Part shown: in pieces, positions 1 to 64,000 of the stretch | Position numbering within the stretch: position 1 is the stretch's first letter | Layout: every line of letters starts with the position of its first letter | Origin: a bacterium | GTDB taxonomy: Bacteria > Patescibacteriota > Minisyncoccia > UBA6257 > GWB1-50-10 | Assembly: GCA_030647415.1 (NCBI GenBank) | Contig: JAUSKB010000011.1 | Span: 21,858 to 85,857, forward strand | Length of the DNA stretch: 64,000 bases | Reading direction: 5' to 3' | The notes under the pieces: generated by a model | What the model was told of the DNA's origin: nothing | What the model saw: the letters and a program-made list of their open reading frames with translations, nothing else | Databases searched by the model: none | Translations under genes and position numbers: made by a program

Positions 1-2554
1 CTAAAAACCCGTAGGATTGCGAACTCGCGCCGATATGATAATTCGCGCCGGGCGCCACATACATTTTGTAATATCCCTGGCTGTCCGTTTTCGCGTTTCC
101 GTTCCCCGGGCCTCCCTCCAGCCAGGCGTAGAGCGAAACACTCGCTAAACCGTTCCCCGCCGCGTCTTTCACATACCCCTCAATAAAATCAGACGGTGGC
201 GCGATAATTATGGTTGGCCCCTTGGGCGGATCAGTAATTTCATACGTGTCATCAACATCAACTTGCACCTCAACGGGGAAAGGCATATTTTCTCCGCCCA
301 CTCCTATTTTCCAGACCCCTTTTGAAACATTGAGCGTGAACGTACTGCTCGCCGTAACTTGCGCGCCGGTTCCTTTTCCGCCATTCGGTTGATAGGCAAA
401 CACCCATAATCTTCCGCGTTCTTCACTGCCAAATTGCCCGGATGGTTTTTGCACCGTGCCGACAATTCTATGTGTGGCCGAGGAAAACGTGAAATTTTTT
501 ACGGCGGTCAGCGTTGAAGACGATATGGTTGCTAACTGCGAATCAGGGTCGGTAAACGCGGTTGAAACCGTAATCCCGCCGGATGACGATGGCGGTATAT
601 GCGCCTCAATTCTATATGTTCCGTTTATCGGCACCCCAACGGCATAATTTGCGATACAATCGCCTCCGGTGGTAAAGAACGCCGGCTCAACTTGTTTAAA
701 GCCGGAATCCCCGGAATTAACGCTGTCGGGCATCGCGAATACAACAACTTGTTTATTTTGTCCGCCCGCCGCGCAGGACGCGCCCAACGTTACGGTGCCG
801 GAAATTTTCCGAGAAGTCGCCGGCATAAACAGATTTTGCGCCGCCGAAGTATTCACTTCTCTCCCCGCGGAATTCAAATGCGTTCCGGTTACATCATAGC
901 CCCAGGTATATCCCATTGAAGAAACACCCGTTATTGAAAATGTATCGGTGCCGGCATTGTACGTCATAAAGCCATCACCGACTGAATAGACCGTCATACC
1001 ACTCATTCCTCCGATTACAATACGAATGTTTGTGTTATCCCCGTCCGTCATCGGCGTTGACGTGCCCGACGAATAATACACCTTCGCGGTATACGCGCCC
1101 GCGATGTCGAAGAACGTGTTCGGTCCCATATCATTCATCACGCTTCCCGCAAGAACGTTGACGGGGCCTCCCTGCGCTCCCGCCGGCACTTTTACCACAA
1201 TTGAAGTATTGGACCAACTTCCGCCGGTATAATTCGCCTCAATGGGAGGAAGCGGTCCTGTTTGCTGGCTAAACCCGCCGGAAAAGAAAACCTTGTGATT
1301 GGCATCGCCAATAGTCCCCCCGCCCAGCGTACCGAAATTCGTTCCCGTAATCGTAACGGTTGAGCTTACCGCCCCCGATTGCGGACTTATGCTCGTAATA
1401 CTGGGAAGCGTAAGCGCCTGCACCGGCATACTTGAACTTGAGTAGGCGGTAAGTTTATTATTTGCCCCGCCCAGATCCGTAATCGTCGTGGAGGTGGGGA
1501 CAGAAAAGGAAGCGGTTCCAGACAATGCAAGTCCGCGAATGGTTATCTTCGTTCCGGAAAAATCTACAAACGGAAGGCCCATGCCTCCGCACGTAAGCGC
1601 CGCTCCGTTCACAATATAATTCGGCGTACAGTTCATCGCCTGCATCCCGTCAACATTTTCACTTAAGTTCAAAATAATTCTGTCGGTAAACGCCGTGGCG
1701 GAAGTTATAAACGGCGCCGCGTCCGCCGCAATCGTCACCATATTTGATACATTGCCCGCCTGGTCGTTTACTTGCACATCCACGCTTGTATAGGTGGTAG
1801 TATTAATCGCGAATGGCGCAAATTGACCGGATGGTCCCAACGTCGCTTGCCCTAACAGTGTCGTGCTGGCAGACACATACGCCTTGACTATGCTTCCATT
1901 CGTACCAATGGAAGCGCTCCCCATTGGCGCGAGTTGATTATTCCCAAGCAGAAAATATCCGGCCAAAATATTCGCCGGAGAAACCGCGTCTATGGAAATC
2001 ACCGCTGTTGACGTCGCGTTTATGGTCGGCGAAACACCGCTGGTGGCAACGCTGCTCGTCGCAACCGAAAGCACAAATTTATGCGTATCCGAATTTAATC
2101 CGCTTGCTGTTTTAAACGCGACGAGAAGCACGCTTGGCGTTGACGTTGAGAGCGCTACGGGAACTTTCAATGCAAGTGTCGTTGTAAATGGTCCTGCACC
2201 AGTCCATGAAGGAGTGGTGGACGCTTCCAAAAATCCGCTGGAAGCGCTGTATAAAGAAATACCCGAATTCGTGCTCGTTCCAAGCGCCGCAAGGTCGCTC
2301 GTTAAAAATCCGGTACTCGTCGCATCCGCGACAGAAATTGTAATCGCGGCAAGCGATTCACCTGCATTGCCGGTCAAAGAAATTTGTATGGCCGAGGTTG
2401 TCGCGCTTCCTCCCATTACCCACACTGGTCCTCCCAGTAAGTTTGTCGCGTTCCCAGAAACCGCAGCGCGAACCGTCACCAGATACGCGGAAGCGAAAGA
2501 AACGACTGCAACGACCGATACTACGAGGAACGCAATTTTATATAATTTTTTCAT
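1..2554 (-). CDS. Large secreted surface protein, partial (3' end runs off the window start). It is Ser/Thr/Gly-rich with IPT/TIG-like Ig repeats.
   Basis: On the minus strand an ATG at 2554-2552 opens MKKLYKIAFLVVSVVAVVSFASA (signal peptide), followed by repeats such as ITGTNFG. No in-frame stop occurs before position 1. The long + strand ORFs over it (1992..2627, 599..919) read as antisense shadows. The gene is absent from the ORF track because it is truncated. Confidence 0.55.
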   Translation of the reverse strand, partial: MKKLYKIAFLVVSVVAVVSFASAYLVTVRAAVSGNATNLLGGPVWVMGGSATTSAIQISLTGNAGESLAAITISVADATSTGFLTSDLAALGTSTNSGISLYSASSGFLEASTTPSWTGAGPFTTTLALKVPVALSTSTPSVLLVAFKTASGLNSDTHKFVLSVATSSVATSGVSPTINATSTAVISIDAVSPANILAGYFLLGNNQLAPMGSASIGTNGSIVKAYVSASTTLLGQATLGPSGQFAPFAINTTTYTSVDVQVNDQAGNVSNMVTIAADAAPFITSATAFTDRIILNLSENVDGMQAMNCTPNYIVNGAALTCGGMGLPFVDFSGTKITIRGLALSGTASFSVPTSTTITDLGGANNKLTAYSSSSMPVQALTLPSITSISPQSGAVSSTVTITGTNFGTLGGGTIGDANHKVFFSGGFSQQTGPLPPIEANYTGGSWSNTSIVVKVPAGAQGGPVNVLAGSVMNDMGPNTFFDIAGAYTAKVYYSSGTSTPMTDGDNTNIRIVIGGMSGMTVYSVGDGFMTYNAGTDTFSITGVSSMGYTWGYDVTGTHLNSAGREVNTSAAQNLFMPATSRKISGTVTLGASCAAGGQNKQVVVFAMPDSVNSGDSGFKQVEPAFFTTGGDCIANYAVGVPINGTYRIEAHIPPSSSGGITVSTAFTDPDSQLATISSSTLTAVKNFTFSSATHRIVGTVQKPSGQFGSEERGRLWVFAYQPNGGKGTGAQVTASSTFTLNVSKGVWKIGVGGENMPFPVEVQVDVDDTYEITDPPKGPTIIIAPPSDFIEGYVKDAAGNGLASVSLYAWLEGGPGNGNAKTDSQGYYKMYVAPGANYHIGASSQSYGFL

Positions 2555-2668
2555 CCCATTAGAAATAAACAAGCATAACCCAATTGACCAGAAAGGGCCT
2601 CGTATTCAAATGCTTTGTTGTTCATAAAAATTGATTGCATGTTTATTTCTAACGGGATGCATCCCTAC

Positions 2669-3823
2669 CTACAGAAGTCCATTTAGTTTCGCGCGGGTTT
2701 TCGGTCCCACAAAACCATAGCCGGAATCGCCCGGCTTCGCGATATTGTATTTCTCCTGGAAGGCCTTCACCGCGCTTTCAGTCAAGGCGCCGAAATATCC
2801 GGTCGCGGACACATTCAAGAGACCTTCGTTCTTCAGTATGTTCTGAAGCGCTGTCACGTCTGCTCCCTTCGAGCCTGCGCCTAATGGCCGGTTGAAAGCC
2901 GTGCGGGGAGCGGCGGCGGGAGACGATGGCGTCGTGGCGGGCGCCGGAGCAGGCACGGAGATGGGCGCGGACGGAATAATGTTTTCCGCAATCTTCGTCC
3001 GGGTAAGGGGTCCGAGATACCCGGTGGCCGGAAGTCCAATGCTCGCTTGGTATCGCGCCAGAGCCGCCCGGGTAGCATTCCCGAATAGATTTGTTTCGTG
3101 ACCTGGGGACCCCGCGCCGCCTGCCGCCACCGGAAAACCGTTGCTGTTTAAGAATGTTTGAAGTTGCCGCACATCTTCACCGTGCGAATTAAACTGTAAA
3201 TTGCGTGAAAAAGACGCTCCACCGCCCGCCGCGGTTGAAGGAGCCGCTCCTTGTTGCGTACCTGCTTTGTTTTGTAGGACCTGCAATTGAGCGAGCAACG
3301 CGCTCAATTGGTTTTGCGCCGAAGTGCTGGTACTGGCGCTGGTACTGGCGGGGGTGGCAACGGAAGTTGTGGTAGCGGCAGTCGGCGCTACATACGTACC
3401 GCCGCCTCCCCCGCCGCCGCTGACATTGACCGTAGCTGCTGATGAAACCGTGATGGTATAGGCAAAGCTTGCCACCGTCGAAGAAGCGCTATTTGCATAG
3501 CAGGCAATCGCTTTAATGGTCGCCGATGAGCCCACCGAGATTGCGCTGGAGTATGTCGTGCCGGTTGAAGGGCAGGCCGGCGCGCTGCCGTCGGTAGTGT
3601 ACCGGATGCTGGTCTCGCCGGTGGCGTCCAAGGTAACGCTCTGGGCAGAGGTGTAACTGCCCGCCGCGGGACTCGCGGTCGGCGCCGCCACTACCGTCCC
3701 CTCCACGGGACAATTCACGCCGGTGCACAGCGAACCGGTTATTTCAGACGCAAGAACAGGAAGCGCCGCAAGGAAACCAACCGCACATATGAGTAATGTT
3801 TTTGAGTTCACTATCCTATTCAT
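2669..3823 (-). CDS. Secreted peptidoglycan-binding protein. It has a signal peptide, a CHB_HEX_C/Fn3-like domain (IRYTTDGSAP), a coiled-coil (LSALLAQLQVLQ), and two PG_binding_1 domains.
   Basis: Two copies of the motif G.DV..LQ..L...G......G.FG..T..A...FQ (GEDVRQLQTFLNSNGF...ATRAALARYQ and GADVTALQNILKNEGL...TESAVKAFQ). The N-terminus is hydrophobic. Confidence 0.75.
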   Translation of the reverse strand: MNRIVNSKTLLICAVGFLAALPVLASEITGSLCTGVNCPVEGTVVAAPTASPAAGSYTSAQSVTLDATGETSIRYTTDGSAPACPSTGTTYSSAISVGSSATIKAIACYANSASSTVASFAYTITVSSAATVNVSGGGGGGGTYVAPTAATTTSVATPASTSASTSTSAQNQLSALLAQLQVLQNKAGTQQGAAPSTAAGGGASFSRNLQFNSHGEDVRQLQTFLNSNGFPVAAGGAGSPGHETNLFGNATRAALARYQASIGLPATGYLGPLTRTKIAENIIPSAPISVPAPAPATTPSSPAAAPRTAFNRPLGAGSKGADVTALQNILKNEGLLNVSATGYFGALTESAVKAFQEKYNIAKPGDSGYGFVGPKTRAKLNGLL

Positions 3824-3833
3824 TTTTAATTAC

Positions 3834-6800
3834 CTATTGCGACTGTATCCCGTAGCTCGTGGAATACGATCCGCCCGCCGAACCGGTCGGCACTTTCGCT
3901 TCCACCACTATCTGAATCTGGCGGCCGGCGGTATTCGCGTCCAAGTCAGCGTTCAATGTCATCGCGCTGGGATACGTATTTGCCGCGGTGATGGTGATTG
4001 GCGAGCTTGAGGTCGCGTTTGAGGACTGCGCCGAGTAGAAGCGGATGTTGCTTGCCGCGGCAATGGTGTTTGAACCGCTTATCCAATCCGCGAATTTCAT
4101 CGTCGTGCTCGTCTCGCCCGTCGGCACCGTCACGCTGAACACCCAGCTCCACCCGCTTGCATACGTGTCGTTGGCGGTGGCAAAGGTGCTTGAGGCGGAA
4201 ATTCCCGTTACCGCGAGCGTGACCGACTCCGCAGTCGTGGTGAATTCCTGACTGGCTTTGGTGGTGTACGCGGTTACAGTGTTACCCGCGGCATCTTTGG
4301 CTCCCGTTACCCACAAATAGTATTGCGTGCTGTTCGCCAGATTCGCTATAGGGTCAATCGTCACTATGGTGCGCGCGTCATTCATAGAGTAGGAGGCGCT
4401 AACGACACTGTCACCACTGTACAAGCGAAGCTGGACTGTGTTGGTATTCACCGTATTCGCATCCATTGCTTCACTGAAAGTTACTGTCGGTGAGGCGGTA
4501 ATCGCGGTTGTCGTCGCGCCGTCTACGGGCGACTGTGCGGAGACGGTCGGCGCGGTGGTGTCAGTTGCCGCCGTGGTAAATGCGCTGGTTGAACTCGCGC
4601 CGTAGGCAGTCGCGAGCGCATTCCCCGTAGCGTCCTGAACACTGGTTGAAGCGTAGAGATAGTACGAGGTCGTTGCGGTTAGTGAGGAAAGCGGGGCAAT
4701 AATCACTCGCTTGCCGCCGTTCCCCAGGGAAACCGTAGCGGTCACCACGGAATCATCCGAGGACTTGCGAAGCTGCGCCGTATTGGAATTGACCGAAGAA
4801 ACCTTGAGTTCTTCGGAAAATTCAATGTACGGCTGTATTGTGGCGACAACGCTGGTAGAAGCATTTGTCGGATATTGGCTAGAGACGGTCGGCGCGGTGG
4901 TATCGGACCCTATTGTCGTGAATGTCTGGTCACCAGATGTTCCTGTATTACCGGATGCGTCGCTTGAAAGTACGCGGAAGTGGTAGAGGGTGCTTGCAAT
5001 AAGCCCGGTGAGACCCCGCGAATGAGACGTGGTTGACGTAGTCGATACTGTCGAAGATCCGTAGCTTGAGGTCGTGCCATACTGGATTGTAGATGAAGCG
5101 CTCGTTTCGCTCGTCGTCCATGCTATTGACACGCTTGAGCTGGTAATAGAGCTTGCCTGGATGTTTGAGATAGTGGGGGCGGTGGTATCGGCGGAGGCGG
5201 ATACGGTTACGCTTGTTGAGCTGGTAATAGTTGCGTCCGCATAATCACGAGCAGTAATTGTTACGGTTTGCGCCGTGTTGAGTGTTACGCCACTCGTGAA
5301 TGTCTTGGTCCCGGCATCACCGGATACGAACGGATAGGACTCCGGGCTAAGATCGTACGGTGCGGTTGCGGACGCCGAGATAAATACCACACCCGTGTAC
5401 ACGGTTCCATTTACGCCACTCGCGGTATTTCCACTAGTATCTTTTGCCGTAACCGTAAGATTAAACGCTGTTCCCGCCGTCGGCGTCGCCGTTGATGGGG
5501 TGACGGTGTAGGTGGATGCGGCGGCGTGTCGTACCGTCACACTCGTGGAAGTTCCTGTCAGGGTTGCGTCATTCACCGTAATGGCGCCTAACACTTCGGC
5601 TCTCGTCAGCGTAAAGGTTGCAAGAGAAGCCACGCCGCTTGAGAATGCGGCTTGAACGGTTGAACTCGCGGGAATGGTGGGGGCGGTCCCATTCGGCGAT
5701 GTGTGCGTGCTTAACGCAGTACTGCTTGCATCCAGGAAATTATATGTCTTCCCGGTCGCGCTATATCCAGTGTCGGTAATATCACCCGCATTTGCCGCGG
5801 TAAGCGTCATGGTATCCGCCGAACCAGCCGTCGGCGTAGATGTCGCGAGCGTAACCAAGAATTTGGTGGCCACCACATTCGAGACCGTGGAACTCGCGGT
5901 GCTTGACGCGCTATTAAAGTTATTTGTTCCTGCCGCGTCATCGGTAAAGCTCAAGACGAAGGCCTGTTGGTCGGCGGTTGCGGTATACAGGATCGTGGAG
6001 AAGGTGGAGACGCCGTTCGAGGCGGTGGAGGTCGTCGTGCCAGAGAGAGTACCAGCGCCGCTATAGACCGCGGCAGTAACCACATCGGTGTTGGCCAAAG
6101 CATCAAGCGTATTCTGCGCGTCAACGAATCGTATCACCGGCTGGGTCATCGAGACGCCGGAAATGGAGGAGGTCGGATTGGTGTAGACGATAACCTTGGT
6201 GGCGACAACGTCCGAGGTGACGGCGTTTGCATTGACAGTTGCGAGATTTCCCTCCGCGCCACCCGCAACATCATCCGCAGTAAGGGTGAATGCTTCCTGG
6301 TCAGCGGAGGCGGTGTAAATCAAGTCATCGCTAGTAGCAAAATTAGCGACACCGGCGACGGCGGCCTCTGTGGCATTCGCCAGGGTGCCGGTAGACGCTT
6401 CCGTCAGAGTAATCACCTCAACGAAATCAGTGTCAGTCGCGCCAGCTGCGTTTCTGGCTGTTACCACTGGCTGGGTCACGAGGGCGATGCCGGAGGTGGC
6501 GGAGGCCGGTTGCGTGGTAAAGGCAAGCACGGTGGCAATAACGTTTGACAATGTTGAACTCGCGGTGCTTGATGCGCTATTGAAGTTATTCGTGCCTGCC
6601 GCGTCATCAGCAAAACGTAGGACAAAGGCGCTTTGGTCAGTAGTTGAGGAGTAGATGAGGCCGGAGAAGGTGGCGACGCCGTTCGAGGCAGATGAGGTGG
6701 TGTTGCCCGACACCGTTCCTCCACCGCTTAGAACTTCTGCCGTCACCACATCAGCGTTCGCGAACGTGTCAAGCGCGTCAGCCGCGTTCACAAACCTGAT

Positions 6801-8720
6801 GACGGGCTGGGTCATGGAGACGCCGGAAACCGTGGAGGTCGGATTGGTGTAGACAATGGTCTTGGTGGCGATAACGTTTGACAATGTTGAACTCGCGGTG
6901 CTTGATGCGCTATTGAAGTTGTTCGTGCCTGCCACGTCATCGGTAAAGCTCAAGACGAAGGCGCTTTGGTCAGTAGTTGAGGAGTAGATAAGGCCGGAGA
7001 AGGTGGAGACGCCGTTCGAGGCGGTAGAGGTCGTCGTGCCAGAGAGAGTACCAGCGCCGCTATAGACCGCGGCCGTAACCACGTCAGTGTTGACCGCCGC
7101 ATCCAGCGTGTTCTGCGCGTTAACGAATCGAATGACGGGCTGGGTCATGGAGACGCCGGAAACCGTGGAGGTCGGATTGGTGAAGACGATAACCTTGGTG
7201 GCGACAACGTCCGAGGTGAGGGCGTTTGCATTGACAGCCGCAAGGTCGCCTTCGGCGCCACCAGCAACATCATCCGCAGCAAGGGTAAACGCTTCCTGGT
7301 CAACCGAAGCGGTGTACGCAAGACCGGAGAAAGTGGCGACACCAGAAACCGCGCTTGTGGTCGCATTCGCCAGGGTGCCGGTAGACGCTTCCGTCAGAGT
7401 AATCACCTCAACGAAATCAGTGTCAGTCGCGCCAGCTGCGTTTCTGGCTGTTACCACTGGCTGGGTGACCAACGCGATGCCGGAGGTGGCGGAGGCCGGT
7501 TGCGTGGTAAAGGCAAGCACGGTGGCAACAACGTTTGACAATGTTGAACTCGCGTCCACCGGGGCGCCATTAAAGTTATTCGTGCCTGCCGCGTCATCGG
7601 TGAAACGCAGGACAAAGGCGCTTTGGTCGGTTGATGAGGAGTAAAGAAGACCAGAGAAGGTGGAGACGCCGTTCGAGGCGGTAGAGGTCGTCGCGCCGGA
7701 CAATGATCCACTGCCGCTCTGGACTGAAACGGTTACCACGTCAGTGTTGACCGCGGCATCCAGCGTGTTCTGGGCGTCAACGAATCGAATGACGGGCTGG
7801 GTCATAGAGATGCCGGAAACGGTGGAGGTCGGATTAGTGAAGACGATAACCTTGGTGGCGACAACGTTCGAGGTGACGGCGTTGGCGGTAGTTGTAGCAA
7901 GGTTCGTACCCACACCAGCATCATCATCAGCGGTCAAGGTGAATGCCTCTTGGTCAACCGAGGCGGTGTAAATCAAGCTAGCGCCAGTAGCAAAATTAGC
8001 AACACCGGCGACGGCGGCCTCTGTGGCATTCGCCAGCGTGCCGGTAGCGGTTTCAGTCAGAGTAATAAGTTCTGTGAAATTGGTGTCAGTGTTTCCATAT
8101 GTGTCACGCGCCGTTACGACTGGTTGAGTCACCAGTGCGATGCCGGAGGTGGCAGAGGCCGGTTGGGTGGTGAAAACAATTTGCGTAGCAGTCCCCGGCG
8201 TAAGCGTCACGCCCGCAATTCCGCTCTGGGCAGTTTCACCTGATGCGTTACTTGTAATTGTGAAAGTTCCTGTCGCTCCAGAAGTTGTCGCGTTCGTGAT
8301 ACCAGTCGTTATTCGAAAAGTCGTCCCTGTCCCCGTGCCGAGATCATAACCACTCGTTAAGGTCGCTTTAATGGTGCTACTCGCCGAACTACCGATAACA
8401 CTATCTATGCTACGGTCCACACCGTCCACGCTGATAAAGCCGGAGGTTACACACCCGCTATTACAAATGGCTGAAGCCCCAAGCGATCCATTTGTGATTG
8501 CGTAGCCAGCGGGAAACGTAACGGTAAGAGTCGTCGCGGTTGATGTTGTATTTGTATCAAACGAAACATTGTAATCAGCGTTCGCGGCGCCTACCACCAA
8601 ATCAGCCGCAGCAGTCCCAGCCACCGAACCACCGCTCACTGTCGCGTGAGCATTCGGAACCAAAACAAAACCACCGATTAAAACGAACGCGACTACTAAA
8701 AGAAAACTAGATTTTTTCAT
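3834..8720 (-). CDS. Giant (about 1628 aa) Ser/Thr/Ala-rich secreted surface protein, S-layer-like. It carries tandem Ig-like repeats, Fn3 and Big-like domains.
   Basis: The track ORF is 3834..8843. The internal ATG at 8720 gives MKKSSFLLVVAFVLIGGFVLVPNAHA, a signal peptide. Two repeat types of about 100 aa alternate (FTTQPASATSGIALVTQPVVTAR... and KVIVFTNPTSTVSGISMTQPVIRFV...). The C-terminal domains include an Fn3 (SSVSIAWTTSE...LYHFRVLSSDASGN) and a Big-like domain. Confidence 0.8.
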   Translation of the reverse strand: MKKSSFLLVVAFVLIGGFVLVPNAHATVSGGSVAGTAAADLVVGAANADYNVSFDTNTTSTATTLTVTFPAGYAITNGSLGASAICNSGCVTSGFISVDGVDRSIDSVIGSSASSTIKATLTSGYDLGTGTGTTFRITTGITNATTSGATGTFTITSNASGETAQSGIAGVTLTPGTATQIVFTTQPASATSGIALVTQPVVTARDTYGNTDTNFTELITLTETATGTLANATEAAVAGVANFATGASLIYTASVDQEAFTLTADDDAGVGTNLATTTANAVTSNVVATKVIVFTNPTSTVSGISMTQPVIRFVDAQNTLDAAVNTDVVTVSVQSGSGSLSGATTSTASNGVSTFSGLLYSSSTDQSAFVLRFTDDAAGTNNFNGAPVDASSTLSNVVATVLAFTTQPASATSGIALVTQPVVTARNAAGATDTDFVEVITLTEASTGTLANATTSAVSGVATFSGLAYTASVDQEAFTLAADDVAGGAEGDLAAVNANALTSDVVATKVIVFTNPTSTVSGVSMTQPVIRFVNAQNTLDAAVNTDVVTAAVYSGAGTLSGTTTSTASNGVSTFSGLIYSSTTDQSAFVLSFTDDVAGTNNFNSASSTASSTLSNVIATKTIVYTNPTSTVSGVSMTQPVIRFVNAADALDTFANADVVTAEVLSGGGTVSGNTTSSASNGVATFSGLIYSSTTDQSAFVLRFADDAAGTNNFNSASSTASSTLSNVIATVLAFTTQPASATSGIALVTQPVVTARNAAGATDTDFVEVITLTEASTGTLANATEAAVAGVANFATSDDLIYTASADQEAFTLTADDVAGGAEGNLATVNANAVTSDVVATKVIVYTNPTSSISGVSMTQPVIRFVDAQNTLDALANTDVVTAAVYSGAGTLSGTTTSTASNGVSTFSTILYTATADQQAFVLSFTDDAAGTNNFNSASSTASSTVSNVVATKFLVTLATSTPTAGSADTMTLTAANAGDITDTGYSATGKTYNFLDASSTALSTHTSPNGTAPTIPASSTVQAAFSSGVASLATFTLTRAEVLGAITVNDATLTGTSTSVTVRHAAASTYTVTPSTATPTAGTAFNLTVTAKDTSGNTASGVNGTVYTGVVFISASATAPYDLSPESYPFVSGDAGTKTFTSGVTLNTAQTVTITARDYADATITSSTSVTVSASADTTAPTISNIQASSITSSSVSIAWTTSETSASSTIQYGTTSSYGSSTVSTTSTTSHSRGLTGLIASTLYHFRVLSSDASGNTGTSGDQTFTTIGSDTTAPTVSSQYPTNASTSVVATIQPYIEFSEELKVSSVNSNTAQLRKSSDDSVVTATVSLGNGGKRVIIAPLSSLTATTSYYLYASTSVQDATGNALATAYGASSTSAFTTAATDTTAPTVSAQSPVDGATTTAITASPTVTFSEAMDANTVNTNTVQLRLYSGDSVVSASYSMNDARTIVTIDPIANLANSTQYYLWVTGAKDAAGNTVTAYTTKASQEFTTTAESVTLAVTGISASSTFATANDTYASGWSWVFSVTVPTGETSTTMKFADWISGSNTIAAASNIRFYSAQSSNATSSSPITITAANTYPSAMTLNADLDANTAGRQIQIVVEAKVPTGSAGGSYSTSYGIQSQ
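5850..8200. repeat. Near-identical intragenic tandem DNA repeats inside the giant surface-protein gene, with a period of about 1 kb built from alternating 660-bp and 340-bp sub-units.
   Basis: A 60-mer (aacgaatcgaatgacgggctgggtcatggagacgccggaaaccgtggaggtcggattggtg) recurs at about 6130, 6790, 7130 and 7790. The shadow ORFs 6370..6654 and 7087..7644 encode near-identical peptides. Confidence 0.6.
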
Positions 8721-9141
8721 ATTTATTACGAACTGAATTCTATCGCAGGTTCTTCCGCCAGAGGCACCGTGCCTACCGGCGGGCAGGGATCCACCTTCGC
8801 GCTTGCAAACGACCTTTTGTTTTTTTGCGCGGGAAGGTTTCAAGAACCTGCGTTTATTGTTTTAGATAGTTATGCCGAATATTTCTTGATGCCTGAATGA
8901 CCTTTTTATAAGATCTGAAATTAGGGTTAGTTATCAAATCAATATCGTACGTACATTGTAGCATACCCACTATTCTTCACCTGTGGATATGTGCAAAATA
9001 TGCACATACTGCGCGAGCCACGCGATTATCCGCTGGCGCTGCTGGAACGCTGCGTCTGAAATAATAGGTAGTAATGGCAGGTGAGAGTGGCGAGTTCGCG
9101 AAGGCGGGCCCGACTCGCATACAGGCGAGGCAGGGTGTAGG

Positions 9142-9267
9142 ATTCACCCTGTTAGAGATTTGCATACAATTTTCTGCCATATTTAAGTATGACGGTACTG
9201 AAAGCAAAAATGTACACCGAGAAAGTAGCGTGCGTGCAAATCTCTAACAGGGTAAACTTCTAACAGG
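9142..9267. promoter_or_regulatory. Inverted-repeat motif pair, (A)TTCACCCTGTTAGAGATTTGCA and TGCAAATCTCTAACAGGGTAAAC, about 70 bp apart, with an extra half-site TTCTAACAGG. It sits upstream of the initiating sugar-transferase gene.
   Basis: The 18-nt arms are perfect reverse complements (9142-9164 and 9235-9257). The same motif family recurs at 52324-52586. Confidence 0.5.
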
Positions 9268-9276
9268 TTGTTCGAC

Positions 9277-9291
9277 TCTGAGAGTCTCAGA
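9277..9291. promoter_or_regulatory. Palindrome TCTGAGAgTCTCAGA of 15 bp, 29 bp upstream of the ATG at 9320. A possible operator.
   Basis: The 7-bp arms are perfect reverse complements around a single centre base. Confidence 0.3.
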
Positions 9292-9319
9292 CTCGAAGAG
9301 GTAAATCCTGAAACCACGC

Positions 9320-10669
9320 ATGTCTCTTCCGAAGAAATTCGCATTGTTCCTCGGCGACATCCTGCTTCTCTACGTCGCGCTTGCGGGCGCCCTCCTTATC
9401 CGCTACGGCGTGGGCGAGTTCGGCGCCTCGTTTGACACCCATGTGGGACCCTTCTCGAAACTCTTCCTCCTCTGGCTCATCGTCCTCTACATCGCTGACC
9501 TGTACCGCCCCGCCGCGCTCCGGAGCCGCGCGGCCATCTGGCGGTCGCTCATCCGCGTCGTTGCGATCGCCGTCGTCGCCTCCACCGTCGTCTTCTATTT
9601 GTTCGGGAGTGAGTTCTCGCTCACGCCAAAAACGAACCTCCTCATCTTCGGCGCCCTCTTCCTCGCCCTTGACGCGCTGTGGCGAACGACGGTGCGCTCC
9701 CGCTTCGCGGCTGGCGCAGCAAACCTCATCGTCGTCGGCGCCTCGCCCTTGACTGCGGCAACCATCGCGCACCTCCGGGAGAACCCGCAGACCGGCTACC
9801 GCGTGGTCGACTGGCTCGAACGGCCGGATGCCGCGGCGCTTCAAACCCTGCCCGCGCGGATTGCCGAGCACCGGGCGGGCATGGTTGTCTTCGAACGGCA
9901 GACGCTCCTGAACCCGGATGCGCTCGCCGCCGCCTACCGCCTCCTGCCCCGCGAGGTCGCGCTCTTGACCTCGACTGATATCTACGAGACGACCTTTGAG
10001 CGCGTGCCGCTCGCAGAAATTGACGAGACCTGGTTCATCCGGAACATCACCACCCGTCGTCGCTTCTACGACGCGCTGAAGCGCGCCCTCGACCTCGCGG
10101 CATCCGCCATCCTGCTCGTCGTTCTCTCGCCCCTCTTCCTCCTCATCGCCCTCATGGTCGGCGCGACCTCGCGGGGCCCGGTCATCTTCCGGCAATCACG
10201 AATTGGGAAGCTTGGCCGGCCGTTCACACTTTATAAGTTCCGCATCATGGTCAAAAACCACGACGGCTCGCCCGTCACACTCACGAACGACCCGCGGTTC
10301 ACCGGCATCGGAAAATTCCTCAACTTTACCCACCTAAACGAGCTCCCGCAGCTCTGGAACGTCCTCCGCGGCGACCTGTCCTTGACCGGCCCCCGGCCGG
10401 AGAGCGCCGAGCTCGTCGCCCAGTACGCATCCCTCCCCTACTACGACATCCGCCACGTGGTGAAGCCGGGCGTGACCGGCTGGGCGCAGATCAACTTCAA
10501 GCCGAGCACCTCGCGCGAGGAGGCCTTCGAGAAACTCTCCTACGACATCTACTACATCGCCCACCGCTCGCTCCTCCTCGACCTCCTCATCATTTTCCGA
10601 ACCGTGAAACACCTCGTTGCCCCCGTCCGCCAGAACGCGCCCGCCGACCTTGGCGGACAAACCCGCTAA
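9320..10669 (+). CDS. Polyprenyl-phosphate sugar phosphotransferase (WbaP/WcaJ/EpsL bacterial sugar transferase family), the initiating enzyme.
   Basis: An N-terminal TM region and a C-terminal catalytic domain with ...KFRIM...DELPQLWNVLRGDLSLTGPRPE...GWAQIN. ATG at 9320. Confidence 0.9.
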   Translation: MSLPKKFALFLGDILLLYVALAGALLIRYGVGEFGASFDTHVGPFSKLFLLWLIVLYIADLYRPAALRSRAAIWRSLIRVVAIAVVASTVVFYLFGSEFSLTPKTNLLIFGALFLALDALWRTTVRSRFAAGAANLIVVGASPLTAATIAHLRENPQTGYRVVDWLERPDAAALQTLPARIAEHRAGMVVFERQTLLNPDALAAAYRLLPREVALLTSTDIYETTFERVPLAEIDETWFIRNITTRRRFYDALKRALDLAASAILLVVLSPLFLLIALMVGATSRGPVIFRQSRIGKLGRPFTLYKFRIMVKNHDGSPVTLTNDPRFTGIGKFLNFTHLNELPQLWNVLRGDLSLTGPRPESAELVAQYASLPYYDIRHVVKPGVTGWAQINFKPSTSREEAFEKLSYDIYYIAHRSLLLDLLIIFRTVKHLVAPVRQNAPADLGGQTR

Positions 10670-10673
10670 CCCC

Positions 10674-12185
10674 ATGCTCGCCCCCCTTCGCGAACGCTTC
10701 GGTCGGGGCACGGCTCGCCTCCGCCGGTTACTCTTTGAGAATCGGAGCACCCGCCAAACCATCGCGAAAAACATGTTCTGGTTGAGCTTCGGCCAAATCG
10801 CCGGCCGGCTCATCAGGGCGTCGGTCATCATCTACGCCGCACGCGTCCTTGGCGCCGCGGACTACGGGGTATTCTCCTACGCGCTGGGACTCGCCGGATT
10901 CTTCACGATATTCGCAGACGTCGGCATCAACAGCATTCTGACGCGCGAGGTCTCCCAGAAGCCGGCCGAGCGGTCGCAGTACTTTGCGACGGCGCTCTGG
11001 ATAAAGTTCGGACTCCTCCTCGCCACGACCGCACTTGTCGTTTTCGTCGCTCCGTTCTTCTCGAAGATCGAGGCCGCGAGGGCACTCATCCCCTTCGTCG
11101 CCCTCCTCACCATCTTCGACGGCATCCGCGAGTTCGTAAATTCGTTTCTCCGCGCCCTCGAACGGATGGAGCTCGAGGCGTTCGCGAACACGGTGACAAA
11201 CGTCGCCATCACCGCGGCGGGGTTCATCATCCTCTCATTCTCCGCGACCGCGTATTCGCTCACAATGGTCTACGCGCTCGCGGGAAGCGTCGGCGCGCTC
11301 TTCGCGGTGTTCCTGCTCCGGAAGGAGTTCCGTGGCGCCTTCTCGAACTTCCGCCGTTCCCTCCTCCGCCCGCTCATCACCGCCGCGCTACCTATTGCGC
11401 TCATGGGCCTCCTCGGCGCGTTTATGCTAAACACCGATATGATTATGCTGGGCTGGTTGCGAACACCGGAAGAACTCGGCTTCTACTCATCGGCACAGAA
11501 GATCGTGCAGGTGCTCTACGTCATCCCCGGCATCCTCGCCTCCGCAATCTTCCCCGTCTTGGCGCGTCTCATCGGTCAGGCGCGGCACCGCGACGTGCGC
11601 ACGCTTATGGAGCGCACGATCACCGCGGCGTTCCTCGTCGCGATACCACTCACCATCGGCGGCGCCGTTCTTGCGAAGCCCATCATGTCGTTCCTCTACG
11701 GCGCGGAGTACATCCCGGGTGCGGCCGCATTCCAGTTTCTCATCGCGACCACACTCATCGCATTCCCCGGAACACTCGTCGGAAATCTCATCCTTGCCTA
11801 CAACAAACAGAAAAGCGTCGTGTGGGGGGTCGCGCTGGGGAGTATTGGCAACATCGCGTTCAACGCCCTCCTCATCCCGATACTCGGTATTATGGGCGCG
11901 GCCATCGCCACCGTCATCGCGCAGTTTTTGAGCAACGGCTACATGTGGCACGTTATACGAAAGACGAACCAATTTGAGACATTCTCACACCTCAAAAAAA
12001 TCGTCGCGGCGGGTATCATCATGGGTGTCTGCGCCGGAATTCTAAATGTGCTCGGTATCCACGTGCTCGCGACCATTGCGGCCGCCGGCCTCATATACGC
12101 GGGGTTGCTCTGGCTCCTCAAAGAACCGGCCGTAGCCGAACTCATGGCGCTAAAACAGGCTATCCAGCCGAAACCGGAAATATGA
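10674..12185 (+). CDS. wzx: Wzx-type polysaccharide flippase (MOP superfamily), copy 1.
   Basis: A polytopic membrane protein with YAARVLGAADYGVFSYALGL. A paralog lies at 24599..26062. The track ORF starts at 10617 and overlaps the upstream gene. The ATG at 10674 lies 4 nt after the upstream stop. Confidence 0.8.
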   Translation: MLAPLRERFGRGTARLRRLLFENRSTRQTIAKNMFWLSFGQIAGRLIRASVIIYAARVLGAADYGVFSYALGLAGFFTIFADVGINSILTREVSQKPAERSQYFATALWIKFGLLLATTALVVFVAPFFSKIEAARALIPFVALLTIFDGIREFVNSFLRALERMELEAFANTVTNVAITAAGFIILSFSATAYSLTMVYALAGSVGALFAVFLLRKEFRGAFSNFRRSLLRPLITAALPIALMGLLGAFMLNTDMIMLGWLRTPEELGFYSSAQKIVQVLYVIPGILASAIFPVLARLIGQARHRDVRTLMERTITAAFLVAIPLTIGGAVLAKPIMSFLYGAEYIPGAAAFQFLIATTLIAFPGTLVGNLILAYNKQKSVVWGVALGSIGNIAFNALLIPILGIMGAAIATVIAQFLSNGYMWHVIRKTNQFETFSHLKKIVAAGIIMGVCAGILNVLGIHVLATIAAAGLIYAGLLWLLKEPAVAELMALKQAIQPKPEI

Positions 12186-12236
12186 ACAACCGCACCCAAG
12201 CGGTGCGGTATCCGCTTGCGGTATTGGCGGTTGTTC

Positions 12237-12262
12237 ACCCCGCCACGGCGGGGTTTTATTGT
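12237..12262 (+). terminator. Rho-independent terminator after wzx.
   Basis: CCCCGCC-acg-GGCGGGG followed by TTTTATT. Confidence 0.6.
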
Positions 12263-12321
12263 TTGTATCTCCATTCATCCGCGCCGCACGTGACGCGGTA
12301 TTCTGGAGACAAACAATAAAT

Positions 12322-12350
12322 TTGAAAAATCTCTTCCAGCGAATTATACT
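12322..12350 (+). promoter_or_regulatory. Sigma70-like promoter TTGAAA-N17-TATACT, with an AAGGAG RBS 8 nt before the ATG at 12396.
   Basis: The hexamers and spacing were read directly from the sequence. Confidence 0.5.
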
Positions 12351-12395
12351 AGCGCTAGTTCACTAAAACATTACATCATATAAGGAGATGCACCG

Positions 12396-12950
12396 ATGGG
12401 GAAAATCGGTATTTTTTTACGCGATTCAATCAAGGCGGGTCTCATCGCGACCCTCGTCATCCTCTTTCTCGTGTCGCTCGTCTCGGGAAAGACAATGCTA
12501 TCTCTATTCCTCGGCGTCGGCGGCTTGTTCGCCGCGACCGTCTGGGGACAGATCGCCTCGGGGCTCGGCGCGGCCGTGGCCGTCGGCATCGTGACCATGG
12601 CGGCGCGAAAACACAACGGCATGCGGGAATGGCTCATCAAGCGGATTCCCAAAAGGGTCCTTGGAGAACCAGTCGTGCGATGTCAGTTAGTCCCGGGAGG
12701 CGCAGTGCTGGTCGGGACGCTCATTAAGGTCGAGGGCAGGTTCGCGCATGTTCGACAGTTCAATGGGTGGATGCTCGCGATCACCTGGCTCAAGTGGGAA
12801 TTTCCCGTCGAGCTCATCGAGTACGTACGCGACGCAAACGGCAACCAGCGGATGGGGCTCGATCTTATTTTGGAGATCTGTGGATGGGGCGGCCAGAACG
12901 GGAACGGCGCGAACGGCTCGGTAAAAAAATCAGAGGCTCACGTGACGTGA
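12396..12950 (+). CDS. Hypothetical small membrane protein.
   Basis: N-terminal TM helices, a good RBS and promoter, and a terminator. No recognisable family. Confidence 0.55.
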   Translation: MGKIGIFLRDSIKAGLIATLVILFLVSLVSGKTMLSLFLGVGGLFAATVWGQIASGLGAAVAVGIVTMAARKHNGMREWLIKRIPKRVLGEPVVRCQLVPGGAVLVGTLIKVEGRFAHVRQFNGWMLAITWLKWEFPVELIEYVRDANGNQRMGLDLILEICGWGGQNGNGANGSVKKSEAHVT

Positions 12951-12965
12951 GCCTCTTTTAATTTT
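12933..12965. terminator. Bidirectional rho-independent terminator between convergent genes.
   Basis: A 23-bp perfect hairpin GAGGCTCACGTgACGTGAGCCTC followed by TTTTAATTTT. It overlaps the stop of 12396..12950. Confidence 0.7.
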
Positions 12966-14169
12966 GGTGGTCGCGGAGAAACCCGTGACATACGTCCGCG
13001 ATGCGATCCGCAGCGTGCCCGTCGCCGAAGAGCGTCCGTGGCACCGCCATGGCCGCATGGACTGTGGAGTCGTCCAGTATTTTCTCCGTCTCGAGGACAA
13101 TCCGCTCCGGATCGGTCCCCGCGAGTACCGCGGCACCCGCGGTGACCACCTCCGGACGCTCGGTGACGTCGCGCAGGATGACGACCGGCGTCCCCAGGAA
13201 CGACGCCTCCTCCTGCACGCCGCCGGAATCGGTGAGGATGACGACCGCCGTCCGCATGAGCCAGACGAAGAGCTCATAGTCGAGCGGCGGCACGATACAT
13301 ACCCCTGGAACCCCGTCGAGCGACGCGTGCAGGGCGCGCTCTACGTTCGGGTTCGGGTGCGCGGGAAGGACGATGCGGAGATTCGGGTACTGCGCCGAGA
13401 GTGTGCGGAGCGCCTGAAAGATGTTCGTGAGTCCCGTGCCGAAGCTTTCGCGACGGTGCGCCGTCGCGAGCACGAGGGTCGTTTGGCTAACGTCAATACC
13501 GGTCAATGACCTAAATCGTTCGGCGACGCGCACCGCCTCCCGCGGGTCCGCGAGGCGTTCAATTGTCGCACGAAGCGCATCGATGGCGGTGTTTCCTACC
13601 AGGTGGATTCGGCTTGGGTCAATTCCTTCACGTCGGAGATTCTGGGCCGCCTGCGGCGTGGGAGCAAAGTGAACGTCGGCGAGCCGGGAAACCAAGGTGC
13701 GGTTCATCTCCTCGGGGAACGGGCGGTACTTGTCGTACGTGCGGAGCCCCGCCTCCACATGCGCGATGGGAATCTTTAGGTGGAAGGCGAGGAATGCGGC
13801 GATGAAGACCGTCGAGGTGTCGCCCTGCACTACGAGAAGCTTCGGACGGCGGCGCAGGATGCGCAAAAATCGCAGTAGCCCCATACCGCTCCGAGCGAGC
13901 GACCAGAGGCGCCCCACAACACTTGCCGCCGACGAAAAGAGCGCCTGGTCGGACAGGGAGACGGGGAGGTCGTAGGTCGGCGTGAGCGAAAAGGCGCGGA
14001 GCGCCTGGTCGGCAAGCGCCGTATGTTGCCGAAAGAGGCAGGTCGCCACACGGATGCCGGCCTGCTCAAGCGCATGGACCACCGGCACGAGCTTGATAAT
14101 CTCGGGGCGCGTTCCGAACACCACGAGAACGTCGGGAGGGTCGCCGTGATGGCGCGCCGCACGGGTCAT
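12958..14169 (-). CDS. wecB: UDP-N-acetylglucosamine 2-epimerase (non-hydrolysing).
   Basis: VVFGTRPEIIKL ... HVEAGLRT motifs. The ATG at 14169 abuts the upstream gene stop. The track N-terminal extension is GC-rich read-through. Confidence 0.85.
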   Translation of the reverse strand: MTRAARHHGDPPDVLVVFGTRPEIIKLVPVVHALEQAGIRVATCLFRQHTALADQALRAFSLTPTYDLPVSLSDQALFSSAASVVGRLWSLARSGMGLLRFLRILRRRPKLLVVQGDTSTVFIAAFLAFHLKIPIAHVEAGLRTYDKYRPFPEEMNRTLVSRLADVHFAPTPQAAQNLRREGIDPSRIHLVGNTAIDALRATIERLADPREAVRVAERFRSLTGIDVSQTTLVLATAHRRESFGTGLTNIFQALRTLSAQYPNLRIVLPAHPNPNVERALHASLDGVPGVCIVPPLDYELFVWLMRTAVVILTDSGGVQEEASFLGTPVVILRDVTERPEVVTAGAAVLAGTDPERIVLETEKILDDSTVHAAMAVPRTLFGDGHAADRIADVCHGFLRDHQN

Positions 14170-15410
14170 GCGGGTTGACGCTCGCCACGCCCCTCCGCGA
14201 GCACCCGCTCCCACGCCGCGATACCGACCTTCTTCGAAAAGTGCGTCGTGAGGTACCGGTAGCCGTTCGCGCCGAGCGCGGGGAGTGTCGCACGGGCGTC
14301 GTAGGCGGCGCGAAATGCCGCGACGACTGCCGTGCGGTCATCGGACACCGCCGCGAACCCGCACTCGGCCTCACGAACGATTCGGAGCGCGTCGCTCTCC
14401 GTATGCACCGCGACGACCACCGGAACGCCCGCCGCCATGTACCCCATGAGCTTCGCCGGGACCGCCGGCGTCGTGTTCTTCGACGTGAGCGTTGCGATGC
14501 CCACGCTCATCGCCTTCACGAGCTCCGGATACTCCGCGCTGGAGACGAATGGTTTGAATATGACGTTTTCCAGTTTTCGTTCGCGAGCTACACCCTCGAG
14601 CCGCGCGCGGTCCGTACCGTCGCCCACGAAGAGGAACTTCACTCTCGGCACGGCGCGGAACGATTCCGCTGCATCGAGCACCAGGTCGAGCCCCTGCGAG
14701 GGACCCAAGACGCCCGCAAAGAGGAAGACGAAATCGTTCGCCAAACCCCATGCCGTGCGGAACCGGTTGCCGACCGGCGCCGCATCAAAGGGTACGGTGT
14801 CGATCCAGTGCGGAATGACGCGGAGCTTCGCCGCTGGAACGCTACGCCGGTCCGTGAGGTAGCGGGCGTGCAACGCAGACGGAACCACGATTGTCTCGGC
14901 GCGCCGGTACACCGTCCGCTCCATCGGGCCGAAGAAGAGCTGGATGAGCGGCTTCTGCCATGTGGCGACGAGGTCAATGCCGTTCTGGGGAAAAATGTCG
15001 TGAATGTTCGGGATAAATCGGGCGCCATAGCGGTGGGCGAGGCGCGAGGCGGCGAGCGCGAGCGGCAGGGGCGGGCTGTGGACGATGACTGCATCAAACG
15101 GGCCGCGAATCGAGCGTCGAACCGCCCGGGCGAAAACGCCGGGCAGGAGGAGCTGCGAGATGCCCCGAACGAGATACGGCACCTTGTGGTGCGGGAGCGT
15201 CGCAATGCGGACCACGCGCACGCCGCGGCGCACCTCGTCGCGCGGCACCTCCTCGGCGACCGTCCCCGGCGCGAGGTTGTAGGCGGGGACGGTCGTCGCA
15301 ACCGTCACCTCGTGGCCGTTCTCCGCGAGCCCTTCCGCTAACTCCGCCATGAGCTGGGAGGCCGAGCGGAGCTCCGGCGGGTAGGAATCAGTGACGATGA
15401 GGAGTTTCAT
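14166..15410 (-). CDS. GT4 (group 1) glycosyltransferase.
   Basis: A C-terminal GT-B motif region (EGFGLPVLEAMAAG-like: KLMGYMAAGVPVV). ATG at 15410. Confidence 0.85.
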   Translation of the reverse strand: MKLLIVTDSYPPELRSASQLMAELAEGLAENGHEVTVATTVPAYNLAPGTVAEEVPRDEVRRGVRVVRIATLPHHKVPYLVRGISQLLLPGVFARAVRRSIRGPFDAVIVHSPPLPLALAASRLAHRYGARFIPNIHDIFPQNGIDLVATWQKPLIQLFFGPMERTVYRRAETIVVPSALHARYLTDRRSVPAAKLRVIPHWIDTVPFDAAPVGNRFRTAWGLANDFVFLFAGVLGPSQGLDLVLDAAESFRAVPRVKFLFVGDGTDRARLEGVARERKLENVIFKPFVSSAEYPELVKAMSVGIATLTSKNTTPAVPAKLMGYMAAGVPVVVAVHTESDALRIVREAECGFAAVSDDRTAVVAAFRAAYDARATLPALGANGYRYLTTHFSKKVGIAAWERVLAEGRGERQPA

Positions 15411-15450
15411 GGAAATTTATTAAGAAACCGATGTGTAATGGTTTCTGTGT

Positions 15451-15906
15451 CTAGATAATTTCAGTCAATTCAGATAGTGAGTGGATGATAAAGGTTGGTG
15501 TTTTCGTTTCTTCATTTGGTAGCTCATTCTCAAATTTTCCTTTCTGTAACCATACCGTGGGATGATTGCGTAGATTGCCATATTTTATCCCACGAATAAT
15601 GCGGTCGTCGACGATGAGAATTTCTTCCCGCGGTAGATCGAGCTTCGCAACAACCTCGTCCAAAATTTTATCCTTATCTTCATCCGTAACCGCGGCTACC
15701 TCGAAGAACTTTCGTAGCGGGGAGTTCTCAATCTGCTTTGTCCGTTCCTCCAAACTCGCGTTTGCATGAATGCTCACAAGTGAAGCAACGGCCAACCGAT
15801 ACCCACGCTTCCGGCACAGTACCAAAATCTCCTCAGCTTCGGGAAATTCATTCTTCGTTTCCGAATCAAAAAGAGTTCTCCCCCAATCAAAAATAATTGC
15901 TTTCAT
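15451..15906 (-). CDS. HAD-superfamily hydrolase, a probable sugar-phosphate or nucleotide phosphatase. Low-GC gene.
   Basis: MKAIIFDWGRTLFD (DxD/HAD motif I), ...LIVDDR. The track start is TTG at 15954. An internal ATG (M17) is preferred. GC content is about 40%, against 65% in the neighbours. Confidence 0.65.
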   Translation of the reverse strand: MKAIIFDWGRTLFDSETKNEFPEAEEILVLCRKRGYRLAVASLVSIHANASLEERTKQIENSPLRKFFEVAAVTDEDKDKILDEVVAKLDLPREEILIVDDRIIRGIKYGNLRNHPTVWLQKGKFENELPNEETKTPTFIIHSLSELTEII

Positions 15907-16043
15907 ATTCCCTCCCTTGCATTCTAGACCCCAACACGGGCGACGCAAGCTCAAGACTGAATACAGAAGGCGCTACGGGGATAGTTGGCAAGATGGTATC
16001 TACAAAACCTTGTTTTGCTACATAGAGGGATTAGACTTCCTAT

Positions 16044-16523
16044 ATGGAGGATATGTCCAATTACGAGAAGTTGAGAGGGGACGCACAAAAGTTCTACAGC
16101 GAAATCGGAAGTGTCTTCTCCCCTGCTTTTAGCCAAAAAGTACAGTTCAGCTCGGAGGGATTTAACCATATTATCTTCAAAAGCCCTCGAACTGAACGGG
16201 AGAGGTCATCCCAGATTTTGCGATTAAAATTACTACCCTTAGCAATCAAACTCGTGGCAGACTCGACCACACACCAGGAATTCGAGGAGTCTTTGAAGGA
16301 ATTTGATGTTATGAGATTTAAGAAAAGGGCCAGAAAAACAATGATGGTCAGGTATTGGGGCATCATCGCAATCGTAGAGGGAAGAAAAATCAAGGTGATT
16401 ATCAGGAAGGTGGGCGATAATGGTGCCATGCATTTCTGGAGCATCGTGCCAGCCTGGGCAACCAACAAATATCGCGACCAAAAGCTATTCACCACAATGA
16501 AGGGGAACCCGGAAGAAGATTGA
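16044..16523 (+). CDS. Hypothetical protein (159 aa) with no recognised family, in a low-GC insert.
   Basis: A clean ORF followed by a strong terminator. Its composition differs from the flanking sequence. Confidence 0.45.
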   Translation: MEDMSNYEKLRGDAQKFYSEIGSVFSPAFSQKVQFSSEGFNHIIFKSPRTERERSSQILRLKLLPLAIKLVADSTTHQEFEESLKEFDVMRFKKRARKTMMVRYWGIIAIVEGRKIKVIIRKVGDNGAMHFWSIVPAWATNKYRDQKLFTTMKGNPEED

Positions 16524-16532
16524 AAACAAAAA

Positions 16533-16558
16533 GACCGCTCGCACGCGGTCCTTTTGTT
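16533..16558 (+). terminator. Rho-independent terminator.
   Basis: GACCGC-tcgcac-GCGGTC followed by CTTTTGTTGT. Confidence 0.6.
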
Positions 16559-16736
16559 GTGCCTGCCTTCAGCTTTGGTATTAGCCGAATAGGGCTGGCG
16601 CCCCACAAGCACAATCTTAGTATATACCATAGGTAATGGGAAGTTGTCCACATATCCAATATGAGTGGTTTTAATTGGGTAATTCACCCTTCTTAATCAT
16701 TCCATGGAGGATCCCAGAGTGGGAGGATACAAGTCC

Positions 16737-16801
16737 GACATTCCAATGTTCCGCGGAACATTGGAATGTCATACTGTGCCTGTTACCGTGTCTGTTACCG
16801 T
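16737..16801. promoter_or_regulatory. A 34-bp perfect palindrome (GACATTCCAATGTTCCG|CGGAACATTGGAATGTC) followed by a tandem 11-mer CTGTTACCGTG x2. It sits upstream of and overlapping the start of the oxidoreductase fusion gene.
   Basis: Perfect reverse-complement symmetry was verified base by base. The direct repeat lies at 16779-89 and 16791-801. Confidence 0.5.
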
Positions 16802-16840
16802 GCCTTTTCTGAATGGAGCGAGCGACGTATACTATATTTC

Positions 16841-18607
16841 ATGCGCATCCTGACCGGCAAGAAGTGGCGCGGGGGGTTCCTCGACTACCACCGGAACAAG
16901 AAGGAGTACCGAATCCAGGTGCTCGCATGGAAAAATCTTGAAAAACTCGAGAACGTCTACCACACCCGGCCCAAGAGCCTCCGCCTCCTCTGGAACTACC
17001 TCCCCGTCGTGGGGTTCGAAGGGCTCCTCACGAAGACCTGGTCTCGGCTCCGCGAGGACCGGCGGAACGAAAAGTACGTTGCCTGCGGCGTCGGTACCGT
17101 CATCGAGGGCGCCGGCGACGCACGATTCCCCATAGGTTCCATTGTCTGCTTCGTCGCGCCCTGGCACCCCGCGCTCGCGGAGCGCGTCGTCCTCCCCGAG
17201 GAGCTCGTCTTCGCCATCGATACGGCCGCGACGCCGAAGGTCCCCGACGGGACCATCCTCCACGCGCCGCTCGCGCGCGGAAAGAACGAGCTTCCCTGGT
17301 GGAAGCCGGTGCGCGCGTGGAGCACGTACGCCGGCATCGCGCTCTCCACGGAAACGATCTCCGAGCTTGAGCGAGGGCTCCGCATCGAGCTCTCAGCGAC
17401 CGACTGGTCACGGGCGGACCGCATGAACGCGTCCCACCCCGCGCCTGTCGCTCTCGTCCATGGCGGCGTCCCCACGTCAGGGCACTCAAACCAGCAACTG
17501 ACCCGCCTCGCCCGACGAGCGGGCGAGTCGAGGCGGGCAACCGATGGTTCTACAAGCTCACCATCTCTTCGAGAGCCTGAGGGCTCCTCAGAGCCTCGAA
17601 CGGCCCGAGCAGAGTCGAGGGACAACCGACAACCGAAGATGGGGATTCTCTACGGGTTCGGCAACTACGCGAAAACCAACATCATCCCCTACTCGAGGCC
17701 CTTCGTGAACATACGGACGGTCCACGAGATCGACCCCACGCAGATCGCCGGCGCGCACCGCGTGGAGCGATGGGAATCGTCCCCGTTCCCGGCAGAGAAC
17801 GAGCGGGCCGAGGTCTACTTCGTGGCGAGCTACAACCACACCCACGTCCCCATCACCCTCCACGCCCTTGCGCAGGGGGCCTACGTCGTCGTCGAAAAGC
17901 CCGTCGTGATGGACCACGACGAGCTCGCGGAGGTCGAGGTTGCGCTCCGGAAGGCGGGGCGGAAGCTCTTCGTCGGATTCCATAAACGGTACGGGCTTTT
18001 CAACCGGCTGGCGCTCGAGGACCTCAAGGTAGAGCCGGGCGAGCCCATCTCCTACCACTCCATCGTGTACGAGCTCATCCAGCCCGAGTTCTTCTGGTAC
18101 AACTGGCCGGTTTCGCGGAGCACCTTCCTCTCGAACGGCTGCCACCAGGTGGACCACTTCCTCCACCTGAATGGCTTCTCGAAGCCGAAAGACGCAGGAA
18201 TCAAGCTGCTCCAAGACGACGCCGTCGAGGTATGGATCGAACTTGAAAACGGGGCGTCCTTCACCACCACGTTCAGCGAGAAGGGCGTTTCGCGCGTCGG
18301 CCCGCGGGACCACGTGGAGCTGAAGGTACACGGCCGGAACGTGCGCATCACGGACGCCATCCGGTACCAGTCCGAGGATAACCACCGCATCATCCGGCGG
18401 AGGCGCATCGTGAAGACAAACAGCTACAAGGACATGTACCGGACCATCTGCGCGAAGATCGCGGCAAACGAACCGGGCGACACCATTGAGTCTGTCCTCA
18501 TCACCTCAAAAATCATGCTCGACCTCGAGGAGAAGCTCCAACACATGAAACATTGGGGTACTAGATACGATATCGCAAAGAAAGAGTTTGAAAAGCGTTT
18601 CTTCTAA
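16841..18607 (+). CDS. Fusion protein. An unknown N-terminal domain of about 250 aa is joined by a low-complexity linker to a C-terminal Gfo/Idh/MocA-family NAD(P) oxidoreductase, a putative sugar dehydrogenase.
   Basis: The C-terminal half has a Rossmann fold and the VVVEKP motif typical of Gfo/Idh/MocA. The linker is RRAGESRRATDGSTSSPSLREPEGSSEPRTARAESRD. The ATG at 16841 (MRILTGKKW) is preferred over the track start at 16766. Confidence 0.6.
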   Translation: MRILTGKKWRGGFLDYHRNKKEYRIQVLAWKNLEKLENVYHTRPKSLRLLWNYLPVVGFEGLLTKTWSRLREDRRNEKYVACGVGTVIEGAGDARFPIGSIVCFVAPWHPALAERVVLPEELVFAIDTAATPKVPDGTILHAPLARGKNELPWWKPVRAWSTYAGIALSTETISELERGLRIELSATDWSRADRMNASHPAPVALVHGGVPTSGHSNQQLTRLARRAGESRRATDGSTSSPSLREPEGSSEPRTARAESRDNRQPKMGILYGFGNYAKTNIIPYSRPFVNIRTVHEIDPTQIAGAHRVERWESSPFPAENERAEVYFVASYNHTHVPITLHALAQGAYVVVEKPVVMDHDELAEVEVALRKAGRKLFVGFHKRYGLFNRLALEDLKVEPGEPISYHSIVYELIQPEFFWYNWPVSRSTFLSNGCHQVDHFLHLNGFSKPKDAGIKLLQDDAVEVWIELENGASFTTTFSEKGVSRVGPRDHVELKVHGRNVRITDAIRYQSEDNHRIIRRRRIVKTNSYKDMYRTICAKIAANEPGDTIESVLITSKIMLDLEEKLQHMKHWGTRYDIAKKEFEKRFF

Positions 18608-18857
18608 ACTGAAAGGGTGCCCGCCCGCCGCGCCCGACACGCTTCGCGAGTCATGCGGGCGGGCATCGCTACCTGCCCGAAGCTGCTGCATCGCTGCAGG
18701 CGGGCGCGAAGCGTTGCGGGCGGGGGGCGACAAGTATGAGCGGGCGAAAGCGGAGTTCGAGCGCCGCTTCCGGTAAAGAGACTGCGCGGAGCGCACGCAA
18801 TGGCGGAGGCGGAGTTCTTTTTGCCATTTTCGCTAACTTTATATAGTTTCCTAAATA

Positions 18858-18886
18858 TTGCATAACTTTATAAAGTTTGATACTAT
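18858..18886 (+). promoter_or_regulatory. Promoter TTGCAT-N17-TACTAT for the Fic gene, with a leaderless or short-leader start.
   Basis: The hexamers were read directly. The -10 element overlaps the ATG at 18885, and the next ATG is at 18900. Confidence 0.4.
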
Positions 18887-18899
18887 GGCGATATCACGC

Positions 18900-19847
18900 A
18901 TGAAGCAAGCCAAACCCATGACCACTCGTCAAAAACTGGAAATCATCCGAAAGATGCTGGGACTGACCCAGACCAAGCTAGCCCAAAGGTTTGGGGTGTC
19001 CTTCGCGGCCTTCAACAGCTGGTGGACCGGTAAATCGAACCCGCGGCCGAAGATGCAGGCCGCCATCAACGAGCTGTTCCTGGAGGTGACCGGGCAGAAG
19101 ATAATCCCCGCCGACCAGCTCACCGCCAAGAAGCAGGCGTTGTCGCGGAAATCGGGAGAGCATGAAAACGTCGTGGCCGAAATTCTGGACAATCCGGATG
19201 TCCGCGACCAGTTCATATTGAAACTCACCTACCACAGCAACCGCATCGAAGGCAGTACGCTCACCGAGCCGGACACAGCAGCGATCCTTTTTGACAATGT
19301 CGCCTTGCCGAACAAAAGCATCATCGAACAGCTTGAAGCAAAAAACCACCAGACTGCCCTGAACTATCTTTTCGACTCTGTGGCCACGAAGGGGAAAATC
19401 AACGGGGCGCTGGTTCTCAAACTCCACGGCATTCTCATGAACGGCATAAAGTCGGATGCCGGCGCGTACCGCAACCATGGCGTGCGAATCACCGGTGTCA
19501 ATCTGCCGACCGCAAATTATGCAAGCGTACCGAAGTTGATGGCCGAAGCGATGCGCAAGACTGCCAAAAAAACGAAAGATGTCGTCGCACTCGTCGCCGC
19601 GGTGCACGGCACGTTTGAGCAGATCCATCCATTCTCCGACGGCAACGGTCGCACGGGCCGCCTGCTTATGGACGCCATGTTGCTTCAGGCAAATTTCGCC
19701 CCGCCCATCATCCGCCAAGAGCAAAAACGGCTCTACTACATGTATCTCTACAAAGCCCAGACCAAGGAGGATTACAGCCGGCTGGAGGATTTCCTCTGCG
19801 ATGCAATCGTGGACGGATTCAAAATCCTCGAGCGAGCTGATTCGTAG
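18900..19847 (+). CDS. Fic/Doc-family protein (putative AMPylase) with an N-terminal XRE-type HTH.
   Basis: The Fic core is HPFSDGNGRTGR. A class-II inhibitory motif SxxxEG (SNRIEG) precedes the core. The HTH is LGLTQTKLAQRFGVSFAAFNSWWTG. The track start at 18858 is TTG, and the true start is probably the ATG at 18885 or 18900. Confidence 0.7.
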   Translation: MKQAKPMTTRQKLEIIRKMLGLTQTKLAQRFGVSFAAFNSWWTGKSNPRPKMQAAINELFLEVTGQKIIPADQLTAKKQALSRKSGEHENVVAEILDNPDVRDQFILKLTYHSNRIEGSTLTEPDTAAILFDNVALPNKSIIEQLEAKNHQTALNYLFDSVATKGKINGALVLKLHGILMNGIKSDAGAYRNHGVRITGVNLPTANYASVPKLMAEAMRKTAKKTKDVVALVAAVHGTFEQIHPFSDGNGRTGRLLMDAMLLQANFAPPIIRQEQKRLYYMYLYKAQTKEDYSRLEDFLCDAIVDGFKILERADS

Positions 19848-20011
19848 AAAAAGGTCTCGCGTGATCTCTGTCAGCGAACAACTTGAACTGTTCATGGCAC
19901 TGTTCTTGTGGTTGTTGGGATACCCCCTAACTTCCCCTAGCCCGCAACAGTAACTCCCCCTAGCCCCCTCTTATGAATAAGAGGGGATATGCATTTCCCT
20001 CCTCCCCTTAC

Positions 20012-20407
20012 CTATAAGGGGAGGTTGGGAGGGGTTAAGTCCGCGATTGCTTCGCGGACTTTTTCATACACACCCTCCAGATTCCGCAACACGTCATTGT
20101 TCCAAAATCGAATCACCATGATGTTTTGCTCCCGAAGGTATGCGGTCCGAACCGCGTCAGAATCGCTATCAATGTGCTGGCTCCCATCAACCTCTATCGC
20201 CAATCGAAACGCCGGACAGTAAAAATCCAGAATGTACGCACCGATGCCGTACTGCCTGAAAAACTTCACTCCGTTCATACGCTTGCCACGAAGCACACCC
20301 CACAGCTTCCGTTCCGCCTCAGTCTGCGACCTGCGCAACGACCTGCGCCGTTCCTTTAGGTCCTCACTGTTATAGAGGTGGGGCATAATTCCAGTAACCC
20401 CTCTCAT
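20012..20407 (-). CDS. DUF559 / Vsr-like endonuclease-domain protein.
   Basis: FYCPAFRLAIEVDGSQH...VIRFWNNDV matches the DUF559 signature. Family A palindromic repeats flank it on both sides. Confidence 0.7.
   Translation of the reverse strand: MRGVTGIMPHLYNSEDLKERRRSLRRSQTEAERKLWGVLRGKRMNGVKFFRQYGIGAYILDFYCPAFRLAIEVDGSQHIDSDSDAVRTAYLREQNIMVIRFWNNDVLRNLEGVYEKVREAIADLTPPNLPL
20039..20064 (+). terminator. Candidate terminator for the Fic transcript. It lies inside the 3' coding end of the convergent DUF559 gene.
   Basis: GTCCGCG-attgctt-CGCGGAC followed by TTTTT. Confidence 0.35.
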
Positions 20408-20456
20408 TCTCCCCTTATGCTAAAGGGGGTACCCTCCTAACTCCCCCAACCCCCTC

Positions 20457-21599
20457 TTATTCTAAGAGGGGGGCGCCCCGGCGAAGGCGGACGATCTCCC
20501 GGTCGATGAGGAGCGGGTACCAGAGACCGTGCAGTACGTGGTACCGCCACCCCGTCGGACCGTCGAGAAACCCGCCGCGCAGAATGAACACATACCCGAA
20601 GTAGAGGACAGCGCGGAGAAAGAGCGGCAGTCGGTCGTACGCACCCCGCCTCCCCGCCCGCAGTCTCTGTTCGGTGTCCGCACCAACGGCAGCTGTAACC
20701 CCCCCTAGCCCCCCCTTATCGGTAAGGGGGGGGAGCGGACCTAACCCCACCTTATGAGCAAGGGGGGGGATTGGACCTAACCCCACCGTATCTGTAAGGG
20801 GGAGGATCGGGCCTAGCCCAACCGTATGAGCAAGAGAAGTGAGCGGAATCGACCTCCCCTTATCATAAGGGGAGGCAGGAGGGGTTACCCCTCTCCTCTG
20901 CCAATATTCTTTTGCTTTTAAGACGGCATACCGCCGGTGCTTCGCTTTCCAATCCGCGAGGCCGCGACGGTCGTCGTGCACAAGGTCGTGCTCCAGCTTT
21001 CCCGTCGCGCCGTCCACCGCGAAATGCTCGTCCATGAGTTGCCCCTCGCACCGCGCCACCGACCGCCGCATGAGCCGCAGAATCCAGACGGGATAGTACC
21101 CGCCGTGGCGGATCCACCGCCCATCCCACATGAACCGGCGTTTGAGATAGTAGCCGTTTATAGGTGATGTAGGCGCGTGCTCATCTTGTAAATTAACCTC
21201 GATACCCCTCATAACCCCTCCCAACCTCCCCTTATGATAAGGGGAGGCAGGAGGAGTTACTTCCTCGGCGTTTGTCGTTGGTTGTTTATTGTTTATTATT
21301 TGCCCAACCTCCTCCTTCAGCTCCTCCGTCGGATACTCGTCAGCGTCCACGAAGAGCACCCACTCGTTTCGGACCGGAAGCTCCCGGAGCGCCCAGTTCC
21401 GCTGCTCCACGAACCCGGCGAACGTATGCTCCACAACCGTTGCACCCGCCTCTCGTGCAATCGCCGCCGTCCGATCAATGGAGCCCGAGTCGAGAACCAC
21501 GACCTCGTCCGCCCACCCCACGACGTGCTCAAGGCACCGGGCGATGTTCGCCTCCTCGTCCCTGGTGAGCACAACAACTGCGACCGGCGCCACTTTCAT
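20457..21599 (-). CDS. GT2 glycosyltransferase (WaaE/KdtX-like) carrying in-frame palindromic-repeat insertions.
   Basis: The N-terminal GT-A fold is VVVLTRDEEANIARCL...VLDSGSIDRT...FVDADE. The C-terminal region has W.RHGGYYP..LRLMRR and GGFLDGPTGW. The repeat-encoded inserts are PPASPYHKGRLGGV and a PLTD/VGLGP tandem of about 60 aa. Confidence 0.75.
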   Translation of the reverse strand: MKVAPVAVVVLTRDEEANIARCLEHVVGWADEVVVLDSGSIDRTAAIAREAGATVVEHTFAGFVEQRNWALRELPVRNEWVLFVDADEYPTEELKEEVGQIINNKQPTTNAEEVTPPASPYHKGRLGGVMRGIEVNLQDEHAPTSPINGYYLKRRFMWDGRWIRHGGYYPVWILRLMRRSVARCEGQLMDEHFAVDGATGKLEHDLVHDDRRGLADWKAKHRRYAVLKAKEYWQRRGVTPPASPYDKGRSIPLTSLAHTVGLGPILPLTDTVGLGPIPPLAHKVGLGPLPPLTDKGGLGGVTAAVGADTEQRLRAGRRGAYDRLPLFLRAVLYFGYVFILRGGFLDGPTGWRYHVLHGLWYPLLIDREIVRLRRGAPLLE

Positions 21600-21602
21600 G
21601 CC

Positions 21603-22391
21603 TTACCTCTTGGTTCGTTTCAACTCTCGGCGGTACACGCGATCCCGCTGCGCGATGGTGTCTGTGAGCCAACTCCTCATGTGGTGACAGTTTGAAACGA
21701 CACAGTGCCCCCCGATGCCGCCGGGCATGTGTTTCAGAACCGGACGTGCGACGTACGGCTTCCCGAGCTTCCGATACCCCACGTTGTAGTCCTTGTTCGG
21801 CACGGTGTACACCTCGTCGTAGTCGAGCTCCCACTGAGCGCACAGCCGCTTCGCCTCCTTCGCGAAGACGATGTTCCATCCGTAGTACGCGGTATCAAGA
21901 AGCTTCGCGAGCTCGGTCGTTTCCGGCTTCCGGAACGTCACGGTTTTGAACCCTACCCGAGCGAACACATCCGCCGCGCGTTTCGCCTTCGGTCCGGCGA
22001 AGTACTTCGGGAAGGCGAAGAGGCTTCGGGCGAAGTGCCGGGGATTCCCGACCACGACGTGCGGCGATGCGTTCGTGACCCCAGGGTGATGCCTCTTCGT
22101 GTGCATGCCGCGAATCGGGCTGTGTACCGCACGCCTCCCTATTTTCATAGTGGTTCCGACGGGCACCGTCGAGTGCACGATGACGAGCGATGGCCGATAC
22201 AGGGCAATGTAGCGCTTCGTCGCTCTCACAAAATTCTTTGCCATCGGATACGCGATATGCATTACATCGAAACGCCCCTTCAAACCCACTTCTGCGTCTC
22301 GTAGGGAAACAGGAAAGGCACGCGACAACACTATAGCGAGCGCCTGCCCCACCTCGCCTGCGCCGATAATCAAATGCCGTTCTTTGCTCAT
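21603..22391 (-). CDS. Short protein of the UDP-glucose/GDP-mannose dehydrogenase family. It has the N-terminal NAD domain and central domain but lacks the C-terminal UDP-binding domain. Possibly truncated or decayed.
   Basis: IGAGEVG Rossmann motif, HSTVPVGTT, ETTELAKLL...LCAQWELDYDEV...PGGIGGHC (compare PG.G.GG.C). The protein ends about 25 aa later. The start was chosen at MSKERH (22391). An alternative start is MARLQ at 22412. Confidence 0.5.
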   Translation of the reverse strand: MSKERHLIIGAGEVGQALAIVLSRAFPVSLRDAEVGLKGRFDVMHIAYPMAKNFVRATKRYIALYRPSLVIVHSTVPVGTTMKIGRRAVHSPIRGMHTKRHHPGVTNASPHVVVGNPRHFARSLFAFPKYFAGPKAKRAADVFARVGFKTVTFRKPETTELAKLLDTAYYGWNIVFAKEAKRLCAQWELDYDEVYTVPNKDYNVGYRKLGKPYVARPVLKHMPGGIGGHCVVSNCHHMRSWLTDTIAQRDRVYRRELKRTKR

Positions 22392-22550
22392 ATCATTTTG
22401 TAACCTGGCCATTTTCTCGAACAGTATTATATACGGAACAGGGTTGTCCCGCCACCGCGCGCGGGGAAAATGTCTCAAGCGCGAATTTCGGGCACCGAGC
22501 GCAAGATTTTCCCGACGCGATGCGTCCGTGAGCAAACAAACGAGCGCCCC

Positions 22551-22640
22551 TCAGAGCACCCGCGCCGTCTTACGGCAACGCCGCAAAGAGTTCGCCTCCT
22601 CGTCCCTGGTGAGAATGATAACGGTGAGGGGCGTTTTCAT
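22551..22640 (-). pseudogene. A 5' stub of a GT2 gene: MKTPLTVIILTRDEEANSLRRCRKTARVL followed by a stop.
   Basis: It shares an identical 23-mer, ttcgcctcctcgtccctggtgag, and the peptide VxxLTRDEEAN with the start of GT2 20457..21599. It was translated codon by codon, and a stop follows after 29 aa. Confidence 0.45.
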
Positions 22641-23812
22641 GCCAATCGAACAAGTTCAGTGTATGCCTCCCGGAAGGCGTGGGCGACTTTCGGCGCGAGG
22701 AAAGATTTTTCAACAAGGGACTTCCCGCGAACTCCCATATCGTGCGCAACCGTACGGTTCCCCAGAACCTTGAGAATTGCCCCCGCAACCGCCGCCTCGT
22801 CCTTTTCCACCACCAATCCCGCACCCGAATCCGCGACTTCGCGGGAGAGCGCGACTCCGGGAGTCACGACAACCGGGAGTCCGGCATACATCGCCTGGAT
22901 GACAGCCATCCCGAAATTCTCCGAGTACGAGGGGAGCACAAACACATCGGCGTCCGTGAGCGCGGGGACATTCATACCTTCGAATGGCCCGGTGAATAGG
23001 ATGCTCTTTTGCAATTGGTAATTGGAAAGTAGTAATTGGACATTTTTCTTGTACCCTTCATCGCCCGAACCGCTTATGACAAGAAGCACTCTCGGGTCTT
23101 TCTTCGCAACGCGCGCAAGGGCAGGAATGAGCGTGTCGAACCCCTTCTTCCATCCGATGCGCCCCATCGCGAGCACGATACGCCGGTCGAGGGAAATCTT
23201 CCACTTCGAGCGGAAATCACCGGGGGCCGCCGGAGGCCACCCTTCGGTGTCAAGCCCGTTCGGGATAACGAATGCCCTCCGGAGCGGAAATCCGGCGCCC
23301 GCATACTCTTCGCGTTCCGTCTCGCTTGTGAAGTGAATGGCGGCGGCGTGAGCGAGGTTCCGCCGCTCGATGAGCGCGAGGTAGAGGCGCTTCTTCAGGG
23401 CACTTTTCATTCCGAGCGGCTCGCACATCAAACTGCCACGAGGAGAGATGATGTAGGGCTTTCCCGCGCGACGCGCGGCGCTGGCGGCGAGAGTCGAGGC
23501 CGCGAGGAACACTGAGGTGACGTGAACGAGGTCAAATTCACCCGTGCGCTCTTTGAGCGCGCGCCGGAGTGCGGATGAGTACATCCACCGAGCCGGAAAC
23601 GACACGGGAAAGTACCACACCTTCACGCCGTCAATGTCTATCTCCTGGTTCAACACGACGTTCAACCGGTTCGGTCCGTCAGCATTCGTCGTAAAGACCG
23701 TCACCGCAACCCCCCCGCGCACAAGCCACTTGTTCAAGGCGTGGACCGAGATGATCGGCCCCCCGTACCGATACGCGGGTAGGTAGCTCGGCACTATATG
23801 GAGAATCTTCAT
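22637..23812 (-). CDS. GT4 glycosyltransferase.
   Basis: MKILHIVPSYLP...; C-terminal ENFGMAVIQAMYAGLPVV. Confidence 0.85.
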   Translation of the reverse strand: MKILHIVPSYLPAYRYGGPIISVHALNKWLVRGGVAVTVFTTNADGPNRLNVVLNQEIDIDGVKVWYFPVSFPARWMYSSALRRALKERTGEFDLVHVTSVFLAASTLAASAARRAGKPYIISPRGSLMCEPLGMKSALKKRLYLALIERRNLAHAAAIHFTSETEREEYAGAGFPLRRAFVIPNGLDTEGWPPAAPGDFRSKWKISLDRRIVLAMGRIGWKKGFDTLIPALARVAKKDPRVLLVISGSGDEGYKKNVQLLLSNYQLQKSILFTGPFEGMNVPALTDADVFVLPSYSENFGMAVIQAMYAGLPVVVTPGVALSREVADSGAGLVVEKDEAAVAGAILKVLGNRTVAHDMGVRGKSLVEKSFLAPKVAHAFREAYTELVRLA

Positions 23813-24564
23813 CTCTTTGGCGTAGCCAGAATCTCACTCGTCTCAGCGAGCGGAAATCCATCGAGCGCTACCACGTCGTACCCGAACCCCACGAGCATCG
23901 TCTGGCACTCGGCCCGGTTCGCGTCGGTATGTATCGCGATGAAAAGTATGGGGCGACCGGTGCGAATGGTGTTCGTGGCGCCATGGAGCACGGCGGACTC
24001 CGCACCTTCGACATCGATTTTTATCACATTGGGCACCGGGCACTTCATGACGGAAATAAAATCATCGAGCGACGTCGTTTTCACTTGCACGTCGGTCGTC
24101 TTGTCTGCCATCAAACCGCTGAAAGAATCCTCTTTGGTGTCAAAATATGCAGTTCCGGAACGATCGGAAACGGCCGCTTCGATGATCTTCACGTTCCCAC
24201 AATGATTCAGCTCACAGTGCCGTTTCAGAAAAGCGAGGTTCCGTGGCAACGGCTCGAACGCGACTATCTTTCCCCGAATTCCGACTGCCCGAGAAGCGAG
24301 GAGTGTGTAGAACCCGGCGTGCGCTCCGATGTCAAAGACGATATCGGCTTCGTGTAGTGAACGAAAGAACGCTCTCTGTTTCTTCGCTTCGTATGTTCCG
24401 AGCCAATAACTCGCGTTCCCCGAGCCCTTTACCCACCATGCGCCGCGGAGCGGGCCAGAAAGCACCGGCACCACGGTCCTGTCGGGGATAACCTGAAGAA
24501 TGGTTCGTGCTACTGATCGCCACGTCATGTGATTTTCTCCCTCCGGTTCCATATACACTACCAC
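23809..24564 (-). CDS. FkbM-family SAM-dependent methyltransferase, a likely sugar O-methyltransferase.
   Basis: FDIGAHAGFYTL and IKIDVEGAE motifs. Confidence 0.75.
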   Translation of the reverse strand: MVVYMEPEGENHMTWRSVARTILQVIPDRTVVPVLSGPLRGAWWVKGSGNASYWLGTYEAKKQRAFFRSLHEADIVFDIGAHAGFYTLLASRAVGIRGKIVAFEPLPRNLAFLKRHCELNHCGNVKIIEAAVSDRSGTAYFDTKEDSFSGLMADKTTDVQVKTTSLDDFISVMKCPVPNVIKIDVEGAESAVLHGATNTIRTGRPILFIAIHTDANRAECQTMLVGFGYDVVALDGFPLAETSEILATPKR

Positions 24565-24598
24565 CCTGAAATGAAATTCTCACGTCTCTCCGAACGTT

Positions 24599-26062
24599 TT
24601 ATGCGGAGCGGACCAACGATAGAATCTCGTCCAAGGCTCGCTCCTTCAAGAGCTTGAGAATGGCGAAATACACGGCACCGGAGAGGGCGATGTTCAAGAG
24701 AACTGGCCAACCCAGCATCTGAAAAAACCAAGCGAGGACCATCATCGGAACGGCTGCCCCAAAAATTTTCGAAAACCCTCCCCAGAGCGAAAACGGTGTT
24801 ATTTTTCTGCACAGCCGGAACGTAAGATACGAGTACACGACACTCGACATGAGCGTCGCAAACGATGCCCCGATCATACCCAATCGCGGAATAAGGAGGA
24901 AATTCAATCCGATACTGACAAGGGATGTGATAATCGCAATCGCGATTGTTTTGCGTTGTTGATCGTATGCAAATATGCAATTTGTAAAAATGACCATGGG
25001 AAATGTGGCAAGAATGGAAAACAAGAGAATTGCCATGGCGCTTGCTCCCGAAATATACGCCGCGCCGAAAATGAATTCCAAAAGCGGGGCGCCAAGCACG
25101 ACACCGCCAAGCACGAGCGGCACCGCGAACAGGAACAGAACCCGGAGCACGCTCTCTATGACCTGGCGGGTACGCATCGGGTCCCCTGAATGCGCGAGTC
25201 TGGAAAACATAGGAAACATACTGGTAGCCACAAGAGCTGCCGGCACCCCCAGGATGCCAACTATTTTCTGAATGGCCGCGTAAATCCCGACATCGCCGGT
25301 GGTCTTCCAAAAACCGAGCATAATGATGTCGACATTGACCAAAAAGAGGCCGACAATCCCCCCCACCGCAATCGGCCATGCCGATTGCAAAATCGGGACA
25401 ACCAAATCTTTATTGAAGCTTTTGAAAAAGCCCTGAATGTGGCGAATGAATACGATTCCCCCCGCGAGAAAGACACCGAAAAGAGCGGCGGCGGCATATG
25501 CCATGGCCAGATATAAAGGGCTTTTCGAGACCATGAGCGCACCGAAACCGAAAACCACGAGCGCAATGTTGGACGCGAGCGTGACCACGGCCTCCCACTC
25601 CATCTTTTCGATGCCCCGGAAAAAGGCAACGAAGAGATCCCTCATGTCGTCGGCAATGAACATCACCATAAGCGCCGGAATCAGCGTAAGCGCCTCCGGG
25701 ATGTGGGTGAAAAGCGGTGCCACAAACAAGAGGAGGGCGGCGGTTATCACAAGGAGGCCTACCTCCAGCCAGAACGAAGTCGCGAACAGCTGGTTCCGCT
25801 CCGCCGGGCGATGGGCGACCTCTCGCGTCATAATCCCATCAACTCCGATATTCTTGAAAAAAAGGAAGAAGCTGGTGAGACCAACCGCATATGAAAACAC
25901 CCCATAGCCGGAGGTTCCAAGCGCCCGCGCCGCATAAATCGTGATAGCGCTCCTGATGACGCGCCCTCCCACCTGGCTCGTCATCAGCCACAGGAAGTTC
26001 TTCACGACGGTTCCCTTCTGACTGTGATCACCAAAGAATAATTTTTTAAATGTGCGTACCAT
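24599..26062 (-). CDS. wzx: Wzx-type flippase, copy 2.
   Basis: A paralog of 10674..12185 (YAARALGTSGYGVFSYAVGL) and a polytopic membrane protein. Confidence 0.8.
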   Translation of the reverse strand: MVRTFKKLFFGDHSQKGTVVKNFLWLMTSQVGGRVIRSAITIYAARALGTSGYGVFSYAVGLTSFFLFFKNIGVDGIMTREVAHRPAERNQLFATSFWLEVGLLVITAALLLFVAPLFTHIPEALTLIPALMVMFIADDMRDLFVAFFRGIEKMEWEAVVTLASNIALVVFGFGALMVSKSPLYLAMAYAAAALFGVFLAGGIVFIRHIQGFFKSFNKDLVVPILQSAWPIAVGGIVGLFLVNVDIIMLGFWKTTGDVGIYAAIQKIVGILGVPAALVATSMFPMFSRLAHSGDPMRTRQVIESVLRVLFLFAVPLVLGGVVLGAPLLEFIFGAAYISGASAMAILLFSILATFPMVIFTNCIFAYDQQRKTIAIAIITSLVSIGLNFLLIPRLGMIGASFATLMSSVVYSYLTFRLCRKITPFSLWGGFSKIFGAAVPMMVLAWFFQMLGWPVLLNIALSGAVYFAILKLLKERALDEILSLVRSA

Positions 26063-26103
26063 GAGAATAGTCGCAGTCCGGAGAATTTATTTTATCCCCG
26101 AAA

Positions 26104-27309
26104 TCATACCCCATTTTTAACCGCCAAGATACGTTCGTATTCCTTCACCATCTTATCGCCGTAATTATCCCAGGTAAAACCCGCCAACACTCTTGTTTTG
26201 GCGGACTGTCCCATTGCTCCACGAATTTCAGGATTTTCATAAAGATACAGCAGCTTTTCTTTTAATCCGGCGACGTCGCGGATGGGAATTATAAAACCGT
26301 CTTGTCCTCCCCGCACAATATCTTCCGCGCCCGTATTCGTTGTTGCGATTATGGGCAATCCGCACGCCATTGCCTGAATGATTACCATCCCAAATCCGTC
26401 CTGGATGGAATTCAATACAAAAACCGATGATTGACTATAATAGGATGCGAGCTTACGCTGCGGCACGCGGCCGATCCACCGGTAATGTCCTTTAAATGTA
26501 TCGAAAAACGGCTTTATCTCATCGCTGAAGCCACCGACAAGCAATAGTTCTGAATTAGGAAGATTAAGTTCGGTAAATGCCTGTAGCAGATAGTGCACGC
26601 CTTTTTGTAAAGACATACCGCCGGCATAAACAACCCTGAAAACATCATCGGTTTTGGGGGTTTGTCTAAACTCCGCAAGATCCACGCCATACGGAATATG
26701 GATCAATTTTTCCTCCGGGATGCCGGCATCCAGAAAAGTTCTCCTGACAAACAGCGAAGGAATGGATATGTAGTCCGCTTCTTCGTATTCATTAAGTTCC
26801 TTTTCGATGATTTTTGGATGGGGCAGCTGAAACGGCTCAAGACGAACGCCGAATTTTTCATATTCCTCTTTGAGAATTTTATCCTGATAAAGGATGTGCG
26901 CGCTCCCTCGTTCGATAATGGTGGTGGCACCCAATCGCTTGGCGACAATCAGGCTCTTCAGAGAAGCCGAAGACGCTCCCACAAAAATATCGCATGGCTT
27001 GAGGATTCGCGCCGCTAATCTATCAAAGGTTTCGAGGATAAGAAACTGCGGATTATAGTAGGTGCGCAAAATCGGAATTTTTTGCCAACCCCGCTGAACT
27101 ATTTCCTTACTAATGATCGAATCTGTCTTGTCGCGCGGAATTCCATATTTAACAACTTCAAACTTTGGATAAGAAGTGATGAGCTGTGAAAGGTAGCCAC
27201 GTTTCAAAAGCTGCTGAGCGAGATTGAACAAATGGAACCGACCCGGAACAGAAATTACGACTTTCACGTTTTTGTTATTGAAAAATTGGATTACTTCCTC
27301 ACTATCCAC
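26104..27309 (-). CDS. GT4 glycosyltransferase.
   Basis: C-terminal GFGMVIIQAMACGLPII, a GT-B fold. Lower GC content. Confidence 0.85.
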   Translation of the reverse strand: MDSEEVIQFFNNKNVKVVISVPGRFHLFNLAQQLLKRGYLSQLITSYPKFEVVKYGIPRDKTDSIISKEIVQRGWQKIPILRTYYNPQFLILETFDRLAARILKPCDIFVGASSASLKSLIVAKRLGATTIIERGSAHILYQDKILKEEYEKFGVRLEPFQLPHPKIIEKELNEYEEADYISIPSLFVRRTFLDAGIPEEKLIHIPYGVDLAEFRQTPKTDDVFRVVYAGGMSLQKGVHYLLQAFTELNLPNSELLLVGGFSDEIKPFFDTFKGHYRWIGRVPQRKLASYYSQSSVFVLNSIQDGFGMVIIQAMACGLPIIATTNTGAEDIVRGGQDGFIIPIRDVAGLKEKLLYLYENPEIRGAMGQSAKTRVLAGFTWDNYGDKMVKEYERILAVKNGV

Positions 27310-28295
27310 TCTCCGAGCCTCTGGAAAACACGTAGAGGGGAAATGATAAAAGAAAGAAATTTTTCTTTACAAGAGTAATCACTGAAGAAATCACGAAGTG
27401 CTTTCCATGGCGAACCGGATGCCCGCTTGAGCAACAAATCAAAGAACGTCCCCGCGAGCGTATTGGAGCCTATAAATATCCTCCAGCGGGAAAGGTACTG
27501 GGGTGCGTGGTTCTTATAGAAATAACTGTGTCCAACCTGGTCCATGTGATTGAATTTTATATGGTCGCCAATGGCGCCCCTCGTGAGACCAAAGAACATT
27601 TTCACGGAGTTGCCCTGATGTTCCGTGCTTTCGTAAAATACGTTATCCAGATAATACATAAACTTATAGTCCGCAAGGATAGCCAAAAATATTACGACAT
27701 CCATTATTTTTCCGCCTCTCCGATACGCATTGTCATACCCCCATGTATTGGGAATTATATCCATAAAATGCTTCAGCATATCCCCGCGCCTCACCGTACA
27801 TGCAGTACAAACAATTGCCGGTTTCCTGTAAAAATTACCGAACAAATATGAGGCATCGTAGCGGCCGGGGGGGTGCGTGGTCTCGTTCAAGACGCTGAAT
27901 GTACCATCAGGCTTCGCGAGGTACGTTCGTATCCCGGCACCCACGAACGCAACATCGGGGTACCTCTCAAAAACTCTCATTTTCTCCTCAATGAAGTCGT
28001 CGGTGAGACGGTCATCGCTTCCCAGGTGTTGGACGTACTCACCGGTGGCAAGCTCGAACGTGCGGCCCCAATTGGGGACCATGCCGAGGTTCTTTTCGTT
28101 CCGGTAATACTTGACCCGCGGGTCGCGCGTCGCGTACGCCTTAATGACATCCGGCGTCGAATCGGTGCTCGCATCGTCTACCACTACAATCTCAATATTC
28201 CGATAGGTCTGACGAAGACAAGAATCAATGGATCGTTTGATAAGCTCGGGGCGGTTGTATGCCGGTATGCAGATGGATACTAGTGGGTTTTTCAT
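27291..28295 (-). CDS. GT2 glycosyltransferase.
   Basis: PLVSICIPAYNR, VVVDDASTD and DDR motifs. The ATG at 28295 was verified. Confidence 0.85.
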   Translation of the reverse strand: MKNPLVSICIPAYNRPELIKRSIDSCLRQTYRNIEIVVVDDASTDSTPDVIKAYATRDPRVKYYRNEKNLGMVPNWGRTFELATGEYVQHLGSDDRLTDDFIEEKMRVFERYPDVAFVGAGIRTYLAKPDGTFSVLNETTHPPGRYDASYLFGNFYRKPAIVCTACTVRRGDMLKHFMDIIPNTWGYDNAYRRGGKIMDVVIFLAILADYKFMYYLDNVFYESTEHQGNSVKMFFGLTRGAIGDHIKFNHMDQVGHSYFYKNHAPQYLSRWRIFIGSNTLAGTFFDLLLKRASGSPWKALRDFFSDYSCKEKFLSFIISPLRVFQRLGEWIVRK

Positions 28296-28339
28296 GGGTA
28301 CTATTTGGTTCTTTGTTGCCACTCCGATAACTCGAACGG

Positions 28340-28972
28340 TTAATGCGCCCTTTGTATTATATAATGCCGCTTGTATTGCCTAAGGGTTCGATAGAGATGC
28401 AGGGGGTTCAGGTTGTAGGCGACGCTCCTTATGAACACCGTTCGTTTTAGTTTGCCGTGATCAATCGTACCCCTATAAGCGAGGAGGTCGTCGTAGGACT
28501 TTGGCGTGAGATCAGGGCGGAGGTGATAGTTTTTAAAGGAAAACACCAGGAACCCCATATCCTCAAACTCTTGTGGGGTAAATCCGCACCGATGCGAGAG
28601 ATATGGGTTCTCGTTATCTTCCCGCATGAACCCAGAGGGAGTCCCGATGAGTATGGACTTCGCCATAAAGAGATACTTGGTAATGAGTTTCATGGACTCG
28701 TCTTTGGGAAGATATTCGACGATCTGAAACATACTTACGAAGTCGAAGTATTTATCCGTCGTCCATGTGACAACATCTGCATGTTCAAACTCGAACCCGC
28801 AAGGAAGCATTGGATTCTCGCAGATGTCTATCCCCAACCCCTCTTTGGGGGTGAAACCGATTTGTTCTAAAAATCTCCCGTCTCCGCAGGCGACATCAAG
28901 CCAACCCCGCACGTTCTCACGTTCGAGTATCCATCTCACCACCAAACTTGTAGGAACTCCGTAAATATTCAT
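28340..28972 (-). CDS. Class I SAM-dependent methyltransferase.
   Basis: LDVACGDGRF, motif I. Confidence 0.7.
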   Translation of the reverse strand: MNIYGVPTSLVVRWILERENVRGWLDVACGDGRFLEQIGFTPKEGLGIDICENPMLPCGFEFEHADVVTWTTDKYFDFVSMFQIVEYLPKDESMKLITKYLFMAKSILIGTPSGFMREDNENPYLSHRCGFTPQEFEDMGFLVFSFKNYHLRPDLTPKSYDDLLAYRGTIDHGKLKRTVFIRSVAYNLNPLHLYRTLRQYKRHYIIQRAH

Positions 28973-29070
28973 AGTAAAAATACTTATTCAATATGTGGCC
29001 GCACAAGGGCGAGGAAAAAGAGATGGTCTTCGCCTCGTGAAAAAAGAAGGGGGGCTATCACTCATCCCGC

Positions 29071-30087
29071 TTACGCCTCGAGTGCGCCGAGATGTTCCTG
29101 CATATCCTTCGGTAGCCCCTTAAAATACGCGACTGCGTCTTCTACAACCCGCTTCCTGTCGAATTTCGGTTTCCAACCCAGCTCGTTCATGGCGCGGCTC
29201 GCATCCGGGAATTTGTCGTTCGCCTCCTCGAAGAACGAACCGTAGATCGTCTTTGGGTCAACGTAGACCTTGCCGGCCCCCTTCACACACGCAAGAACGG
29301 TTTCCGCAAGTTCGTTGATAGAACATTTGTTTGCCGGATTTCCGATGTTATACACGTTGCCGTCCTTTCCTTTATCCATGGTGAGAACGATCGAGTCCAC
29401 AATATCCTCGACGTGTGTGAACGCGCGAAGCGCGGTTCCATCCCCGAATATCGTGAGCGGTTTGCCGGAGATCGCCTGCGCGACAAAACGAGCGAGTACG
29501 AATCCCCCCTTTCCTGATTGTCGGGGCCCTGCGACATTGAATGGCCGCACGATCTTCGCATGAACCCCTTTCACGTCGGCGGTGTTCAGGAGCGCTATCT
29601 CCGCCGCCAATTTTCCTGCGGAATATTCCAAACGGGCGGAATGTTTTGCCTTCACAATCCTCGGCATCTCCTCGGAACACAGCCCTTCCTGTCCCCCTCC
29701 ATAGATCTCACTTGTTGATACATCGAGAAGTTTCGCGTCGTTCTTGAGCGCCATTTTGGTGAGTAAGAACGAATCGGAAACGATCTCATGTGCTATCTCA
29801 CCCGCTCGCGGGATGACGCCCGCCGGCCCGACGATTGACGCAAGGTGGTATATCTCCGAAAAAACGGATGTATCGACGTCCGGTTTCGTGCAAAAATCGT
29901 TCACCGAAGCAATCGTGTACGAAAGATTTTTTGGTTTTCCGAGCTCCTCCAAAAGAAATTCGAGCGGCAACGGGCTCGAAGAAAGATTATCCACGACGTG
30001 GACGTGGTTATCTTTTTCTTCAAGCAAACGCTCAATGAGATGGCTTCCAATAAAGCCGAATCCGCCGGTAACAAGGATGTTCTTCAT
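29071..30087 (-). CDS. NAD-dependent epimerase/dehydratase (extended SDR).
   Basis: TGGFGFIGSH and YSAGK, the catalytic Y..K. Confidence 0.85.
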   Translation of the reverse strand: MKNILVTGGFGFIGSHLIERLLEEKDNHVHVVDNLSSSPLPLEFLLEELGKPKNLSYTIASVNDFCTKPDVDTSVFSEIYHLASIVGPAGVIPRAGEIAHEIVSDSFLLTKMALKNDAKLLDVSTSEIYGGGQEGLCSEEMPRIVKAKHSARLEYSAGKLAAEIALLNTADVKGVHAKIVRPFNVAGPRQSGKGGFVLARFVAQAISGKPLTIFGDGTALRAFTHVEDIVDSIVLTMDKGKDGNVYNIGNPANKCSINELAETVLACVKGAGKVYVDPKTIYGSFFEEANDKFPDASRAMNELGWKPKFDRKRVVEDAVAYFKGLPKDMQEHLGALEA

Positions 30088-30137
30088 GGTTTTGAGCTTA
30101 CCTTACTATTTTAAAAAATCAAGGAAAAACGGCTGGA

Positions 30138-30878
30138 TCACTCTTCCTTTTTTAGATATTCCTCCACTTCGCGATACCGCTCCGGCGTGCCAATATCTTT
30201 GCGGAACTCGCCCGGCTGAAGCTTGTATGCAAAGTAGCTGTACCCGCGGCGTAAAAGATCGGGCACAAGCTGGTGGTCAATTTCGTAATACGTCTTGGGT
30301 GGAATGTACTGCAAGATCTTCTTTGAAAAAATATACGGCGCAGACATTCCCCAGTAATCTTTCGGGAGTTCCTTGTGCGGCCTTAAAAGAAGCCGAACCA
30401 CGTTGCCGTCGCTATCCAAGATCGCCAGGTCGGAATCATGCGGATGGTCGGTGCGTCGCGCCGTACCTATGCCAATTGCGCCTTTTTTTAAAGAATAAAA
30501 GTCAATTAAATTCTCATAATCAATCCCATAAAATGTATCTGCGTAGAGCACAAAAAAAAGTTCACCGAGCATCCCGTCGAAATCTTTAATTCCTCCCGCG
30601 GTCCCCAAAATTTCAGGGCTTTCAAGCGCATAGATAATTTTGACACCCCATTTTGATCCATCTCCGAAATAACCCTGGATCACGTCTGGTAGGTAATGTA
30701 AATTAACAAAAAATTCACTGACCCCGTATTTTTTAAGCGTCTCAATGTGCCACTCAAGAAGCGGCTTGCCCAAAAGCGGGACCATTACTTTCGGGATGTT
30801 CATGTTCTCGGTCAGAGCCCGCATTCGCGTGCCAAACCCGGCCGAAAGCAATACTGCTTGGATGATTTTATTTTGCAT
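30138..30878 (-). CDS. hddC: Sugar-1-phosphate nucleotidyltransferase, probably D-glycero-alpha-D-manno-heptose-1-phosphate guanylyltransferase.
   Basis: AVLLSAGFGTRMRALT..PKVMVPLLGKP. It is adjacent to gmhB, gmhA and hddA. ATG at 30878. Confidence 0.7.
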   Translation of the reverse strand: MQNKIIQAVLLSAGFGTRMRALTENMNIPKVMVPLLGKPLLEWHIETLKKYGVSEFFVNLHYLPDVIQGYFGDGSKWGVKIIYALESPEILGTAGGIKDFDGMLGELFFVLYADTFYGIDYENLIDFYSLKKGAIGIGTARRTDHPHDSDLAILDSDGNVVRLLLRPHKELPKDYWGMSAPYIFSKKILQYIPPKTYYEIDHQLVPDLLRRGYSYFAYKLQPGEFRKDIGTPERYREVEEYLKKEE

Positions 30879-31422
30879 GTCGTGTGATGATACGAACGGC
30901 TGCCTGCAAATTGCGGGCGACAAAATCCGGTTTTGCGCCGTAGTCGATATCCTTTCCTCCGTACCCGGTCGCGACGAGTATCGTCCTCACGCCTGCCTTC
31001 TTGCCGGCCGCGACATCACGGCCGCTATCGCCGATCACCCACGAGGCCCGCGGATCGATCCCAAACTCGCGAACCGCTTTCTGAATCATGCCGATGCCCG
31101 GCTTCCTGCAACGACATCTGATGCGGTACTTTTTAAGATTTGCATTCGGGTGATGTGGACAGTAATAGATGGCATCGATTTTTGCACCGCGCTTTGCAAG
31201 CCGGCGGATAAGGACATCATGGATATATTCAACTTCTTTCTCGGTAAGCCATCCGCGAGCAATGACCGGCTGGTTGGTAATCACAACCACTAACAACCGC
31301 AGCTGGTTTAATTTTTTTATTGCTTTTGCCGCTCCGGGCAAAAGACGAAGCTGCCGGACATCCCGCAAGACATTGACCTCACGGTTAATGGTCCCGTCGC
31401 GGTCAAGAAAAACGGCTTTCAT
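30868..31422 (-). CDS. gmhB: D,D-heptose 1,7-bisphosphate phosphatase (HAD IIIA).
   Basis: FLDRDGTIN and a Zn-binding C.H...C.C motif (CPHHPNANLKKYRIRCRCRKP). Confidence 0.8.
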   Translation of the reverse strand: MKAVFLDRDGTINREVNVLRDVRQLRLLPGAAKAIKKLNQLRLLVVVITNQPVIARGWLTEKEVEYIHDVLIRRLAKRGAKIDAIYYCPHHPNANLKKYRIRCRCRKPGIGMIQKAVREFGIDPRASWVIGDSGRDVAAGKKAGVRTILVATGYGGKDIDYGAKPDFVARNLQAAVRIITRHAK

Positions 31423-32018
31423 TAGGGATGCTCAACTAAATGGTTAAAATATTCCTTAAAGTACCTCGTCATTAGATGCATAATCGTGTCGTGCGTGCTC
31501 TCGACGATTTCATAGTCACCTTTTGGTGTCGGAACGAGAATTTTTACATCCGCAAGCTCATTCAGCTTTCCCCCGTCAAATCCGGAAAGTCCGATCACCG
31601 GCACTTTGTGCCTTTTTGCGACCTCAACGGCTTTAATGATATTCGGTGAATTCCCGGAACTTGAGATTGCAATCACCACATCCGTATCTTCAAGTACGTT
31701 CTCAAGCGGCCTCGCAAAGATCATATCGTAGCCCACGTCATTCGCCCATGCGGTGAGCTCCTCTGCGCTTGAGGGAATACGGCTCACCCGAAACCGCCTG
31801 CTGTGCTCTTCCAGGTGGTGACTGAAGATTGTCTTGTTAAAATCCGTCACCCAGTGCCCGGCAATCGCCCACGAACCGCCGTTGCCAAATACGTATACGC
31901 GGCCGTTCCGTTCATAGACAGCTTGTAAAATATTAAGCGCCTTCGCAACCTCTTTATGAGGCATGCTCTGGATCGCCTCGATGGACCTTTTCGAAAACTC
32001 GTCGATGAATTCTTTCAT
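31422..32018 (-). CDS. gmhA: Phosphoheptose isomerase (SIS domain).
   Basis: VFGNGGSWAIAGH, about 199 aa from the internal ATG at 32018. The track start is an upstream TTG. Confidence 0.8.
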   Translation of the reverse strand: MKEFIDEFSKRSIEAIQSMPHKEVAKALNILQAVYERNGRVYVFGNGGSWAIAGHWVTDFNKTIFSHHLEEHSRRFRVSRIPSSAEELTAWANDVGYDMIFARPLENVLEDTDVVIAISSSGNSPNIIKAVEVAKRHKVPVIGLSGFDGGKLNELADVKILVPTPKGDYEIVESTHDTIMHLMTRYFKEYFNHLVEHP

Positions 32019-32049
32019 TTCGTGGTCGTGATTACTATTGTGGTGCGCG

Positions 32050-33057
32050 CTACTTCGTATCCCCGTTAAACAAAATCTCTGCGCCCGACTGTACGAACCG
32101 TACCGGAATCTCTTGAAAGTCGGTAAGATTATTGGCTGCCGCAACTCTCTTGACTGCTTCCCGCACTGCCGTTTTCTTATCCTCGGGCGCAAGGAACATC
32201 ACACATCCGCCGCCGCCTGCACCTGCAATCTTCCCGCCCCATGCGCCCGCGTTCATACCGGCATCATACAACCCATCAATTACGCCGCTTGAAATGTTCG
32301 AGGCTAAGCTCTTTTTCTTAAGCCATCCCTCGTGTAGCATGGTGCCCAGCCCCCTGAAGTCGCCTTGAACCAACCGCGACCTAAACTCCGGCACCGAATC
32401 CGCCATCTGTTTCAACGTTTCGAATTTTTTATTAATATTTGCTTTCTGCTCGGTCAAAATGCTCGAGGCGTGGCGTGTGATACCCGTAAAGAAAACGAGG
32501 GTGTGACTTTCAAGACCGAGCCGTTTTTTGTAATCCAATAGCACCGGTTCAACGGTCACCGTATCGTCAGGATTAAATTTAATCACGTTAAAGCCCCCAA
32601 ACGCAGCTGCGTATTGATCCTGCCTGCCGATCGGTTCGCCCACAAGTTCAATCTCGAGCCGCGACGCGGCCTCAGCAGCTTCGCCTTTATCGATTTTCTT
32701 TCCAACATATGCATTGAGCCCCTTCATGAGCGCGACGGAAAAACTCGACGACGAGCCGAGTCCGGTTTTTGCTGGAAGATGCGCAAAAGAAGCGATCTCA
32801 ATGTTCTTTTGAATCCCCATGTCAATGAGCGCCGCCTTGATCCGCGTATGCTTCAACTCGTCCGCAAAATCAACGGTTTCAGAAACTGAATACCGTGCAG
32901 AAACCTTATGAATCAGCGGCGTGCGGTTAATTACGACGTAGACGAATTTGTCGATGGCAGTCGAAATCACGCTTCCGGGATAGCGGTGATAAAAATCGGC
33001 GAGATCGGTTCCTCCTCCCACAAAGCTGATGCGAAGCGGCGCGCGCGAAATAATCAT
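32050..33057 (-). CDS. hddA: GHMP-family kinase, D-glycero-alpha-D-manno-heptose 7-phosphate kinase.
   Basis: PAKTGLGSSSSFSVAL (GHMP motif) and the gene context. Confidence 0.75.
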   Translation of the reverse strand: MIISRAPLRISFVGGGTDLADFYHRYPGSVISTAIDKFVYVVINRTPLIHKVSARYSVSETVDFADELKHTRIKAALIDMGIQKNIEIASFAHLPAKTGLGSSSSFSVALMKGLNAYVGKKIDKGEAAEAASRLEIELVGEPIGRQDQYAAAFGGFNVIKFNPDDTVTVEPVLLDYKKRLGLESHTLVFFTGITRHASSILTEQKANINKKFETLKQMADSVPEFRSRLVQGDFRGLGTMLHEGWLKKKSLASNISSGVIDGLYDAGMNAGAWGGKIAGAGGGGCVMFLAPEDKKTAVREAVKRVAAANNLTDFQEIPVRFVQSGAEILFNGDTK

Positions 33058-33140
33058 TACAATAGCAGAGTACAAAAACCGCGGCTGGGCGTCAATGTTG
33101 GACCACTGCCGCACTGCAAACAAGTAGAATTCGCACGCTC

Positions 33141-34259
33141 TTAACCGACAACACCCAAATCCTTCAACTTTTTCGCCGTATGCCGGACAAATCCAAGATC
33201 AAACTTCTCGGTCTTTATCCATCGCATGTAATCTCGGATCGCTTTTTCGGGTCGGTAGCGAGGCCGCCAACCGAGTCCTTTGAGTTTCGAAATATCGGAA
33301 ACCGCGTGGCGCGTATCGGTCCTCCTGAATCCCCCTACAACGATCGGCGAGGGCGTTCCGGTGATGTGTTTGACCATCTTTGCAAAATCGAGGACGCGGT
33401 ACCCTTTTCCGCAACCCACGTTAAAGATCTGATAATCGGCTTTTTTGTTCTGCATGACAAGCATATTCGCGGCGACAACGTCGGCAACATTCACAAAATC
33501 CCGAAGCTGCTTCCCGTCCTCATACACCGTGATGGGAAGCCCTGCGAGCGCTTGTGTTACGAAAATGCGGAGCGCCCCGGAATACGCGTTCAGCGGAGAC
33601 TGGCGAGGGCCTTGGACGATCGAGTATCGAAGCGCTACCGTCGGGATGGTGTGTGTTTTGCCAAAACGGAATGCCAACTGCTCAAGCGCTATCTTTGAAA
33701 GGCTGTACGCGTTCGGAGGAGAGGCAAGCTGGTTTTCGCGGAACGGAAAGAACTTCGCGGGCTTTCCGTGCTCGCATAAAATCGGCCACGTCGCTTTTTC
33801 CTTTTGCGCGGCAGGACGAAGTTCCGGATAAAAAATCTTCCCCGAATGGCGGCATTGGTACTTCCCGTCCCCGTACACAAACTGGGAGCTGGCGAGCACG
33901 ATTTTTTTTACCGGAAATCTTTTCTCGGCGATCACTTCGTACATCATCGCCGTCCCAGCTGTGTTGATGTGGAAAAAAGTGCTGAAGTCCGGCAATTGAT
34001 CCTGATATGCCGCCAGGTGAAACACATAGTCAATCCCTTGTAGCGCCCTCACCCAATCTTTTTTGTTTCGAACATCGCCCTTGATCAGTTCGAACCCCTT
34101 GCCCAGCACATACTTCGGCCATCGATCCGTATGCACCGGTTTTAAGAGGCAGTCCAAAATCCGCGCCGTGTATCCTTTGGCTTTAAGCGCGTCAGCGGTG
34201 TGACTTCCGATAAACCCCGCACCACCGGTAATTAAAACCTTTTGCTTTTGGTTATTCAT
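33141..34259 (-). CDS. NAD-dependent epimerase/dehydratase (extended SDR).
   Basis: VLITGGAGFIGSH and YSLSK. Confidence 0.85.
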   Translation of the reverse strand: MNNQKQKVLITGGAGFIGSHTADALKAKGYTARILDCLLKPVHTDRWPKYVLGKGFELIKGDVRNKKDWVRALQGIDYVFHLAAYQDQLPDFSTFFHINTAGTAMMYEVIAEKRFPVKKIVLASSQFVYGDGKYQCRHSGKIFYPELRPAAQKEKATWPILCEHGKPAKFFPFRENQLASPPNAYSLSKIALEQLAFRFGKTHTIPTVALRYSIVQGPRQSPLNAYSGALRIFVTQALAGLPITVYEDGKQLRDFVNVADVVAANMLVMQNKKADYQIFNVGCGKGYRVLDFAKMVKHITGTPSPIVVGGFRRTDTRHAVSDISKLKGLGWRPRYRPEKAIRDYMRWIKTEKFDLGFVRHTAKKLKDLGVVG

Positions 34260-34299
34260 GCCAGAGAAGATGCAAACTATGCAGGTGGTGCGGGGTGAA

Positions 34300-34329
34300 T
34301 CACGCGCCGCCGGTAATTAAAACCCGCAT
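34300..34329 (-). pseudogene. A 5' stub duplicating the start of the downstream epimerase gene (MRVLITGGA, then stop).
   Basis: Decoded codon by codon. It shares gttttaattaccggYggYgcg with the gene start at 34221-34245 and lies 40 nt upstream of the real ATG. Confidence 0.4.
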
Positions 34330-34365
34330 AGTGTGTTCACAATGAGTTTACCGTTCCGCACATTT

Positions 34366-35571
34366 TTATGGAATACTGAACTCTCGACGGAGTACCCCCA
34401 ACAATCGCACAGTAAAAGCTTCTCGCGAAAGCTCCTTTTGCGCTCGCTCTGCCGCCGCCAAGCCCATCCTCTCTCGCAACCGAACGTCCGTTGTAAGACG
34501 CACGAGCGCGTTAGCGAAACCTCTCGTATCATCGCTCGGGAGAAGGATGCCCGCGTCTCCCACGACCTCCGGCAGTGAACCTTCTCCGTACGCCACCGTC
34601 GGCAATCCCGCCGCCATACCCTCTATTACCGTGTAACCGAATGTTTCCGATTCGGAAGTGCTGATGGCGATATCAGAAGCGGAGTAAAACTCGCGTACCT
34701 CATGGGATTTAACCTCGCCAATCCGTAGGCAGCGGCCACGAAACTCATCGCTCTCTGCGAGCTCGTCGAGCGGCGCTGCAGCAATACCTCGGCCCACGAA
34801 CAGAAATTTGGCATTCGCCTTCGGCAGCGAATCGTAATACTGGCGCACAATGGCTGGTACGCGGTCCGCTCTCTTTTTTGGGGCAAAATTTGAAATGTAC
34901 GTTATGAGCACCTCATCTCTATCCAACCCCAAAGCCCGCCGCCGCTGAACGCGCGCTTCTTCATCCCGACGGTACCCCGCCACATCTGTCGGCTGATAAA
35001 TCACGTAGGACTCCAACTCTTTGGGGTCTATCTTGCGTTCCGCAGCCAACTCCGTGAGGGTGTAACGAGAGTTGATAAGGGGGATACCGGTCTCCCGGCG
35101 CAGTAACCCCAGCTGCATACGACCTAAAAACGGCTTCTGCCACAAGAGTACTTCTAAACTTGAGCGTGGATGCCGTAAAAGATGACCTAGGCCAAAATGC
35201 CAACCTGCTTCGGGCCCGATAAATAAGCACGCCACTGGCGCCTTCGGCAACCACGAAAAACACGTTAGGGGCTGGTCAGATATATACAAATCCTGCGGCG
35301 GCATTTTCTTGAGTCGGCTTCTGATCTTGAGCGCCCAAGGAATTCCAGATTCAGCCAGACTTACAAAACTGCGCCAAGGCAAGTCTATATACTGCACCTT
35401 CGGAGAACCTATCGGCGGCGTGCCCGTTTCACCCTTATATCGTACCGCAAAAACAGTTAAGTTAATGGGCAACGCGTCCAGTATGTGGAAAAATTCTTTC
35501 CCGCAATGTATCGCCCCGCCTGTCGCTCTCCCTTCGTATCCAAAATCCGTGATTAAGGTTACGTTCTTCAT
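34366..35571 (-). CDS. GT4 glycosyltransferase.
   Basis: ESETFGYTVIEGMAAGLP. Confidence 0.85.
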   Translation of the reverse strand: MKNVTLITDFGYEGRATGGAIHCGKEFFHILDALPINLTVFAVRYKGETGTPPIGSPKVQYIDLPWRSFVSLAESGIPWALKIRSRLKKMPPQDLYISDQPLTCFSWLPKAPVACLFIGPEAGWHFGLGHLLRHPRSSLEVLLWQKPFLGRMQLGLLRRETGIPLINSRYTLTELAAERKIDPKELESYVIYQPTDVAGYRRDEEARVQRRRALGLDRDEVLITYISNFAPKKRADRVPAIVRQYYDSLPKANAKFLFVGRGIAAAPLDELAESDEFRGRCLRIGEVKSHEVREFYSASDIAISTSESETFGYTVIEGMAAGLPTVAYGEGSLPEVVGDAGILLPSDDTRGFANALVRLTTDVRLRERMGLAAAERAQKELSREAFTVRLLGVLRREFSIP

Positions 35572-35577
35572 GGAAGA

Positions 35578-36192
35578 TTATTTCCTTGCTATCCCGATGA
35601 TGTGTTCTCCTGTATAAAACGCCCCCTTCCAAAACCGCCACGCCTTTATCCTCCCGAGGCCCCTAAAACAGCCATGGCTTTTGACTAGTACGCTATCAAA
35701 ATCTGCCCGGCGCAACGCTCGCGCGATGCTTTGTCTTGTGTACGGATGAATGTGCGTTGGGTCATCATAAAATTCGCTCGGGTGTTTCTTCCAATCGGGA
35801 ACCATGATGAAAAGTGTACCCCCTGCACGCAAAATCCGATACGCTTCATCCAAAAGATGAAATGGGCTTGGAAGATGCTCGAGGATATGCGAACAATTAA
35901 CTATGTCAAAAGAACCATCCTGGAACGGAAATGTATCTTTGGTCGCATCGAATCTCGTAAAATCAATTCCGTTTTCTTTAAATATCGCTTCCGCAGTGTT
36001 TTCGATATCGGCAGTGAAAAGGTTTTTATACCCAAGTTCTTTCAGAACTATCAAAAAATCGCCATAACCAGACCCCACGTCCATTATTTTTGCCTCTTTT
36101 GAGGGAAAATATTCCTGGGCCTGATACGAGGTGAAAACCCGCATGAATTCACTCACCGGCACGGGAGTGCCATCTGGAAAATATTTTTGCAT
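35578..36192 (-). CDS. Class I SAM-dependent methyltransferase (Methyltransf_11-like).
   Basis: IMDVGSGYGDF ... LRAGGTLFI. Confidence 0.8.
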   Translation of the reverse strand: MQKYFPDGTPVPVSEFMRVFTSYQAQEYFPSKEAKIMDVGSGYGDFLIVLKELGYKNLFTADIENTAEAIFKENGIDFTRFDATKDTFPFQDGSFDIVNCSHILEHLPSPFHLLDEAYRILRAGGTLFIMVPDWKKHPSEFYDDPTHIHPYTRQSIARALRRADFDSVLVKSHGCFRGLGRIKAWRFWKGAFYTGEHIIGIARK

Positions 36193-36198
36193 ATTTTC

Positions 36199-37149
36199 TT
36201 ATATGACCGCACTCAATGCGGGCGGCTTGTAGGTGCGATTGAGCCGTTTTATGTAGAACCACCCCTGCCATTCACCAACACACCGAGCGAGCCGGTGCAA
36301 AAAGTATGCGTAGTAGAGCGGGAAAAAGTCGCGGCCCGGGTGGTCAAGATACTTCGCGAGCTTTCCCGTTTCCACGAGTGCCGGCACGATGAGCACAAAA
36401 TGAAAGAAGGTCAGCGTGGACTTAACAACGAACTTGACGAACAGGTAAAGCGGGGTCCGGCGGAAAAGGAAGTATGGCTGGAAAGCTGACCAGCGCCCCC
36501 GCTCTTTTTGCACCCTCCAGTACTCATTAAAATTATCGGGCGAAATGTGGCCGACAATGATGGAACGGTCGATCATTTTCTTACACCCTTGTGCCTCCAT
36601 TTTTTTCACGAGCGTCCAATCGCGGCAAATATTCACCGGGTAATCCGCGCCCGAGATGCCGCCCACCGCAAGCGCCGCATCCCGCCGTACGGAATACCCC
36701 TGGGTGGTGTAGGGGTTGTAGCCGGGCTTGTTCGCCACAATCAGGTGTTGTACCTGGACAAAGCGTGAGTAGATCGAATCAAGATTCGAGGACGACTCCA
36801 CCATCACGTAGTCATACCCCTTTTCGTAGTATGGAAGTATCTTCTCCAAGTAGTGGGGCTCAAGCTTCGTGTCCGCAGTCAAAAAAACAATGACGTCGCC
36901 CGTCGCCTTCTGCATAGCCACATTCCTCGCCTGGCAGCATCCATGCCCCGGCCCGTCGATAAGGATCACGCCCCGGTCCTTATATTCGCGGATAATATCT
37001 TTCGTGCGGTCCGTGGAGTCATCGGCAAAAATAATCTCCTTGTACGGGTAGGTTTGCTCGAGGGCGGTTTCGATGGTAACGCGAACATCCTTCTCCTCGT
37101 TCTTACTTGCGCAGAGAAGGGTGAACTTGATCGGGTGATTCGTTGGCAT
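36199..37149 (-). CDS. GT2 glycosyltransferase.
   Basis: FTLLCASKNEE..., IFADDSTD, and a C-terminal TM region. Confidence 0.8.
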   Translation of the reverse strand: MPTNHPIKFTLLCASKNEEKDVRVTIETALEQTYPYKEIIFADDSTDRTKDIIREYKDRGVILIDGPGHGCCQARNVAMQKATGDVIVFLTADTKLEPHYLEKILPYYEKGYDYVMVESSSNLDSIYSRFVQVQHLIVANKPGYNPYTTQGYSVRRDAALAVGGISGADYPVNICRDWTLVKKMEAQGCKKMIDRSIIVGHISPDNFNEYWRVQKERGRWSAFQPYFLFRRTPLYLFVKFVVKSTLTFFHFVLIVPALVETGKLAKYLDHPGRDFFPLYYAYFLHRLARCVGEWQGWFYIKRLNRTYKPPALSAVI

Positions 37150-37193
37150 ATTAAAAGGATATCAAAATCTATTTTTGGTGTCTACCGGCCGTA

Positions 37194-38186
37194 TTATTTC
37201 GGATTATTCAGGTACCAATCGTACGTTCTCTTCAGGCCCTCATCAAGCGAGATCTCTGGCTTCCACCCGACGAGTTTTTGTAATTTTGAAACATCCGCAA
37301 GCCGGCGCTTCACGCTCCCGGGTGGAGAGGATTGTATATCCAAAGACTTCGGATGCCACCCGACGATTTGAAACATCTTCTCCACAAGGTCTTTCATCGT
37401 GATCTCGGTGAAATCGCCGATATGCACGGTCTCGATCGGTTGCCCGTCGGTCTTTGAGGAATCCATGAGCATCCGCATCGCCCGGACTGCGTCGTCAATA
37501 TAACAGAACGTTCGAGTGTCGTCGGCACCATAAATAGGGAATGGATCAACGTGGGCGGCGATACGACCGCAGAAGTCAGGTATCACGTGCCCATCATAAC
37601 CGGCGCGAGGACCATAGAAGTTATGCGGTCTTACGATAAGAGCCCGGAAATTATATGCTTTCGCATAGTGGATAACGAACAGCTCCCCCACCAATTTGGT
37701 CGACCCATACGACCATCGCGGGTTGTAGGGGTTGTCTATCACAAGCGGAACCTTCTCCGGCGTGGGAATAGGCAGGACACCAAAGGCGCTCAATCCGCCT
37801 GCGTAGGCCTCGTTGGAGGATGTAAAACAGAACTTTCCGTCATGGTTCTTCTTTACGAGCCAATCCAACATGTACACAAGCGTGAGAATGTTCACCCGCA
37901 AGACCTCATGGGGAATCTCGTAGAAAAGCTTGGTGCCGTTAATCGCCGCGAGGTGATACACGTGCCCATAGCCGCTCCCAAGCTTTTCATAGGAGGAGAG
38001 GTCCGTGAGGTCCAGATTCAATAACTGTATCCTCGGGTTCTTCACGAGCTCCTCAAAGTCGTGGTCCATCTTCCCTCTCCGGAAGTTGTCTACTAAAACA
38101 ATCTCGCTATCGGTAGTTTGAACGAGGTACTTCGCGAGATGATAACCTATAAATCCAGCTCCACCGGTTATAAGAACCTTCATCAT
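37194..38186 (-). CDS. NAD-dependent epimerase/dehydratase (extended SDR).
   Basis: MMKVLITGGAGFIGYH and YGSTK. The ATG at 38186 forms an ATGA overlap with the stop of the upstream dehydrogenase. The track start is TTG at 38198. Confidence 0.85.
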   Translation of the reverse strand: MMKVLITGGAGFIGYHLAKYLVQTTDSEIVLVDNFRRGKMDHDFEELVKNPRIQLLNLDLTDLSSYEKLGSGYGHVYHLAAINGTKLFYEIPHEVLRVNILTLVYMLDWLVKKNHDGKFCFTSSNEAYAGGLSAFGVLPIPTPEKVPLVIDNPYNPRWSYGSTKLVGELFVIHYAKAYNFRALIVRPHNFYGPRAGYDGHVIPDFCGRIAAHVDPFPIYGADDTRTFCYIDDAVRAMRMLMDSSKTDGQPIETVHIGDFTEITMKDLVEKMFQIVGWHPKSLDIQSSPPGSVKRRLADVSKLQKLVGWKPEISLDEGLKRTYDWYLNNPK

Positions 38187-39391
38187 GACAACTTCCAAAA
38201 ATTCCAGACGTCGACGAACTTTTTGTTCGGATGTTTGCGCGGATCAATCTCCTGGTATTTCTTGTGTGGGGTTGCCAACACAATTATATCCGAGTCGCGA
38301 AGCGCCACATCGAGAGGAACGAACCGGGGGTCCTTAATGAACTCATCCGTGCAGAGAACCACATCACATTCCAAGAGCAGCATCTTCCGGAGCTTGTACG
38401 AGAGGGAGGAACGCGGATCGTCGAGCTCCGGCTTGAACGCCATCCCTAAAATAGCCACTGTCTTCTCCGAGAGCGAGTCCGAGAATTCGCGCTTGAGTTC
38501 GTGTACCACGTGGTTCACGAGGCCTTCATTCACGAGCATCGCGGCATTGCCGATCAAAAAATGGTTATGGGTGAACGCCGACAGCTGCATGGTGTCCTTA
38601 AAAAGACAGGGACCGGCCGCGAACCCAGCCGCCGGCAGATCGTGGTCCCGCGGGTAGTCCTTGCTCATCGCCTTCTGAATGATATGGAAATTGAGACCGT
38701 TATTTTGCGCGATCATGAAGAACTGGTTCGCAACGGCGAATTTGATGTACCGCCACGAATTGATGAAGAGCTTGGCGAGCTCCGCTTCGATCGGTTTCAT
38801 GGCGATCGGCTCCTTCGGGGAGATTTTCCTGAAGAGTTCCGTGACCTCCCGCAAGCCCTCATCGTCATATGCCGAAACAAGCTGAGGCAGGGCCCTCAAC
38901 TCTTCAACCGCGTAGCCCTCCGCGATGCGCTCCGGACAGAACGTGACCTTCGCCTGTATGTTCTTCTTCTTGAAATATTTCTGTATCTTTTCGGTGGTCC
39001 CCGGGAACACCGTGCTCCGGATAATGAGGACCTGCCCGTCCCTGAAATGCTTGATGCTCTCCTCGAAAAGCTTGGTAATGCCCCTGAAATCGGGGTTCAA
39101 GAATTCATCCACCGGGGTCCCGACGATTATGACCACGAACTTGGATTGGCTGATCACCTCCGAAGAATCGGAGGCAAACAGCATCTTCTTTGCTAGGGCG
39201 GATCGGAGCACCATGTTCCCGTTCTTTTCTATGAACGGGAACTCTCCGCCCATGATCTTCTTCAACGCCTCCTGGTTGATGTCCAGAAGAACCGTCTTCA
39301 CCCCGCTGTCGGCGAACACGACACCGAGCGGCAATCCGACGTGACCGGCTCCGCCAACGATGCAAAGGTCATATTGAAAGTTATGTTCCAT
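38183..39391 (-). CDS. Full-length nucleotide-sugar dehydrogenase of the UDP-glucose/GDP-mannose dehydrogenase family.
   Basis: IVGGAGHVGLP, RSTVFPGTT and GFAAGPCLFKD. The internal ATG at 39391 (MEHNFQYDLCIVGG) is preferred. Confidence 0.8.
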   Translation of the reverse strand: MEHNFQYDLCIVGGAGHVGLPLGVVFADSGVKTVLLDINQEALKKIMGGEFPFIEKNGNMVLRSALAKKMLFASDSSEVISQSKFVVIIVGTPVDEFLNPDFRGITKLFEESIKHFRDGQVLIIRSTVFPGTTEKIQKYFKKKNIQAKVTFCPERIAEGYAVEELRALPQLVSAYDDEGLREVTELFRKISPKEPIAMKPIEAELAKLFINSWRYIKFAVANQFFMIAQNNGLNFHIIQKAMSKDYPRDHDLPAAGFAAGPCLFKDTMQLSAFTHNHFLIGNAAMLVNEGLVNHVVHELKREFSDSLSEKTVAILGMAFKPELDDPRSSLSYKLRKMLLLECDVVLCTDEFIKDPRFVPLDVALRDSDIIVLATPHKKYQEIDPRKHPNKKFVDVWNFWKLS

Positions 39392-39456
39392 GGTGAAGAT
39401 CGCAAAAATACCTCCGTTCGATTGTTTCCTGATTATCTCGCGTTGAAACTTCCCCG

Positions 39457-40416
39457 TCAAACACGCTTCATGTCTTCCTCGACCATCATGCGCACCAGAT
39501 CGGCAAAGCCGGCCTTCGGCCGCCACCCGAGGGCGGTTCGGATCTTTGTTGAGTCTGCGCGCCACTCGTGCGCTTCGATCGGGCGGAAGAACGACTGGTC
39601 TATCACCACGTATTTTTCCCAGTCGAGGCCCGCGAACGCGAACGCGGCTTCAACGAATTCGCGAATGGTGTGCGTTTCCCCCGTTCCGACCACATAGTCG
39701 TCCGCAACAGGGGCCTGAAGCATGAGCCACATCGCCTCAACATAGTCGCCGGCAAATCCCCAGTCTCGCCGCGAATCCAGATTTCCGAGACGGAGCTCTT
39801 TTTCTGTCCCTGCTTTTATCTTTGCAATCGTCGTCGTGATCTTTCGTGTCACAAAGTTAGCCCCTCTCCTCGGAGATTCGTGACTGAACATTATGCCCGA
39901 GCACGCAAAGAGGCCGTGCGCTTCGCGATAAAGCTTCGTCAGATAGAAACTCGCGATCTTCGAAACGCCGTAGGGCGACGTCGGGTTATAGGGTGTGTTC
40001 TCGTTCTGCGGAGACGACGTGATCTTTCCGAAACAATCCGCGCTGCTGGAAAAATAAAAATGCGCTTTCGGAGCAGATTCTTTGAGCGCGGCGAGAAAGT
40101 AGTGCGTGCTTGAGATATTTGTGGTGAATGTCCCAAATTCGTCCTGAAATGACTCGGGGATGCTTGAGACCGCCGCAAGGTGATAAACCTCGTCGGGCAT
40201 TATCTCTTCCACGAGGCGCCGCACGGTTGGATGGTCCGTGACGTCGCCTGTATGCAGAACGAGGCTCTTGTTCCCGAGAAGGTGCCGGATACGCCAAAGA
40301 TCTTTTTCGTCGGGGCTCTTCCTCTCCACGCCGTGTACCTCGTATCCTTTGGAAAGCAGAAGTTCGGTGAGGTAGGAGCCGTCCTGACCCGCAACACCCG
40401 TAATAAGTGCCCTCAT
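39457..40416 (-). CDS. gmd: GDP-mannose 4,6-dehydratase.
   Basis: LITGVAGQDGSYLTELLL, YGVSK and GIMFSHESPRRG. Confidence 0.9.
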   Translation of the reverse strand: MRALITGVAGQDGSYLTELLLSKGYEVHGVERKSPDEKDLWRIRHLLGNKSLVLHTGDVTDHPTVRRLVEEIMPDEVYHLAAVSSIPESFQDEFGTFTTNISSTHYFLAALKESAPKAHFYFSSSADCFGKITSSPQNENTPYNPTSPYGVSKIASFYLTKLYREAHGLFACSGIMFSHESPRRGANFVTRKITTTIAKIKAGTEKELRLGNLDSRRDWGFAGDYVEAMWLMLQAPVADDYVVGTGETHTIREFVEAAFAFAGLDWEKYVVIDQSFFRPIEAHEWRADSTKIRTALGWRPKAGFADLVRMMVEEDMKRV

Positions 40417-40545
40417 GTGTATATAATGGCTTTATTTATTGTTTTTTTCAATTATTCAAATACTTGACTTTTTTATATTTATCTGCTATTTTACAGACAG
40501 CATCTACGAATTGATAATTTTACACAAACAAATTAGGATACCTTC
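40417..40545. promoter_or_regulatory. AT-rich divergent promoter region between gmd and the HD-domain gene.
   Basis: TTGAAA...ATTATA lies just upstream of the gmd ATG on the minus strand, consistent with a leaderless start. On the plus side there is TTGACT and an AGGA RBS. The assignments are weak. Confidence 0.3.
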
Positions 40546-41265
40546 ATGGAGAAGGATGTTTTTTTGAAGCGTTTGGATGCGTTTCTTATCCCCCATTTCA
40601 CACCGCCGAACGTCGCGGGCGGACATGACTGGGCGCACGTATGCGATGTGGTAGCCCTAGGACCAAAAATCGCTGCGTACCTCACGTTCGATTTGGATGA
40701 ATTCGCAGTGTTGGCACGCCTCCATAATGTGGATAGGTCCCCAAGTCTTTTGGGGGGAACCAGCGAAGAAGAACGCATGAAACAACTTTTAGCAGACAGT
40801 CCCTTCGATAATGCTGCGCGGGCTCGCATCATCAATGCGGCACTGCGCCACAGCCAGAAGGACATCCAGCCGGACGACTCCAACCTTTTAATCGCCCTCA
40901 TGGACGCCGATAAGCTCGTACGTTTCCAGCCCTCCTGGCTTTTGGGAGTAGGAGCGTTCGGGTTCACGCTCCATCTTCCCCTGTTTCTGCCCACAAGACC
41001 TTTCGGGTTCATGTCCACAAAACCAAAGGATCGCTTTTCGATCTGGATAGAGTTCATGAGTGTGCTCGAGTGGGTGGGGATGCTCTCATGTGATGCGGCG
41101 CGCGCGATGATCGACAAACGGTACCTCCGGTTGCGCATAGAGTTCCTTCGGTTATGGGGGGAGGAGATAGCCGCACAGACCGGCGTAGAAAACACGTCAG
41201 AGGACGACATTAAGAAATCGCTCGGCCGTTACTACGGGTGGACACTGGAGCACGCCGGACTGTGA
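40546..41265 (+). CDS. HD-domain (metal-dependent phosphohydrolase) protein, hypothetical.
   Basis: The GHDWAHV...D pattern. It is the only plus-strand gene in a minus-strand run. Confidence 0.45.
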   Translation: MEKDVFLKRLDAFLIPHFTPPNVAGGHDWAHVCDVVALGPKIAAYLTFDLDEFAVLARLHNVDRSPSLLGGTSEEERMKQLLADSPFDNAARARIINAALRHSQKDIQPDDSNLLIALMDADKLVRFQPSWLLGVGAFGFTLHLPLFLPTRPFGFMSTKPKDRFSIWIEFMSVLEWVGMLSCDAARAMIDKRYLRLRIEFLRLWGEEIAAQTGVENTSEDDIKKSLGRYYGWTLEHAGL

Positions 41266-41288
41266 GTAGTGCTGGAGATGTTCCGAAA

Positions 41289-41322
41289 AGGGTCGAGTAT
41301 ATCTCAACCCTTTTTTATTTTT
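41289..41322 (+). terminator. Rho-independent terminator.
   Basis: GGGTCGAG-tatat-CTCAACCC followed by TTTTTTATTTTT. Confidence 0.55.
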
Positions 41323-41426
41323 AAAAAACCCGACATTGTGGCGGGAACATAGAAAACTCCCATTTCTAGCGAGGCACGAACCATCAGGGCTGGGACTACC
41401 CGCGACAAGCGCGCTTTCGTACTGTT

Positions 41427-42725
41427 TTATTGGAGATCTTCTCCACCAATAATCTTAAATTCCGGCATCGGCACGATGAATTTGCCACCCGCTTTTAGGT
41501 AGTCAGCCTCCCGCTTTAAAAATTCAGGCAAGAAGTGCCACGCGAGGATGAGAACGTAATCGGGTTTTTTATTTCGAAACTCCTCCTCGGAAATAATTGG
41601 TATCATCGTCCCGACGGTCTTTGTGCCCCACTTGTCCGGATTCCTATCAGCAATAGCCGTGACAAGATCCGGTGTAAGTCCGAAGAACTGCAGTGTGGTA
41701 TTGCCTTTGGTAGAGGCGGCATAGGCAAATACCGTTTTGCCGGCAGCAACCTCCTTTTTAATCGAGGTGATGGTCATCTCTTTAAGCTCCAAAACCCGGC
41801 GGACAAACTCCTCGTATATCCTCTTATCATCGAGCCCGAGCGCTTTCTCCTCTCTACGGAACGCTTGTACCCGCTCTGATGCCCCCGGCTGTAGTCGTAG
41901 CGACTTCCCCATCCCCACCTTGCGGACGTAGACTCGAATACTTCCCTCATTTACATGCTCCCGCATTTCGGCATCAATTACCTCCAAGCCGTGCCGCTTC
42001 AGTAGGTTCTCGAGCGAGAGCAGGGAATAATACTCGAGGTGCTCGTGGCAAATGCCGTCGAACGCGTTCCGCTTCAGGAAGGAGGGTAGGTACATCATCT
42101 GCACGACAAGCAGGCCGTCGTCATCCATGCACTTCACGATGTCGCCAACGAACATGTTTGGGTCGTCCAGGTCATAAAACATTGCGATTGCGGTAACGAT
42201 TTTCGCTTTCGCGTTCCCGAACTTCGCATGTAATGCGGAGAAACTGAAAAAATCAGTAAATACGTGCGTGATACCCTCGAGTCCATATTTTTCCGCAAGA
42301 GCTCGCGCTGGCTCAAATCCTATTCGATTCAAACCTTTTCCCCCATAAGCCCGGAGCAGTGTGCCGTCATTCGAACCAATATCGATAATGAAATCGCCGG
42401 AGGAGAGCGGCACGATGGCCTCCACCTTCTTCACAATCCCGACGAGCTCGTCGGTCATGCTCTTGTTGATGCCCGAACGGTACCAGTAGTTCCGATACAT
42501 CTCTTCGGGGTCAACGGAGTGTTTGAGCTGGAGCAACCCACACCCACCGTCCTTCTCATTGCACAACACGAGCTCCAGGGGAGCTTTTACCGCATTTTTC
42601 TCCTGTGCTTTCGCGTCGGCAAAGAAGTTTGAAACGTAGAGATCTCCCAGCGAGAGGATCGGGGTCAGATTGGCGGACCTGCACACACGACATTTTGTGA
42701 TCTCCTTGTAAAGTGGATTCGACAT
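41427..42725 (-). CDS. NDP-hexose C-methyltransferase family (TylC3/NovU-like).
   Basis: An N-terminal Zn-ribbon CRVCRS...LSLGD, a SAM-MT core IIDIGSNDG, and a C-terminal C-MT domain. ATG at 42725. Confidence 0.7.
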   Translation of the reverse strand: MSNPLYKEITKCRVCRSANLTPILSLGDLYVSNFFADAKAQEKNAVKAPLELVLCNEKDGGCGLLQLKHSVDPEEMYRNYWYRSGINKSMTDELVGIVKKVEAIVPLSSGDFIIDIGSNDGTLLRAYGGKGLNRIGFEPARALAEKYGLEGITHVFTDFFSFSALHAKFGNAKAKIVTAIAMFYDLDDPNMFVGDIVKCMDDDGLLVVQMMYLPSFLKRNAFDGICHEHLEYYSLLSLENLLKRHGLEVIDAEMREHVNEGSIRVYVRKVGMGKSLRLQPGASERVQAFRREEKALGLDDKRIYEEFVRRVLELKEMTITSIKKEVAAGKTVFAYAASTKGNTTLQFFGLTPDLVTAIADRNPDKWGTKTVGTMIPIISEEEFRNKKPDYVLILAWHFLPEFLKREADYLKAGGKFIVPMPEFKIIGGEDLQ

Positions 42726-42744
42726 ATAGCTAGGGTATGCTATC

Positions 42745-43677
42745 TTATCCCGAAAAATTTGAGTACGGGTTCGGAATGGTGACCGATGGGAGCGCCCGGA
42801 GTAGCTCATCGACGCCCTGGCTCAGGGCGTATTCGGTTTCGAACCCGCGGGCCCGTATTTTCGCATACGAGACCGCATAGTCGCGCTTGTCCGGGTCCTC
42901 GCCTACGTCGGCGAAGTGAACATAGAAGCGTGGATACTGGCGCTGAATTTCCTTCACCATTTCCTCCTTTGTGTGATTCAACGATTCATGCCCAACGTTG
43001 AAGATGTTGTTCTTCAATGTGCTGAAATTCTCGACGGCGAACAAAAGCGCCCGGGCCATATCGCGCACGTGGATGAAGGTCCTCCGCACGTCTTTTTGGT
43101 ACACAATGAGGCTCCCGCTTGTCACCGCCTTGTGGCAGAAGTCATTCACGAGGAGATCAAGGCGCATACGCGGTGAAACGCCGAACCCGGTCGCGAACCG
43201 ATACACCACCACATCGCCCTTATCCAAGAAATCTTTTTCCGCATCGAGTTTCGTCTTTGCATAGAGCGAGAGGGGGTTGGTCACGGTCTCCTCGGTGCAG
43301 ACCCCATTCACCTTTCCGTAATTGCTTCCCGTCGAGGAGAATATCAGGGGCTTTTTACCGCGAAGGCGGTTCAGAAGCTTGCTCGCGTCAGAGTTTACGG
43401 TCGTCGCGAGCTGGGGATTCACGCGGCATGCCGGCTCCCCCACGATACCCGCGAGGTGCACGATGCAGTCCGCCTCATCCACGAGCGGCTTCAATACTTT
43501 TTCGTCCCGTATATCGCCGTAGGTGAATGAAAAAATCTTATTCGAAAAATACAGGAGGAGTGTCGTCTGATTGAAAAGCAGATTGTCGACGACGCGAACC
43601 GAGTGCCCCTTCTCTAAGAGCAGTGGGACCAAGAGCGACCCAATGTACCCTGCGCCACCAGTGATGAGAACTTTCAT
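42745..43677 (-). CDS. NAD-dependent epimerase/reductase (SDR), a probable GDP-4-keto-6-deoxyhexose reductase or epimerase.
   Basis: MKVLITGGAGYIGS and YAKTK. It lies next to gmd and the C-MT. Confidence 0.8.
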   Translation of the reverse strand: MKVLITGGAGYIGSLLVPLLLEKGHSVRVVDNLLFNQTTLLLYFSNKIFSFTYGDIRDEKVLKPLVDEADCIVHLAGIVGEPACRVNPQLATTVNSDASKLLNRLRGKKPLIFSSTGSNYGKVNGVCTEETVTNPLSLYAKTKLDAEKDFLDKGDVVVYRFATGFGVSPRMRLDLLVNDFCHKAVTSGSLIVYQKDVRRTFIHVRDMARALLFAVENFSTLKNNIFNVGHESLNHTKEEMVKEIQRQYPRFYVHFADVGEDPDKRDYAVSYAKIRARGFETEYALSQGVDELLRALPSVTIPNPYSNFSG

Positions 43678-43709
43678 AAGTAGATAAACAAGCCTATACT
43701 TAACTCAAC

Positions 43710-44297
43710 GTGAAAAAAGTTTACCATACAAGAAAGACGCGTGTAAAGAGGTATGGCACAGAACTACCCACGCGCTACTACGAGAACAAGCGCCACCGCA
43801 TAAAACCGCTCTTCCTTTCCCCTGGGGAGTATGCCCGTGCGATCCGATCGTTCGTGGTCGTCTGTGTTGATGCGCTCATCGTGAACCGCTCAAAAAGGAC
43901 GGTGTTCCTTGCGAAACGGCAGGCAAAACCGGCGCAAGGAATATGGTGGTACATTGGGGGGCGCGTGCTTGCGGGGGAAACATTCGAACGATCAATCGTC
44001 CGGTGCTTCGAACGAGAGACCTCTCTCTCTGTCCCGATGATCAGGTTCGAACCCGCGAACGCACAGGATTTTTTTTGGGGCATGCGGCAACAGCGCCCAC
44101 AGAACGCCGGCCTGCACAGTCTCGGTTTTGTATTCTCACTCGAACTGACCGAACCGGAACGGCGGGCGGTTGCGCGTTCTCTTGACCCGCATGAATACCA
44201 TGTGAAATCCGGCCTGCGAGAATTTTCCCGCCGCGAGCTCGTGCGGGAGAATGTCCATCCCGCGGTCATCGAGACATACGATCGCATCTTTAGCTAG
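43710..44297 (+). CDS. Putative Nudix hydrolase, GDP-sugar hydrolase-like.
   Basis: A Nudix-box-like segment GGRVLAGETFERSIVRCFERETS. The match is partial. Confidence 0.45.
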   Translation: MKKVYHTRKTRVKRYGTELPTRYYENKRHRIKPLFLSPGEYARAIRSFVVVCVDALIVNRSKRTVFLAKRQAKPAQGIWWYIGGRVLAGETFERSIVRCFERETSLSVPMIRFEPANAQDFFWGMRQQRPQNAGLHSLGFVFSLELTEPERRAVARSLDPHEYHVKSGLREFSRRELVRENVHPAVIETYDRIFS

Positions 44298-44421
44298 TAG
44301 ACCAGAGATTGGCTGCTACGGCCTTGATGCCGTTTTTTGATACTTGACAAAATATTTTATTTGGGCAATCATTAAAATAGAACAAAAACAAAACAGAATT
44401 TGCCAACAATAGGAGGCGTTA

Positions 44422-44976
44422 ATGAAACTGGTCATGATTTATGGACCACCGGCAGTCGGTAAGCTCACTGTCGCAAAAGCGCTACAGGAAGCAACTGGAT
44501 TCAGGCTTCTGCACAATCATTTGTTTACGGATATCTGTGATGCTGTTTTCGAAAAATTCGGCACGCAGGCACGTACGGAACTCAATCTTCAGCTCCGGAC
44601 CGATGTTATTAGAGCGACCGCAAAAGACGGGGCTCTCGGGATGATCTTCACGTTCTCCTACTACGCCGGCCCATTACGCGAAGCAGCAGATCACGCGGTG
44701 CGAACCTATATCCGCGTGATAAAAGAGCTGCAGGGCGAGATTTATTTCGTTAAGCTCTCGTGCGATATGCCTGAACTCGAAAAACGCGTCAAGAATTCTT
44801 CGCGTGCCGGGACGCGGAAGATCACGGACATAGAGAAACTGCGACGAGTGCTCCAGGAAGAGCGCCCCGCCGAAATACCCTTGCAGATCGCGGAAAGCTA
44901 CACGATCGACAATACCCACCTCAGTCCGAAGGTAGTTGCGACCATGATCAAAGACTATACCATTCGCCCCCAGTAA
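44422..44976 (+). CDS. P-loop NTPase, a small-molecule kinase-like protein (AAA_33-like), with a deviant Walker A motif.
   Basis: IYGPPAVGKLTV, and an AGGAGG RBS 7 nt upstream. Confidence 0.55.
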   Translation: MKLVMIYGPPAVGKLTVAKALQEATGFRLLHNHLFTDICDAVFEKFGTQARTELNLQLRTDVIRATAKDGALGMIFTFSYYAGPLREAADHAVRTYIRVIKELQGEIYFVKLSCDMPELEKRVKNSSRAGTRKITDIEKLRRVLQEERPAEIPLQIAESYTIDNTHLSPKVVATMIKDYTIRPQ

Positions 44977-45036
44977 GTGGGGGCATTTTTATTCCGAGAA
45001 AAAAGCAATACAATTAAATACAAGAGAATCGAGGAT

Positions 45037-45588
45037 ATGAAAAAAATAGTTTTGGTTGATATGGACGGACCTCTCGTCGACTTTGAAAGCGGTTTTTTGG
45101 CATCATGGCGGAAAACATTCCCGAGCGAATTCTTTCTACCGGTGGAACAAAGAACGACGCGATACGTGAATCAGGAATACCCGGCCCGCCTTAACGAGAA
45201 GATCGAGTCGGTCAAGAGCGCTGAGGGGTTTTTCGTGGGTCTTCCTCCCCTCGAAGCCGGTATCAATGCTGTACGAGAGATGGGCGCGCTCGGGTTCCGA
45301 GTATTCGTCTGCACAACGGCTATATACAACAGCAAGACGTGTTTAGTTGAAAAGAAATATTGGCTTGAAAAATACCTCGGACCCGACTTTGCAAAAAACG
45401 CGATCTTCACAAAAGATAAAACGGTGATAAAAGGACAGTACCTTATTGACGACGCACTTGAAATAACCGGCGAAGTGACCCCGGAATGGGAACATGTCCT
45501 TTATGATCAGCCCTTCAACAGGACTATAACTGATCGCCCGCGGTTAAAAATCGACTGGTCGAATTGGAAGGAGGTGATCACTTCCTAG
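45037..45588 (+). CDS. HAD-superfamily 5'(3')-deoxyribonucleotidase-like (NT5C family) phosphatase.
   Basis: MKKIVLVDMDGPLVDF. The ATG at 45037 was verified. Confidence 0.65.
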   Translation: MKKIVLVDMDGPLVDFESGFLASWRKTFPSEFFLPVEQRTTRYVNQEYPARLNEKIESVKSAEGFFVGLPPLEAGINAVREMGALGFRVFVCTTAIYNSKTCLVEKKYWLEKYLGPDFAKNAIFTKDKTVIKGQYLIDDALEITGEVTPEWEHVLYDQPFNRTITDRPRLKIDWSNWKEVITS

Positions 45589-46304
45589 CGATCCTCCTTG
45601 GCATTGATACGCTTCTCGAGTTCCGTTCTTATAAACTCAACAATAGTCCCCGGCGACAATTCAATCTTATGTTCAAATTCTTCTTCCTCGGATTCGGCGA
45701 GTTCTTTTTGAAACTCCTTCAAATTTTTTCCTCCATAGATACCCCGATATGATTCGGAATACGCTTTGAAAAAAGGTTCTTTCTCAAGTTCACGCCAGCG
45801 ATCCTTCACTTCGACATACTCGGAACCGAGTGTGATATGGTCCATAAAGTGCACAATTTTTTCATTCCGAGAACGCCCTGCGATGTATTCAGGATCGGCG
45901 CTCACGGGCATGTTAGCATGCGCGACCCGGATGAATTCTTCCGAAAAACCATACTCGCGCAATAGACGGTCATCCTCCTGTACGGTTTTGGTAACACCTT
46001 TTTCTCCGCCGTGCTCCCGGATCGCCTCGACCTCACGCCGCTTATACCAATCATGCAGAAATGTCGCGAGGACGACCGTATCACGATCTGCGTTCAGGTG
46101 CTCCGCCAAAATATCCGCGCCAACTGCGGCAACGAGACAATGTTCTGCTACGTTCCGCCACTCTTTATTATCCTCTCCCAACACGCCGCCTTTTTCCAAG
46201 ATTCTCATCGCACTCAAATGTTTCAGCGCAAATTGGGAAAAATATTCAGTCTTTTTCTTTTCCTTGTCGATTTTTTCTGCGATTAGTTTTTCCATATCGT
46301 TCAC
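45585..46304 (-). CDS. HD-domain phosphohydrolase-like protein, hypothetical.
   Basis: H...LHDWYK (an HD motif). Glu-rich C-terminus. Confidence 0.5.
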   Translation of the reverse strand: MNDMEKLIAEKIDKEKKKTEYFSQFALKHLSAMRILEKGGVLGEDNKEWRNVAEHCLVAAVGADILAEHLNADRDTVVLATFLHDWYKRREVEAIREHGGEKGVTKTVQEDDRLLREYGFSEEFIRVAHANMPVSADPEYIAGRSRNEKIVHFMDHITLGSEYVEVKDRWRELEKEPFFKAYSESYRGIYGGKNLKEFQKELAESEEEEFEHKIELSPGTIVEFIRTELEKRINAKEDR

Positions 46305-46309
46305 AAATA

Positions 46310-47179
46310 TTATATGCTGTCGCGAATATGTCGAATAAAATCGCGCGCTAATGCTTCGGTTGAAGCGATTATAATGGGTAGTTCCTCATGTTGACCGAAT
46401 TCAAAATATTTTTTATCTTGTAAACTCTCTCCATTAAGGTCCACCATAACTCCGCCCGCTTCGGCAACAAAGCCATAGCCTATCGCGGGTTCCAGATTAT
46501 TCTTTGCCGTGCACGTCAAAATCAAATCAACCTTGCCGGAAGCTAAATCGGAAAAATAAGTTGCGTAAGCACGCGGATCCGTTATTTTGAATTGCCGGAG
46601 TTTTTCTGAAAAAACCCGGTGGCACACATCAAAATGTCCGTTCATATATATTCGCGTTCTTTCGCTTAAAATATTTTGCTCGGAAGCGTGAAGAGGAATT
46701 CTGCCTCCTTGCGCATCCAAAAGAAAACTGCCAACGCCTTTTTCGGTGACAAAAAGTTTTCCGGTTGAATGTTCCATAATACCGCTTGTCACGTAATCGC
46801 CATATACGGGGTCGATATTGGAAAATATACCAAGCATCGTTCCGTAACGTTCCTTTCCTCTTCCTGCCTGGTAACGATTGGAACCGTCAAGGCCATCGAG
46901 TATGCCGAGATAGACGGGACTCGGAACGATTTCCACTTTTCCATGTTCCTCCGAAATAACTCTTATTGGGATCCCGCTTTCTTTCAGAAAATCGAGTACT
47001 GCCTCTTCGGCCTCAATATCGATACGCAAGGCTGTTTCTCCAAATTGGTTTTTCTGCACCAACTCTTCACCCCTCGAACCGAGAGCTTCGTGTATTGTAT
47101 ATGCCCGATGTAATGCGGATTGTAAAATCCGCTCAAAATCGTGAACCGTTTCAAATTGTTTTTCTTTCATCTCACTCAC
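46310..47179 (-). CDS. Inositol monophosphatase / CysQ-family phosphatase.
   Basis: ILDGLDGS ... GFVAEAGGVMVD, the IMPase motifs. Confidence 0.75.
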   Translation of the reverse strand: MSEMKEKQFETVHDFERILQSALHRAYTIHEALGSRGEELVQKNQFGETALRIDIEAEEAVLDFLKESGIPIRVISEEHGKVEIVPSPVYLGILDGLDGSNRYQAGRGKERYGTMLGIFSNIDPVYGDYVTSGIMEHSTGKLFVTEKGVGSFLLDAQGGRIPLHASEQNILSERTRIYMNGHFDVCHRVFSEKLRQFKITDPRAYATYFSDLASGKVDLILTCTAKNNLEPAIGYGFVAEAGGVMVDLNGESLQDKKYFEFGQHEELPIIIASTEALARDFIRHIRDSI

Positions 47180-48383
47180 GCAATACTACTATATCATTAA
47201 AAATCAAATCGAGTGCCTCCTTTATTCCTTCTATATCCTTTTCGTGCGAGTAGTGCGCGATGATTTCTTTTGATCTTTTCCCGAAGTTTTCCACGCGCTC
47301 GCGACTCTCTACCAACTTCCTTATGCACTCGGCGAGCTCATCAATATTACCAAGCCGGAATATAAAACCGTTCTCATTTCTATGCACTAGATCCGATCCG
47401 CACCCCACGATATCGGAAACCACGACCGGGAGTCCGAAGCACATCGCTTCATTCACGACCAGTCCCCATGTCTCGCCGATTCCCGAAGGGAGCACAAACA
47501 CATCCGCCACGGCGTAGCATTCCGGGAGTTCTGACTGGTTTTTGAAACCCGCGAACCGGACGTTCTTTAAACCATGATCTTGAGCGTATGCTTCGAGTGT
47601 TTGTCTGAGTTCTCCATCGCCAACGAAGAGTAGGGAGGGGGTAATGGGTAAAGAGTAATGAGTAATGAGTAATTCGTAGGCCTGAAGCAGATCGAGGGGG
47701 CGTTTTTTTCCAATAAGCTTTCCGACGAAGAGAACGAGCGGATGATCCGGCAAAACGCCGAGTTTCTTTTTGAGTTCCGGTTTCTTTCCCACAAACGTCT
47801 TGGCTACTTCAATGTACCGATCGTTTTCGACGGCGTATGGGACAAAGAACAGCTTCTTTTTAGGCACACCATAATACTCATAGAATTTTCTATTCTCCTC
47901 GCCAATGTAGAGAAATCCCGAAACGCGGCGGAACAGCATGCCAAGAATAATTTTTTTTACCGCCCGTTTTCGCCCGCTCTTCAGGGATTCCTGATTCATC
48001 GGATTCTCGCCATGGAGAAGAACTGGGGTCCTGCGAAGAAAGGCGGTTGCAAATGCAAGCCAGTTTGTGAGCGAATTCCACCCATAGACGATTACCGCGT
48101 CATACTTCCCCTTCCACAAAGCCGGAATGATCCCGAGGTTTATCTGGCCAAGGAAGCTCGGACCTGGTTTTAATGAAAAATTTTTCGGGAATAAGTGGCG
48201 ATACCCCTCCGTAAGAATAATGTCCCACTCGATCGCGCACCCGAACTCCGGATCGAACATCTTTTTCGCACCGAAATCCCAGCAAAAGTAGACCGTGAGA
48301 TCGATGCCGGGCATGACCGCGAACTTTCGGAAAAGCGGCGCCTGGTATTGGATCACGTGCGAAGTAAGAATCGCGATTTTCAT
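47172..48383 (-). CDS. GT4 glycosyltransferase containing a heptanucleotide repeat tract.
   Basis: GETWGLVVNEAMCFGLPVV. A tract of five heptamers, G[GA]GTAA[TA] (three perfect GAGTAAT), lies at 47638-47672. Confidence 0.85.
   Translation of the reverse strand: MKIAILTSHVIQYQAPLFRKFAVMPGIDLTVYFCWDFGAKKMFDPEFGCAIEWDIILTEGYRHLFPKNFSLKPGPSFLGQINLGIIPALWKGKYDAVIVYGWNSLTNWLAFATAFLRRTPVLLHGENPMNQESLKSGRKRAVKKIILGMLFRRVSGFLYIGEENRKFYEYYGVPKKKLFFVPYAVENDRYIEVAKTFVGKKPELKKKLGVLPDHPLVLFVGKLIGKKRPLDLLQAYELLITHYSLPITPSLLFVGDGELRQTLEAYAQDHGLKNVRFAGFKNQSELPECYAVADVFVLPSGIGETWGLVVNEAMCFGLPVVVSDIVGCGSDLVHRNENGFIFRLGNIDELAECIRKLVESRERVENFGKRSKEIIAHYSHEKDIEGIKEALDLIFNDIVVLRE
47638..47672. repeat. Heptanucleotide tandem repeat (GGGTAAT GGGTAAA GAGTAAT GAGTAAT GAGTAAT) inside the GT4 CDS.
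   Basis: Read directly. The unit is not a multiple of 3. Confidence 0.6.
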
Positions 48384-49441
48384 GATGCGTATGCGGCCTC
48401 AATGAATTCCCGGATCCGCGCCTTACTCTTCTCGAGCCCGTACACTTCGAGTGTCCTCCGGCGGAGCGCCTCACCTTTCAAAAGCTTCGGCGCCGTACCC
48501 GATACAATCGAGATGATTGCACCCGCGATCGCACCGCGGTCATCCGGATCGACGAGAATACCTAACTCCCCGTTCGCGAACGCTTCATCACCGCACTCGC
48601 GGTTTCCACCCACGATAGGCGTTCCGCACGCGAGCGCTTCGAGCAATACAATTGCGGGAAACCCCTCCCCCTTCGAGGGAAGTACAAATACATCAGCAAG
48701 ATTGTAATACTCAACGAGCGCCTGATCTGGTACCGCGCCGGTAATCGTCACATGGTTTCTCAAATGCAAACGGTTGATCAGCGCCTCAACGCGCGGGCGG
48801 TCGTCACCGTCGCCCACGATGACGTACTTGATGTCGGGGATCCGCTCCCGAACCCTCGGCAAACTTTCGATGACCCGATCATATCCCTTTCCCCCTATCT
48901 CGAGCGATGAAAGGCGCGCGACGGTACAGATCACTTTTTCGCTTCCGATGCCAAGCGTCCGCTTCAATGCCTCCGGCTTCCCTGTAATATGGAACCGTTC
49001 GCCATCGACACTGTTCGGCAAAATAAACGATCGCCGTTCTACTTCGGGAAACTGCCGAAGAATATTTCCCATCGTCCACCGGAAAGGAGCGACAACGATA
49101 CGGGCGGTCCGCACGGCCCGACGCTTCAGGGGATCCGTGATGCGGACCGCTTCAACGCCATGAAGCTCGACGGTAAAAGGGATCCGCAAGAATACATGGA
49201 GGAAGTAGGCGACAACCGCAAAATTGATGTGGATACAGACTATGAGCGTCGGACGGAACACGAGCGCATTCCATACGAACGAGAGTGTGAAGTGAAGTTT
49301 CGCAAGCAAGCCACCGCGTTTCCGCTCGACGACCTTCAGTAGAATGCCCGCTTCCTGGATAACGCCACTGATCTTTTTCGCGACATTTTGGATGCCGCCG
49401 ATTGTCTCCATATCCGGAACGGCAAATAAAATCTTTTTCAT
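48380..49441 (-). CDS. GT4 glycosyltransferase.
   Basis: KGEGFPAIVLLEALACGTPIV. Confidence 0.85.
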   Translation of the reverse strand: MKKILFAVPDMETIGGIQNVAKKISGVIQEAGILLKVVERKRGGLLAKLHFTLSFVWNALVFRPTLIVCIHINFAVVAYFLHVFLRIPFTVELHGVEAVRITDPLKRRAVRTARIVVAPFRWTMGNILRQFPEVERRSFILPNSVDGERFHITGKPEALKRTLGIGSEKVICTVARLSSLEIGGKGYDRVIESLPRVRERIPDIKYVIVGDGDDRPRVEALINRLHLRNHVTITGAVPDQALVEYYNLADVFVLPSKGEGFPAIVLLEALACGTPIVGGNRECGDEAFANGELGILVDPDDRGAIAGAIISIVSGTAPKLLKGEALRRRTLEVYGLEKSKARIREFIEAAYAS

Positions 49442-49460
49442 TGATGAAAATTCAGGGATG

Positions 49461-50381
49461 TTACCGCTTCGAGAGCGTTGACACGAGAAATACGCCCATG
49501 TGAAGCGCGCCGGTAAGGAACCGGTTCAGCGAGAGCGGGAAGTGCCGAAGCGCCACATCTTTGAGGCGGCCTCCAGGCAAAAGAATTAGGTCGGCGCATG
49601 GACCGCGCACTTCGATCTTTTTTTCGAGAAAGAGGGGGGCCATGAGCGCGCGCCATTCGGAAATGGTGTAGTACCGCGCGAGCGCGCCGTCGGTGTTCAT
49701 TTGGATTGACTTACTCAAGGAACGAAATTTGAATAACTTTCCAGAAATAATACCGCGGAGCAGTCCTGTCACGTAGTAGTTCCACCATCCACGGTGATAA
49801 ACCATCAGAACCGCGGTTCCACCGGGACGAAGTATTCGATGTATCTCATCAAGAATCCTCTTCGTGTTCGCGGAGTGATGTATGACGCCCCAACTCCAGA
49901 CGAAGTCGAAGCTTCCATCGCGAAATTCAAGCTTTTCCGCATCCATCCTCTTAATATCCGCCGTGAGCCCGAAAACACTCATCCTCTTTTTCGTCGCCTG
50001 AACCGCATAATCCGTGAGATCAATACCCGCGAAGGTTTTTGCGTGGGACGCCAAAAGTTGTGCGTGACTCCCGTTCCCCACCCCGATTTCCAGAACATCC
50101 TTCGTTCCCAGATCTGAAAAGTGAATGAACTCGTTGAATGGTAATTCGGAGTCGCGCCGCAAATACTCTCGAGCGTTCGAAAAAAAACTCTTGTCAATTT
50201 CAATAAAAAACTCTTTTGTAAACTCACGGTACTGATTCGCGCGATTCCAATCGTACCGCATAGGGTTACGCTCCCACCAGCTTCGGTTTGCGTGCTGCCA
50301 TTCAGAAGCTTGCGTAGGTGAAACCGGCAAGGATGTTGGGGCTGTAAAATCCTTTACATTCCCCTCATTAAAATTCTTCAT
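49461..50381 (-). CDS. Class I SAM-dependent methyltransferase.
   Basis: VLEIGVGNGSHA ... LRPGGTAVL. The internal ATG (MKNFNEG) is preferred. The track N-terminal extension is Arg/Ser-rich junk. Confidence 0.7.
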   Translation of the reverse strand: MKNFNEGNVKDFTAPTSLPVSPTQASEWQHANRSWWERNPMRYDWNRANQYREFTKEFFIEIDKSFFSNAREYLRRDSELPFNEFIHFSDLGTKDVLEIGVGNGSHAQLLASHAKTFAGIDLTDYAVQATKKRMSVFGLTADIKRMDAEKLEFRDGSFDFVWSWGVIHHSANTKRILDEIHRILRPGGTAVLMVYHRGWWNYYVTGLLRGIISGKLFKFRSLSKSIQMNTDGALARYYTISEWRALMAPLFLEKKIEVRGPCADLILLPGGRLKDVALRHFPLSLNRFLTGALHMGVFLVSTLSKR

Positions 50382-50439
50382 GCTCTTGATGTTATTATAC
50401 CGCAAACTGCCGAATACCCCGACTGAAACATAGGCATAA

Positions 50440-52323
50440 TCACTGCCATGTGCTTGCAATAGTAGCCGCCCACAGGCGCGACCAGTGGAGATCTCCTGCC
50501 TTGAAGCGGCGGAGGAGTTCCTTGCCATGGGCAGTCGCGAGCAACGGGCGAAACGCGTTATGCTCACCCACCACCGACGCGAGCCACTCGGCGAACGGGA
50601 AGGTGAATCCCATCTTCGGCCGCTGAAACACCTCCCGGGGCACGATATCCCTGACCGCCTCGACAAGGAGGGGCTTATTCACCCCGCCGCGCGGGAACTT
50701 GAGGTCTGCCGGGAGCGAGGCGAGGTACTCGACGAGCGGGTGGTCGAGGAAGGGCACCCGGACCTCGACCGAGTGGTGCATCGCCATGAAGTCGGTGTCT
50801 TTGAGGAGCTGGGATTCGAGATAGCTCTTCAATTCAAGATACGAGTGCGTGTCGGCTGGGTGAAGCGATTCGAGCACCTGGAGCTCGTGGCCTCCGGGAA
50901 CGAGCGATGCCGCGATATCCTCGACCACCGCCAACACCTCCGCTTCGTGCACGCCGAGAAGGGTCGCCGCTTCGCGCGGCGTGAAGAGCCCCCGGACCGT
51001 GAGATACTCGCCGATGAGGTCGCCCCGCATGAGGTACGATGCCTTAGGCGTCCGGCGGCCGAGCATCGCATGAGACGTCGCGAGCGACCGGAGCGCCGCG
51101 GGGAGGTGTGACACGAACCGGAGCGCTCTCGCCTTTCGGAAAGCAGGGTAGCCGAAGAATATCTCATCGCTCCCGAGGCCCGAGAGGACTGCCTTTAATC
51201 CTGCGGCCTTCGCTGCGCCGGCGATGAAGAAGGTGTTCACGCCGTCCACCGTCGGCTGGTCCATCGCTCCGAGCGCCTCGTCGAGCTCACCCATAAAATC
51301 GGCACGGCGGATGCGCGACTCCCGATGGTCGGTCTTCAGCCACCCCGCGACGCGGTCCTGGTAGAGCTTCTCGGAATATGCCGGCTCGTCAAAATTAACC
51401 GAAAGTGTGGTAACCGGTTTCGCGCGACCATGCGCCGCAAGTGCCGTAATCGCTGACGAATCAAGCCCGCCCGAAAGAAAGATGCCGAGCGGCGCGTCGG
51501 AGACGAGGTGGCTTCCGACCGCATCCGAGAGCAGCCGCCGCACCTCATGGGTCGCTTCGGCGAACGAGACGTCCCGTTTCCTCGTGAATGCCTCGAGCGG
51601 GTCGTAGTACCGAACGGTACGGATGGTGCCATCCACTCGCCGCTCCAGGTACGACCCCGACGGCACCGCAGAGACAGCGCGGAGCGTCGTCCAAGGCGAA
51701 GGCACCGACCCGGTGAGGAGAAACCCAATGAGCGCACGGGGGTCCCGTTCCGCCGGCACGAGACCGCTTTCGGCGAGCGCGCCGACGGTCGATGCGAACA
51801 CCACCTGATTGGGCGTTGCCGCGTAGTAGAGGGGTTTGATGCCATACCGGTCCCGAACGAGGTAGAGCATCTGATTTCGAGAATCCCACAGCGCAAATGC
51901 AAACATGCCACGGAGCTTCGAGAATGAAGCGACTCCTTCCCGCGCGAAGAGCGTGAGAATCACCTCCGTGTCGGTTTCCGTGTTGAATCGCTCACCGCGA
52001 GCCACGAGCTCCGCGCGAAGTTCGCGAAAATTGTATATCTCGCCGTTAAAGGTGATAGAAAGAATGCCCCCGGGAATCGAACGTTCCATGGGCTGATGGC
52101 CGGCGGAAGAGAGGTCGATGATGGAAAGCCGACGGTGCCCCAGCACCACTTCGCCTGTCCTGAGCGAAGCCGAAGGACCGCCGCCATTCGCAAGTGGATA
52201 GCTCGCAATCCCCTCGTCATCGGGTCCGCGCCGGACCTGCCGCGCGTTCATCGCCCGAACCGCGCGCTCAATCAATGCGCGGTCGCCCGCCCGAGTCGCT
52301 AGTATGCCGCTGATGCCGCACAT
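50440..52323 (-). CDS. asnB: Asparagine synthase (glutamine-hydrolysing) family amidotransferase.
   Basis: N-terminal MCGI (nucleophile Cys2), and SGGLDSS (PP-loop). Confidence 0.9.
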   Translation of the reverse strand: MCGISGILATRAGDRALIERAVRAMNARQVRRGPDDEGIASYPLANGGGPSASLRTGEVVLGHRRLSIIDLSSAGHQPMERSIPGGILSITFNGEIYNFRELRAELVARGERFNTETDTEVILTLFAREGVASFSKLRGMFAFALWDSRNQMLYLVRDRYGIKPLYYAATPNQVVFASTVGALAESGLVPAERDPRALIGFLLTGSVPSPWTTLRAVSAVPSGSYLERRVDGTIRTVRYYDPLEAFTRKRDVSFAEATHEVRRLLSDAVGSHLVSDAPLGIFLSGGLDSSAITALAAHGRAKPVTTLSVNFDEPAYSEKLYQDRVAGWLKTDHRESRIRRADFMGELDEALGAMDQPTVDGVNTFFIAGAAKAAGLKAVLSGLGSDEIFFGYPAFRKARALRFVSHLPAALRSLATSHAMLGRRTPKASYLMRGDLIGEYLTVRGLFTPREAATLLGVHEAEVLAVVEDIAASLVPGGHELQVLESLHPADTHSYLELKSYLESQLLKDTDFMAMHHSVEVRVPFLDHPLVEYLASLPADLKFPRGGVNKPLLVEAVRDIVPREVFQRPKMGFTFPFAEWLASVVGEHNAFRPLLATAHGKELLRRFKAGDLHWSRLWAATIASTWQ

Positions 52324-52586
52324 TTACCCTGTTAGAATTTTGCAGACATACTCGACTGATGAAAACAGATGTTTGTGTAGCAGGTCAGTGTCCAAAAATT
52401 TGAGTGTGTGCAAAATTCTAACAGGGTGAACCGCATTAGAGTTTTACACATAGACAGTTTCATAAAGATACGTCTTCTAAACCACAAACAATGTTTCATT
52501 CTTTTTCGAGTGTTTGTAAAACTCTAACAGGATAAACCACCGTTGAGTTTTGTACATCCCAGCGACATCTCTAACAGGGTGAATCC
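52324..52586. promoter_or_regulatory. Cluster of the same inverted and direct repeat motif seen at 9142-9267. It lies upstream of asnB.
   Basis: TTACCCTGTTAGAATTTTGCA (52324-44, reverse complement), TGCAAAATTCTAACAGGGTGAACC (52409-32), TGTTTGTAAAACTCTAACAGGATAAACC (52511-38), GACATCTCTAACAGGGTGAATCC (52564-86), and the reverse-complement partner TTAGAGTTTTACACA (52435-50). Confidence 0.5.
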
Positions 52587-53900
52587 CTACTGCCTTGGCG
52601 TCCCCGACGCCGATGGAGACGGGGACGTGTAATGAAACAGTGTGTAGAGTTTGGTAAACGGAATAAATTGTACGGTTGTGTCGTTAATTTTCATTTTACC
52701 CTCATCGCCAAGATGAACAACCAACGCCTTTTGGGGGGCGTATTTCCTGATAAAACTTCTCATGGAGCGCTCAACTGAAGGCGTAGTAATATTTTTATAT
52801 TTCACCTCAATCGGAATGATTTCGCCATCTAATTCGGCGATAATATCAACCTCCGCGCCATCCTTCGATCTCCAAAAACGAGTATCCCCTCCGCTTGATT
52901 GCGTACCGATATGCCTCAATTCATTCGCGATGAAGTTTTGAAATAGAAATCCTCCATCGTTGCTTGAAAGAGTTCTCCCAAAAATACCGCGCGCATAATT
53001 CCGTAACCCGATATCATTGAAATAAATGAGTGGTGATTTAGTGATCTCTTTTCGCGTGTTGCGAAAATACGGATACGCGCGGCGAATCACAAATGTTTTT
53101 TCCGCATACGCGATATAGTTTTTTATCGTGGGAAGAGATATGCCCAGCGTGGAAGAAAGCTCCGTATAATGAACCATATTCCCCGTCTGTTCCGCAAATA
53201 TCTTAATCAATCCTCGAAACGCGTCTATCCGCTCCACATGAAGCAGGTATGAAATATCTCGCTCGATATAACTTTCAAATATTTCGTTTATCACTCGTTC
53301 CTTCTCCCGCGATTCGTCTTCGGTAATAACACGGGGATATCCTCCAAATTGCATATATTCCTGCAGGAATTTTTCGGTGTGTGTTTTTTCAATTTTGAAA
53401 AATTCATCCAGGCGCCCCTCGTACCGATTTTCTGTTTTGAAATTCACAAATTCGCCGAACGAAACCGGGGTCATTTCAAATACGCGCTTTCTCCCCAGAA
53501 GCGATTCGTGTATTTTTTCTTTTAATTCCAAGCTCCCTGATCCTGAAACGATAAATTTATATGGAAGACCCATATCGTACAACCCCTTCAAAAACAATCC
53601 TGCATTTTCTTTTCTTTGAATCTCATCAATAAATACGTACCCGGTATGTTTCCCGAACTCAAGCATGAGTTTTTTTACGAGTGATTCTTGAGAGTCAAAA
53701 AATATTCTGTCGGATTCTACATCAAGATTGAGCCAAACCGTCCGTTCTCCGCGGGAGCGCAGCATATCATCAAGCATACGCATTAGTGTCGTCTTCCCAA
53801 CTTGACGGGCGCCAACAATAAGCGAAATTTCCTTTGCGGAAAGATGCTTTTTCAATAATTCAAATATAGTACGCTTGATAACCGAGTTTTTCAAAACCAT
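52587..53900 (-). CDS. AAA+ superfamily ATPase (AAA_14 with a DUF4143 C-terminal domain). Low-GC gene.
   Basis: Walker A GARQVGKTTL and Walker B VFIDEIQ. AT-rich compared with the cluster. Confidence 0.8.
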   Translation of the reverse strand: MVLKNSVIKRTIFELLKKHLSAKEISLIVGARQVGKTTLMRMLDDMLRSRGERTVWLNLDVESDRIFFDSQESLVKKLMLEFGKHTGYVFIDEIQRKENAGLFLKGLYDMGLPYKFIVSGSGSLELKEKIHESLLGRKRVFEMTPVSFGEFVNFKTENRYEGRLDEFFKIEKTHTEKFLQEYMQFGGYPRVITEDESREKERVINEIFESYIERDISYLLHVERIDAFRGLIKIFAEQTGNMVHYTELSSTLGISLPTIKNYIAYAEKTFVIRRAYPYFRNTRKEITKSPLIYFNDIGLRNYARGIFGRTLSSNDGGFLFQNFIANELRHIGTQSSGGDTRFWRSKDGAEVDIIAELDGEIIPIEVKYKNITTPSVERSMRSFIRKYAPQKALVVHLGDEGKMKINDTTVQFIPFTKLYTLFHYTSPSPSASGTPRQ

Positions 53901-53997
53901 CTCTCAATTTTAGCCCGAGATTTCTACAAGTCAACATCCATTGGTTTTAGCCCATGACTGCGACAATTTAAACATATTCGTATCATTTATACCTATT

Positions 53998-54020
53998 AAT
54001 CGTATCATATTGATACGATT
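53998..54020. promoter_or_regulatory. Palindrome AATCGTATCAtatTGATACGATT of 23 bp. It sits upstream of the ATPase gene and downstream of 54050..54682.
   Basis: The 10-bp arms are perfect. A direct repeat CGTATCAT lies nearby. Confidence 0.35.
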
Positions 54021-54049
54021 ACAAGGACATGCATTCGACGCAATCCTTC

Positions 54050-54682
54050 CTACAGCGTCGTGGTTGCCGACGAAGGGGCTTCCCGTGCCTTGAGCAGGGC
54101 GTTCCCCACGTCGGTCGCGGTCGGCCAGTACCGCACTATTTCATTACCAATCTCCTCTGCCTTCGCCGTGTCACCGTGCGCGCCGTACAGGTTCAGGAGG
54201 CCGAAGAGCACCGGCGGGAGCTTGGGACCGATGGCGTACGCGTCTCGGTAATACCGTTCTGCGGTTACATAATCCTCGTCCTTCTGAAACCGTTGCCAGA
54301 GCGTCGCGTGGAGCTGGGCGATTGCAAGAAGATGCCGAACATTATTATGAAACGCGTACTGTTCGATATACCTGACCAATTCGCGTGAGACCTCCTCCGG
54401 CTGGCGAGGATTCGATATCATGTTCAGCACATCGTATGAGGCGAACTTCGCAAGCTCCTCACCGCCGACGGGCGAAGGAATTTTGAATGCTCGGTCGTAT
54501 CCGGCGATGACCTCGGTGAGCGATTTTGCAGTCTGGAGGTTCCGGATGGCATTGATGTAGGCGCTCGACTTCCGGAACGGCAGGTAGACGCCGTAGACGA
54601 GCGAGAAAACTGCGGCGGCGATACCGAGGGCAGGGAGAAAACGACGGAGGAAAAAGGAAAAAGGAAAAAAGAAACGAGACAT
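54050..54682 (-). CDS. Hypothetical membrane-anchored protein.
   Basis: An N-terminal TM helix. No recognised family. Confidence 0.45.
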   Translation of the reverse strand: MSRFFFPFSFFLRRFLPALGIAAAVFSLVYGVYLPFRKSSAYINAIRNLQTAKSLTEVIAGYDRAFKIPSPVGGEELAKFASYDVLNMISNPRQPEEVSRELVRYIEQYAFHNNVRHLLAIAQLHATLWQRFQKDEDYVTAERYYRDAYAIGPKLPPVLFGLLNLYGAHGDTAKAEEIGNEIVRYWPTATDVGNALLKAREAPSSATTTL

Positions 54683-54728
54683 GGGGGTGGTTAGAGGATA
54701 AAAGACAAAAGATAAAAGAAAAAGTGAG

Positions 54729-56123
54729 TTACGCGGCCTGTTTCAGTGGGTTTCCTCCTTTTTCTTTTATCTCTTTTCTTTTTTCATCCTGAATCCTAGT
54801 CACGTACGCCCCGCCGAGTGCGAGGAAAAAGAAGAGGTTGTATGAGATGGGGAGCACATCAAAGAGAACAACGCCCTGCACCAAATAGGCGACGGCAAGG
54901 CCGATGAGGATACTCTCTTCCGTGAGTAATCGCCTGGTAAGCTCAATCTTCCGTGTGCGGAAAAACTGCCAAAAGAACACCACGAACATGCCGAGGTAGC
55001 TTACGAGCCCGAGCGCGCCGGTTTCAACAAGGTAGTCGAAAATGATGCTATGCGCGCGGTCGAACCAGGCGCCAAACGGATTGCCGGGCACGTAGTAGGC
55101 TGTGTCGAAGTGCCGGTCAAAGACCTGAATGTAGTTCTCTGGTCCCCAACCGAGGACCGGACGGTCAAGAAACCCGCGGTAGGCAACACCCCACATGATG
55201 CCTCGCGTCTGGAAGGTCTCGGCGCCGATCGAGATATCAAAGATGCGCGAGATGGGAAGGGATTGGATGAACTGCGTTTGGCGGAACTGCACCGCCACGA
55301 CGAGTAGCACGATAAGAAGCGCGCCACCGGCAAGCAACCGCTTCCGCCATGCCCGGTGGAACCATGCAAAGTAGGCGATGGCGACCGCCGCCGCGACGAC
55401 GAGCGCCACGAGCGCACCGCGCGTCTTTGAGAAGAAGAGAACGGCGATAAAACCCGCGCCGAGAAGCCCGACAAAAAAACTTCCGAGCGAAAGTAGCTTC
55501 CGTTCCCGGTACCGAGCGTGCAACAGGTACGCTAAATATCCCAGAAAGAATATACAGAGCGCCCCGACATACGCGGGATTGCCGATGGAACCCTGGAACC
55601 GGAAACCTGAACCTGATTCCGCAAGCGTTGCGCCCACAAATCCCTGGTACCCATACGCCGCAAAAAAACCGTACACCACCATAAGCACCCCGCCCGCGAC
55701 GACCCACCGGAGCATGCGGCGCCAGTCTTCCGTGCTCGCGAGGAGTGAAGATAAAAGAAAAAAGAAAAGGGACAGATGTAAAACTTGCAGACCGCCCTCG
55801 CCACGCTCGAAGTTGGACCAGAAGGATGCGGCGGGGTCGACCCCAAAAAGTCCTGCAAGAATAAAGAAAAATGAAAAAAGAATAACGGAAATCCCGATAG
55901 GAGAAACGAGTGTCGCCCGGAGACGGGCGAGGTATGGCTTTGCGGCTTCGTGGTTCGCGAGCACGCCGATACAAAAAAGCCCGAGCGAGATTGCCACCGA
56001 CCCCCGGAACCAGGCGTACTTCCCCACGATAAACGGGAAGAGTGTCGAGGGTACCACAATAGCGACGAAGAGCGCCGAGAGGCGGAGGAAGAAAGCGGAG
56101 AGTTTAAACCAACTCATATTCAT
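54729..56123 (-). CDS. O-antigen ligase / Wzy_C-family polytopic membrane protein, a candidate O-oligosaccharyltransferase or polymerase.
   Basis: About 10 TM helices and a Wzy_C-like loop (FSKTRGALVALVVA...). A paralog lies immediately upstream. Confidence 0.7.
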   Translation of the reverse strand: MNMSWFKLSAFFLRLSALFVAIVVPSTLFPFIVGKYAWFRGSVAISLGLFCIGVLANHEAAKPYLARLRATLVSPIGISVILFSFFFILAGLFGVDPAASFWSNFERGEGGLQVLHLSLFFFLLSSLLASTEDWRRMLRWVVAGGVLMVVYGFFAAYGYQGFVGATLAESGSGFRFQGSIGNPAYVGALCIFFLGYLAYLLHARYRERKLLSLGSFFVGLLGAGFIAVLFFSKTRGALVALVVAAAVAIAYFAWFHRAWRKRLLAGGALLIVLLVVAVQFRQTQFIQSLPISRIFDISIGAETFQTRGIMWGVAYRGFLDRPVLGWGPENYIQVFDRHFDTAYYVPGNPFGAWFDRAHSIIFDYLVETGALGLVSYLGMFVVFFWQFFRTRKIELTRRLLTEESILIGLAVAYLVQGVVLFDVLPISYNLFFFLALGGAYVTRIQDEKRKEIKEKGGNPLKQAA

Positions 56124-56302
56124 TGTTTGAGCGTCTGGGTAAGTATACCTATTTTCTTCACGGGTTACTAATTTCTAATTCCTAATTCATAATTTCCAAT
56201 GAAATTCCCAATTCCCAAAACTTTGGCTCGAAAGATGGGGATTGGAAATTAGAAATTGTCCGCCTGAGGCGGATCCGCCTTCGGCGGAGGATTTGGAAAT
56301 TA

Positions 56303-58813
56303 TTAGAGTTTTCTGATTATCTCCCAATTCCCCTTCTCGGCGAGGTCGATCAACACATCCATGTCGTCCGCGATACTCGGGAACGTGCCCTTCATGAATT
56401 TTGCGAGTGCCGCGAAATGCTCTTGGTCCTTTTGGTCAGCATAACGCTTGAGTGCCAGCGTGTAGGTCTCCTGGTCGAGCGCGACAGGCAATGCGCCGCG
56501 CATGCTCCGGTCGATGAGTAATATAAGTTGGTCGTTCTCGCCCAAGCTCGCATAGAGCATGCCGAGTGTCCGAAAATCGGTGTTCATGAGCGTGTTGAGA
56601 CGGGGATTGAGGCGTTCCACCTCGGCGAGCTCCCGCTTCGCCTCATCCTTTTGCCCGCCCGCGTCGAGCATGAGCCCGAGGTGGAAGTGGGCGCGCGCGA
56701 CACGGGTATCAAGCGCGACCCCGCGACGGGCGATGGTAATCGACTCGTCCACCCTCCCCTGTCCGGCGAGATTGAATGCAAGTAGGTAGAAAAGCTCTTG
56801 GCGGGTCGGCGAGAGCTCGAGCGCCTTCCGCAGGTACAGCTCCGCCTTCGCGTAGTACGACTCATCGTCGCGCGCCATCGCGTGGAGCATCGTCGCGTAC
56901 CGGATGTAGTAGCGCACATCGTAGACCGGCTCCCGATCAATCATCTCCTTGGCCCCGGCGAGCAGGAGGTCCCCGACCGCCTTGAACTTCGGGTTCTGCC
57001 GATACGGGTCGTACAGGAAGTACTGATCCTGGTAGATGTTGTCGATACCGACGCCTCGAATATCCTTTTGCGCATAGGTTGTCGGGTACATGCCATCCCG
57101 GAGCCGCGCCGTTACCTTCTTGATATCACCGAGGCCCGGCGACTCCTTGTACGCTCGCGCCTGCGCGTAGGGCAGGGCATTCACGAAGTAGATGCCGCCG
57201 ATGGCGGCAACAAACAACAAACAACAAACAACAAACAACGCATACCGACGGAGCGGGGATGCCGGCGCGGCAGAAACTGACGATAGCGATGCAGGCTCGC
57301 ACCCGCCTGCCCACTTCGCCGGAGCTTCAGCGAGGCGAGCTGGTGAGGTGGGGCGTGCAGCCCACGCAACAAACACCGCAAACGTCAGGTATGAGACTAC
57401 TTGGTCGAAGAGGACGAGATTTTGGACGACATACGAGACGAGGAAGCCGAGGAGAACCGCTCGGACCGCGCCGGCATTCCGCCGCCAGATCAATGCGCCG
57501 AGCGCGACGAGGAGCGAGACGTATGCCACCGTGCCAACGACCCCCTGCGTGACGAGGAGGTCAAACACCTTGCTGTGCGCGCGGTCGAGCCATGTCTCGC
57601 CGTAGTACGCGAATGCGGGGTCGTAATGGCGCTCATACGCGGTGATGTAGTGTTCTGGTCCCCACCCGAGTACCGGCTTTTCGAGGAATGCCTTCCAGCT
57701 GACTCGCCAAGTAATAAGCCGCGTCTCCGTTGAGGCGTCCGACAGGGACTCCTCCGCGGTTACCGCGAGGCGGTTCAATCCGGGAATCGACTGCCACAGC
57801 GGCGCCGTCCGCGTTGTCCAAAAGACGCCCGCGAATACGAAAAGTGCAGCAAGAAGCATGCCCGCGCGAATTCGCCGTCGCTGAACCGAAATATCACCAC
57901 GGTCGCCCCTCTGGAAAAGAGTGAGCACGAGCGCCACGACACCCCCCACCGCAAGGCCGAGCATCGCGCCGCGGGTGCCGGTGAGGAACACAGTGAGCGC
58001 GCCGAGGCCGATCGTCGCGAACGCAAACCACCGCCAGGCGCGCACCAAAAAGAAAAGGGGCAGAGGCGAGATGAGGCGAGACCTTAAAGGAATTCCAAGG
58101 TCTCGCCTCGGGACTGATCTCGCCTCTGTCTCTTTTCTTTTATCTTTTCCCCACACCGACATCCACGCGAACACCATTACAAAGAGGGCGTACGTCGCGA
58201 GGAAGGCGGGGTTCCCGATGAACGATTCGGCGCGATCCTGCGCATGGCGGGCAAATGGAACCCAGGTGATACCGAAGTGCTGGAAAAGACCGTAGAGAAA
58301 AACGACGAACCCGACAAGGACCGTGAGCTTGAGATACCGGCTCCAGTCGCGCGGTCGGAAAAGGGCAAGGAGGAGGCCGCCGAACGTAATGACGTGCATG
58401 ATGCCGATAACCCCCTCCCCTCGCTCGATGTCGCCCCAGAAGGCGCGATAGGGGTCGAGAGAAAACGCCATCGAGATGACAAGGGAAAAAAGAAAAAGGA
58501 TAAGGGAAATACCAAGGGGACTCTTAATCGCTTTCCACGCCTCGGCTCGGGACGGAAGCCCGATGAATCCCGAGGCGAGACGAGGCGAGACCTTAAGGGA
58601 ATTCCAAGGTCTCGCCTCGGGGTTGGTCTCGCCTCGCACCAACGTCCACGCGACAGAAAGCGCGACACAGGCGAGCGCGAGCTCAACGAGCGTCCGGAAG
58701 AGGGCAAGCTTCGGGAAGGCGTAGGGGAAAAAGACGCTCGAATCGATGACAAGCGGCACGAGCACGGTCGCGGTGAGAAACCATCGAGCGAGCGTGAGGA
58801 GACGGCGGGGCAT
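56303..58813 (-). CDS. O-antigen ligase / Wzy_C-family membrane protein fused to C-terminal TPR repeats. It carries two in-frame family B repeat insertions.
   Basis: ATG at 58813 (MPRRLLTLARWFLTATVLV). The Wzy_C region is LTGTRGAMLGLAVGG. The C-terminal 300 aa are TPR-like (YYAKAELYLRKALELSP...). The track ORF extends to 59074 through repeat sequence. Confidence 0.7.
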   Translation of the reverse strand: MPRRLLTLARWFLTATVLVPLVIDSSVFFPYAFPKLALFRTLVELALACVALSVAWTLVRGETNPEARPWNSLKVSPRLASGFIGLPSRAEAWKAIKSPLGISLILFLFSLVISMAFSLDPYRAFWGDIERGEGVIGIMHVITFGGLLLALFRPRDWSRYLKLTVLVGFVVFLYGLFQHFGITWVPFARHAQDRAESFIGNPAFLATYALFVMVFAWMSVWGKDKRKETEARSVPRRDLGIPLRSRLISPLPLFFLVRAWRWFAFATIGLGALTVFLTGTRGAMLGLAVGGVVALVLTLFQRGDRGDISVQRRRIRAGMLLAALFVFAGVFWTTRTAPLWQSIPGLNRLAVTAEESLSDASTETRLITWRVSWKAFLEKPVLGWGPEHYITAYERHYDPAFAYYGETWLDRAHSKVFDLLVTQGVVGTVAYVSLLVALGALIWRRNAGAVRAVLLGFLVSYVVQNLVLFDQVVSYLTFAVFVAWAARPTSPARLAEAPAKWAGGCEPASLSSVSAAPASPLRRYALFVVCCLLFVAAIGGIYFVNALPYAQARAYKESPGLGDIKKVTARLRDGMYPTTYAQKDIRGVGIDNIYQDQYFLYDPYRQNPKFKAVGDLLLAGAKEMIDREPVYDVRYYIRYATMLHAMARDDESYYAKAELYLRKALELSPTRQELFYLLAFNLAGQGRVDESITIARRGVALDTRVARAHFHLGLMLDAGGQKDEAKRELAEVERLNPRLNTLMNTDFRTLGMLYASLGENDQLILLIDRSMRGALPVALDQETYTLALKRYADQKDQEHFAALAKFMKGTFPSIADDMDVLIDLAEKGNWEIIRKL

Positions 58814-58978
58814 GGGGTCAATTATGGAGGAAAAAGGATAAAAGAAAAGAGATGGGAAAGACCAGAGGCGAGAGACCAGAGACGAGAGACGGGTAACACC
58901 GAATACGGGCCCAGAGGCGAGACGAGGCGAGACCTTAAGGGAATTCCAAGGTCTCGCCTCGGGACCGGTCTCGCCTCT
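58062..58978. repeat. Family B palindromic element of about 60 bp, (GAGACGAG)GCGAGACCTTAAGGGAATTCCAAGGTCTCGCCTCGGG..GGTCTCGCCTC, in three copies.
   Basis: Copies at 58062-58126 and 58571-58636 lie inside the CDS, encoding ...EARPWNSLKVSPRLASG... and ...RRDLGIPLRSRLISP.... The copy at 58913-58978 lies in the 5' region. Each has 14-bp inverted arms around GGAATTCC. Confidence 0.7.
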
Positions 58979-59222
58979 CCCGCGACACACCCCGAAGCAC
59001 GTTCGATATATTATTCTCCAAAATACCTGATTTATTCCTCGGCAGCGCCTTCGGCTTACGTATTCAAAACACAAACTATACCCTGAACGTGCAACGGGGT
59101 TCCCGTGGCTGAAACCTCGCCCCGCCAGCCGGCGGGGCTCGGGAAGCCACCGGAAAACTCACCCCCCTCCGACCTAGGTCGGAGGGGGGATGCCGATGCA
59201 GTCAGTACCGGAAGCAGAAGAA

Positions 59223-62200
59223 CTAGTTGTTCTTCGTCGAGAACGAGTCGGACGGCAGCGTCTTCACAAACACGCTGTTCGCCCAGTCCGAAGTCGACTC
59301 CGTGTGACCCACCGCCGAGTTGTCCGACCAGATGAAGGACGGCGCACCGTCGTTGTTCGCGCCGCCGAGGCTGGTTTCAACAGCCGCGGCAGTCGTCGCC
59401 GCAACGAGCGTCGTCTCCGTCTGGTTGAGCTTGACCGACGCGTTCGCGCCGCCCGACCCTGACGCAACAAGGTCAGAGAAGGTGAGCGCAACTTCGTAGG
59501 TCTTCGATGAACCAGCCGCGATGTCCTCCGCGGTGTTCAGGATGAGCGTCACGAACCCGGACGTAGCAGGCACGATCGCCGACGTACTTGAAGTCGTCGC
59601 CGACGTACCCGAGAAGGCCGAGGCGATGTTCAGGTTCGAAGAACCGATCGGCTTCAACGTGACGTTACCCGACGTGCCCGGAACGGCGTTCACCGCCGTC
59701 ATGGTCGCACCGCTCATCGTGACCGCGAGCTGAACCTTCTTCCACGACACCTGCTCGGCAGAATCTGCCGCAACGGTGAAGCGGATGATGGGGGTCAGGG
59801 TCGCGCCGAGGGTCGCACCAGCCGAAGCGACCGTGATGGTCGGCTTCGTCTTGTACGCGACCTTCTGGAAGCCCGTCGCCGCCGTGACGGTCGTGTCAAG
59901 CGCCGATGCGCCCTGCGCCTCGAAGTTCGCGGCCATAACGCTCGCGTAGACCGAGGCACCCGAGTCCGCACCGTTCGAGAAGGAGTTCATGACTCCCTTC
60001 ACGACGAGCGTCTTCGAGGTGTCCTTCGGGATGTTCCACCCGAGGGTTTCAATCACCGCCACACCCGAGCTGTCACCCGAGGCCTGGACGGTGTATCCCG
60101 CCGCCGAGCCGACAGCCGCGCCGTTCGTGTCGTAGAGCTTCACGACCGGCACCTCGTCCGTAGACGCGCCCGAGGTTGCAGTCGCCGAACTCGTGGGAAC
60201 CACGAGGAGCTGGAGCTTGTTCACGGTCATGTCCTCGTTCGTCGCCGTGAAGCGGAACTTCCCGATGACGTTCTCGCGACCCATGATGACGATGCCCGCT
60301 TCGGACTCGGTGTCCGACGGAGCCGTCACCACCGTCACGTCGCCCACGTTGGCGACCGAGACCAGGACCGTACCACCCGAGTTCGCCGCGGTTCCCGTGA
60401 GGGAAACGGCGTTCCCCTCCACGTCGTACGCGGAGATGTTCGCAGACGAAACTGCGGCGATGTAGAACTTGTACACATCACCCACGGTGTCCGACGCCGA
60501 GACATTCCCACGGAGCGTGAGAATTTTCGTCACGCCTGACTCGATCGTGTAGTTCAACGAGTCAAACGTCGCGTCGATGTTCGTGGTGTCGAGCGACTTG
60601 AAGGACGAAATCCGGTTCGTGCCGTCGTAGAGCGCAAGGCTCTGGACGTCACCCGAGTTGAGCGTCCCACTGGTCGCCGAACCCGTCACCTTGATGGTAT
60701 CGATGCGCACCTTGCCCGCGACAGCCCGGAAGCTGAAGCCGGCGAGCGCGACATCGCTCTTGCCTTTCACGTAGGTCTGCGACGTTGGCGTCGAAGACAA
60801 CTGCGTGTCGAGTGAGAGCGCCTTCACCGTCAACGTGTTCCCTGAAATCGTGCTGTTCGGCACGATAACCGAGGTCGCGACGTAGGTGTTGTTATCCAGG
60901 TTCCGAACATCATTCGACTGGAAGGCGAGGAGGTGTACCCGCACGGTCCCGTTCGAGCTGTTCGTGGAGTCCACGTCAGCCGTAACCTTGAACCGCTTGG
61001 ATGTCCCGGCCGAGAGGTTGATGACGTCGGTGAAGGTGACGTTCGTGGACGATGCCGTCGTGACGTTCACCGCCGAGGTAATCAGCGAGTTCCCTGCCGT
61101 GTCCCACACCTTGAAGTCGTTGTAGAGCGCGATCGTACCCGTCGAGGAGACGTTGAACCGGAGGTTCCGGATTTCAACGTTGTTCTGCGAGGCAATCGTG
61201 AAGTCGTAGAGCATCGCGTCCTGCTGGCGGAGGGTGACGTCGCCCGTCACCGGACCGTTGAAGGTGATGGTGAGCTCGCCGCCCGCGACCGTCAGCGTGT
61301 CCGCCTCGCCAGTCGTGTCGATACCCGTGATGTCAGGAAGCACGGGGTAGCCGTAGGTCTTCCCGATCGCGTAGACATCCGACGCGCTGTCGAAGTAAAA
61401 CACGATGGTGTCCGCAGACCGGGTCGTACCCGAGATGTCCGCGTATACCTCAAAGGTGCGCTGCTGACCCTTCTCGAGGAGGAACGGCGTCGTGAAGTTA
61501 AACACGGCGAGGTCCTTCGCGCCGATCGAGGCCGCCGTCGCAACGACGTTCCCGCCCTGCTTCAACATGAAGTTAGACAGGTTTTCGTTCGCGATGGAAC
61601 CACCTTCGGTAATAGCGATACGCTGGACCACGATGTCCTCCGTCGAGCTCGCCTGGAGCATAAACTCCGCGAGCTTCGCACCCTGCTGACCCACCTTAGG
61701 GTTCGAGGGCGCAGCGCCAGAGGTCACGGCAACGCCGCCAACCACCTGGCCGCCGATGGACATCTCATTCCCCATGAGCACTCCGGTCGGGTTTGGCGTC
61801 CCCGCCGCGGAAACGAGCGAGAAGTAGTTCCGGTTCGAAGCAGTCGCGGAACTTGAGATATCCGCCACGAGCGAGAGGGTCTTCACGCCTGCAACCGCAA
61901 TGTTCAGGTTCAGGAAGGTGACCTCGTGCGTCGTGGAGTTGATGCTCCGGCCGTTGGTGAGACGGGTCATACCATCGTAGAGGTAGATGCCCGCCGAGCC
62001 GAAGTCGGATGTCGAACCGATGCCGAGCCGCTTGAAGGTGAGCGAGGAGAGCGTGCCGGTCCCCGAAACGTTGAATTTGAGGAAGACGACGCCCGTCGCA
62101 CCCTTCGGAATCGACTGTGCAATCGGGTTGTCAGCCGCGAGGCTGACGCTAAAGCCGGACGGAGCCGGGCCGGGGCCTGGGCCTGGACCTGGACCGGGGC

Positions 62201-62621
62201 CTGGTGTTACCACACTATTCATTGCTGCGCGGCTTATCGGACCGAAGTATCCCACCCAGGGCGAGATGTTCGCGTCCTTCTGCCATGCGGCGACCGCAGC
62301 TTTCGTCATCGGGCCGAAGAAGCCCGTTGGCGCGCTGATCTTCAGATACCCCTTGCTGATAAGCACGTTCTGCAACGCAGTGACGTCAGCTCCCTTGCTG
62401 CCGAGTGTGAGGTTCACGGCAAACTGGTATGACGACGCGGCGGGAGTTCCGCCCTGGTTCCCGAGCTGTGCCTGCAAAGCGTTAATCTGAGCCAGCAATG
62501 CTGCAATCTGCGCCTGGAGGTCCGCATTTGTCTGTGCGAACGCGGGCGCGACACCGGAGAGGGAAATGGCCGTAACGACCGCAATCCCGACCGATGCAAT
62601 CTTCGTTGAAAGCTTACTCAT
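59223..62621 (-). CDS. Giant secreted surface protein (about 1130 aa). It has a signal peptide, a coiled-coil, a PG_binding_1 anchor, a (PG)n linker and multiple Ig-like beta-sandwich repeats.
   Basis: ATG at 62621 gives MSKLSTKIASVGIAVVTAISLSGVAPAFA. Then QAQIAALLAQINALQAQL, then GSKGADVTALQNVLISKGY...AAVAAWQ, then PGPGPGPGPGPGP. Thr/Ser/Ala-rich. Confidence 0.75.
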   Translation of the reverse strand: MSKLSTKIASVGIAVVTAISLSGVAPAFAQTNADLQAQIAALLAQINALQAQLGNQGGTPAASSYQFAVNLTLGSKGADVTALQNVLISKGYLKISAPTGFFGPMTKAAVAAWQKDANISPWVGYFGPISRAAMNSVVTPGPGPGPGPGPGPAPSGFSVSLAADNPIAQSIPKGATGVVFLKFNVSGTGTLSSLTFKRLGIGSTSDFGSAGIYLYDGMTRLTNGRSINSTTHEVTFLNLNIAVAGVKTLSLVADISSSATASNRNYFSLVSAAGTPNPTGVLMGNEMSIGGQVVGGVAVTSGAAPSNPKVGQQGAKLAEFMLQASSTEDIVVQRIAITEGGSIANENLSNFMLKQGGNVVATAASIGAKDLAVFNFTTPFLLEKGQQRTFEVYADISGTTRSADTIVFYFDSASDVYAIGKTYGYPVLPDITGIDTTGEADTLTVAGGELTITFNGPVTGDVTLRQQDAMLYDFTIASQNNVEIRNLRFNVSSTGTIALYNDFKVWDTAGNSLITSAVNVTTASSTNVTFTDVINLSAGTSKRFKVTADVDSTNSSNGTVRVHLLAFQSNDVRNLDNNTYVATSVIVPNSTISGNTLTVKALSLDTQLSSTPTSQTYVKGKSDVALAGFSFRAVAGKVRIDTIKVTGSATSGTLNSGDVQSLALYDGTNRISSFKSLDTTNIDATFDSLNYTIESGVTKILTLRGNVSASDTVGDVYKFYIAAVSSANISAYDVEGNAVSLTGTAANSGGTVLVSVANVGDVTVVTAPSDTESEAGIVIMGRENVIGKFRFTATNEDMTVNKLQLLVVPTSSATATSGASTDEVPVVKLYDTNGAAVGSAAGYTVQASGDSSGVAVIETLGWNIPKDTSKTLVVKGVMNSFSNGADSGASVYASVMAANFEAQGASALDTTVTAATGFQKVAYKTKPTITVASAGATLGATLTPIIRFTVAADSAEQVSWKKVQLAVTMSGATMTAVNAVPGTSGNVTLKPIGSSNLNIASAFSGTSATTSSTSAIVPATSGFVTLILNTAEDIAAGSSKTYEVALTFSDLVASGSGGANASVKLNQTETTLVAATTAAAVETSLGGANNDGAPSFIWSDNSAVGHTESTSDWANSVFVKTLPSDSFSTKNN

Positions 62622-63016
62622 TATGTTGTTTGTTTTAGTTATTTTTGACTCACTCCTTTTTTTCCCATCTGGCAGAGTCGTCCAGACGGAATATATCGAC
62701 CTTTTTTCAGGAATCACCGCACGCGCTCGTCGTCGCAACTTCCCTGGAGTGAGGATCGGGAGTGCTGGAGCGCACACGATGGGCAGTATCAAAAGAAAAA
62801 GCCTCGCTTCGGGTGCTCCGAACGAGGCGAACAATGCCGCATGACGGCAAAACCCTGCCCCATCTGGCATCGGGGCATCGGGTCGCCGAAAAACGAGCTT
62901 CGCCTCACACGAAGCAGATGATACCTACCGCTCAAAAGTTCAGTCGTTTACAGTATTTTCAGCGGGTATCACTAGAGAAAACGACCGAATGACCGCATTG
63001 TTACGGAGTAATCGCT

Positions 63017-63095
63017 AATAATGCGAATGTAACTCAAATAATGCGAATAAATGCGCATTTCATTCGCATTATTACTCTGCTATTCGCATTATTCG
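63017..63095. promoter_or_regulatory. AT-rich nested palindrome (AATAATGCGAATAAATGCGCATTTCATTCGCATTATT with flanking extra arm copies). It sits upstream of the surface-protein gene and downstream of 63105..63878.
   Basis: Arms AATAATGCGAA/TTCGCATTATT around a near-palindromic centre AAATGCGCATTT. Additional copies of each arm lie at 63017-30 and 63081-95. Confidence 0.4.
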
Positions 63096-63104
63096 CGATT
63101 ACTC

Positions 63105-63878
63105 CTAGATGGACCACGGAACCGTGGAGAAGAGGAGGAGCGTCCCGAGGACGCCGGCGAGGACCCCCTTCAGAACGGTCGTACGGGTAATCTCCCCGAG
63201 CGCCGCGAGGGAAATGGCCTCTCGGGCAAGCACGACGACCAATGTTGTGAAAAGCGCCTGCCCGAGCACGGTGAGCGGTAGAAGCCCGGCAATGAGGATG
63301 GTCTGGAACGAAAGGAGCGCGAGCACACCAGCGGCGAGTATGGCATGATGCCGCGTGAGGCGGGGAGACCGATGCCGAAACCGCTCATAGTACACCGCGG
63401 CGATGATTCCCACAGTCCCGAGACGGACCGCAAGTATCTGAATAAGATTCGCCGAGACGCCTACCGAGCTCGTGAGGAGCGCGGCGATGACCACGACCTC
63501 CATCGTGAACACCGTCTCGAGGAGCCCTGCCGTGAGGGAAGTGTGCCGAACGACAAGCCGGGCGATTGCCGATACTGCTCCCACCGCCGCGGCGGAGGCA
63601 ACCGCCCATACGAGGAGTGCGAGCGTGTTGAACCCGGAAACGACCGGGAGCGGCAGGAGCACGCCGAAAACTACGGCGAACCCCAAAACCGCGGCGCCGC
63701 TCCGCGGGGGTGCGGCGAGGAATACGAGTGTGAGGAGCGCCGCGGCGGCGAGGAATACGAGCCACCAGGGTGCCCCGGCAAAACCCACGAGCGCGAGTAT
63801 GAGCGCCGCGAGCGCCGCTCTACCGAACGAGTGCCACGGTTCGGTCCTTGGTAAGAATCGCCTGAATCTTTCCACCAT
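63105..63878 (-). CDS. Hypothetical polytopic membrane protein. Its start is uncertain, because the ORF overlaps the 3' end of the clpB-like gene by about 59 nt.
   Basis: The hydrophobic Ala/Leu-rich ORF could be partly a GC-rich artefact. Confidence 0.35.
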   Translation of the reverse strand: MVERFRRFLPRTEPWHSFGRAALAALILALVGFAGAPWWLVFLAAAALLTLVFLAAPPRSGAAVLGFAVVFGVLLPLPVVSGFNTLALLVWAVASAAAVGAVSAIARLVVRHTSLTAGLLETVFTMEVVVIAALLTSSVGVSANLIQILAVRLGTVGIIAAVYYERFRHRSPRLTRHHAILAAGVLALLSFQTILIAGLLPLTVLGQALFTTLVVVLAREAISLAALGEITRTTVLKGVLAGVLGTLLLFSTVPWSI

Positions 63879-64000
63879 GCGTGATTTCCCCCTTCACAAA
63901 TCGGTCCGCGAGCGCGTCGACGATGACCTTCTCGATGAGCCGTTTCACCGGTCGCGCGCCGTAATTCGGGTCGAACCCGTGCTCCACGAGGTAGGCGCGG
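63820..64000 (-). CDS. clpB: Partial Hsp100/Clp ATPase (ClpB/ClpC family). Only the C-terminal end lies in the window; the 5' end runs off the window end.
   Basis: The translated C-terminus is RAYLVEHGFDPNYGARPVKRLIEKVIVDALADRFVKGEITHGGKIQAILTKDRTVALVR, then a stop. Compare ClpB ...YDPVYGARPLKRAIQ...GKVIRLEV.... Confidence 0.7.
   Translation of the reverse strand, partial: RAYLVEHGFDPNYGARPVKRLIEKVIVDALADRFVKGEITHGGKIQAILTKDRTVALVR

What the first reader, a model, noticed from the sequence alone, without database searches (positions are those of the whole stretch)
43710..47179. Unusual nucleotide-handling module (Nudix, deviant P-loop kinase, NT5C-like, HD, IMPase/CysQ-family) inside the glycan cluster
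Five consecutive small enzymes that act on nucleotides or phosphates sit between the GDP-deoxyhexose genes and the GT4 genes. One of them has a deviant Walker A, GPPAVGKLT. Nudix hydrolases such as Gmm/NudD are known in GDP-fucose clusters. The kinase, NT5C, HD and IMPase combination is not a textbook sugar pathway. It could make or recycle a non-standard activated donor, for example a phospho- or nucleotide-modified sugar. It might also be a nucleotide-based defence module.
Basis: inference. Interest (0 to 1): 0.55.

Follow-up and report, generated by a model that had tools for sequence, protein, structure and literature searches.

The report
Accessory nucleotide enzymes in glycan cluster
Five small nucleotide- and phosphate-handling enzymes really do sit inside a large cell-surface sugar gene cluster; they look like optional helpers of GDP-sugar metabolism typical of ultra-small (CPR) bacteria, not a fixed module or a defence system, because a near-identical relative has deleted four of them.

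Summary
Five consecutive ORFs at 43710-47179 encode a Gmm-like Nudix, a P-loop kinase, a cdN/mdN-like 5'(3')-nucleotidase, an HD phosphohydrolase and an IMPase/FBPase-type phosphatase. They lie inside a ~45 kb glycan cluster that carries a GDP-heptose pathway, GMD, a C-methyltransferase, SDRs and GT4s.

GPPAVGKLT is not a decayed Walker A. YGPPAVGKLT is invariant in an uncharacterised kinase family found in at least 316 genomes.

The five genes are not one conserved module. They form at least three transcription units, and no other locus holds all of them.

Their nearest relatives, mostly Patescibacteria/DPANN, recur in NDP-sugar clusters:
- The HD family sits beside sugar-1-P nucleotidyltransferase, GMD-like dehydratase or C-methyltransferase in 14 of 19 informative loci.
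- One Patescibacteria operon holds IMPase, kinase and NT5C together with a GHMP kinase.

Contigs about 93% identical to the window lack 2,309 bp, bounded by a 10-bp repeat. The missing piece holds the kinase, NT5C, HD and the IMPase C-terminus. The flanking genes stay under purifying selection, so these four genes are accessory.

PADLOC gives no support for a defence role. The biochemical roles are inferred, not shown. Interest is moderate.

The parts
43710..44297 (+). Gmm-like Nudix hydrolase (195 aa). It is transcribed divergently from SDR 42745-43677.
   Evidence: PF00293 3e-8. The best NCBIfam hit is PRK15434 GDP-mannose mannosyl hydrolase, 6.6e-11, below its cutoff. The best PDB hit is 1rya GDPMH, 1.5e-8, residues 34-112 against 2-79, sharing GGRV..ET..R..E. 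The gene is retained at 91% amino-acid identity in the deletion variant L086, with dN/dS 0.30.
44318..44372 (+). Terminator-like hairpin (44318-44333 plus a T run), then a sigma-70-like promoter (TTGACA-17-AATCAT, 44344-44372) upstream of the kinase. An AGGAGG ribosome-binding site lies at 44411-44416.
   Evidence: Consensus scan and sequence. These are pattern matches only, not proof of function.
44349..44358 (.). Left copy of the 10-bp direct repeat AAAATATTTT that bounds the 2,309-bp segment absent from relatives.
   Evidence: blastn breakpoints and junction alignment.
44422..44976 (+). Small P-loop kinase (184 aa) of an uncharacterised family with an invariant YGPPAVGKLT loop.
   Evidence: Alignment A1 shows invariant Y7 G8 P9 P10 A11 G13 K14 L15, T77, R122 and R128; T16, N32, H33, N164 and T165 are conserved in at least 90% of sequences. 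The AF2 model has pLDDT 94.6. Foldseek matches shikimate, gluconate, adenylate, deoxyadenosine and APS kinases at TM 0.5-0.7 and 13-21% identity. The family is present in 316 genome stretches.
45037..45588 (+). cdN/mdN-like HAD 5'(3')-nucleotidase (183 aa from ATG 45037; the longest ORF starts at GTG 44977).
   Evidence: PF06941 9e-16. Human cytosolic and mitochondrial 5'(3')-deoxyribonucleotidases match at E 7e-41 over the full length. The DMDG motif is present. Positions equivalent to cdN F44 and Y65 are R and K. A 44%-identical homologue lies directly after the kinase gene in L015.
45585..46304 (-). HD-domain phosphohydrolase (236-239 aa) of a rare family. It is the last gene of the GT4b-GT4a-IMPase-HD operon and overlaps NT5C tail-to-tail by 4 nt.
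   Evidence: PF01966 2.5e-5. Only 19 cluster hits at 43-63% identity, and the few that carry a name are CPR. H55, H84-D85, H152 and D155 are invariant. The AF2 model has pLDDT 89. The fold is a generic HD fold; the nearest compact matches are YqeK/BH1327-type.
46310..47179 (-). IMPase/FBPase-superfamily phosphatase (286-289 aa). Its start overlaps the GT4a stop.
   Evidence: PF00459 7e-8. PRK12676 archaeal FBPase/IMPase 4e-18, below its cutoff. PDB MJ0109 2.6e-5. The subfamily has about 400 hits at 45-65% identity, and the named ones are mostly Patescibacteria/Nanoarchaeota. E77, E78, D95-G-L-D98-G99 and E230 are invariant.
46668..46677 (.). Right copy of the 10-bp repeat AAAATATTTT, inside the IMPase gene. 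It marks the other deletion breakpoint.
47172..49441 (-). GT4a (47172-48383) and GT4b (48380-49441). These glycosyltransferases are co-transcribed with IMPase and HD.
   Evidence: PF00534 1e-35 and 3e-34. The ORFs overlap. GT4a is only 70% identical to its L086 counterpart, while neighbouring genes are 93-97% identical.
40546..41265 (+). Extra HD-motif ORF (239 aa, GGHDWAH...DADKL) between GMD and the C-methyltransferase. It is a possible sixth nucleotide-handling gene.
   Evidence: No Pfam hit. PDB matches to HD hydrolases 2pq7, Lin1889 and YpgQ are faint, E 0.4-1. It is conserved in L086 at 93% amino-acid identity with dN/dS 0.12. It is not related to the HD family A3.

Best explanation
This is a patch of accessory enzymes of Patescibacteria/DPANN type. 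They service the nucleotide and phosphate side of GDP-sugar metabolism in a large surface-glycan cluster. They are not obligatory steps of the sugar pathway.

Shown:
- There are at least three transcription units: the Nudix alone; the kinase, followed on the same strand by NT5C (co-transcription unproven, because a hairpin overlaps the kinase stop); and IMPase-HD at the tail of the GT4b-GT4a operon.
- Catalytic motifs are intact in all five proteins.
- Relatives of each family recur in NDP-sugar clusters.
- Four of the five genes can be lost together.

Inferred roles:
- The Gmm-like Nudix trims the GDP-sugar pool.
- The HD enzyme elsewhere sits between a sugar-1-P nucleotidyltransferase and a GMD-like dehydratase. 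It probably hydrolyses a nucleotide (poly)phosphate by-product or product of that step, such as GDP/GTP-type species, Np4N or PPi.
- The NMP-kinase-like P-loop protein and the cdN-like nucleotidase probably act as a kinase/phosphatase pair on a nucleotide-like monophosphate, for example GMP released by glycan assembly.
- The IMPase/FBPase-type enzyme either makes sedoheptulose-7-P for the heptose branch or removes a sugar or nucleotide phosphate.

Together they would tune the supply and recycling of the activated donor rather than build it.
For: - Domain assignments and intact motifs.
- The cluster is GDP-sugar based. GmhB scores 166 bits against a 178-bit cutoff. HddA 1e-44 and GmhA 3e-28 are well below their cutoffs. 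There is a Man-1-P/HddC-like transferase. GMD (TIGR01472) scores 1e-107.
- HD family: of 19 informative loci, 14 have NDP-sugar or glycan genes within 3 kb (GMD-like 8, C-methyltransferase 5, nucleotidyltransferase 5). The nucleotidyltransferase-to-HD adjacency is seen directly in L090 and L091.
- Kinase: its closest relatives (38-51% identity) lie in sugar operons in L003, L006, L007, L015 and L020, with start/stop overlaps to SDR or RmlC-like genes. L006 also has an HD-domain gene directly after the kinase.
- L015 operon order: SDR, IMPase, RmlC-like, EEP phosphatase, SDR, kinase, NT5C, GHMP kinase.
- IMPase relatives lie next to a C-methyltransferase/SDR pair (L088) and next to GmhA/GmhB/HddC-like genes (L089).
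- The NT5C domain is fused to GT4, GT2-like or Nudix domains in other organisms.
- The accessory nature follows from the 2,309-bp deletion in L086 and L087. Flanking genes there have dN/dS 0.05-0.30.
Against: - No substrate is known for any of the four non-Nudix families. The fold searches are generic.
- The five genes do not co-occur elsewhere. No HD homologue appears in 82 kinase loci, and no kinase, NT5C or IMPase homologue appears in the 30 fetched HD loci (25 distinct).
- About 75 of 82 kinase loci show no glycan genes detectable by tblastn.
- An NT5C relative (L120) and an IMPase relative (L121) lie in non-glycan contexts.
- In the window, the HD gene is not next to the nucleotidyltransferase, which is 15 kb away.
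- The deletion may be recent. The IMPase remnant has dS 0.07. Tolerance over the long term is therefore not proven.
- L086 and L087 may come from the same sample.
Confidence: 0.45

Rival explanations
1. The genes form a biosynthetic side branch that follows 'kinase, then GT4, then phosphatase' logic. The same logic is established for sucrose-phosphate, glucosylglycerol-phosphate and mycothiol synthesis. The P-loop kinase would phosphorylate a small acceptor. GT4a would glycosylate the phospho-acceptor. IMPase and/or NT5C would then remove the phosphate. The 2.3-kb segment would therefore specify a distinct glycan decoration or glycoside, and the relatives would have switched it off.
For: - The IMPase start overlaps the GT4a stop, and HD follows 5 nt later.
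- NT5C domains are fused to GT4 or GT2-like glycosyltransferases in four GT4 and one GT2-like of the top 150 representatives.
- In the deletion variant, GT4a is only 70% identical, and its N-terminal (acceptor-side) half cannot be aligned at nucleotide level. Neighbouring genes are 93-97% identical.
- The window NT5C has R and K where cdN has the base-stacking F44 and Y65. This hints at an anionic, non-nucleoside substrate.
- The kinase fold is closest by TM-score to gluconate kinase, a sugar-acid kinase (1ko5, 0.69/0.73).
Against: - The GT4-NT5C fusions come from marine eukaryote transcriptomes, and their GT4 domains are only distantly related to GT4a and GT4b.
- The kinase family lacks the Asp general base that follows strand 2 in shikimate and gluconate kinases. 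It has an invariant N-H there, and its P-loop is of the NMP-kinase type (K-x-T) (plus the author's knowledge of these families).
- Kinase/NT5C and IMPase/HD are on opposite strands.
- The rest of the window looks like a Wzx/Wzy lipid-linked glycan pathway.
Confidence: 0.25
2. The genes are unrelated housekeeping genes for nucleotide salvage and phosphatase functions, typical of small-genome bacteria. They happen to be lodged in a recombination-prone glycan island and have no functional tie to the glycan.
For: - Most kinase-family loci (about 75 of 82) lack detectable glycan genes.
- P0021 lies among ribosomal and transcription genes.
- NT5C homologue P0224 lies beside DNA ligase, GatCA, MetK and MurD.
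- IMPase homologue P0104 abuts ribosomal proteins L10 and L12. P0143 lies in an MscL-IMPase-Nudix-HD_4 row.
- The IMPase-kinase adjacency in Micrarchaeota is not in a glycan context.
- Four of the genes are deleted in a close relative.
Against: - The HD family is tightly linked to NDP-sugar genes, in 14 of 19 loci.
- IMPase is translationally coupled to GT4a.
- In L015, L003 and L007 the kinase, NT5C and IMPase genes overlap sugar genes in single operons.
- The Nudix is of the GDP-sugar-specific Gmm type.
Confidence: 0.22
3. The genes form a nucleotide-based anti-phage defence or conflict module embedded in the glycan cluster.
For: There is only a weak PADLOC hit of the Nudix to PDC-S07 (1.7e-5). 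The GT4 genes give weak PF20706 'GT4-conflict' hits that fall far below their general GT4 scores.
Against: - The kinase, NT5C, HD and IMPase have no PADLOC hits.
- No nuclease, sensor or effector lies adjacent.
- The kinase has no phage homologues, and NT5C has only distant ones.
- Where relatives have a conserved context, it is biosynthetic sugar operons; the rest are housekeeping or uninformative.
Confidence: 0.03

Closest known systems
GDP-mannose mannosyl hydrolase Gmm/NudD/WcaH, in the E. coli colanic-acid and GDP-fucose clusters
   Same: Both are Nudix enzymes encoded inside a GDP-sugar cluster. The window protein shares the N-terminal half and the altered Nudix box (GGRV..ET..R....E) with PDB 1rya, E 1.5e-8.
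   Different: - The score is far below the NCBIfam cutoff, 42 bits against 146.
- The C-terminal half, which in GDPMH holds the catalytic His, does not align.
- There is a basic N-terminal extension of about 33 aa.
- Here the Nudix comes with four further phosphate enzymes, which Gmm clusters lack.
Mammalian 5'(3')-deoxyribonucleotidases cdN/mdN (PF06941)
   Same: The similarity is full-length, E 7e-41. The DMDG nucleophile motif, the GFF motif and the conserved Lys and Asp residues are shared.
   Different: - Two base-stacking positions (cdN F44 and Y65) are R and K in the window protein.
- The gene lies in a glycan cluster, directly after a P-loop kinase.
- The substrate is untested.
YqeK/BH1327-type HD hydrolases (Ap4A hydrolase, often linked or fused to NadD), and HD domains fused to nucleotidyltransferases (PRK07152, DVU_1551 family)
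   Same: Both have the HD fold with H...HD...H...D. The window HD gives weak NCBIfam hits to HD domains fused to nucleotidyltransferases. In CPR loci it sits immediately downstream of a sugar-1-P nucleotidyltransferase. The best compact structural matches are YqeK and BH1327.
   Different: - There is no significant sequence match to any solved structure.
- Foldseek gives only TM 0.4-0.5.
- The partner enzyme is a sugar-1-P nucleotidyltransferase plus GMD, not NadD.
NMP kinases (adenylate kinase P-loop GxPGxGKGT) and small-molecule P-loop kinases (shikimate, gluconate)
   Same: They share the fold (TM 0.6-0.7) and a P-loop with one residue between Lys and Thr, as in adenylate kinase. Two invariant Arg residues lie in the LID region.
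   Different: - No Pfam family reaches threshold.
- Identity to any solved kinase is 13-21%.
- The invariant YGPPAVGKLT and N32-H33 motifs define a separate, uncharacterised family.
Archaeal class IV FBPase/IMPase (MJ0109, AF2372)
   Same: This is the best NCBIfam and PDB match. The EE and DxxDG[ST] metal motifs are shared.
   Different: - The score is 65 bits against a cutoff of 264.
- The 'WD' motif is replaced by an invariant L-E.
- It forms its own subfamily whose named members are mostly Patescibacteria/DPANN.
- It is translationally coupled to a GT4 gene.

Membership tests
GDP-mannose mannosyl hydrolase (Gmm/NudD) | Sequence membership (NCBIfam PRK15434 cutoff) | tested here: not met
   42.2 bits against a cutoff of 146. 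Only profile positions 2-77 of 159 match.
GDP-mannose mannosyl hydrolase (Gmm/NudD) | Altered Nudix box shared with GDPMH (GGRV..ET..R..xxE) | tested here: met
   The alignment to 1rya shows GGRVLAGETFERSIVRCFERETSL against GGRVQKDETLEAAFERLTMAELGL.
GDP-mannose mannosyl hydrolase (Gmm/NudD) | C-terminal catalytic His (His124 in E. coli GDPMH, from the author's knowledge) | tested here: inconclusive
   The alignment stops at residue 112 of the query and 79 of the target. The C-terminal half is not alignable.
5'(3')-deoxyribonucleotidase NT5C (PF06941) | Pfam gathering threshold and full-length similarity to cdN/mdN | tested here: met
   58.7 bits against 24.8. E 7e-41 to 4l57 and 1mh9 over residues 25-202.
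5'(3')-deoxyribonucleotidase NT5C (PF06941) | HAD DxDG nucleophile and acid motif, plus the conserved Lys and Asp | tested here: met
   D10, D12, K112, K134 and D145 equivalents are present.
5'(3')-deoxyribonucleotidase NT5C (PF06941) | Aromatic base-stacking residues (cdN F18, F44, Y65) | tested here: not met
   F18 is kept. F44 is replaced by R and Y65 by K in the window protein. Most relatives keep aromatic residues at these positions.
NMP kinase / adenylate kinase | Family profile match (PF00406 or an NCBIfam Adk model) | tested here: not met
   Only a 15.9-bit P-loop-region hit to PRK00279 (cutoff 256). AAA_18 and AAA_33 are below their gathering scores.
NMP kinase / adenylate kinase | P-loop of the GxPGxGK-x-T type and LID arginines | tested here: inconclusive
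   GPPAVGKLT, R122 and R128 are invariant. The fold matches adenylate kinases about as well as shikimate and gluconate kinases.
HD superfamily (PF01966) | Pfam threshold and H...HD...D metal ligands | tested here: met
YqeK Ap4A hydrolase family | Sequence or close structural membership | tested here: not met
   No PDB sequence hit at E<=1. Foldseek E 3e-3, TM 0.40-0.48.
IMPase/FBPase superfamily (PF00459) | Pfam threshold and metal-binding motifs (EE, DxxDG[ST]) | tested here: met
   32.7 bits against 27. E77, E78, D95, D98, G99 and S100 are conserved.
CysQ 3'(2'),5'-bisphosphate nucleotidase | Equivalog score (TIGR01331) | tested here: not met
   24.7 bits against a cutoff of 228.8.
Known anti-phage defence systems (PADLOC) | Match of the component proteins to a defence-system model | tested here: not met
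   Four of five proteins have no hit. The Nudix has only a weak PDC-S07 hit.
GDP-D-glycero-alpha-D-manno-heptose pathway (context of the cluster) | Presence of the GmhA, HddA, GmhB and HddC set | tested here: inconclusive
   The best hits are to exactly these families: GmhB 7.8e-49, HddA 1.3e-44, GmhA 3.3e-28, and HddC/Man-1-P guanylyltransferase 1e-20 to 2e-26. All are below the equivalog cutoffs.

The most novel reading that the evidence does not exclude
The rare HD family, and possibly the YGPPAVGKLT kinase family, would be previously unrecognised dedicated enzymes of nucleotide-sugar biosynthesis in Patescibacteria. The HD enzyme would act on the product of the sugar-1-P nucleotidyltransferase or the substrate of the GMD-like dehydratase. 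The kinase, NT5C and IMPase set would create and remove a phosphate on the donor or acceptor used by GT4a. The 2.3-kb segment would then encode a switchable, phosphate-dependent glycan modification route with no characterised precedent.
Probability: 0.15. Interest if true: 0.65.

Novelty: new variant of a known kind. Interest (0 to 1): 0.42.

Why it matters
Glycan clusters are known to carry one nucleotide-sugar 'housekeeping' hydrolase, Gmm. Here four further uncharacterised enzyme families join it:
- a rare HD family tightly linked to nucleotidyltransferase, GMD-like dehydratase and C-methyltransferase cassettes;
- a kinase family in 300 or more genomes with an invariant unusual P-loop;
- a cdN-like nucleotidase;
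- an IMPase subfamily whose named members are mostly from CPR bacteria and DPANN archaea.

If these enzymes tune or recycle GDP-sugar nucleotides, that would show how organisms widely reported to have little nucleotide biosynthesis (the author's knowledge, not tested here) sustain costly surface glycosylation. It would also give testable functions to several 'hypothetical' families. The natural 2.3-kb deletion supplies a ready-made comparison. The finding is not a new kind of system, and no chemistry is demonstrated.

Tried and rejected
- **Defence module.** PADLOC gave nothing useful. PHROGs and phage tblastn gave only distant NT5C hits and no kinase hits. Rejected.
- **Decayed or inactive Walker A.** Rejected, because the motif is invariant across the family.
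- **CysQ/PAPS-type 3'-phosphonucleotide cycle** (APS-kinase-like kinase plus CysQ). The kinase is not APS-kinase-like by sequence; APS kinases are only mid-list fold matches. The IMPase is not a CysQ. Not excluded, but unsupported.
- **Split T4 Pnkp-like RNA-repair pair** (kinase followed by HAD). There is only a weak phrog_415 hit and a weak PSTK profile hit. The sugar-operon embedding argues against it.
- **Paralogy of the two HD-type ORFs.** hhalign probability is about 1%. Rejected.
- **Homology between the HD gene next to the Yanofskybacteria kinase and the window HD.** Similarity is at motif level only.
- **Insertion versus deletion for the 2.3-kb segment.** Insertion is rejected. The breakpoint truncates an IMPase whose full length is conserved family-wide.
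- **Literature.** Searches for HD, nucleotidyltransferase and C-methyl-sugar links, and for CPR glycan nucleotide enzymes, found nothing relevant.
- **RNA genes.** The tRNA scan of the window found none.
- **Taxonomy.** It could not be established. NCBI labels the MAG only 'bacterium'.

Full report
**Observation**

- 43710-44297 (+) is a Nudix protein (PF00293, 34 bits against a cutoff of 21).
- 44422-44976 (+) is a 184-aa P-loop protein carrying GPPAVGKLT. It has only sub-threshold AAA_18 and AAA_33 hits.
- 44977-45588 (+) is an NT5C-family HAD phosphatase (PF06941, 9e-16).
- 45585-46304 (-) is an HD protein (PF01966, 25 bits against 22).
- 46310-47179 (-) is an IMPase-family protein (PF00459, 32.7 bits against 27).

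From the sequence, the NT5C gene most likely starts at ATG 45037. That start gives MKKIVLVDMDG and is preceded by GAGGA.

**Context**

Nearly the whole window is glycan biosynthesis.
- There is a phosphoglycosyl transferase, two Wzx-type flippases, a Wzy_C/TPR protein, and many GT2, GT4 and methyltransferase genes.
- At 30.1-33.1 kb there is a block whose best matches are GmhA, HddA, GmhB and HddC, which is the GDP-heptose route.
- There is a clear GDP-mannose 4,6-dehydratase (TIGR01472, 1e-107) at 39457-40416.
- There is a TylC3-type C-methyltransferase at 41427-42809 and an SDR at 42745-43677.

The glycan block at about 26-54 kb has lower G+C (mostly 0.45-0.54) than the flanking DNA (0.55-0.62). 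The source is an NCBI MAG labelled only 'bacterium' (protein MDO8469656.1, contig 122 kb) and a Logan assembly of SRR13727527.

**Transcription layout**

The five genes are not one operon.
- The Nudix is divergent from the SDR. A terminator-like hairpin follows it (44318-44333).
- A promoter-like site (TTGACA-17-AATCAT, 44344-44372) and an AGGAGG ribosome-binding site precede the kinase. A hairpin overlaps the kinase stop codon, and NT5C follows.
- On the other strand, GT4b, GT4a, IMPase and HD overlap or abut one another (48380/48383, 47172/47179, 46304/46310).
- HD and NT5C overlap tail-to-tail by 4 nt.

The promoter and terminator calls are pattern matches only.

**P-loop kinase**

- An alignment of 38 homologues shows that Y-G-P-P-A-x-G-K-L is invariant. 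T77, R122 and R128 are also invariant, and T16, N32-H33 and N164-T165 are nearly so. The 'deviant' Walker A is therefore a family signature.
- With one residue between Lys and Thr, the loop resembles the adenylate-kinase loop GxPGxGKGT. This comparison rests on my own knowledge of that family.
- The AF2 model is confident (pLDDT 94.6).
- It matches only generic small-molecule and NMP kinases at 13-21% identity. These include shikimate, gluconate (best TM 0.69/0.73), deoxyadenosine, adenylate and APS kinases.
- Profile search of PDB sequences gave only weak hits. The best full-length hit is PSTK at 1.5e-4.
- The family occurs in at least 316 genome stretches of Patescibacteria, DPANN archaea, Acidobacteriota, Deinococcota and others.
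- Of 82 loci examined, only the closest relatives (L003, L006, L007, L015, L020; 38-50% identity) lie among homologues of the window's sugar genes. In those loci the kinase is embedded in sugar operons. Examples are RmlC-like, kinase, GHMP kinase in L003, and GMD then kinase in L007.
- In the Yanofskybacteria locus, a 190-aa HD-domain protein of a different HD family follows the kinase.
- In six Micrarchaeota loci, an IMPase-family gene lies convergent and adjacent to the kinase gene.

**The L015 operon**

The most informative relative is a Patescibacteria operon, L015. Its gene order on one strand, with overlapping genes, is:
1. SDR
2. IMPase
3. RmlC-like epimerase
4. EEP phosphatase
5. SDR
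6. P-loop kinase
7. NT5C (44% identical to the window's)
8. GHMP kinase
9. GT2-like protein

A GmhA-like SIS gene and a 54%-identical GMD lie nearby. Three of the five families therefore do co-occur in a sugar operon elsewhere.

**NT5C**

- It is strikingly similar to human cytosolic and mitochondrial 5'(3')-deoxyribonucleotidases (E 7e-41, full length). All HAD catalytic residues are present.
- Two of the three base-stacking residues of cdN (F44 and Y65) are R and K in the window protein. Most relatives keep aromatic residues there.
- Among the 150 best representatives of 2,543 relatives, the NT5C domain is fused to GT4 (4 proteins), to a GT2-like domain (1) and to a Nudix domain (1).
- The GT4 fusions come from marine eukaryote transcriptomes. 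Their GT4 domains are only distantly related to GT4a and GT4b.
- One 47%-identical prokaryotic homologue lies in a plain housekeeping neighbourhood.

**HD**

- This is a rare family, with 19 clusters among 5.8 billion proteins at 43-63% identity. The few hits that carry a source name are CPR.
- H55, H84-D85, H152 and D155 are invariant.
- No solved structure matches by sequence.
- Its neighbourhood is the strongest association found in this study. There are 25 distinct loci, of which 19 are informative. Fourteen of those have NDP-sugar or glycan genes within 3 kb: a GMD-like dehydratase in 8, a homologue of the window's C-methyltransferase (43-65% identity) in 5, and a sugar-1-P nucleotidyltransferase in 5.
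- In L090 and L091 the order is nucleotidyltransferase then HD, directly adjacent. That nucleotidyltransferase is of the Man-1-P guanylyltransferase / RmlA-long type.
- Weak NCBIfam hits of the HD protein go to HD domains fused to nucleotidyltransferases, namely NadD-HD and the DVU_1551 family.

**IMPase**

- The subfamily has about 400 hits at 45-65% identity. The named ones are mostly Patescibacteria and Nanoarchaeota.
- The metal ligands are conserved (E77, E78, D95, D98). An invariant L-E replaces the usual W-D motif.
- It is closest to archaeal class IV FBPase/IMPase (MJ0109), not to CysQ.
- Four contexts were examined.
  - L088: C-methyltransferase (58% identical to the window's), SDR, a 169-aa protein, then IMPase.
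  - L089: IMPase at the edge of a cluster with GmhA (71%), GmhB and HddC-like genes, next to ribosomal protein genes.
  - L121/L122: MscL, IMPase, Nudix, HD_4, with no glycan genes.
  - L086/L087: the close-relative contigs described in the next section.

**Nudix**

The best matches are E. coli GDP-mannose mannosyl hydrolase (1rya, 1.5e-8) and PRK15434. These cover the N-terminal half and include the modified Nudix box. The score is far below the family cutoff, and the C-terminal half does not align.

**Natural deletion**

- Contigs L086 and L087 are groundwater metagenome assemblies, possibly from the same sample. They are 82-97% (mostly about 90-95%) identical in nucleotide sequence to window 34.1-56.4 kb in the blocks that align. 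They lack window 44359-46667 (2,309 bp).
- The junction is a single copy of AAAATATTTT. In the window this sequence is a direct repeat at 44349-44358 and 46668-46677.
- The missing piece holds the kinase, NT5C, HD and the C-terminal ~119 residues of IMPase.
- The IMPase family is full-length everywhere else. The window therefore shows the ancestral state, and the relatives carry a microhomology deletion.
- Flanking genes in the two lineages have dN/dS 0.05-0.30 at dS 0.07-0.41. The cluster, including the Nudix and the extra HD-like ORF, is therefore still constrained.
- GT4a is a mosaic. It is 70% identical at the amino-acid level, and its N-terminal half cannot be aligned at nucleotide level. 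Neighbouring genes are 93-97% identical.

**Interpretation**

The evidence fits accessory, dispensable enzymes tied to GDP-sugar metabolism better than it fits a fixed module, random housekeeping passengers or a defence system.

I commit, at about 0.45, to a nucleotide and phosphate servicing role:
- The Nudix trims GDP-sugars.
- HD hydrolyses a nucleotide (poly)phosphate species at the nucleotidyltransferase/dehydratase step.
- The kinase and NT5C act as a monophosphate kinase/phosphatase pair.
- IMPase either supplies sedoheptulose-7-P or removes another phosphate.

All of these substrate assignments are inference.

The main rival, at about 0.25, is a kinase-GT4-phosphatase side branch that makes a distinct decoration. 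Three observations favour it: the GT4a-IMPase coupling, the NT5C-glycosyltransferase fusions, and the GT4a mosaicism in the deletion variant. Pure hitch-hiking stands at about 0.22. Defence stands at about 0.03, since PADLOC was negative.

**Novelty and score**

A Gmm-type hydrolase in a GDP-sugar cluster is textbook. Two things are new. The first is the accretion of four further uncharacterised families. The second is the strong link between the HD family and the nucleotidyltransferase/GMD/C-methyltransferase cassette in CPR bacteria. I rate this a new variant of a known kind, with moderate interest (0.42).

Noticed in passing
window 44349-44358 and 46668-46677; L086 10494-10503: A 10-bp direct repeat, AAAATATTTT, bounds a 2,309-bp segment. 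The segment is cleanly missing from two contigs that are about 93% identical to the window. This looks like a microhomology deletion that truncates IMPase to 185 aa.
   Followed up: yes
window 40546-41265 (+): A 239-aa ORF with HD-like motifs (GGHDWAH, LHNVDR, DADKL) lies alone on the + strand between GMD and the C-methyltransferase. It has no Pfam hit and only faint PDB similarity to HD hydrolases. It is conserved in L086 with dN/dS 0.12. In CPR cassettes, the other HD family occupies roughly this position.
   Followed up: partly
window 47556-48268 (GT4a N-terminal half), 49696-50577 (methyltransferase) and 50578-52341 (AsnB): Divergence from L086 is mosaic. GT4a and the methyltransferase are 70% identical at the amino-acid level and AsnB is 83%, while neighbouring genes are 93-97%. 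This suggests recombination within the cluster, next to the deletion.
   Followed up: partly
L030, L044, L050, L058, L070, L072 (Micrarchaeota); L039: In six Micrarchaeota loci, an IMPase-family gene lies immediately convergent to the YGPPAVGKLT kinase gene. In L039 it lies 1.7 kb away. This is a recurrent kinase-IMPase pairing outside glycan clusters.
   Followed up: partly
L121 5936-8388; L122 2507-4959: A 51%-identical IMPase homologue is followed on the same strand by a Nudix (weak NDPSase_N hit) and an HD_4 protein. The locus has no glycan genes. The IMPase-Nudix-HD triad therefore recurs at the level of domain class.
   Followed up: no
proteins P0255, P0291, P0332, P0354 (GT4-NT5C), P0245 (NT5C-GT2-like), P0226 (Nudix-NT5C): cdN-like nucleotidase domains are fused to glycosyltransferase or Nudix domains. 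The GT4 fusions come from marine eukaryote transcriptomes (MMETSP/MERC).
   Followed up: partly
L040, L043, L056, L059-L062, L078, L081, L083: In 10 loci (most from Acidobacteriota-type MAGs by record title), a conserved 140-186-aa protein lies at or within about 3 kb downstream of the kinase gene. The one member scanned (L040) has no Pfam hit.
   Followed up: no
window 3834-8843 (-): A 1,669-aa protein with Big_5, fn3 and purple-acid-phosphatase-N-like domains lies upstream of the glycan genes. It is probably a large surface protein.
   Followed up: no
window 52587-53900 (-): An AAA_14/DUF4143 ATPase gene sits in the lowest-G+C stretch of the window (0.445), between AsnB and the Wzy_C/TPR gene. 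It is also present in L086.
   Followed up: no
L003 10663-12461; L015 1240-2298: CPR sugar operons that carry the kinase also encode E1/transketolase-like subunits (L003) or a DmpG/HMGL-like aldolase (L015). This hints at branched-chain or chain-extended sugars.
   Followed up: no

Follow-up and report, generated by a model that had tools for sequence, protein, structure and literature searches.

The interval between asnB and a neighbouring ATPase gene holds two full modules and remnants of a family of small elements. It spans positions 52324-52586 of the window, by which we mean the whole 64,000-nt stretch of bacterial DNA analysed (GCA_030647415.1 JAUSKB010000011.1:21858-85857). The unit is non-coding and ends in terminal inverted repeats, as seen in 19 modules, and copies are polymorphic in their insertion and nest within one another. 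The units are fixed in size, their two arms vary in concert, some have paralogs over the whole unit, copies cluster in nests and tandem arrays, and orthologous sites differ by presence, absence and turnover. Our favoured reading, which we put at a probability of roughly 0.55, is that the modules constitute a Correia-like family of miniature inverted-repeat elements that supply promoters and start codons.

The 8-mer CTAACAGG has seven exact copies in the 64-kb window against 0.65 expected, a count reached in 0 of 100 shuffles. All copies are confined to 9148-9267 (locus 1) and 52328-52578 (locus 2). Within 52324-52586 it lies on the plus strand at 52418, 52524 and 52571 and on the minus strand at 52328; exact counts and a repeat finder thus bear out the initial annotation, which had described three direct copies with inverted partners here. 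A 23-nt box, TGYAAAWYTCTAACAGGRTRAA, has the 8-mer as its core. Counted at up to two mismatches, the 22-23 nt form TGCAAAWYTCTAACAGGGTRAA has five copies in the window where 0 are expected. As a control we used 1.34 Mb of unrelated bacterial loci from a genome scan with an asnB alignment, whose listed matches came mostly from unrelated phyla and hardly ever from Patescibacteria; there the 8-mer occurs at chance (0.57 per 64 kb) and the extended box is absent. The box is not self-palindromic and has no dyad symmetry, and its conserved block spans -10 to +19, TG occupying -15/-14 and the bases A-11 and T-7 being invariant. The repeat finder returned inverted arms of 22-26 nt at both main loci, 92-95% complementary and 56-70 nt apart, and at locus 2 also a 53-nt direct repeat (52399-52451 and 52505-52557). 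A third, diverged box pair near 2549-2662, not flagged in the initial annotation, was found by a position weight matrix scan. Locus 2 is not an assembly artefact, since a Logan assembly made independently from the same sample matches it at 100% identity and in the same orientation.

A module consists of an arm, a spacer of 63-71 nt and a second arm, about 113 bp in all and so far below 500 bp, as in prokaryotic MITEs, with no open reading frame. The modules of the window, with the gene at the head of locus 2, are:

50440-52323, minus strand: asnB, heading a long minus-strand run of glycan genes
52323-52321, minus strand: ATG of asnB, at positions 18-20 of the beta-arm box of module A
52322-52344, minus strand: gene-proximal (beta) arm of module A, TGCAAAATTCTAACAGGGTAAAT, AAAATT variant
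52345-52408: spacer of module A, 64 nt, GC 0.41, unrelated to other spacers
52409-52431, plus strand: distal (alpha) arm of module A, TGCAAAATTCTAACAGGGTGAAC, AAAATT variant
52426-52448, minus strand: proximal arm of module B, a degenerate box, TGTAAAACTCTAATGCGGTTCAC, AAAACT variant
52449-52514: spacer of module B, 66 nt, GC 0.32
52515-52537, plus strand: distal (alpha) arm of module B, TGTAAAACTCTAACAGGATAAAC, AAAACT variant
52530-52559, minus strand: decayed box remnant, TGTACAAAACTCAACGGTGG, tail-to-tail with the alpha arm of module B
52565-52586, plus strand: half box, ACATCTCTAACAGGGTGAATCC, intact at box positions 4-19 only and adjoining the ATPase stop codon
9142-9164, minus strand: alpha arm of locus 1, TGCAAATCTCTAACAGGGTGAAT
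9165-9234: spacer of locus 1, 70 nt, sharing about 80% identity with its counterpart in the nusA module on contig L110
9235-9257, plus strand: beta arm of locus 1, TGCAAATCTCTAACAGGGTAAAC, facing the sugar-transferase operon at 9320
9258-9267, plus strand: partial second box of locus 1, TTCTAACAGG
9268-9300, plus strand: 33-nt palindrome following the partial box, exactly at the box position 13/14 boundary
2549-2662: diverged module (locus 3), arms 75 nt apart, spacer 68 nt
2549-2571, minus strand: arm of locus 3, containing the start codon (ATG at 2554) for a TIG-domain secreted protein of >851 aa
2640-2662, plus strand: arm of locus 3, adjoining the stop of the PG_binding_1 gene at 2669-3823

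Read from asnB towards the ATPase gene, locus 2 is thus made up of module A, module B, the decayed box and the half box. The proximal arm of module B overlaps the alpha arm of module A tail-to-tail and forms a local hairpin, which the initial annotation took as an inverted partner. A simple tandem duplication is ruled out here, since the spacers of modules A and B are unrelated. Both arms of locus 3 carry the variant TGTTTATTTCTAAYGGGATG. The modules have a GC content of 0.36-0.39, compared with 0.545 for the window, and about six of them occur in the roughly 70 kb of host genome examined. The partial boxes at 9258-9267 and 52569-52586 each begin near box position 4, and the homology with the related locus L021 likewise starts at box position 4 (52569), so that breakpoints recur where the variable WY dinucleotide meets the TCTAACAGG core.

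A metagenome scan with the 22-nt pattern yielded 22 contigs with GC from 0.33 to 0.62. The box family is one found in a subset of Paceibacteria/Parcubacteria-type Patescibacteria. DNA pattern scans gave 0 matches in GTDB representative genomes and in IMG/VR viral contigs, and a plasmid database gave none. The literature that could be searched describes neither small repeat elements nor promoter signals for Patescibacteria, and links neither MITEs nor the motif to them.

The box is closely tied to gene starts. It lies 0-20 nt before the start codons of unrelated genes, namely PyrI, PheS, NrdR, a CsoR-like repressor, NusA, SSB, RecO, a sugar transferase, GatA and asnB. For PyrI, NrdR, SSB, GatA, RecO, NusA, PheS and asnB the start codon falls within the box or 4-20 nt beyond it, and in several genes ATG or GTG occupies box positions 14-16 or 18-20. 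Genes linked to a box are without a Shine-Dalgarno sequence, which the other genes of the window have, and such a role for ACAGG was rejected because its spacing of 0-3 nt is too short. About half of the boxes adjoin a co-oriented gene start. The remainder adjoin the stop codon of the upstream gene, with the distal arm starting 4-25 nt past it, so that one module typically fills the whole intergenic gap. Outward-facing pairs are 70-78 nt apart from box to box, with spacers of 63-71 nt (n = 18 pairs) that are mostly unrelated to one another, and convergent and tandem arrangements are found too. A search for tRNA genes gave a sole informative case, L006, where one arm faces a tRNA-Met gene and the other faces pheS.

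The two arms of a module vary together. At the variable box positions 3 and 4, partner arms agree at 0.94, against 0.38 and 0.52 expected (permutation p<5e-5), and within the window the true pairing of arms is the best of 24 possible pairings. Rare variants are private to both arms of a single module at locus 3, in L015, in L022 and in the second module of L110. L110, another contig of the same sequencing run that we count as the window genome, carries a module upstream of nusA that is homologous to window locus 1 over its whole length (z=12.4), and L012 matches both of these at z of about 6 each. In L022 a complete element is nested in the spacer of another; its excision restores an outer spacer of 65-71 nt, and the inner element is flanked by a 6-nt direct repeat.

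Orthologous sites differ in whether they carry a module. The nusA module is present in L110 and L015 and absent in L111-L115 (NusA identity 75-83%), which have ordinary TTGACA-type promoters instead, and the asnB module is present in the window and in L021 and absent in L105-L107. L021 is a relative whose flanks are 94.7% identical to the window and which has the ATPase and a TPR-like gene in common with it. It carries one module at asnB, compared with 2.5 in the window, its spacer is unrelated, and homology between the two breaks inside the outermost box, at 52569. Between L110 and L015, where the flanks are >93% identical, the arms differ in concert and the interior has been replaced. Four of the 19 modules have flanking repeats that resemble target-site duplications (TSDs), where the null gives 0.94 +/- 0.89, and the other 15 have none; two of the repeats are of 6 nt at position 13 and two of 8-9 nt at position 19/20. 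The right-hand copy in L009 coincides with codons 2-4 of the gene whose ATG forms the last 3 nt of the element.

Other small features accompany these loci. A palindrome of 33-34 nt sits at the box position 13/14 boundary at nusA of L110 (1785-1818) and is missing from the ortholog in L015. Its form, T[TC]GTTCGACTCTGA(T)GAGTCTCAGACTCGAAGAG, recurs at 9268-9300 of the window and in L012, where it carries an extra 60-nt insertion, and the Logan contig L002 begins at the palindrome centre (9278). The palindrome resembles a further, very small insertion element with the edge of the box as its target. L110 has another module, much diverged, next to that of nusA at 1593-1702, its boxes 70 nt apart and both bearing the private variant GTCTCTAACGGGGT, with the minus-strand arm preceding a gene of 527 aa. 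In L111-L115 a conserved leader hairpin, GACCGCTCC...GAGCGGC, precedes nusA by about 60-100 nt and follows TTGACA-N17-TAccAT promoters; it may be a nusA leader element.

The inner flanks of partner arms differ, with 0/18 agreement at position -4. Read inward, the alpha arm gives TTYACC-N16-TAcAAT, and the beta arm has CGCAC(G/A) at the equivalent place. One arm has a good inward -10 in 8 of 19 modules (background 2.6%), and both arms do in 0/19. Of about 14 modules that can be interpreted, at least 11 have the promoter so predicted aimed at the gene start next to the beta arm, all four window modules among them; the exceptions are the L015 nusA module, module 2 of L012 and the inner element of L022. 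At locus 1 a neutral scanner found a sole sigma70-like site, on the plus strand, TTCACC (9143-9148)-N16-TACAAT (9165-9170), which has the 16-18 nt hexamer spacing of sigma70. The minus strand of locus 2 has TTCACC-N16-CACACT in the alpha arm of module A, a weak sigma70-like promoter, and TTTATC-N16-AACACT in that of module B. Both are directed at asnB, and both are weak matches (CACACT, AACACT; 7/12).

We propose a model in which the module is directional and its alpha end serves as a sigma70-type promoter, with the -35 TTYACC in the box and the -10 TAcAAT in the inner flank after N16. Transcription would pass through the spacer and out of the beta end, the final bases of which would often be the start codon of the next gene (...CAGGATG, ...CAGGGTAAATG). 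Were transcripts to read through from upstream, the arms would pair into a stem of about 20 bp that buries the start codon, likely an RNase III or insulator structure as in the Correia elements (CREEs). At 52324-52586 the tandem modules and remnants would all be aimed at asnB, and the modules of locus 2 would give the glycan operon a promoter of its own after insertion of the ATPase gene had split the upstream operon.

Several features sit less easily with an element family. TSDs are missing at most copies, and their length and boundary are inconsistent where they are present. Spacers are mostly unrelated, unlike those of typical young MITE families. Neither a transposase nor an autonomous copy with matching ends turned up in the window or any fetched locus, nor did box pairs 0.4-5 kb apart around a transposase. 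The 23-nt end is conserved in genomes of 33-62% GC and the start codons of many unrelated genes hold fixed positions within it, which favours a functional signal recognised by the host over a purely selfish repeat. The promoter matches of locus 2 itself are weak. Finally, the geometry is suited equally well by reading the box outward as an extended -10, TRTG-n-AAAWYT, from which transcription would start at CAGG.

Such a reading would make the module a fixed, non-mobile pair of back-to-back extended -10 promoters that fire outward into leaderless or short-leader mRNAs. The G of CAGG would be the first transcribed base, a factor specific to the lineage may bind, and gene conversion would keep the arms alike. 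The conserved -10 to +19 block with its TG and invariant A-11 and T-7 fits well, as do the positions of ATG or GTG in the boxes of housekeeping genes, the spacing of 70-78 nt held tightly across genomes of 33-62% GC, the unrelated spacers, and L006, whose arms both face co-oriented genes. We consider this possibility unlikely all the same, as about half of the boxes would then aim into the 3' end of the upstream gene, and neither convergent tail-to-tail boxes nor nesting make sense for promoters. The paralogy of whole modules covers the spacer, the modules are strictly asymmetric, and related Patescibacteria that lack the box use TTGACA-N17-TAnnnT promoters at the same genes.

It is tempting to see in the same asymmetry an invertible switch. 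The boxes would be recombination sites at which a trans-acting recombinase flips the 65-nt segment carrying the -10, toggling the direction of transcription, with crossover at the variable WY dinucleotide and genome-wide phase variation of the surface in ultra-small, host-dependent CPR bacteria as the result. There is exactly one promoter-like -10 between the inverted repeats and the -35 lies in the repeat, partner arms are most alike around positions 3 and 4, which a crossover core would predict, breakpoints recur near box position 4, and the window targets are all envelope genes. At nusA the alpha/beta polarity is reversed between L110 and L015 although the flanks are >93% collinear, and the L015 interior matches the family only when inverted (z 2.3-3.7). 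The narrow range of lengths would suit helical phasing at a minimal loop size, and Correia elements are reported to invert (PMC10969869). A simple inversion between L110 and L015 is nevertheless ruled out by interiors too diverged for a flip, and the Logan assembly has locus 2 in the same orientation. Essential targets such as nusA, pheS, ssb and gatA are unlikely to be phase-varied, the 64-kb window encodes no site-specific recombinase, the box is without dyad symmetry, and nesting and paralogy are left unexplained. Both the switch itself and the crossover and phase variation proposed for it are, on balance, quite improbable.

We give still less credence to the possibility that the modules act primarily as RNA elements, whose arms pair in read-through transcripts to cause termination, RNase III cleavage or concealment of the start codon. 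The predicted fold does contain a stem of about 20 bp that encloses the downstream start codon (-37 to -47 kcal/mol, z -3.8 to -6.8), the distal arm starts 4-25 nt after the upstream stop, and the covariation of the arms is real. Stability of this kind, however, follows trivially from any inverted repeat, and the primary sequence is kept far beyond what pairing needs. In L006 the module lies between divergent genes, with no transcript spanning both arms, and at locus 2 the G/A difference at position 16 leaves C-A mismatches on the sense strand. There is no U-tract and no Rfam family: Rfam 15 at gathering thresholds gave no match in the window and 20 loci, and a permissive search of loci 1 and 2 gave only sub-threshold miRNA-like or generic hairpins. 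The stem is plausible as a side effect on read-through transcripts and would not be the main cause of the sequence conservation.

The surroundings of locus 2 bear on a further proposal, made in the initial annotation, that the motif cluster is an att-like integration or recombination junction bounding the glycan island. The genes it named on either side, asnB and a low-GC AAA+ ATPase with DUF4143, were correctly called. The ATPase side has the following features:

52587-53900, minus strand: ATPase ORF (AAA_14 and DUF4143), GC 0.42
52599-52627: GC-rich hairpin with 13-nt arms, inside the 3' extension of the ORF, host-side sequence
52631-53934, minus strand: acquired ATPase DNA with its own predicted promoter, outside the repeat family
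53934-53929 (TTGACT), N16, 53912-53907 (TAAAAT), N6, ATG at 53900, minus strand: putative ATPase promoter

Protein matches place the window in the Patescibacteria, near Wolfebacteria, Liptonbacteria and Paceibacterota. In three relatives among the Patescibacteria the genes run Wzy_C+TPR, Wzy_C, TPR-like and asnB, in the same order as in the window, with 12-68 nt before asnB and no ATPase, and the box is absent from the 14-22 kb examined in each of them. Homologs of the ATPase, at about 60% identity, are scattered over many phyla. A copy in L108 is 82% identical, stands in a different context, has no boxes and matches the window at 52631-53934 only, so the acquired DNA ends 44 nt short of the box cluster. 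The ATPase gene is evidently, from these comparisons, a separate horizontal insertion. Its promoter is near consensus with leaderless geometry, and homology to the L108 copy begins exactly at the -35. The ORF extends about 15 codons beyond the end of its homologs (window 52587-52640), and as this extension crosses the host-side hairpin, the protein's C-terminal tail probably arose as an artefact of the junction. A perfect 25-nt palindrome, TAATCGTATCAATATGATACGATTA (53997-54021), separates the ATPase promoter from the stop of the TPR-like gene and could be an operator or a terminator.

Elsewhere in the window, the glycan cluster includes at 18858-20407 two embedded genes, one for Fic/DOC and one for DUF559 (Vsr-like endonuclease), and GC swings of 0.44-0.67 across that cluster suggest a mosaic origin. 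Locus 1 is flanked by a giant Big_5 surface protein on one side and a Bac_transf sugar-transferase operon on the other.

What holds of the junction proposal is that the ATPase gene is foreign, that small insertions were repeated here and that L021 homology ends in the outer box. An att-like boundary is barely credible, even with the glycan genes bracketed by the two main loci, because the relatives without the motif run uninterrupted across this point, the very observation that the initial annotation had named as refuting it, the Wzy_C, TPR and PG_binding genes carry the syntenic block onward, the ATPase DNA stops short of the boxes and its other copy is boxless, the window encodes no integrase, and the motif recurs at a third window locus and before housekeeping genes (nusA in the same genome, and nusA, pheS, ssb, gatA, recO, nrdR and pyrI in other contigs). 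CTAACAGG is the core of the ends of a gene-start repeat element and hence not a marker of an island end. An attC identity was rejected as well, since GTTAGA on the left and TCTAAC on the right reverse the attC core-site order (RYYYAAC ... GTTRRRY).

For the element family that we favour, the nearest described system would be the Correia element of Neisseria, by a likeness of function and not of homology. CREE/NEMIS repeats are non-coding, about 105-155 bp long, with inverted-repeat ends of about 26 bp, a directional core and two distinguishable ends (PMC2649163, PMC10969869). They lie mostly 5' of genes, carry sigma70 promoters at their ends that are part element and part flank, and in one case the element ends on the A of an ATG (PMC2649163, PMC10969869). 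Transcribed copies form RNase III hairpins, insertion varies among strains, inversion has been reported, and related MITEs cluster and insert into one another (PMC2649163, PMC10969869). Our modules resemble them in their size of about 113 bp, 23-nt ends, alpha and beta ends, predicted end promoter, start codons within the ends and differences between strains. Unlike CREEs, the modules have no sequence similarity to the Correia repeat, belong to a different host phylum, and have no TA target duplication and no evident IHF site. Their interiors are mostly unrelated, where CREE cores are conserved, and their ends are conserved across genomes of very different GC.

Other kinds of element invite comparison. 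REPINs and BIMEs, which are mobilised by RAYTs, likewise pair inverted repeats of about 25 nt across a fixed distance of about 70 nt, and have a less conserved spacer, co-evolving arms, clusters and, as at most modules, no target-site duplication. A REP, however, is a palindrome with GTAG, is species-specific and usually lies at gene 3' ends, and the box differs in all of these respects: it overlaps start codons, is common to diverse genomes and is followed by CTAC after only some distal arms. The window contains no RAYT or Y1 transposase. In fimS and the capsular polysaccharide invertons of Bacteroides, as here, inverted repeats flank a promoter segment before genes for surface structures, and one recombinase can serve several homologous switches per genome. 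The module differs from invertons in a segment of only about 65 nt, in essential genes among its targets, in uniform orientation between two assemblies at locus 2 and in having no recombinase in the window. Putative mobile promoters, near-identical promoter-bearing intergenic segments that precede unrelated genes in one genome, are defined by sequence repetition only, whereas the modules have a fixed inverted-repeat architecture.

Several further identities were considered for the box and set aside. Sigma54, ECF-type and T7-like single-block promoters, compared by eye, have spacings that do not fit, and the lack of dyad symmetry rules out DnaA box, CIRCE, dif and hix sites. Fixed-length unique spacers are suggestive of a CRISPR-like array, but the repeats overlap start codons and most arrays would hold one spacer only. 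The boxes are too rare, and too strictly intergenic, for a DNA uptake sequence.

Patescibacteria are regarded as extremely streamlined. If our reading is true, such streamlined genomes still recruit selfish DNA as ready-made expression cassettes, and operons would gain new promoters after a foreign gene has landed, asnB being an example. The element would likewise explain part of the assembly breaks, and of the apparent breakpoints in synteny, in these MAGs. The box could be used to mark one clade by a short sequence, and the module offers the few genetic systems of the group a candidate portable promoter. If the modules do invert, they would provide a means of cell-surface phase variation in episymbiotic bacteria, one that extends to surface glycans and giant surface proteins.

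Follow-up and report, generated by a model that had tools for sequence, protein, structure and literature searches.

Palindromic sequences inserted in frame into protein-coding genes are best known from Rickettsia, and IS200/IS605 elements likewise involve the recognition of DNA hairpins: they use Y1/HUH chemistry, transpose as single strands without target duplication, and occur as multi-copy autonomous elements with imperfect subterminal hairpins. In the REPIN-RAYT system, REP doublets form hairpins that are mobilised by REP-associated tyrosine transposases, or RAYTs (Bertels and Rainey, PMC3116915; 10.1101/2021.07.10.451892). Classically, REPINs measure ~100 bp and occur in hundreds per genome (PMC3116915; 10.1101/2021.07.10.451892); they are almost exclusively extragenic, and the REPIN-RAYT system is present in roughly 10% of bacteria (10.1101/2021.07.10.451892). 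Di Nocera et al. (2013, PMC3733652) also described intragenic REPs, many of them in replication and repair genes, and RAYT-like genes with either REPs or longer inverted repeats at their flanks, the latter belonging to families of moderate abundance. These REPtrons and TIRtrons carry GTAG/CGTC tags; their hosts are chiefly Proteobacteria, Cyanobacteria and a small number of other phyla, and the survey does not cover the CPR (PMC3733652). The Rickettsia palindromic elements (RPEs) lie in frame in unrelated, often essential genes of a bacterium with a reduced genome, adding a peptide segment that does not destroy the protein; they measure about 100-150 bp, are confined to Rickettsia and have no known dedicated transposase (Ogata et al. 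2000, as summarised in PMC10969869).

The locus described here lies in a 64-kb stretch of Patescibacteria DNA, which is referred to as the window. Repeat detection identified three copies of an element, family B, that lie at non-homologous sites and are in register, pairwise 90-94% identical and spaced by 509 and 342 nt. The relevant features are as follows.

54729-56123, minus strand: paralogous Wzy_C gene, 464 aa, without either insert; an internal empty-site comparison.
56303-58813, minus strand: host gene (Wzy_C-TPR), 836 aa, with an O-antigen-ligase-like (Wzy_C) membrane domain and C-terminal TPR repeats.
58062-58127, minus strand: copy 1, inside the Wzy_C-TPR coding sequence, residues 230-252 (EARSVPRRDLGIPLRSRLISPLP).
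58571-58636, minus strand: copy 2, inside the Wzy_C-TPR coding sequence in the other stop-free frame, residues 60-82 (RGETNPEARPWNSLKVSPRLASG).
58855-58895, minus strand: one-sided relic, read directly from the sequence; 58865-58874 matches GAGGCGAGAC at one mismatch.
58913-58978, minus strand: copy 3, intergenic, 5′ of the Wzy_C-TPR gene.
59162-59189, minus strand: likely terminator, a perfect 14+14-nt palindrome followed by TGAGTTTTCC.

The palindrome at 59162-59189 is likely the intrinsic terminator of the upstream 1215-aa gene, bounding the intergenic region that holds copy 3. Copy 3 lies downstream of the preceding gene's terminator, and its near edge (58913) is 99 nt upstream of the Wzy_C-TPR start codon (A of the ATG at 58813). 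All family B sequences in the window, the three copies and the relic, fall inside 920 bp at this one gene. The 10-mer GAGGCGAGAC, allowing at most one mismatch, occurs 16 times in the 64 kb, and 13 of these 16 occurrences lie within 58063-58977.

Inspection of the three copies revealed a nested palindrome composed of [A/C]GAGGCGAGAC, GAGGCGAGACCTT, an 11-nt centre, AAGGTCTCGCCTC, a 7-nt bulge and GTCTCGCCTC[T/G]. Specifically, inner arms of 13-14 nt pair perfectly around the centre, and outer arms of 10-11 nt add to the stem. All three copies share one orientation, the bulge lying on the same side in each. The preliminary description had reported a near-identical palindromic element of 60 bp in three copies; the element and its copy number were borne out, with the 33-nt core occurring three times against 0.00 expected in 100 shuffles, and the unit measures 66 nt (22 codons) when counted from the first to the last paired base. 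That description had also placed a third copy and a degenerate fourth in the 5′ region. The third is copy 3, whereas the supposed fourth, at 58855-58895, matches the left terminus only (CCAGAGGCGAGA, then tandem GACCAGAG[G/A]CGAGA units); having no complementary partner, it is a half-element relic and not a palindrome. No direct repeat is common to the flanks of the three copies, which read GGGGC and GTCTC, GAATCC and CACCAA, and GGGCCC and CCCGCG.

RNA folding, proposed earlier as a check, predicted a single long hairpin with an energy between -47 and -51 kcal/mol and z-scores from -5.2 to -8.2; as single-stranded DNA, the element folds with an energy between -26 and -29 kcal/mol and z-scores from -7.0 to -8.1. 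The full hairpin lacks the form of an intrinsic terminator, as no T-run follows it on either strand; the only terminator-scan match inside the element is a sub-stem, and its apparent tail is the loop. An Rfam scan of 57800-59300 returned only far-sub-threshold matches to microRNA precursors, which are spurious and reflect the hairpin shape, and a scan for sigma-70 promoters around copy 3 found none.

The host protein is identical to NCBI MDO8469667.1, and its reading frame is intact despite the two inserts, each of which is translated as ~23 extra residues. On each strand of family B, one of the three frames carries a stop, and the two frames that remain open on the gene's strand are those used by copies 1 and 2, as would be expected if only harmless insertions survive. 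The earlier claim that two copies lie in different frames inside an open Wzy_C-TPR gene therefore holds, and the resulting peptides, EARSVPRRDLGIPLRSRLISPLP and RGETNPEARPWNSLKVSPRLASG, identify the repeat as one of DNA rather than of protein. An AlphaFold2 model of the host protein has a mean pLDDT of 84.5, with values below 50 in five segments; two of these, residues 67-81 and 233-249, lie inside the element-encoded stretches 60-82 and 230-252, and the copy 2 residues sit between model membrane helices H33-60 and H77-97. In this model, the element-encoded segments are disordered or low-confidence inter-helix loops. The gene is thus best regarded as intact, with its odd segments derived from the repeat. 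The four neighbouring genes scanned with profiles encode an AAA_14/DUF4143 ATPase, a TPR protein, the Wzy_C paralog and a PG_binding_1-domain protein, and none of the four is a recombinase.

An alignment of 14 sequences includes the paralog (54729-56123) and homologs. The paralog and all homologs of ≤56% identity lack both segments, P0003-P0005 lack the copy 2 segment, and both insert sites fall in gap-rich, length-variable loops. The closest ortholog (P0002, locus L017, 68% identity) was assembled independently (Logan SRR22387853) and has copies 2 and 3 at orthologous positions with their own substitutions, the latter as a partial copy at the contig end; these two copies are therefore older than the split from that lineage. 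Copy 1 is absent from L017, which is unalignable around this site. Judged from the aligned sequences, copy 1 shows presence/absence between the two genomes, and insertion is not refuted. The preliminary description held that homologs carrying the same segments would speak against insertion; the single closest ortholog does so, for copies 2 and 3 only, and the alignment, the modelled loops and the different frames together support insertion into coding sequence. Furthermore, the outer arms of copy 1 contain GAGAT/ATCTC in place of the GAGAC/GTCTC of copies 2 and 3, and the inner arms of copy 2 changed from GAGACC/GGTCTC to GAGGCC/GGCCTC in L017, so that in both cases stem pairing was kept by compensatory changes.

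The 13-nt arm of family B, GAGGCGAGACCTT, matches 12 of 13 positions of a core, AAGGCGAG(A/G)CCTT, that is common to distant CPR classes (Saccharibacteria, Paceibacteria-type MAGs). Inverted doublets of this core were found at 16 genome loci (11 in CPR MAGs), all flanked by AA..TT, and at 77 metagenome loci; the ~90 loci stem from many projects. The doublets are 35-66 nt long with a spacer of 7 to 17 nt. Their arms covary (42 G/C, 18 A/T, 3 G/T and 0 A/C), and conservation is found in the middle of the stem, not at the termini. The first base of the family B arm is G and not A, which marks a minority subtype represented by 3 of 63 metagenome copies; its GAGGC-GAG-ACCTT pairs imperfectly where the superfamily core AAGGC-GAG-GCCTT forms a 5-bp mini-hairpin; and the nested four-arm form was seen only in this window and in L017. 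There is no consistent GTAG/CGTC tag, the flanks next to the core being variable, and CGTC is restricted to copies 2 and 3, where the inner arm meets the outer one. CRISPR repeats, attC sites and dif/lox-type sites were considered and rejected, given the 7-17-nt spacer and the lack of an array or of a recombinase nearby.

Many doublets are intragenic, often in frame within housekeeping genes: ~35 of 84 unique superfamily copies (~40%) lie in open frames of ≥200 aa. Pfam-verified hosts of in-frame doublets are LigA, Dus, GltX, TopA, PilM, Tgt, UvrB, a PIF1-like helicase, ArgS, LeuS, MetG, RlmN, TsaD and Wzy_C, and in an alignment with E. coli LigA the LigA segment is a 7-residue insertion. Two other lineages have a core doublet in or next to a Wzy_C-type gene: in L039 it lies 114 nt upstream of the start, and in L054 it is within the gene. 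On a 775-kb contig, the transposase is flanked by a doublet that recurs at three further, dispersed sites (L020, L023, L039, L040). Scans of viral contigs yielded no doublets and one unrelated tandem match to GAGGCGAGAC without a palindrome. Within the literature searched, no paper contains the core sequence, and none of relevance treats RAYTs or REPINs in the CPR (Patescibacteria). On the strength of the shared core, family B appears to belong to a widespread CPR repeat family that is undescribed in that literature.

At one RlmN site, close relatives display empty, full, flipped and partly deleted states. The stems of the RlmN orthologs are invariant at 44 of 44 positions, compared with 217 of 307 in the flanks, a difference that points to constraint at the nucleotide level in these sequences. 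In the flipped isomer both arm loops are exchanged, which is beyond the reach of inversion of the whole element. We also considered whether the variable complementary flanks arise because elements insert at the apex of pre-existing target hairpins, an idea that found no support at the RlmN site: the empty allele (AAA AAA|GAA) is non-palindromic, and it was the insert that brought in the outer stem TGGCA/TGCCA.

A cluster of ORFs adjoining the doublets belongs to the Y1_Tnp family (Pfam, 1.7e-9) and encodes proteins of ~220-240 aa; for L008 the Pfam score passes the cut-off (38.2 bits vs 23). These RAYT-like proteins have an HUH motif (NHFH) and a conserved YxHxNP, the Tyr of which is consistent, by motif, with a catalytic tyrosine. 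Their sole NCBIfam match is the REP-associated tyrosine transposase family NF047646, at 24-49 bits against a curated cut-off of 80, and a PDB sequence search gave no match. The core motif is found on both sides of the transposase gene at L008, L023, L042, L048 and L059. Homologs identified independently of the motif occupy one slot in 4 of 4 genomes (EF-P, sigma-70, RecA, FtsK ... L10, L7/L12), and short palindromes particular to each homolog stand on either side of it; the shared slot in all four genomes suggests vertical inheritance. As the window contains no RAYT-like gene (best tblastn E 0.13), we infer from the shared 12-13-nt arm and the architecture that family B is linked to an enzyme of this kind.

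Based on these results, we consider it fairly probable that family B belongs to the REP-doublet (REPIN) type, as a palindromic repeat that is non-autonomous, specific to its lineage and tolerated in protein loops. A RAYT-like enzyme encoded elsewhere in the genome would recognize the arm hairpin in single-stranded DNA and copy or move the doublet without target duplication; selection would then keep those copies that have a length divisible by three and an open frame and that lie in tolerant loops or in intergenic DNA. The intergenic copy 3 may incidentally alter the stability or translation of the host-gene mRNA, a candidate effect. As in REPIN-RAYT systems, two short units in inverted orientation fold into a single long hairpin, a genome carries near-identical copies, the repeat sequence differs from lineage to lineage and, at other CPR loci, a Y1/HUH gene is flanked by repeats on both sides and holds a fixed slot in 4 of 4 genomes. 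The arrangement at L042 (core...RAYT...core′) resembles a REPtron or TIRtron. However, the CPR elements are 35-66 nt long and, as far as seen, few per genome; 2 of 3 family B copies lie inside coding sequence, as do the ~40% of superfamily copies in long ORFs; the 13-nt core is common across CPR classes; and no GTAG tag is present. In contrast to REPtrons and TIRtrons, the conserved part is the top of the hairpin, with no tag at its foot. The CPR transposase, at 220-240 aa, exceeds RAYTs in length and falls short of their curated cut-off, and the cognate gene is absent from the 64-kb window. This absence, the G-subtype arm, the nested form confined to this window and L017, the clustering at one gene, the below-cut-off score, the lack of a tag and the intragenic copies weaken the REPIN-type reading accordingly. 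The absence of a target-site duplication fits single-strand transposition like that of IS200/IS605, but the position of the CPR gene is syntenic and fixed, like that of a domesticated RAYT. Similar to RPEs, in-frame family B insertions add a tolerated peptide segment in a host with a reduced genome; unlike RPEs, family B is 66 nt long, has a CPR host as judged from protein homologs and shows no sequence relation to them, and its superfamily is linked to a Y1 transposase.

The clustering of every window copy at one gene would also be expected of a cis element that is specific to this surface-polysaccharide gene and was duplicated locally, whether as regulatory hairpins (RNase III, attenuation) or as recombination sites for phase variation. 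The conservation of copies 2 and 3 in the 68% ortholog, the doublets in or next to Wzy_C-type genes in L039 and L054, and the nucleotide-level constraint on the RlmN stems agree with this idea. Yet the core is found in many unrelated genes and at intergenic sites and flanks a transposase, copy 1 is missing from the ortholog, and no recombinase was detected among the four neighbours scanned; moreover, every copy has the same orientation, and recombination between such direct repeats would delete sequence rather than invert it. A cis element is therefore unlikely. The elements are also short, palindromic, repeated and non-coding on their own, and their outermost arms could act as terminal inverted repeats, as in a classical MITE derived by deletion from a DDE-transposase IS. 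Such an origin, very unlikely in our judgement, predicts target-site duplications, whereas the three copies have no consistent flanking direct repeat, the only transposase found with the shared core is of the Y1/HUH type, and conservation resides in the middle of the stem instead of the termini.

Selection at the protein level, for a peptide module reused in the membrane protein, could explain the likeness of the copy 2 peptide and its ortholog (RGETNPEARPWNSLKVSPRLAS, RGETGPEARPWNPFKASPRLAS). This reading is highly improbable: copies 1 and 2 are in different frames and encode unrelated peptides, copy 3 lies outside the annotated coding sequence, both peptides model as low-confidence loops, and the paralog and other homologs lack the segments. 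Palindromes can also arise during metagenome amplification or assembly, and the preliminary description had raised an assembly artefact (a repeat-collapse chimera or foldback) as an alternative. This is excluded with near certainty by the independent assembly of L017, in which orthologous copies occupy the same two positions with their own substitutions, by the intact and well-modelled ORF, deposited as MDO8469667.1, and by related doublets at ~90 loci from many projects.

The REPIN-type reading can be extended, tentatively and as no more than one possible scenario, to an ancient, phylum-wide partnership of REPIN-RAYT type in Patescibacteria, in which hairpins in essential genes are kept by selection or by hairpin-based copying. 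The same 13-nt core in distant CPR classes, the invariance of the RlmN stems while surrounding synonymous sites drift, and the flip isomer speak for it; family B in the Wzy_C gene would then be one local outcome. If the REPIN-type reading is correct, a REP-type system with frequently intragenic repeats, essential genes included, is present in ultra-small CPR bacteria, and some odd insertions in CPR proteins would be explained. Repeat-derived loops would call for caution in annotation and structure prediction, and the RAYT-like protein with its 13-nt hairpin would offer a tractable enzyme-substrate pair for the study of REP movement.

Complementary sequence was also observed outside the elements themselves. 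An extra 10-nt complementary pair, AAAAGAAAAG (58048-58057) and CTTTTCTTTT (58132-58141), surrounds copy 1, and four copies in one genome carry differing complementary flanks.

To characterize the family B palindrome, positions 57700-59300 were read directly and subjected to repeat detection. Three copies (c1, c2 and c3), in register and 90-94% identical, start 509 and 342 nt apart. The near-identical triplet of the preliminary description therefore stands, but the unit is 66 nt (22 codons) from first to last paired base rather than 60 bp; the degenerate fourth copy proved to be a match to the left terminus, and the sequence contains no partner arm that would make it a palindrome.

Family B copies and the host gene
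58062-58127, family B copy c1, inside the host ORF
58571-58636, family B copy c2, inside the host ORF
58913-58978, family B copy c3, upstream of the host ATG
58855-58895, 'fourth copy', left-terminus match only, then a short tandem
56303-58813, minus strand, host ORF of 836 aa with a Wzy_C domain and TPR repeats

For the 33-nt centre, the window has three occurrences versus 0.00 expected (100 dinucleotide shuffles), and 13 of the 16 occurrences of the decamer GAGGCGAGAC in the 64 kb (at most one mismatch) lie within 58063-58977. Each copy is nested: an outer arm, (A/C)GAGGCGAGAC, is followed directly by an inner arm, GAGGCGAGACCTT, and an 11-nt centre, AAGGGAATTCC; the second half consists of the inner-arm complement, a 7-nt bulge and the outer-arm complement. 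The bulge falls on one and the same side of every copy, so the three are direct copies. Folding, proposed in the preliminary description as a check, predicts one long hairpin per copy, both as RNA (-47 to -51 kcal/mol, z -5.2 to -8.2) and as ssDNA (-26 to -29 kcal/mol, z -7.0 to -8.1).

The host protein, identical to NCBI MDO8469667.1, contains c2 as residues 60-82 and c1 as residues 230-252. The element has a stop in one of three frames per strand, and c1 and c2 occupy the two frames that are open on the strand of the gene, leaving the 836 codons intact; the earlier claim of two copies in different frames of an open ORF was thus confirmed, and a repeat arising at the protein level is less likely because the frames differ. 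A distance of 99 nt separates the end of c3 from the ATG, and upstream of c3 a terminator-like perfect palindrome closes off the preceding gene. Aligned with 12 homologs and the paralog at 54729-56123, the host protein carries both segments as insertions in gap-rich loops; they are missing in the paralog and in every homolog at or below 56% identity. In an AlphaFold2 model built from that alignment, of high confidence as a whole (pLDDT 84.5, pTM 0.84), two of the five segments with pLDDT below 50 (67-81 and 233-249) fall within element-encoded residues. These data support insertion of a palindromic element into coding sequence, as first proposed.

The possibility that homologs carry the same segments holds for c2 in a single close ortholog (P0002, 68% identity) and for c1 in none. 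The ortholog's contig, L017, was assembled independently (Logan); c2 is found there at the corresponding position and c3 in part at the contig end, but c1 is missing. An assembly artefact, which the preliminary description had allowed for, is accordingly less likely: because c2 and partial c3 recur there, the copies are real, and these two are older than the split of the two lineages, while c1 varies in presence. Compensatory changes in the c2 inner stem of L017 (GAGACC/GGTCTC to GAGGCC/GGCCTC) and in the c1 outer stem of the window (GAGAT/ATCTC) indicate that pairing has been preserved.

The inner arm matches a 13-nt core at 12 of 13 positions, and inverted pairs of this core (doublets) are found elsewhere in CPR bacteria. 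A scan of one genome per GTDB species with GGCGAGACCTT-N7-15-AAGGTCTCGCC returned 16 loci, 11 of them in CPR MAGs (Vogelbacteria, Paceibacterota, Saccharibacteria); additional flanking AA..TT was present at 11/11 CPR versus 0/5 non-CPR loci. When an A/G variant of the arm was allowed, a metagenome scan returned 77 loci; in the 63 that are unique and fully flanked, the arms co-vary (42 G/C, 18 A/T, 3 G/T and 0 A/C). Complementarity extends beyond the arm at positions 2-6 (46-65% of copies versus about 25% in a shifted control), with background reached from position 7 outward. The common core, AAGGC-GAG-GCCTT, is a mini-hairpin in itself. Family B has its nearest relative in L062 (CGAGGCGAGGCCTTAAGGGCACCCAAGGCCTCGCCTCGG); the four-arm nesting was seen only in the window and in L017 and is lineage-specific.

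Of 84 unique doublet copies, about 35 lie inside open frames of at least 200 aa, with hosts identified by Pfam as LigA, Dus, GltX, TopA, PilM, Tgt, UvrB, a PIF1-like helicase, ArgS, LeuS, MetG, RlmN, TsaD and Wzy_C. For LigA, alignment with the E. coli protein shows the residues encoded by the hairpin as an insertion of 7 residues. A TsaD gene (L071, 1590-2960, minus strand) apparently has several palindrome-derived in-frame segments with related core variants (GEALRLGSKASP, GSTLHPSLKVEP, GKALHPRLKALP and GSTLHPSASRRIKVEP). Wzy_C(-TPR) genes contain or adjoin doublets in three independent lineages (L039 5585-5614, L054 2703-2738 and window 58062-58978), a higher number than their portion of a ~1-Mb genome would lead us to expect; either tolerance in the long loops of membrane proteins or a genuine preference may account for this.

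RlmN illustrates the dynamics of such inserts. Across nine orthologous loci, a 49-nt palindrome varies only in its central loop: all 44 stem positions are invariant, versus 217 of 307 positions in the flanks. In relatives sharing 72-92% identity, this loop of RlmN occurs empty, with the insert, in a 'flip' form with the two 13-nt cores exchanged, half-deleted, with the inner palindrome only, or with other palindrome families. These allelic states imply that elements come, go and rearrange at codon level while the gene remains unbroken. Whole-element inversion cannot yield the 'flip', in which the loops of both arms turn over together. The hot spot lies between CxxxCxxC and GMGEP (L044, L102, L103, L104 and L105).

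When all ORFs of the fetched loci were clustered, the most widely shared family was a 215-241-aa protein, assigned by Pfam to Y1_Tnp (IS200-like), with HUH (NHFH) and YxHxNP motifs; its sole NCBIfam match, below the curated cut-off, is the REP-associated tyrosine transposase (RAYT). Its gene lies 0-27 nt from a doublet at L008, L023, L042, L048 and L059, the core flanking it on both sides in 5/5 of these close cases; in the RlmN group the distance is 461 nt. At L042 the gene is enclosed, in the manner of terminal inverted repeats, by a single core on one side and its complement on the other, 22-25 nt beyond the ORF ends; this gene (2408-3106, minus strand) itself has an in-frame doublet, FQGEALGISQGLALESW. 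On the 775-kb contig Ga0265297_10000016 the transposase gene is flanked by the same doublet that recurs at three other places, one of them 114 nt upstream of a Wzy_C-TPR gene. The four copies there (L020, L023, L039 and L040) have identical or near-identical core and centre, three with GTAGCTAC and L040 with GTGGCCAC; their outer flanks differ from one another, with 5-8 nt mutually complementary within each.

In a motif-unbiased test, a protein database search found 6646 relatives, several named from Parcubacteria, Nomurabacteria and Kaiserbacteria. All four homologs chosen lie in one neighbourhood (EF-P, sigma-70, RecA, FtsK ... L10, L7/L12), with their own short palindromes on both sides. 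In L095-L100 the slot, after FtsK/RecA and before rplJ/rplL, recurs in four different CPR genomes, two labelled Kaiserbacteria and Nomurabacteria, and the flanking palindromes differ per gene (e.g. TTGCGGAGGCCTTTCCTCCGCAA, CTCCCTAGGCCGGGCCTAGGGAG and CAAAGGGTACCCCTTTG). The 64-kb window contains no homolog of the protein.

The best mechanism for family B is that of a REPIN-like element (a REP doublet) which, we infer, would be handled by a RAYT-like Y1 transposase; the surviving copies would be only those with a length multiple of three, stop-free in the used frame and in tolerant loops. The shared neighbourhood of the four CPR homologs, with palindromes on both sides of the gene, matches the described RAYT and REP pattern (10.1101/2021.07.10.451892; PMC3733652). 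A regulatory or recombination site specific to the host gene, and a MITE of the DDE type, are both less likely than this REPIN-like origin. In-frame palindromic inserts are already known as Rickettsia RPEs (PMC10969869), and Di Nocera et al. described REPs within genes and REP-flanked RAYT genes (PMC3733652). Our literature search found no paper tying REPIN or RAYT to CPR and none with the core sequence; new here are the CPR-wide core, the high intragenic fraction, the lack of a consistent GTAG or CGTC tag and a distinct RAYT-like subfamily.

Several other features of the window were observed. The coding stretch beside c1 (58129-58148, KDKRKE) is complementary at 19/20 positions to 58833-58852, within the gene's own pyrimidine-rich 5′ leader, which could be low-complexity coincidence or long-range pairing; a similar leader (78% over 45 nt) precedes the gene starting at 54682. 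Family A palindromes (CCCCTTAT..ATAAGGGG, GGTTAC-type flanks; 19944-21260) occur in frame within a glycosyltransferase-like ORF of 380 aa (20457-21599, minus strand), include a 4 x 36-nt tandem (20704-20847) encoding the 12-aa repeat PLTDxVGLGPxP, and also bracket a small DUF559-like ORF (20012-20407, minus strand); with these, the genome would have a second family of repeats placed in frame within a cell-envelope gene. Large tandem repeats at 5863-8179 (300-nt and 267-nt units, 3-4 copies, 72-85% identical, period ~333/660 nt) probably encode a repeat-domain surface protein. G+C falls to 0.445-0.46 at 26001-28000, 46001-48000 and 52001-54000 versus 0.55-0.62 around; the last dip, which may be acquired DNA, spans an AAA_14/DUF4143 ATPase gene (52587-53900) beside the Wzy_C cluster. 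An inverted repeat of 47 nt with many ATTCGCATTATT motifs (63005-63105; 81% complementary, spacer of 7 nt) is unrelated to families A and B.
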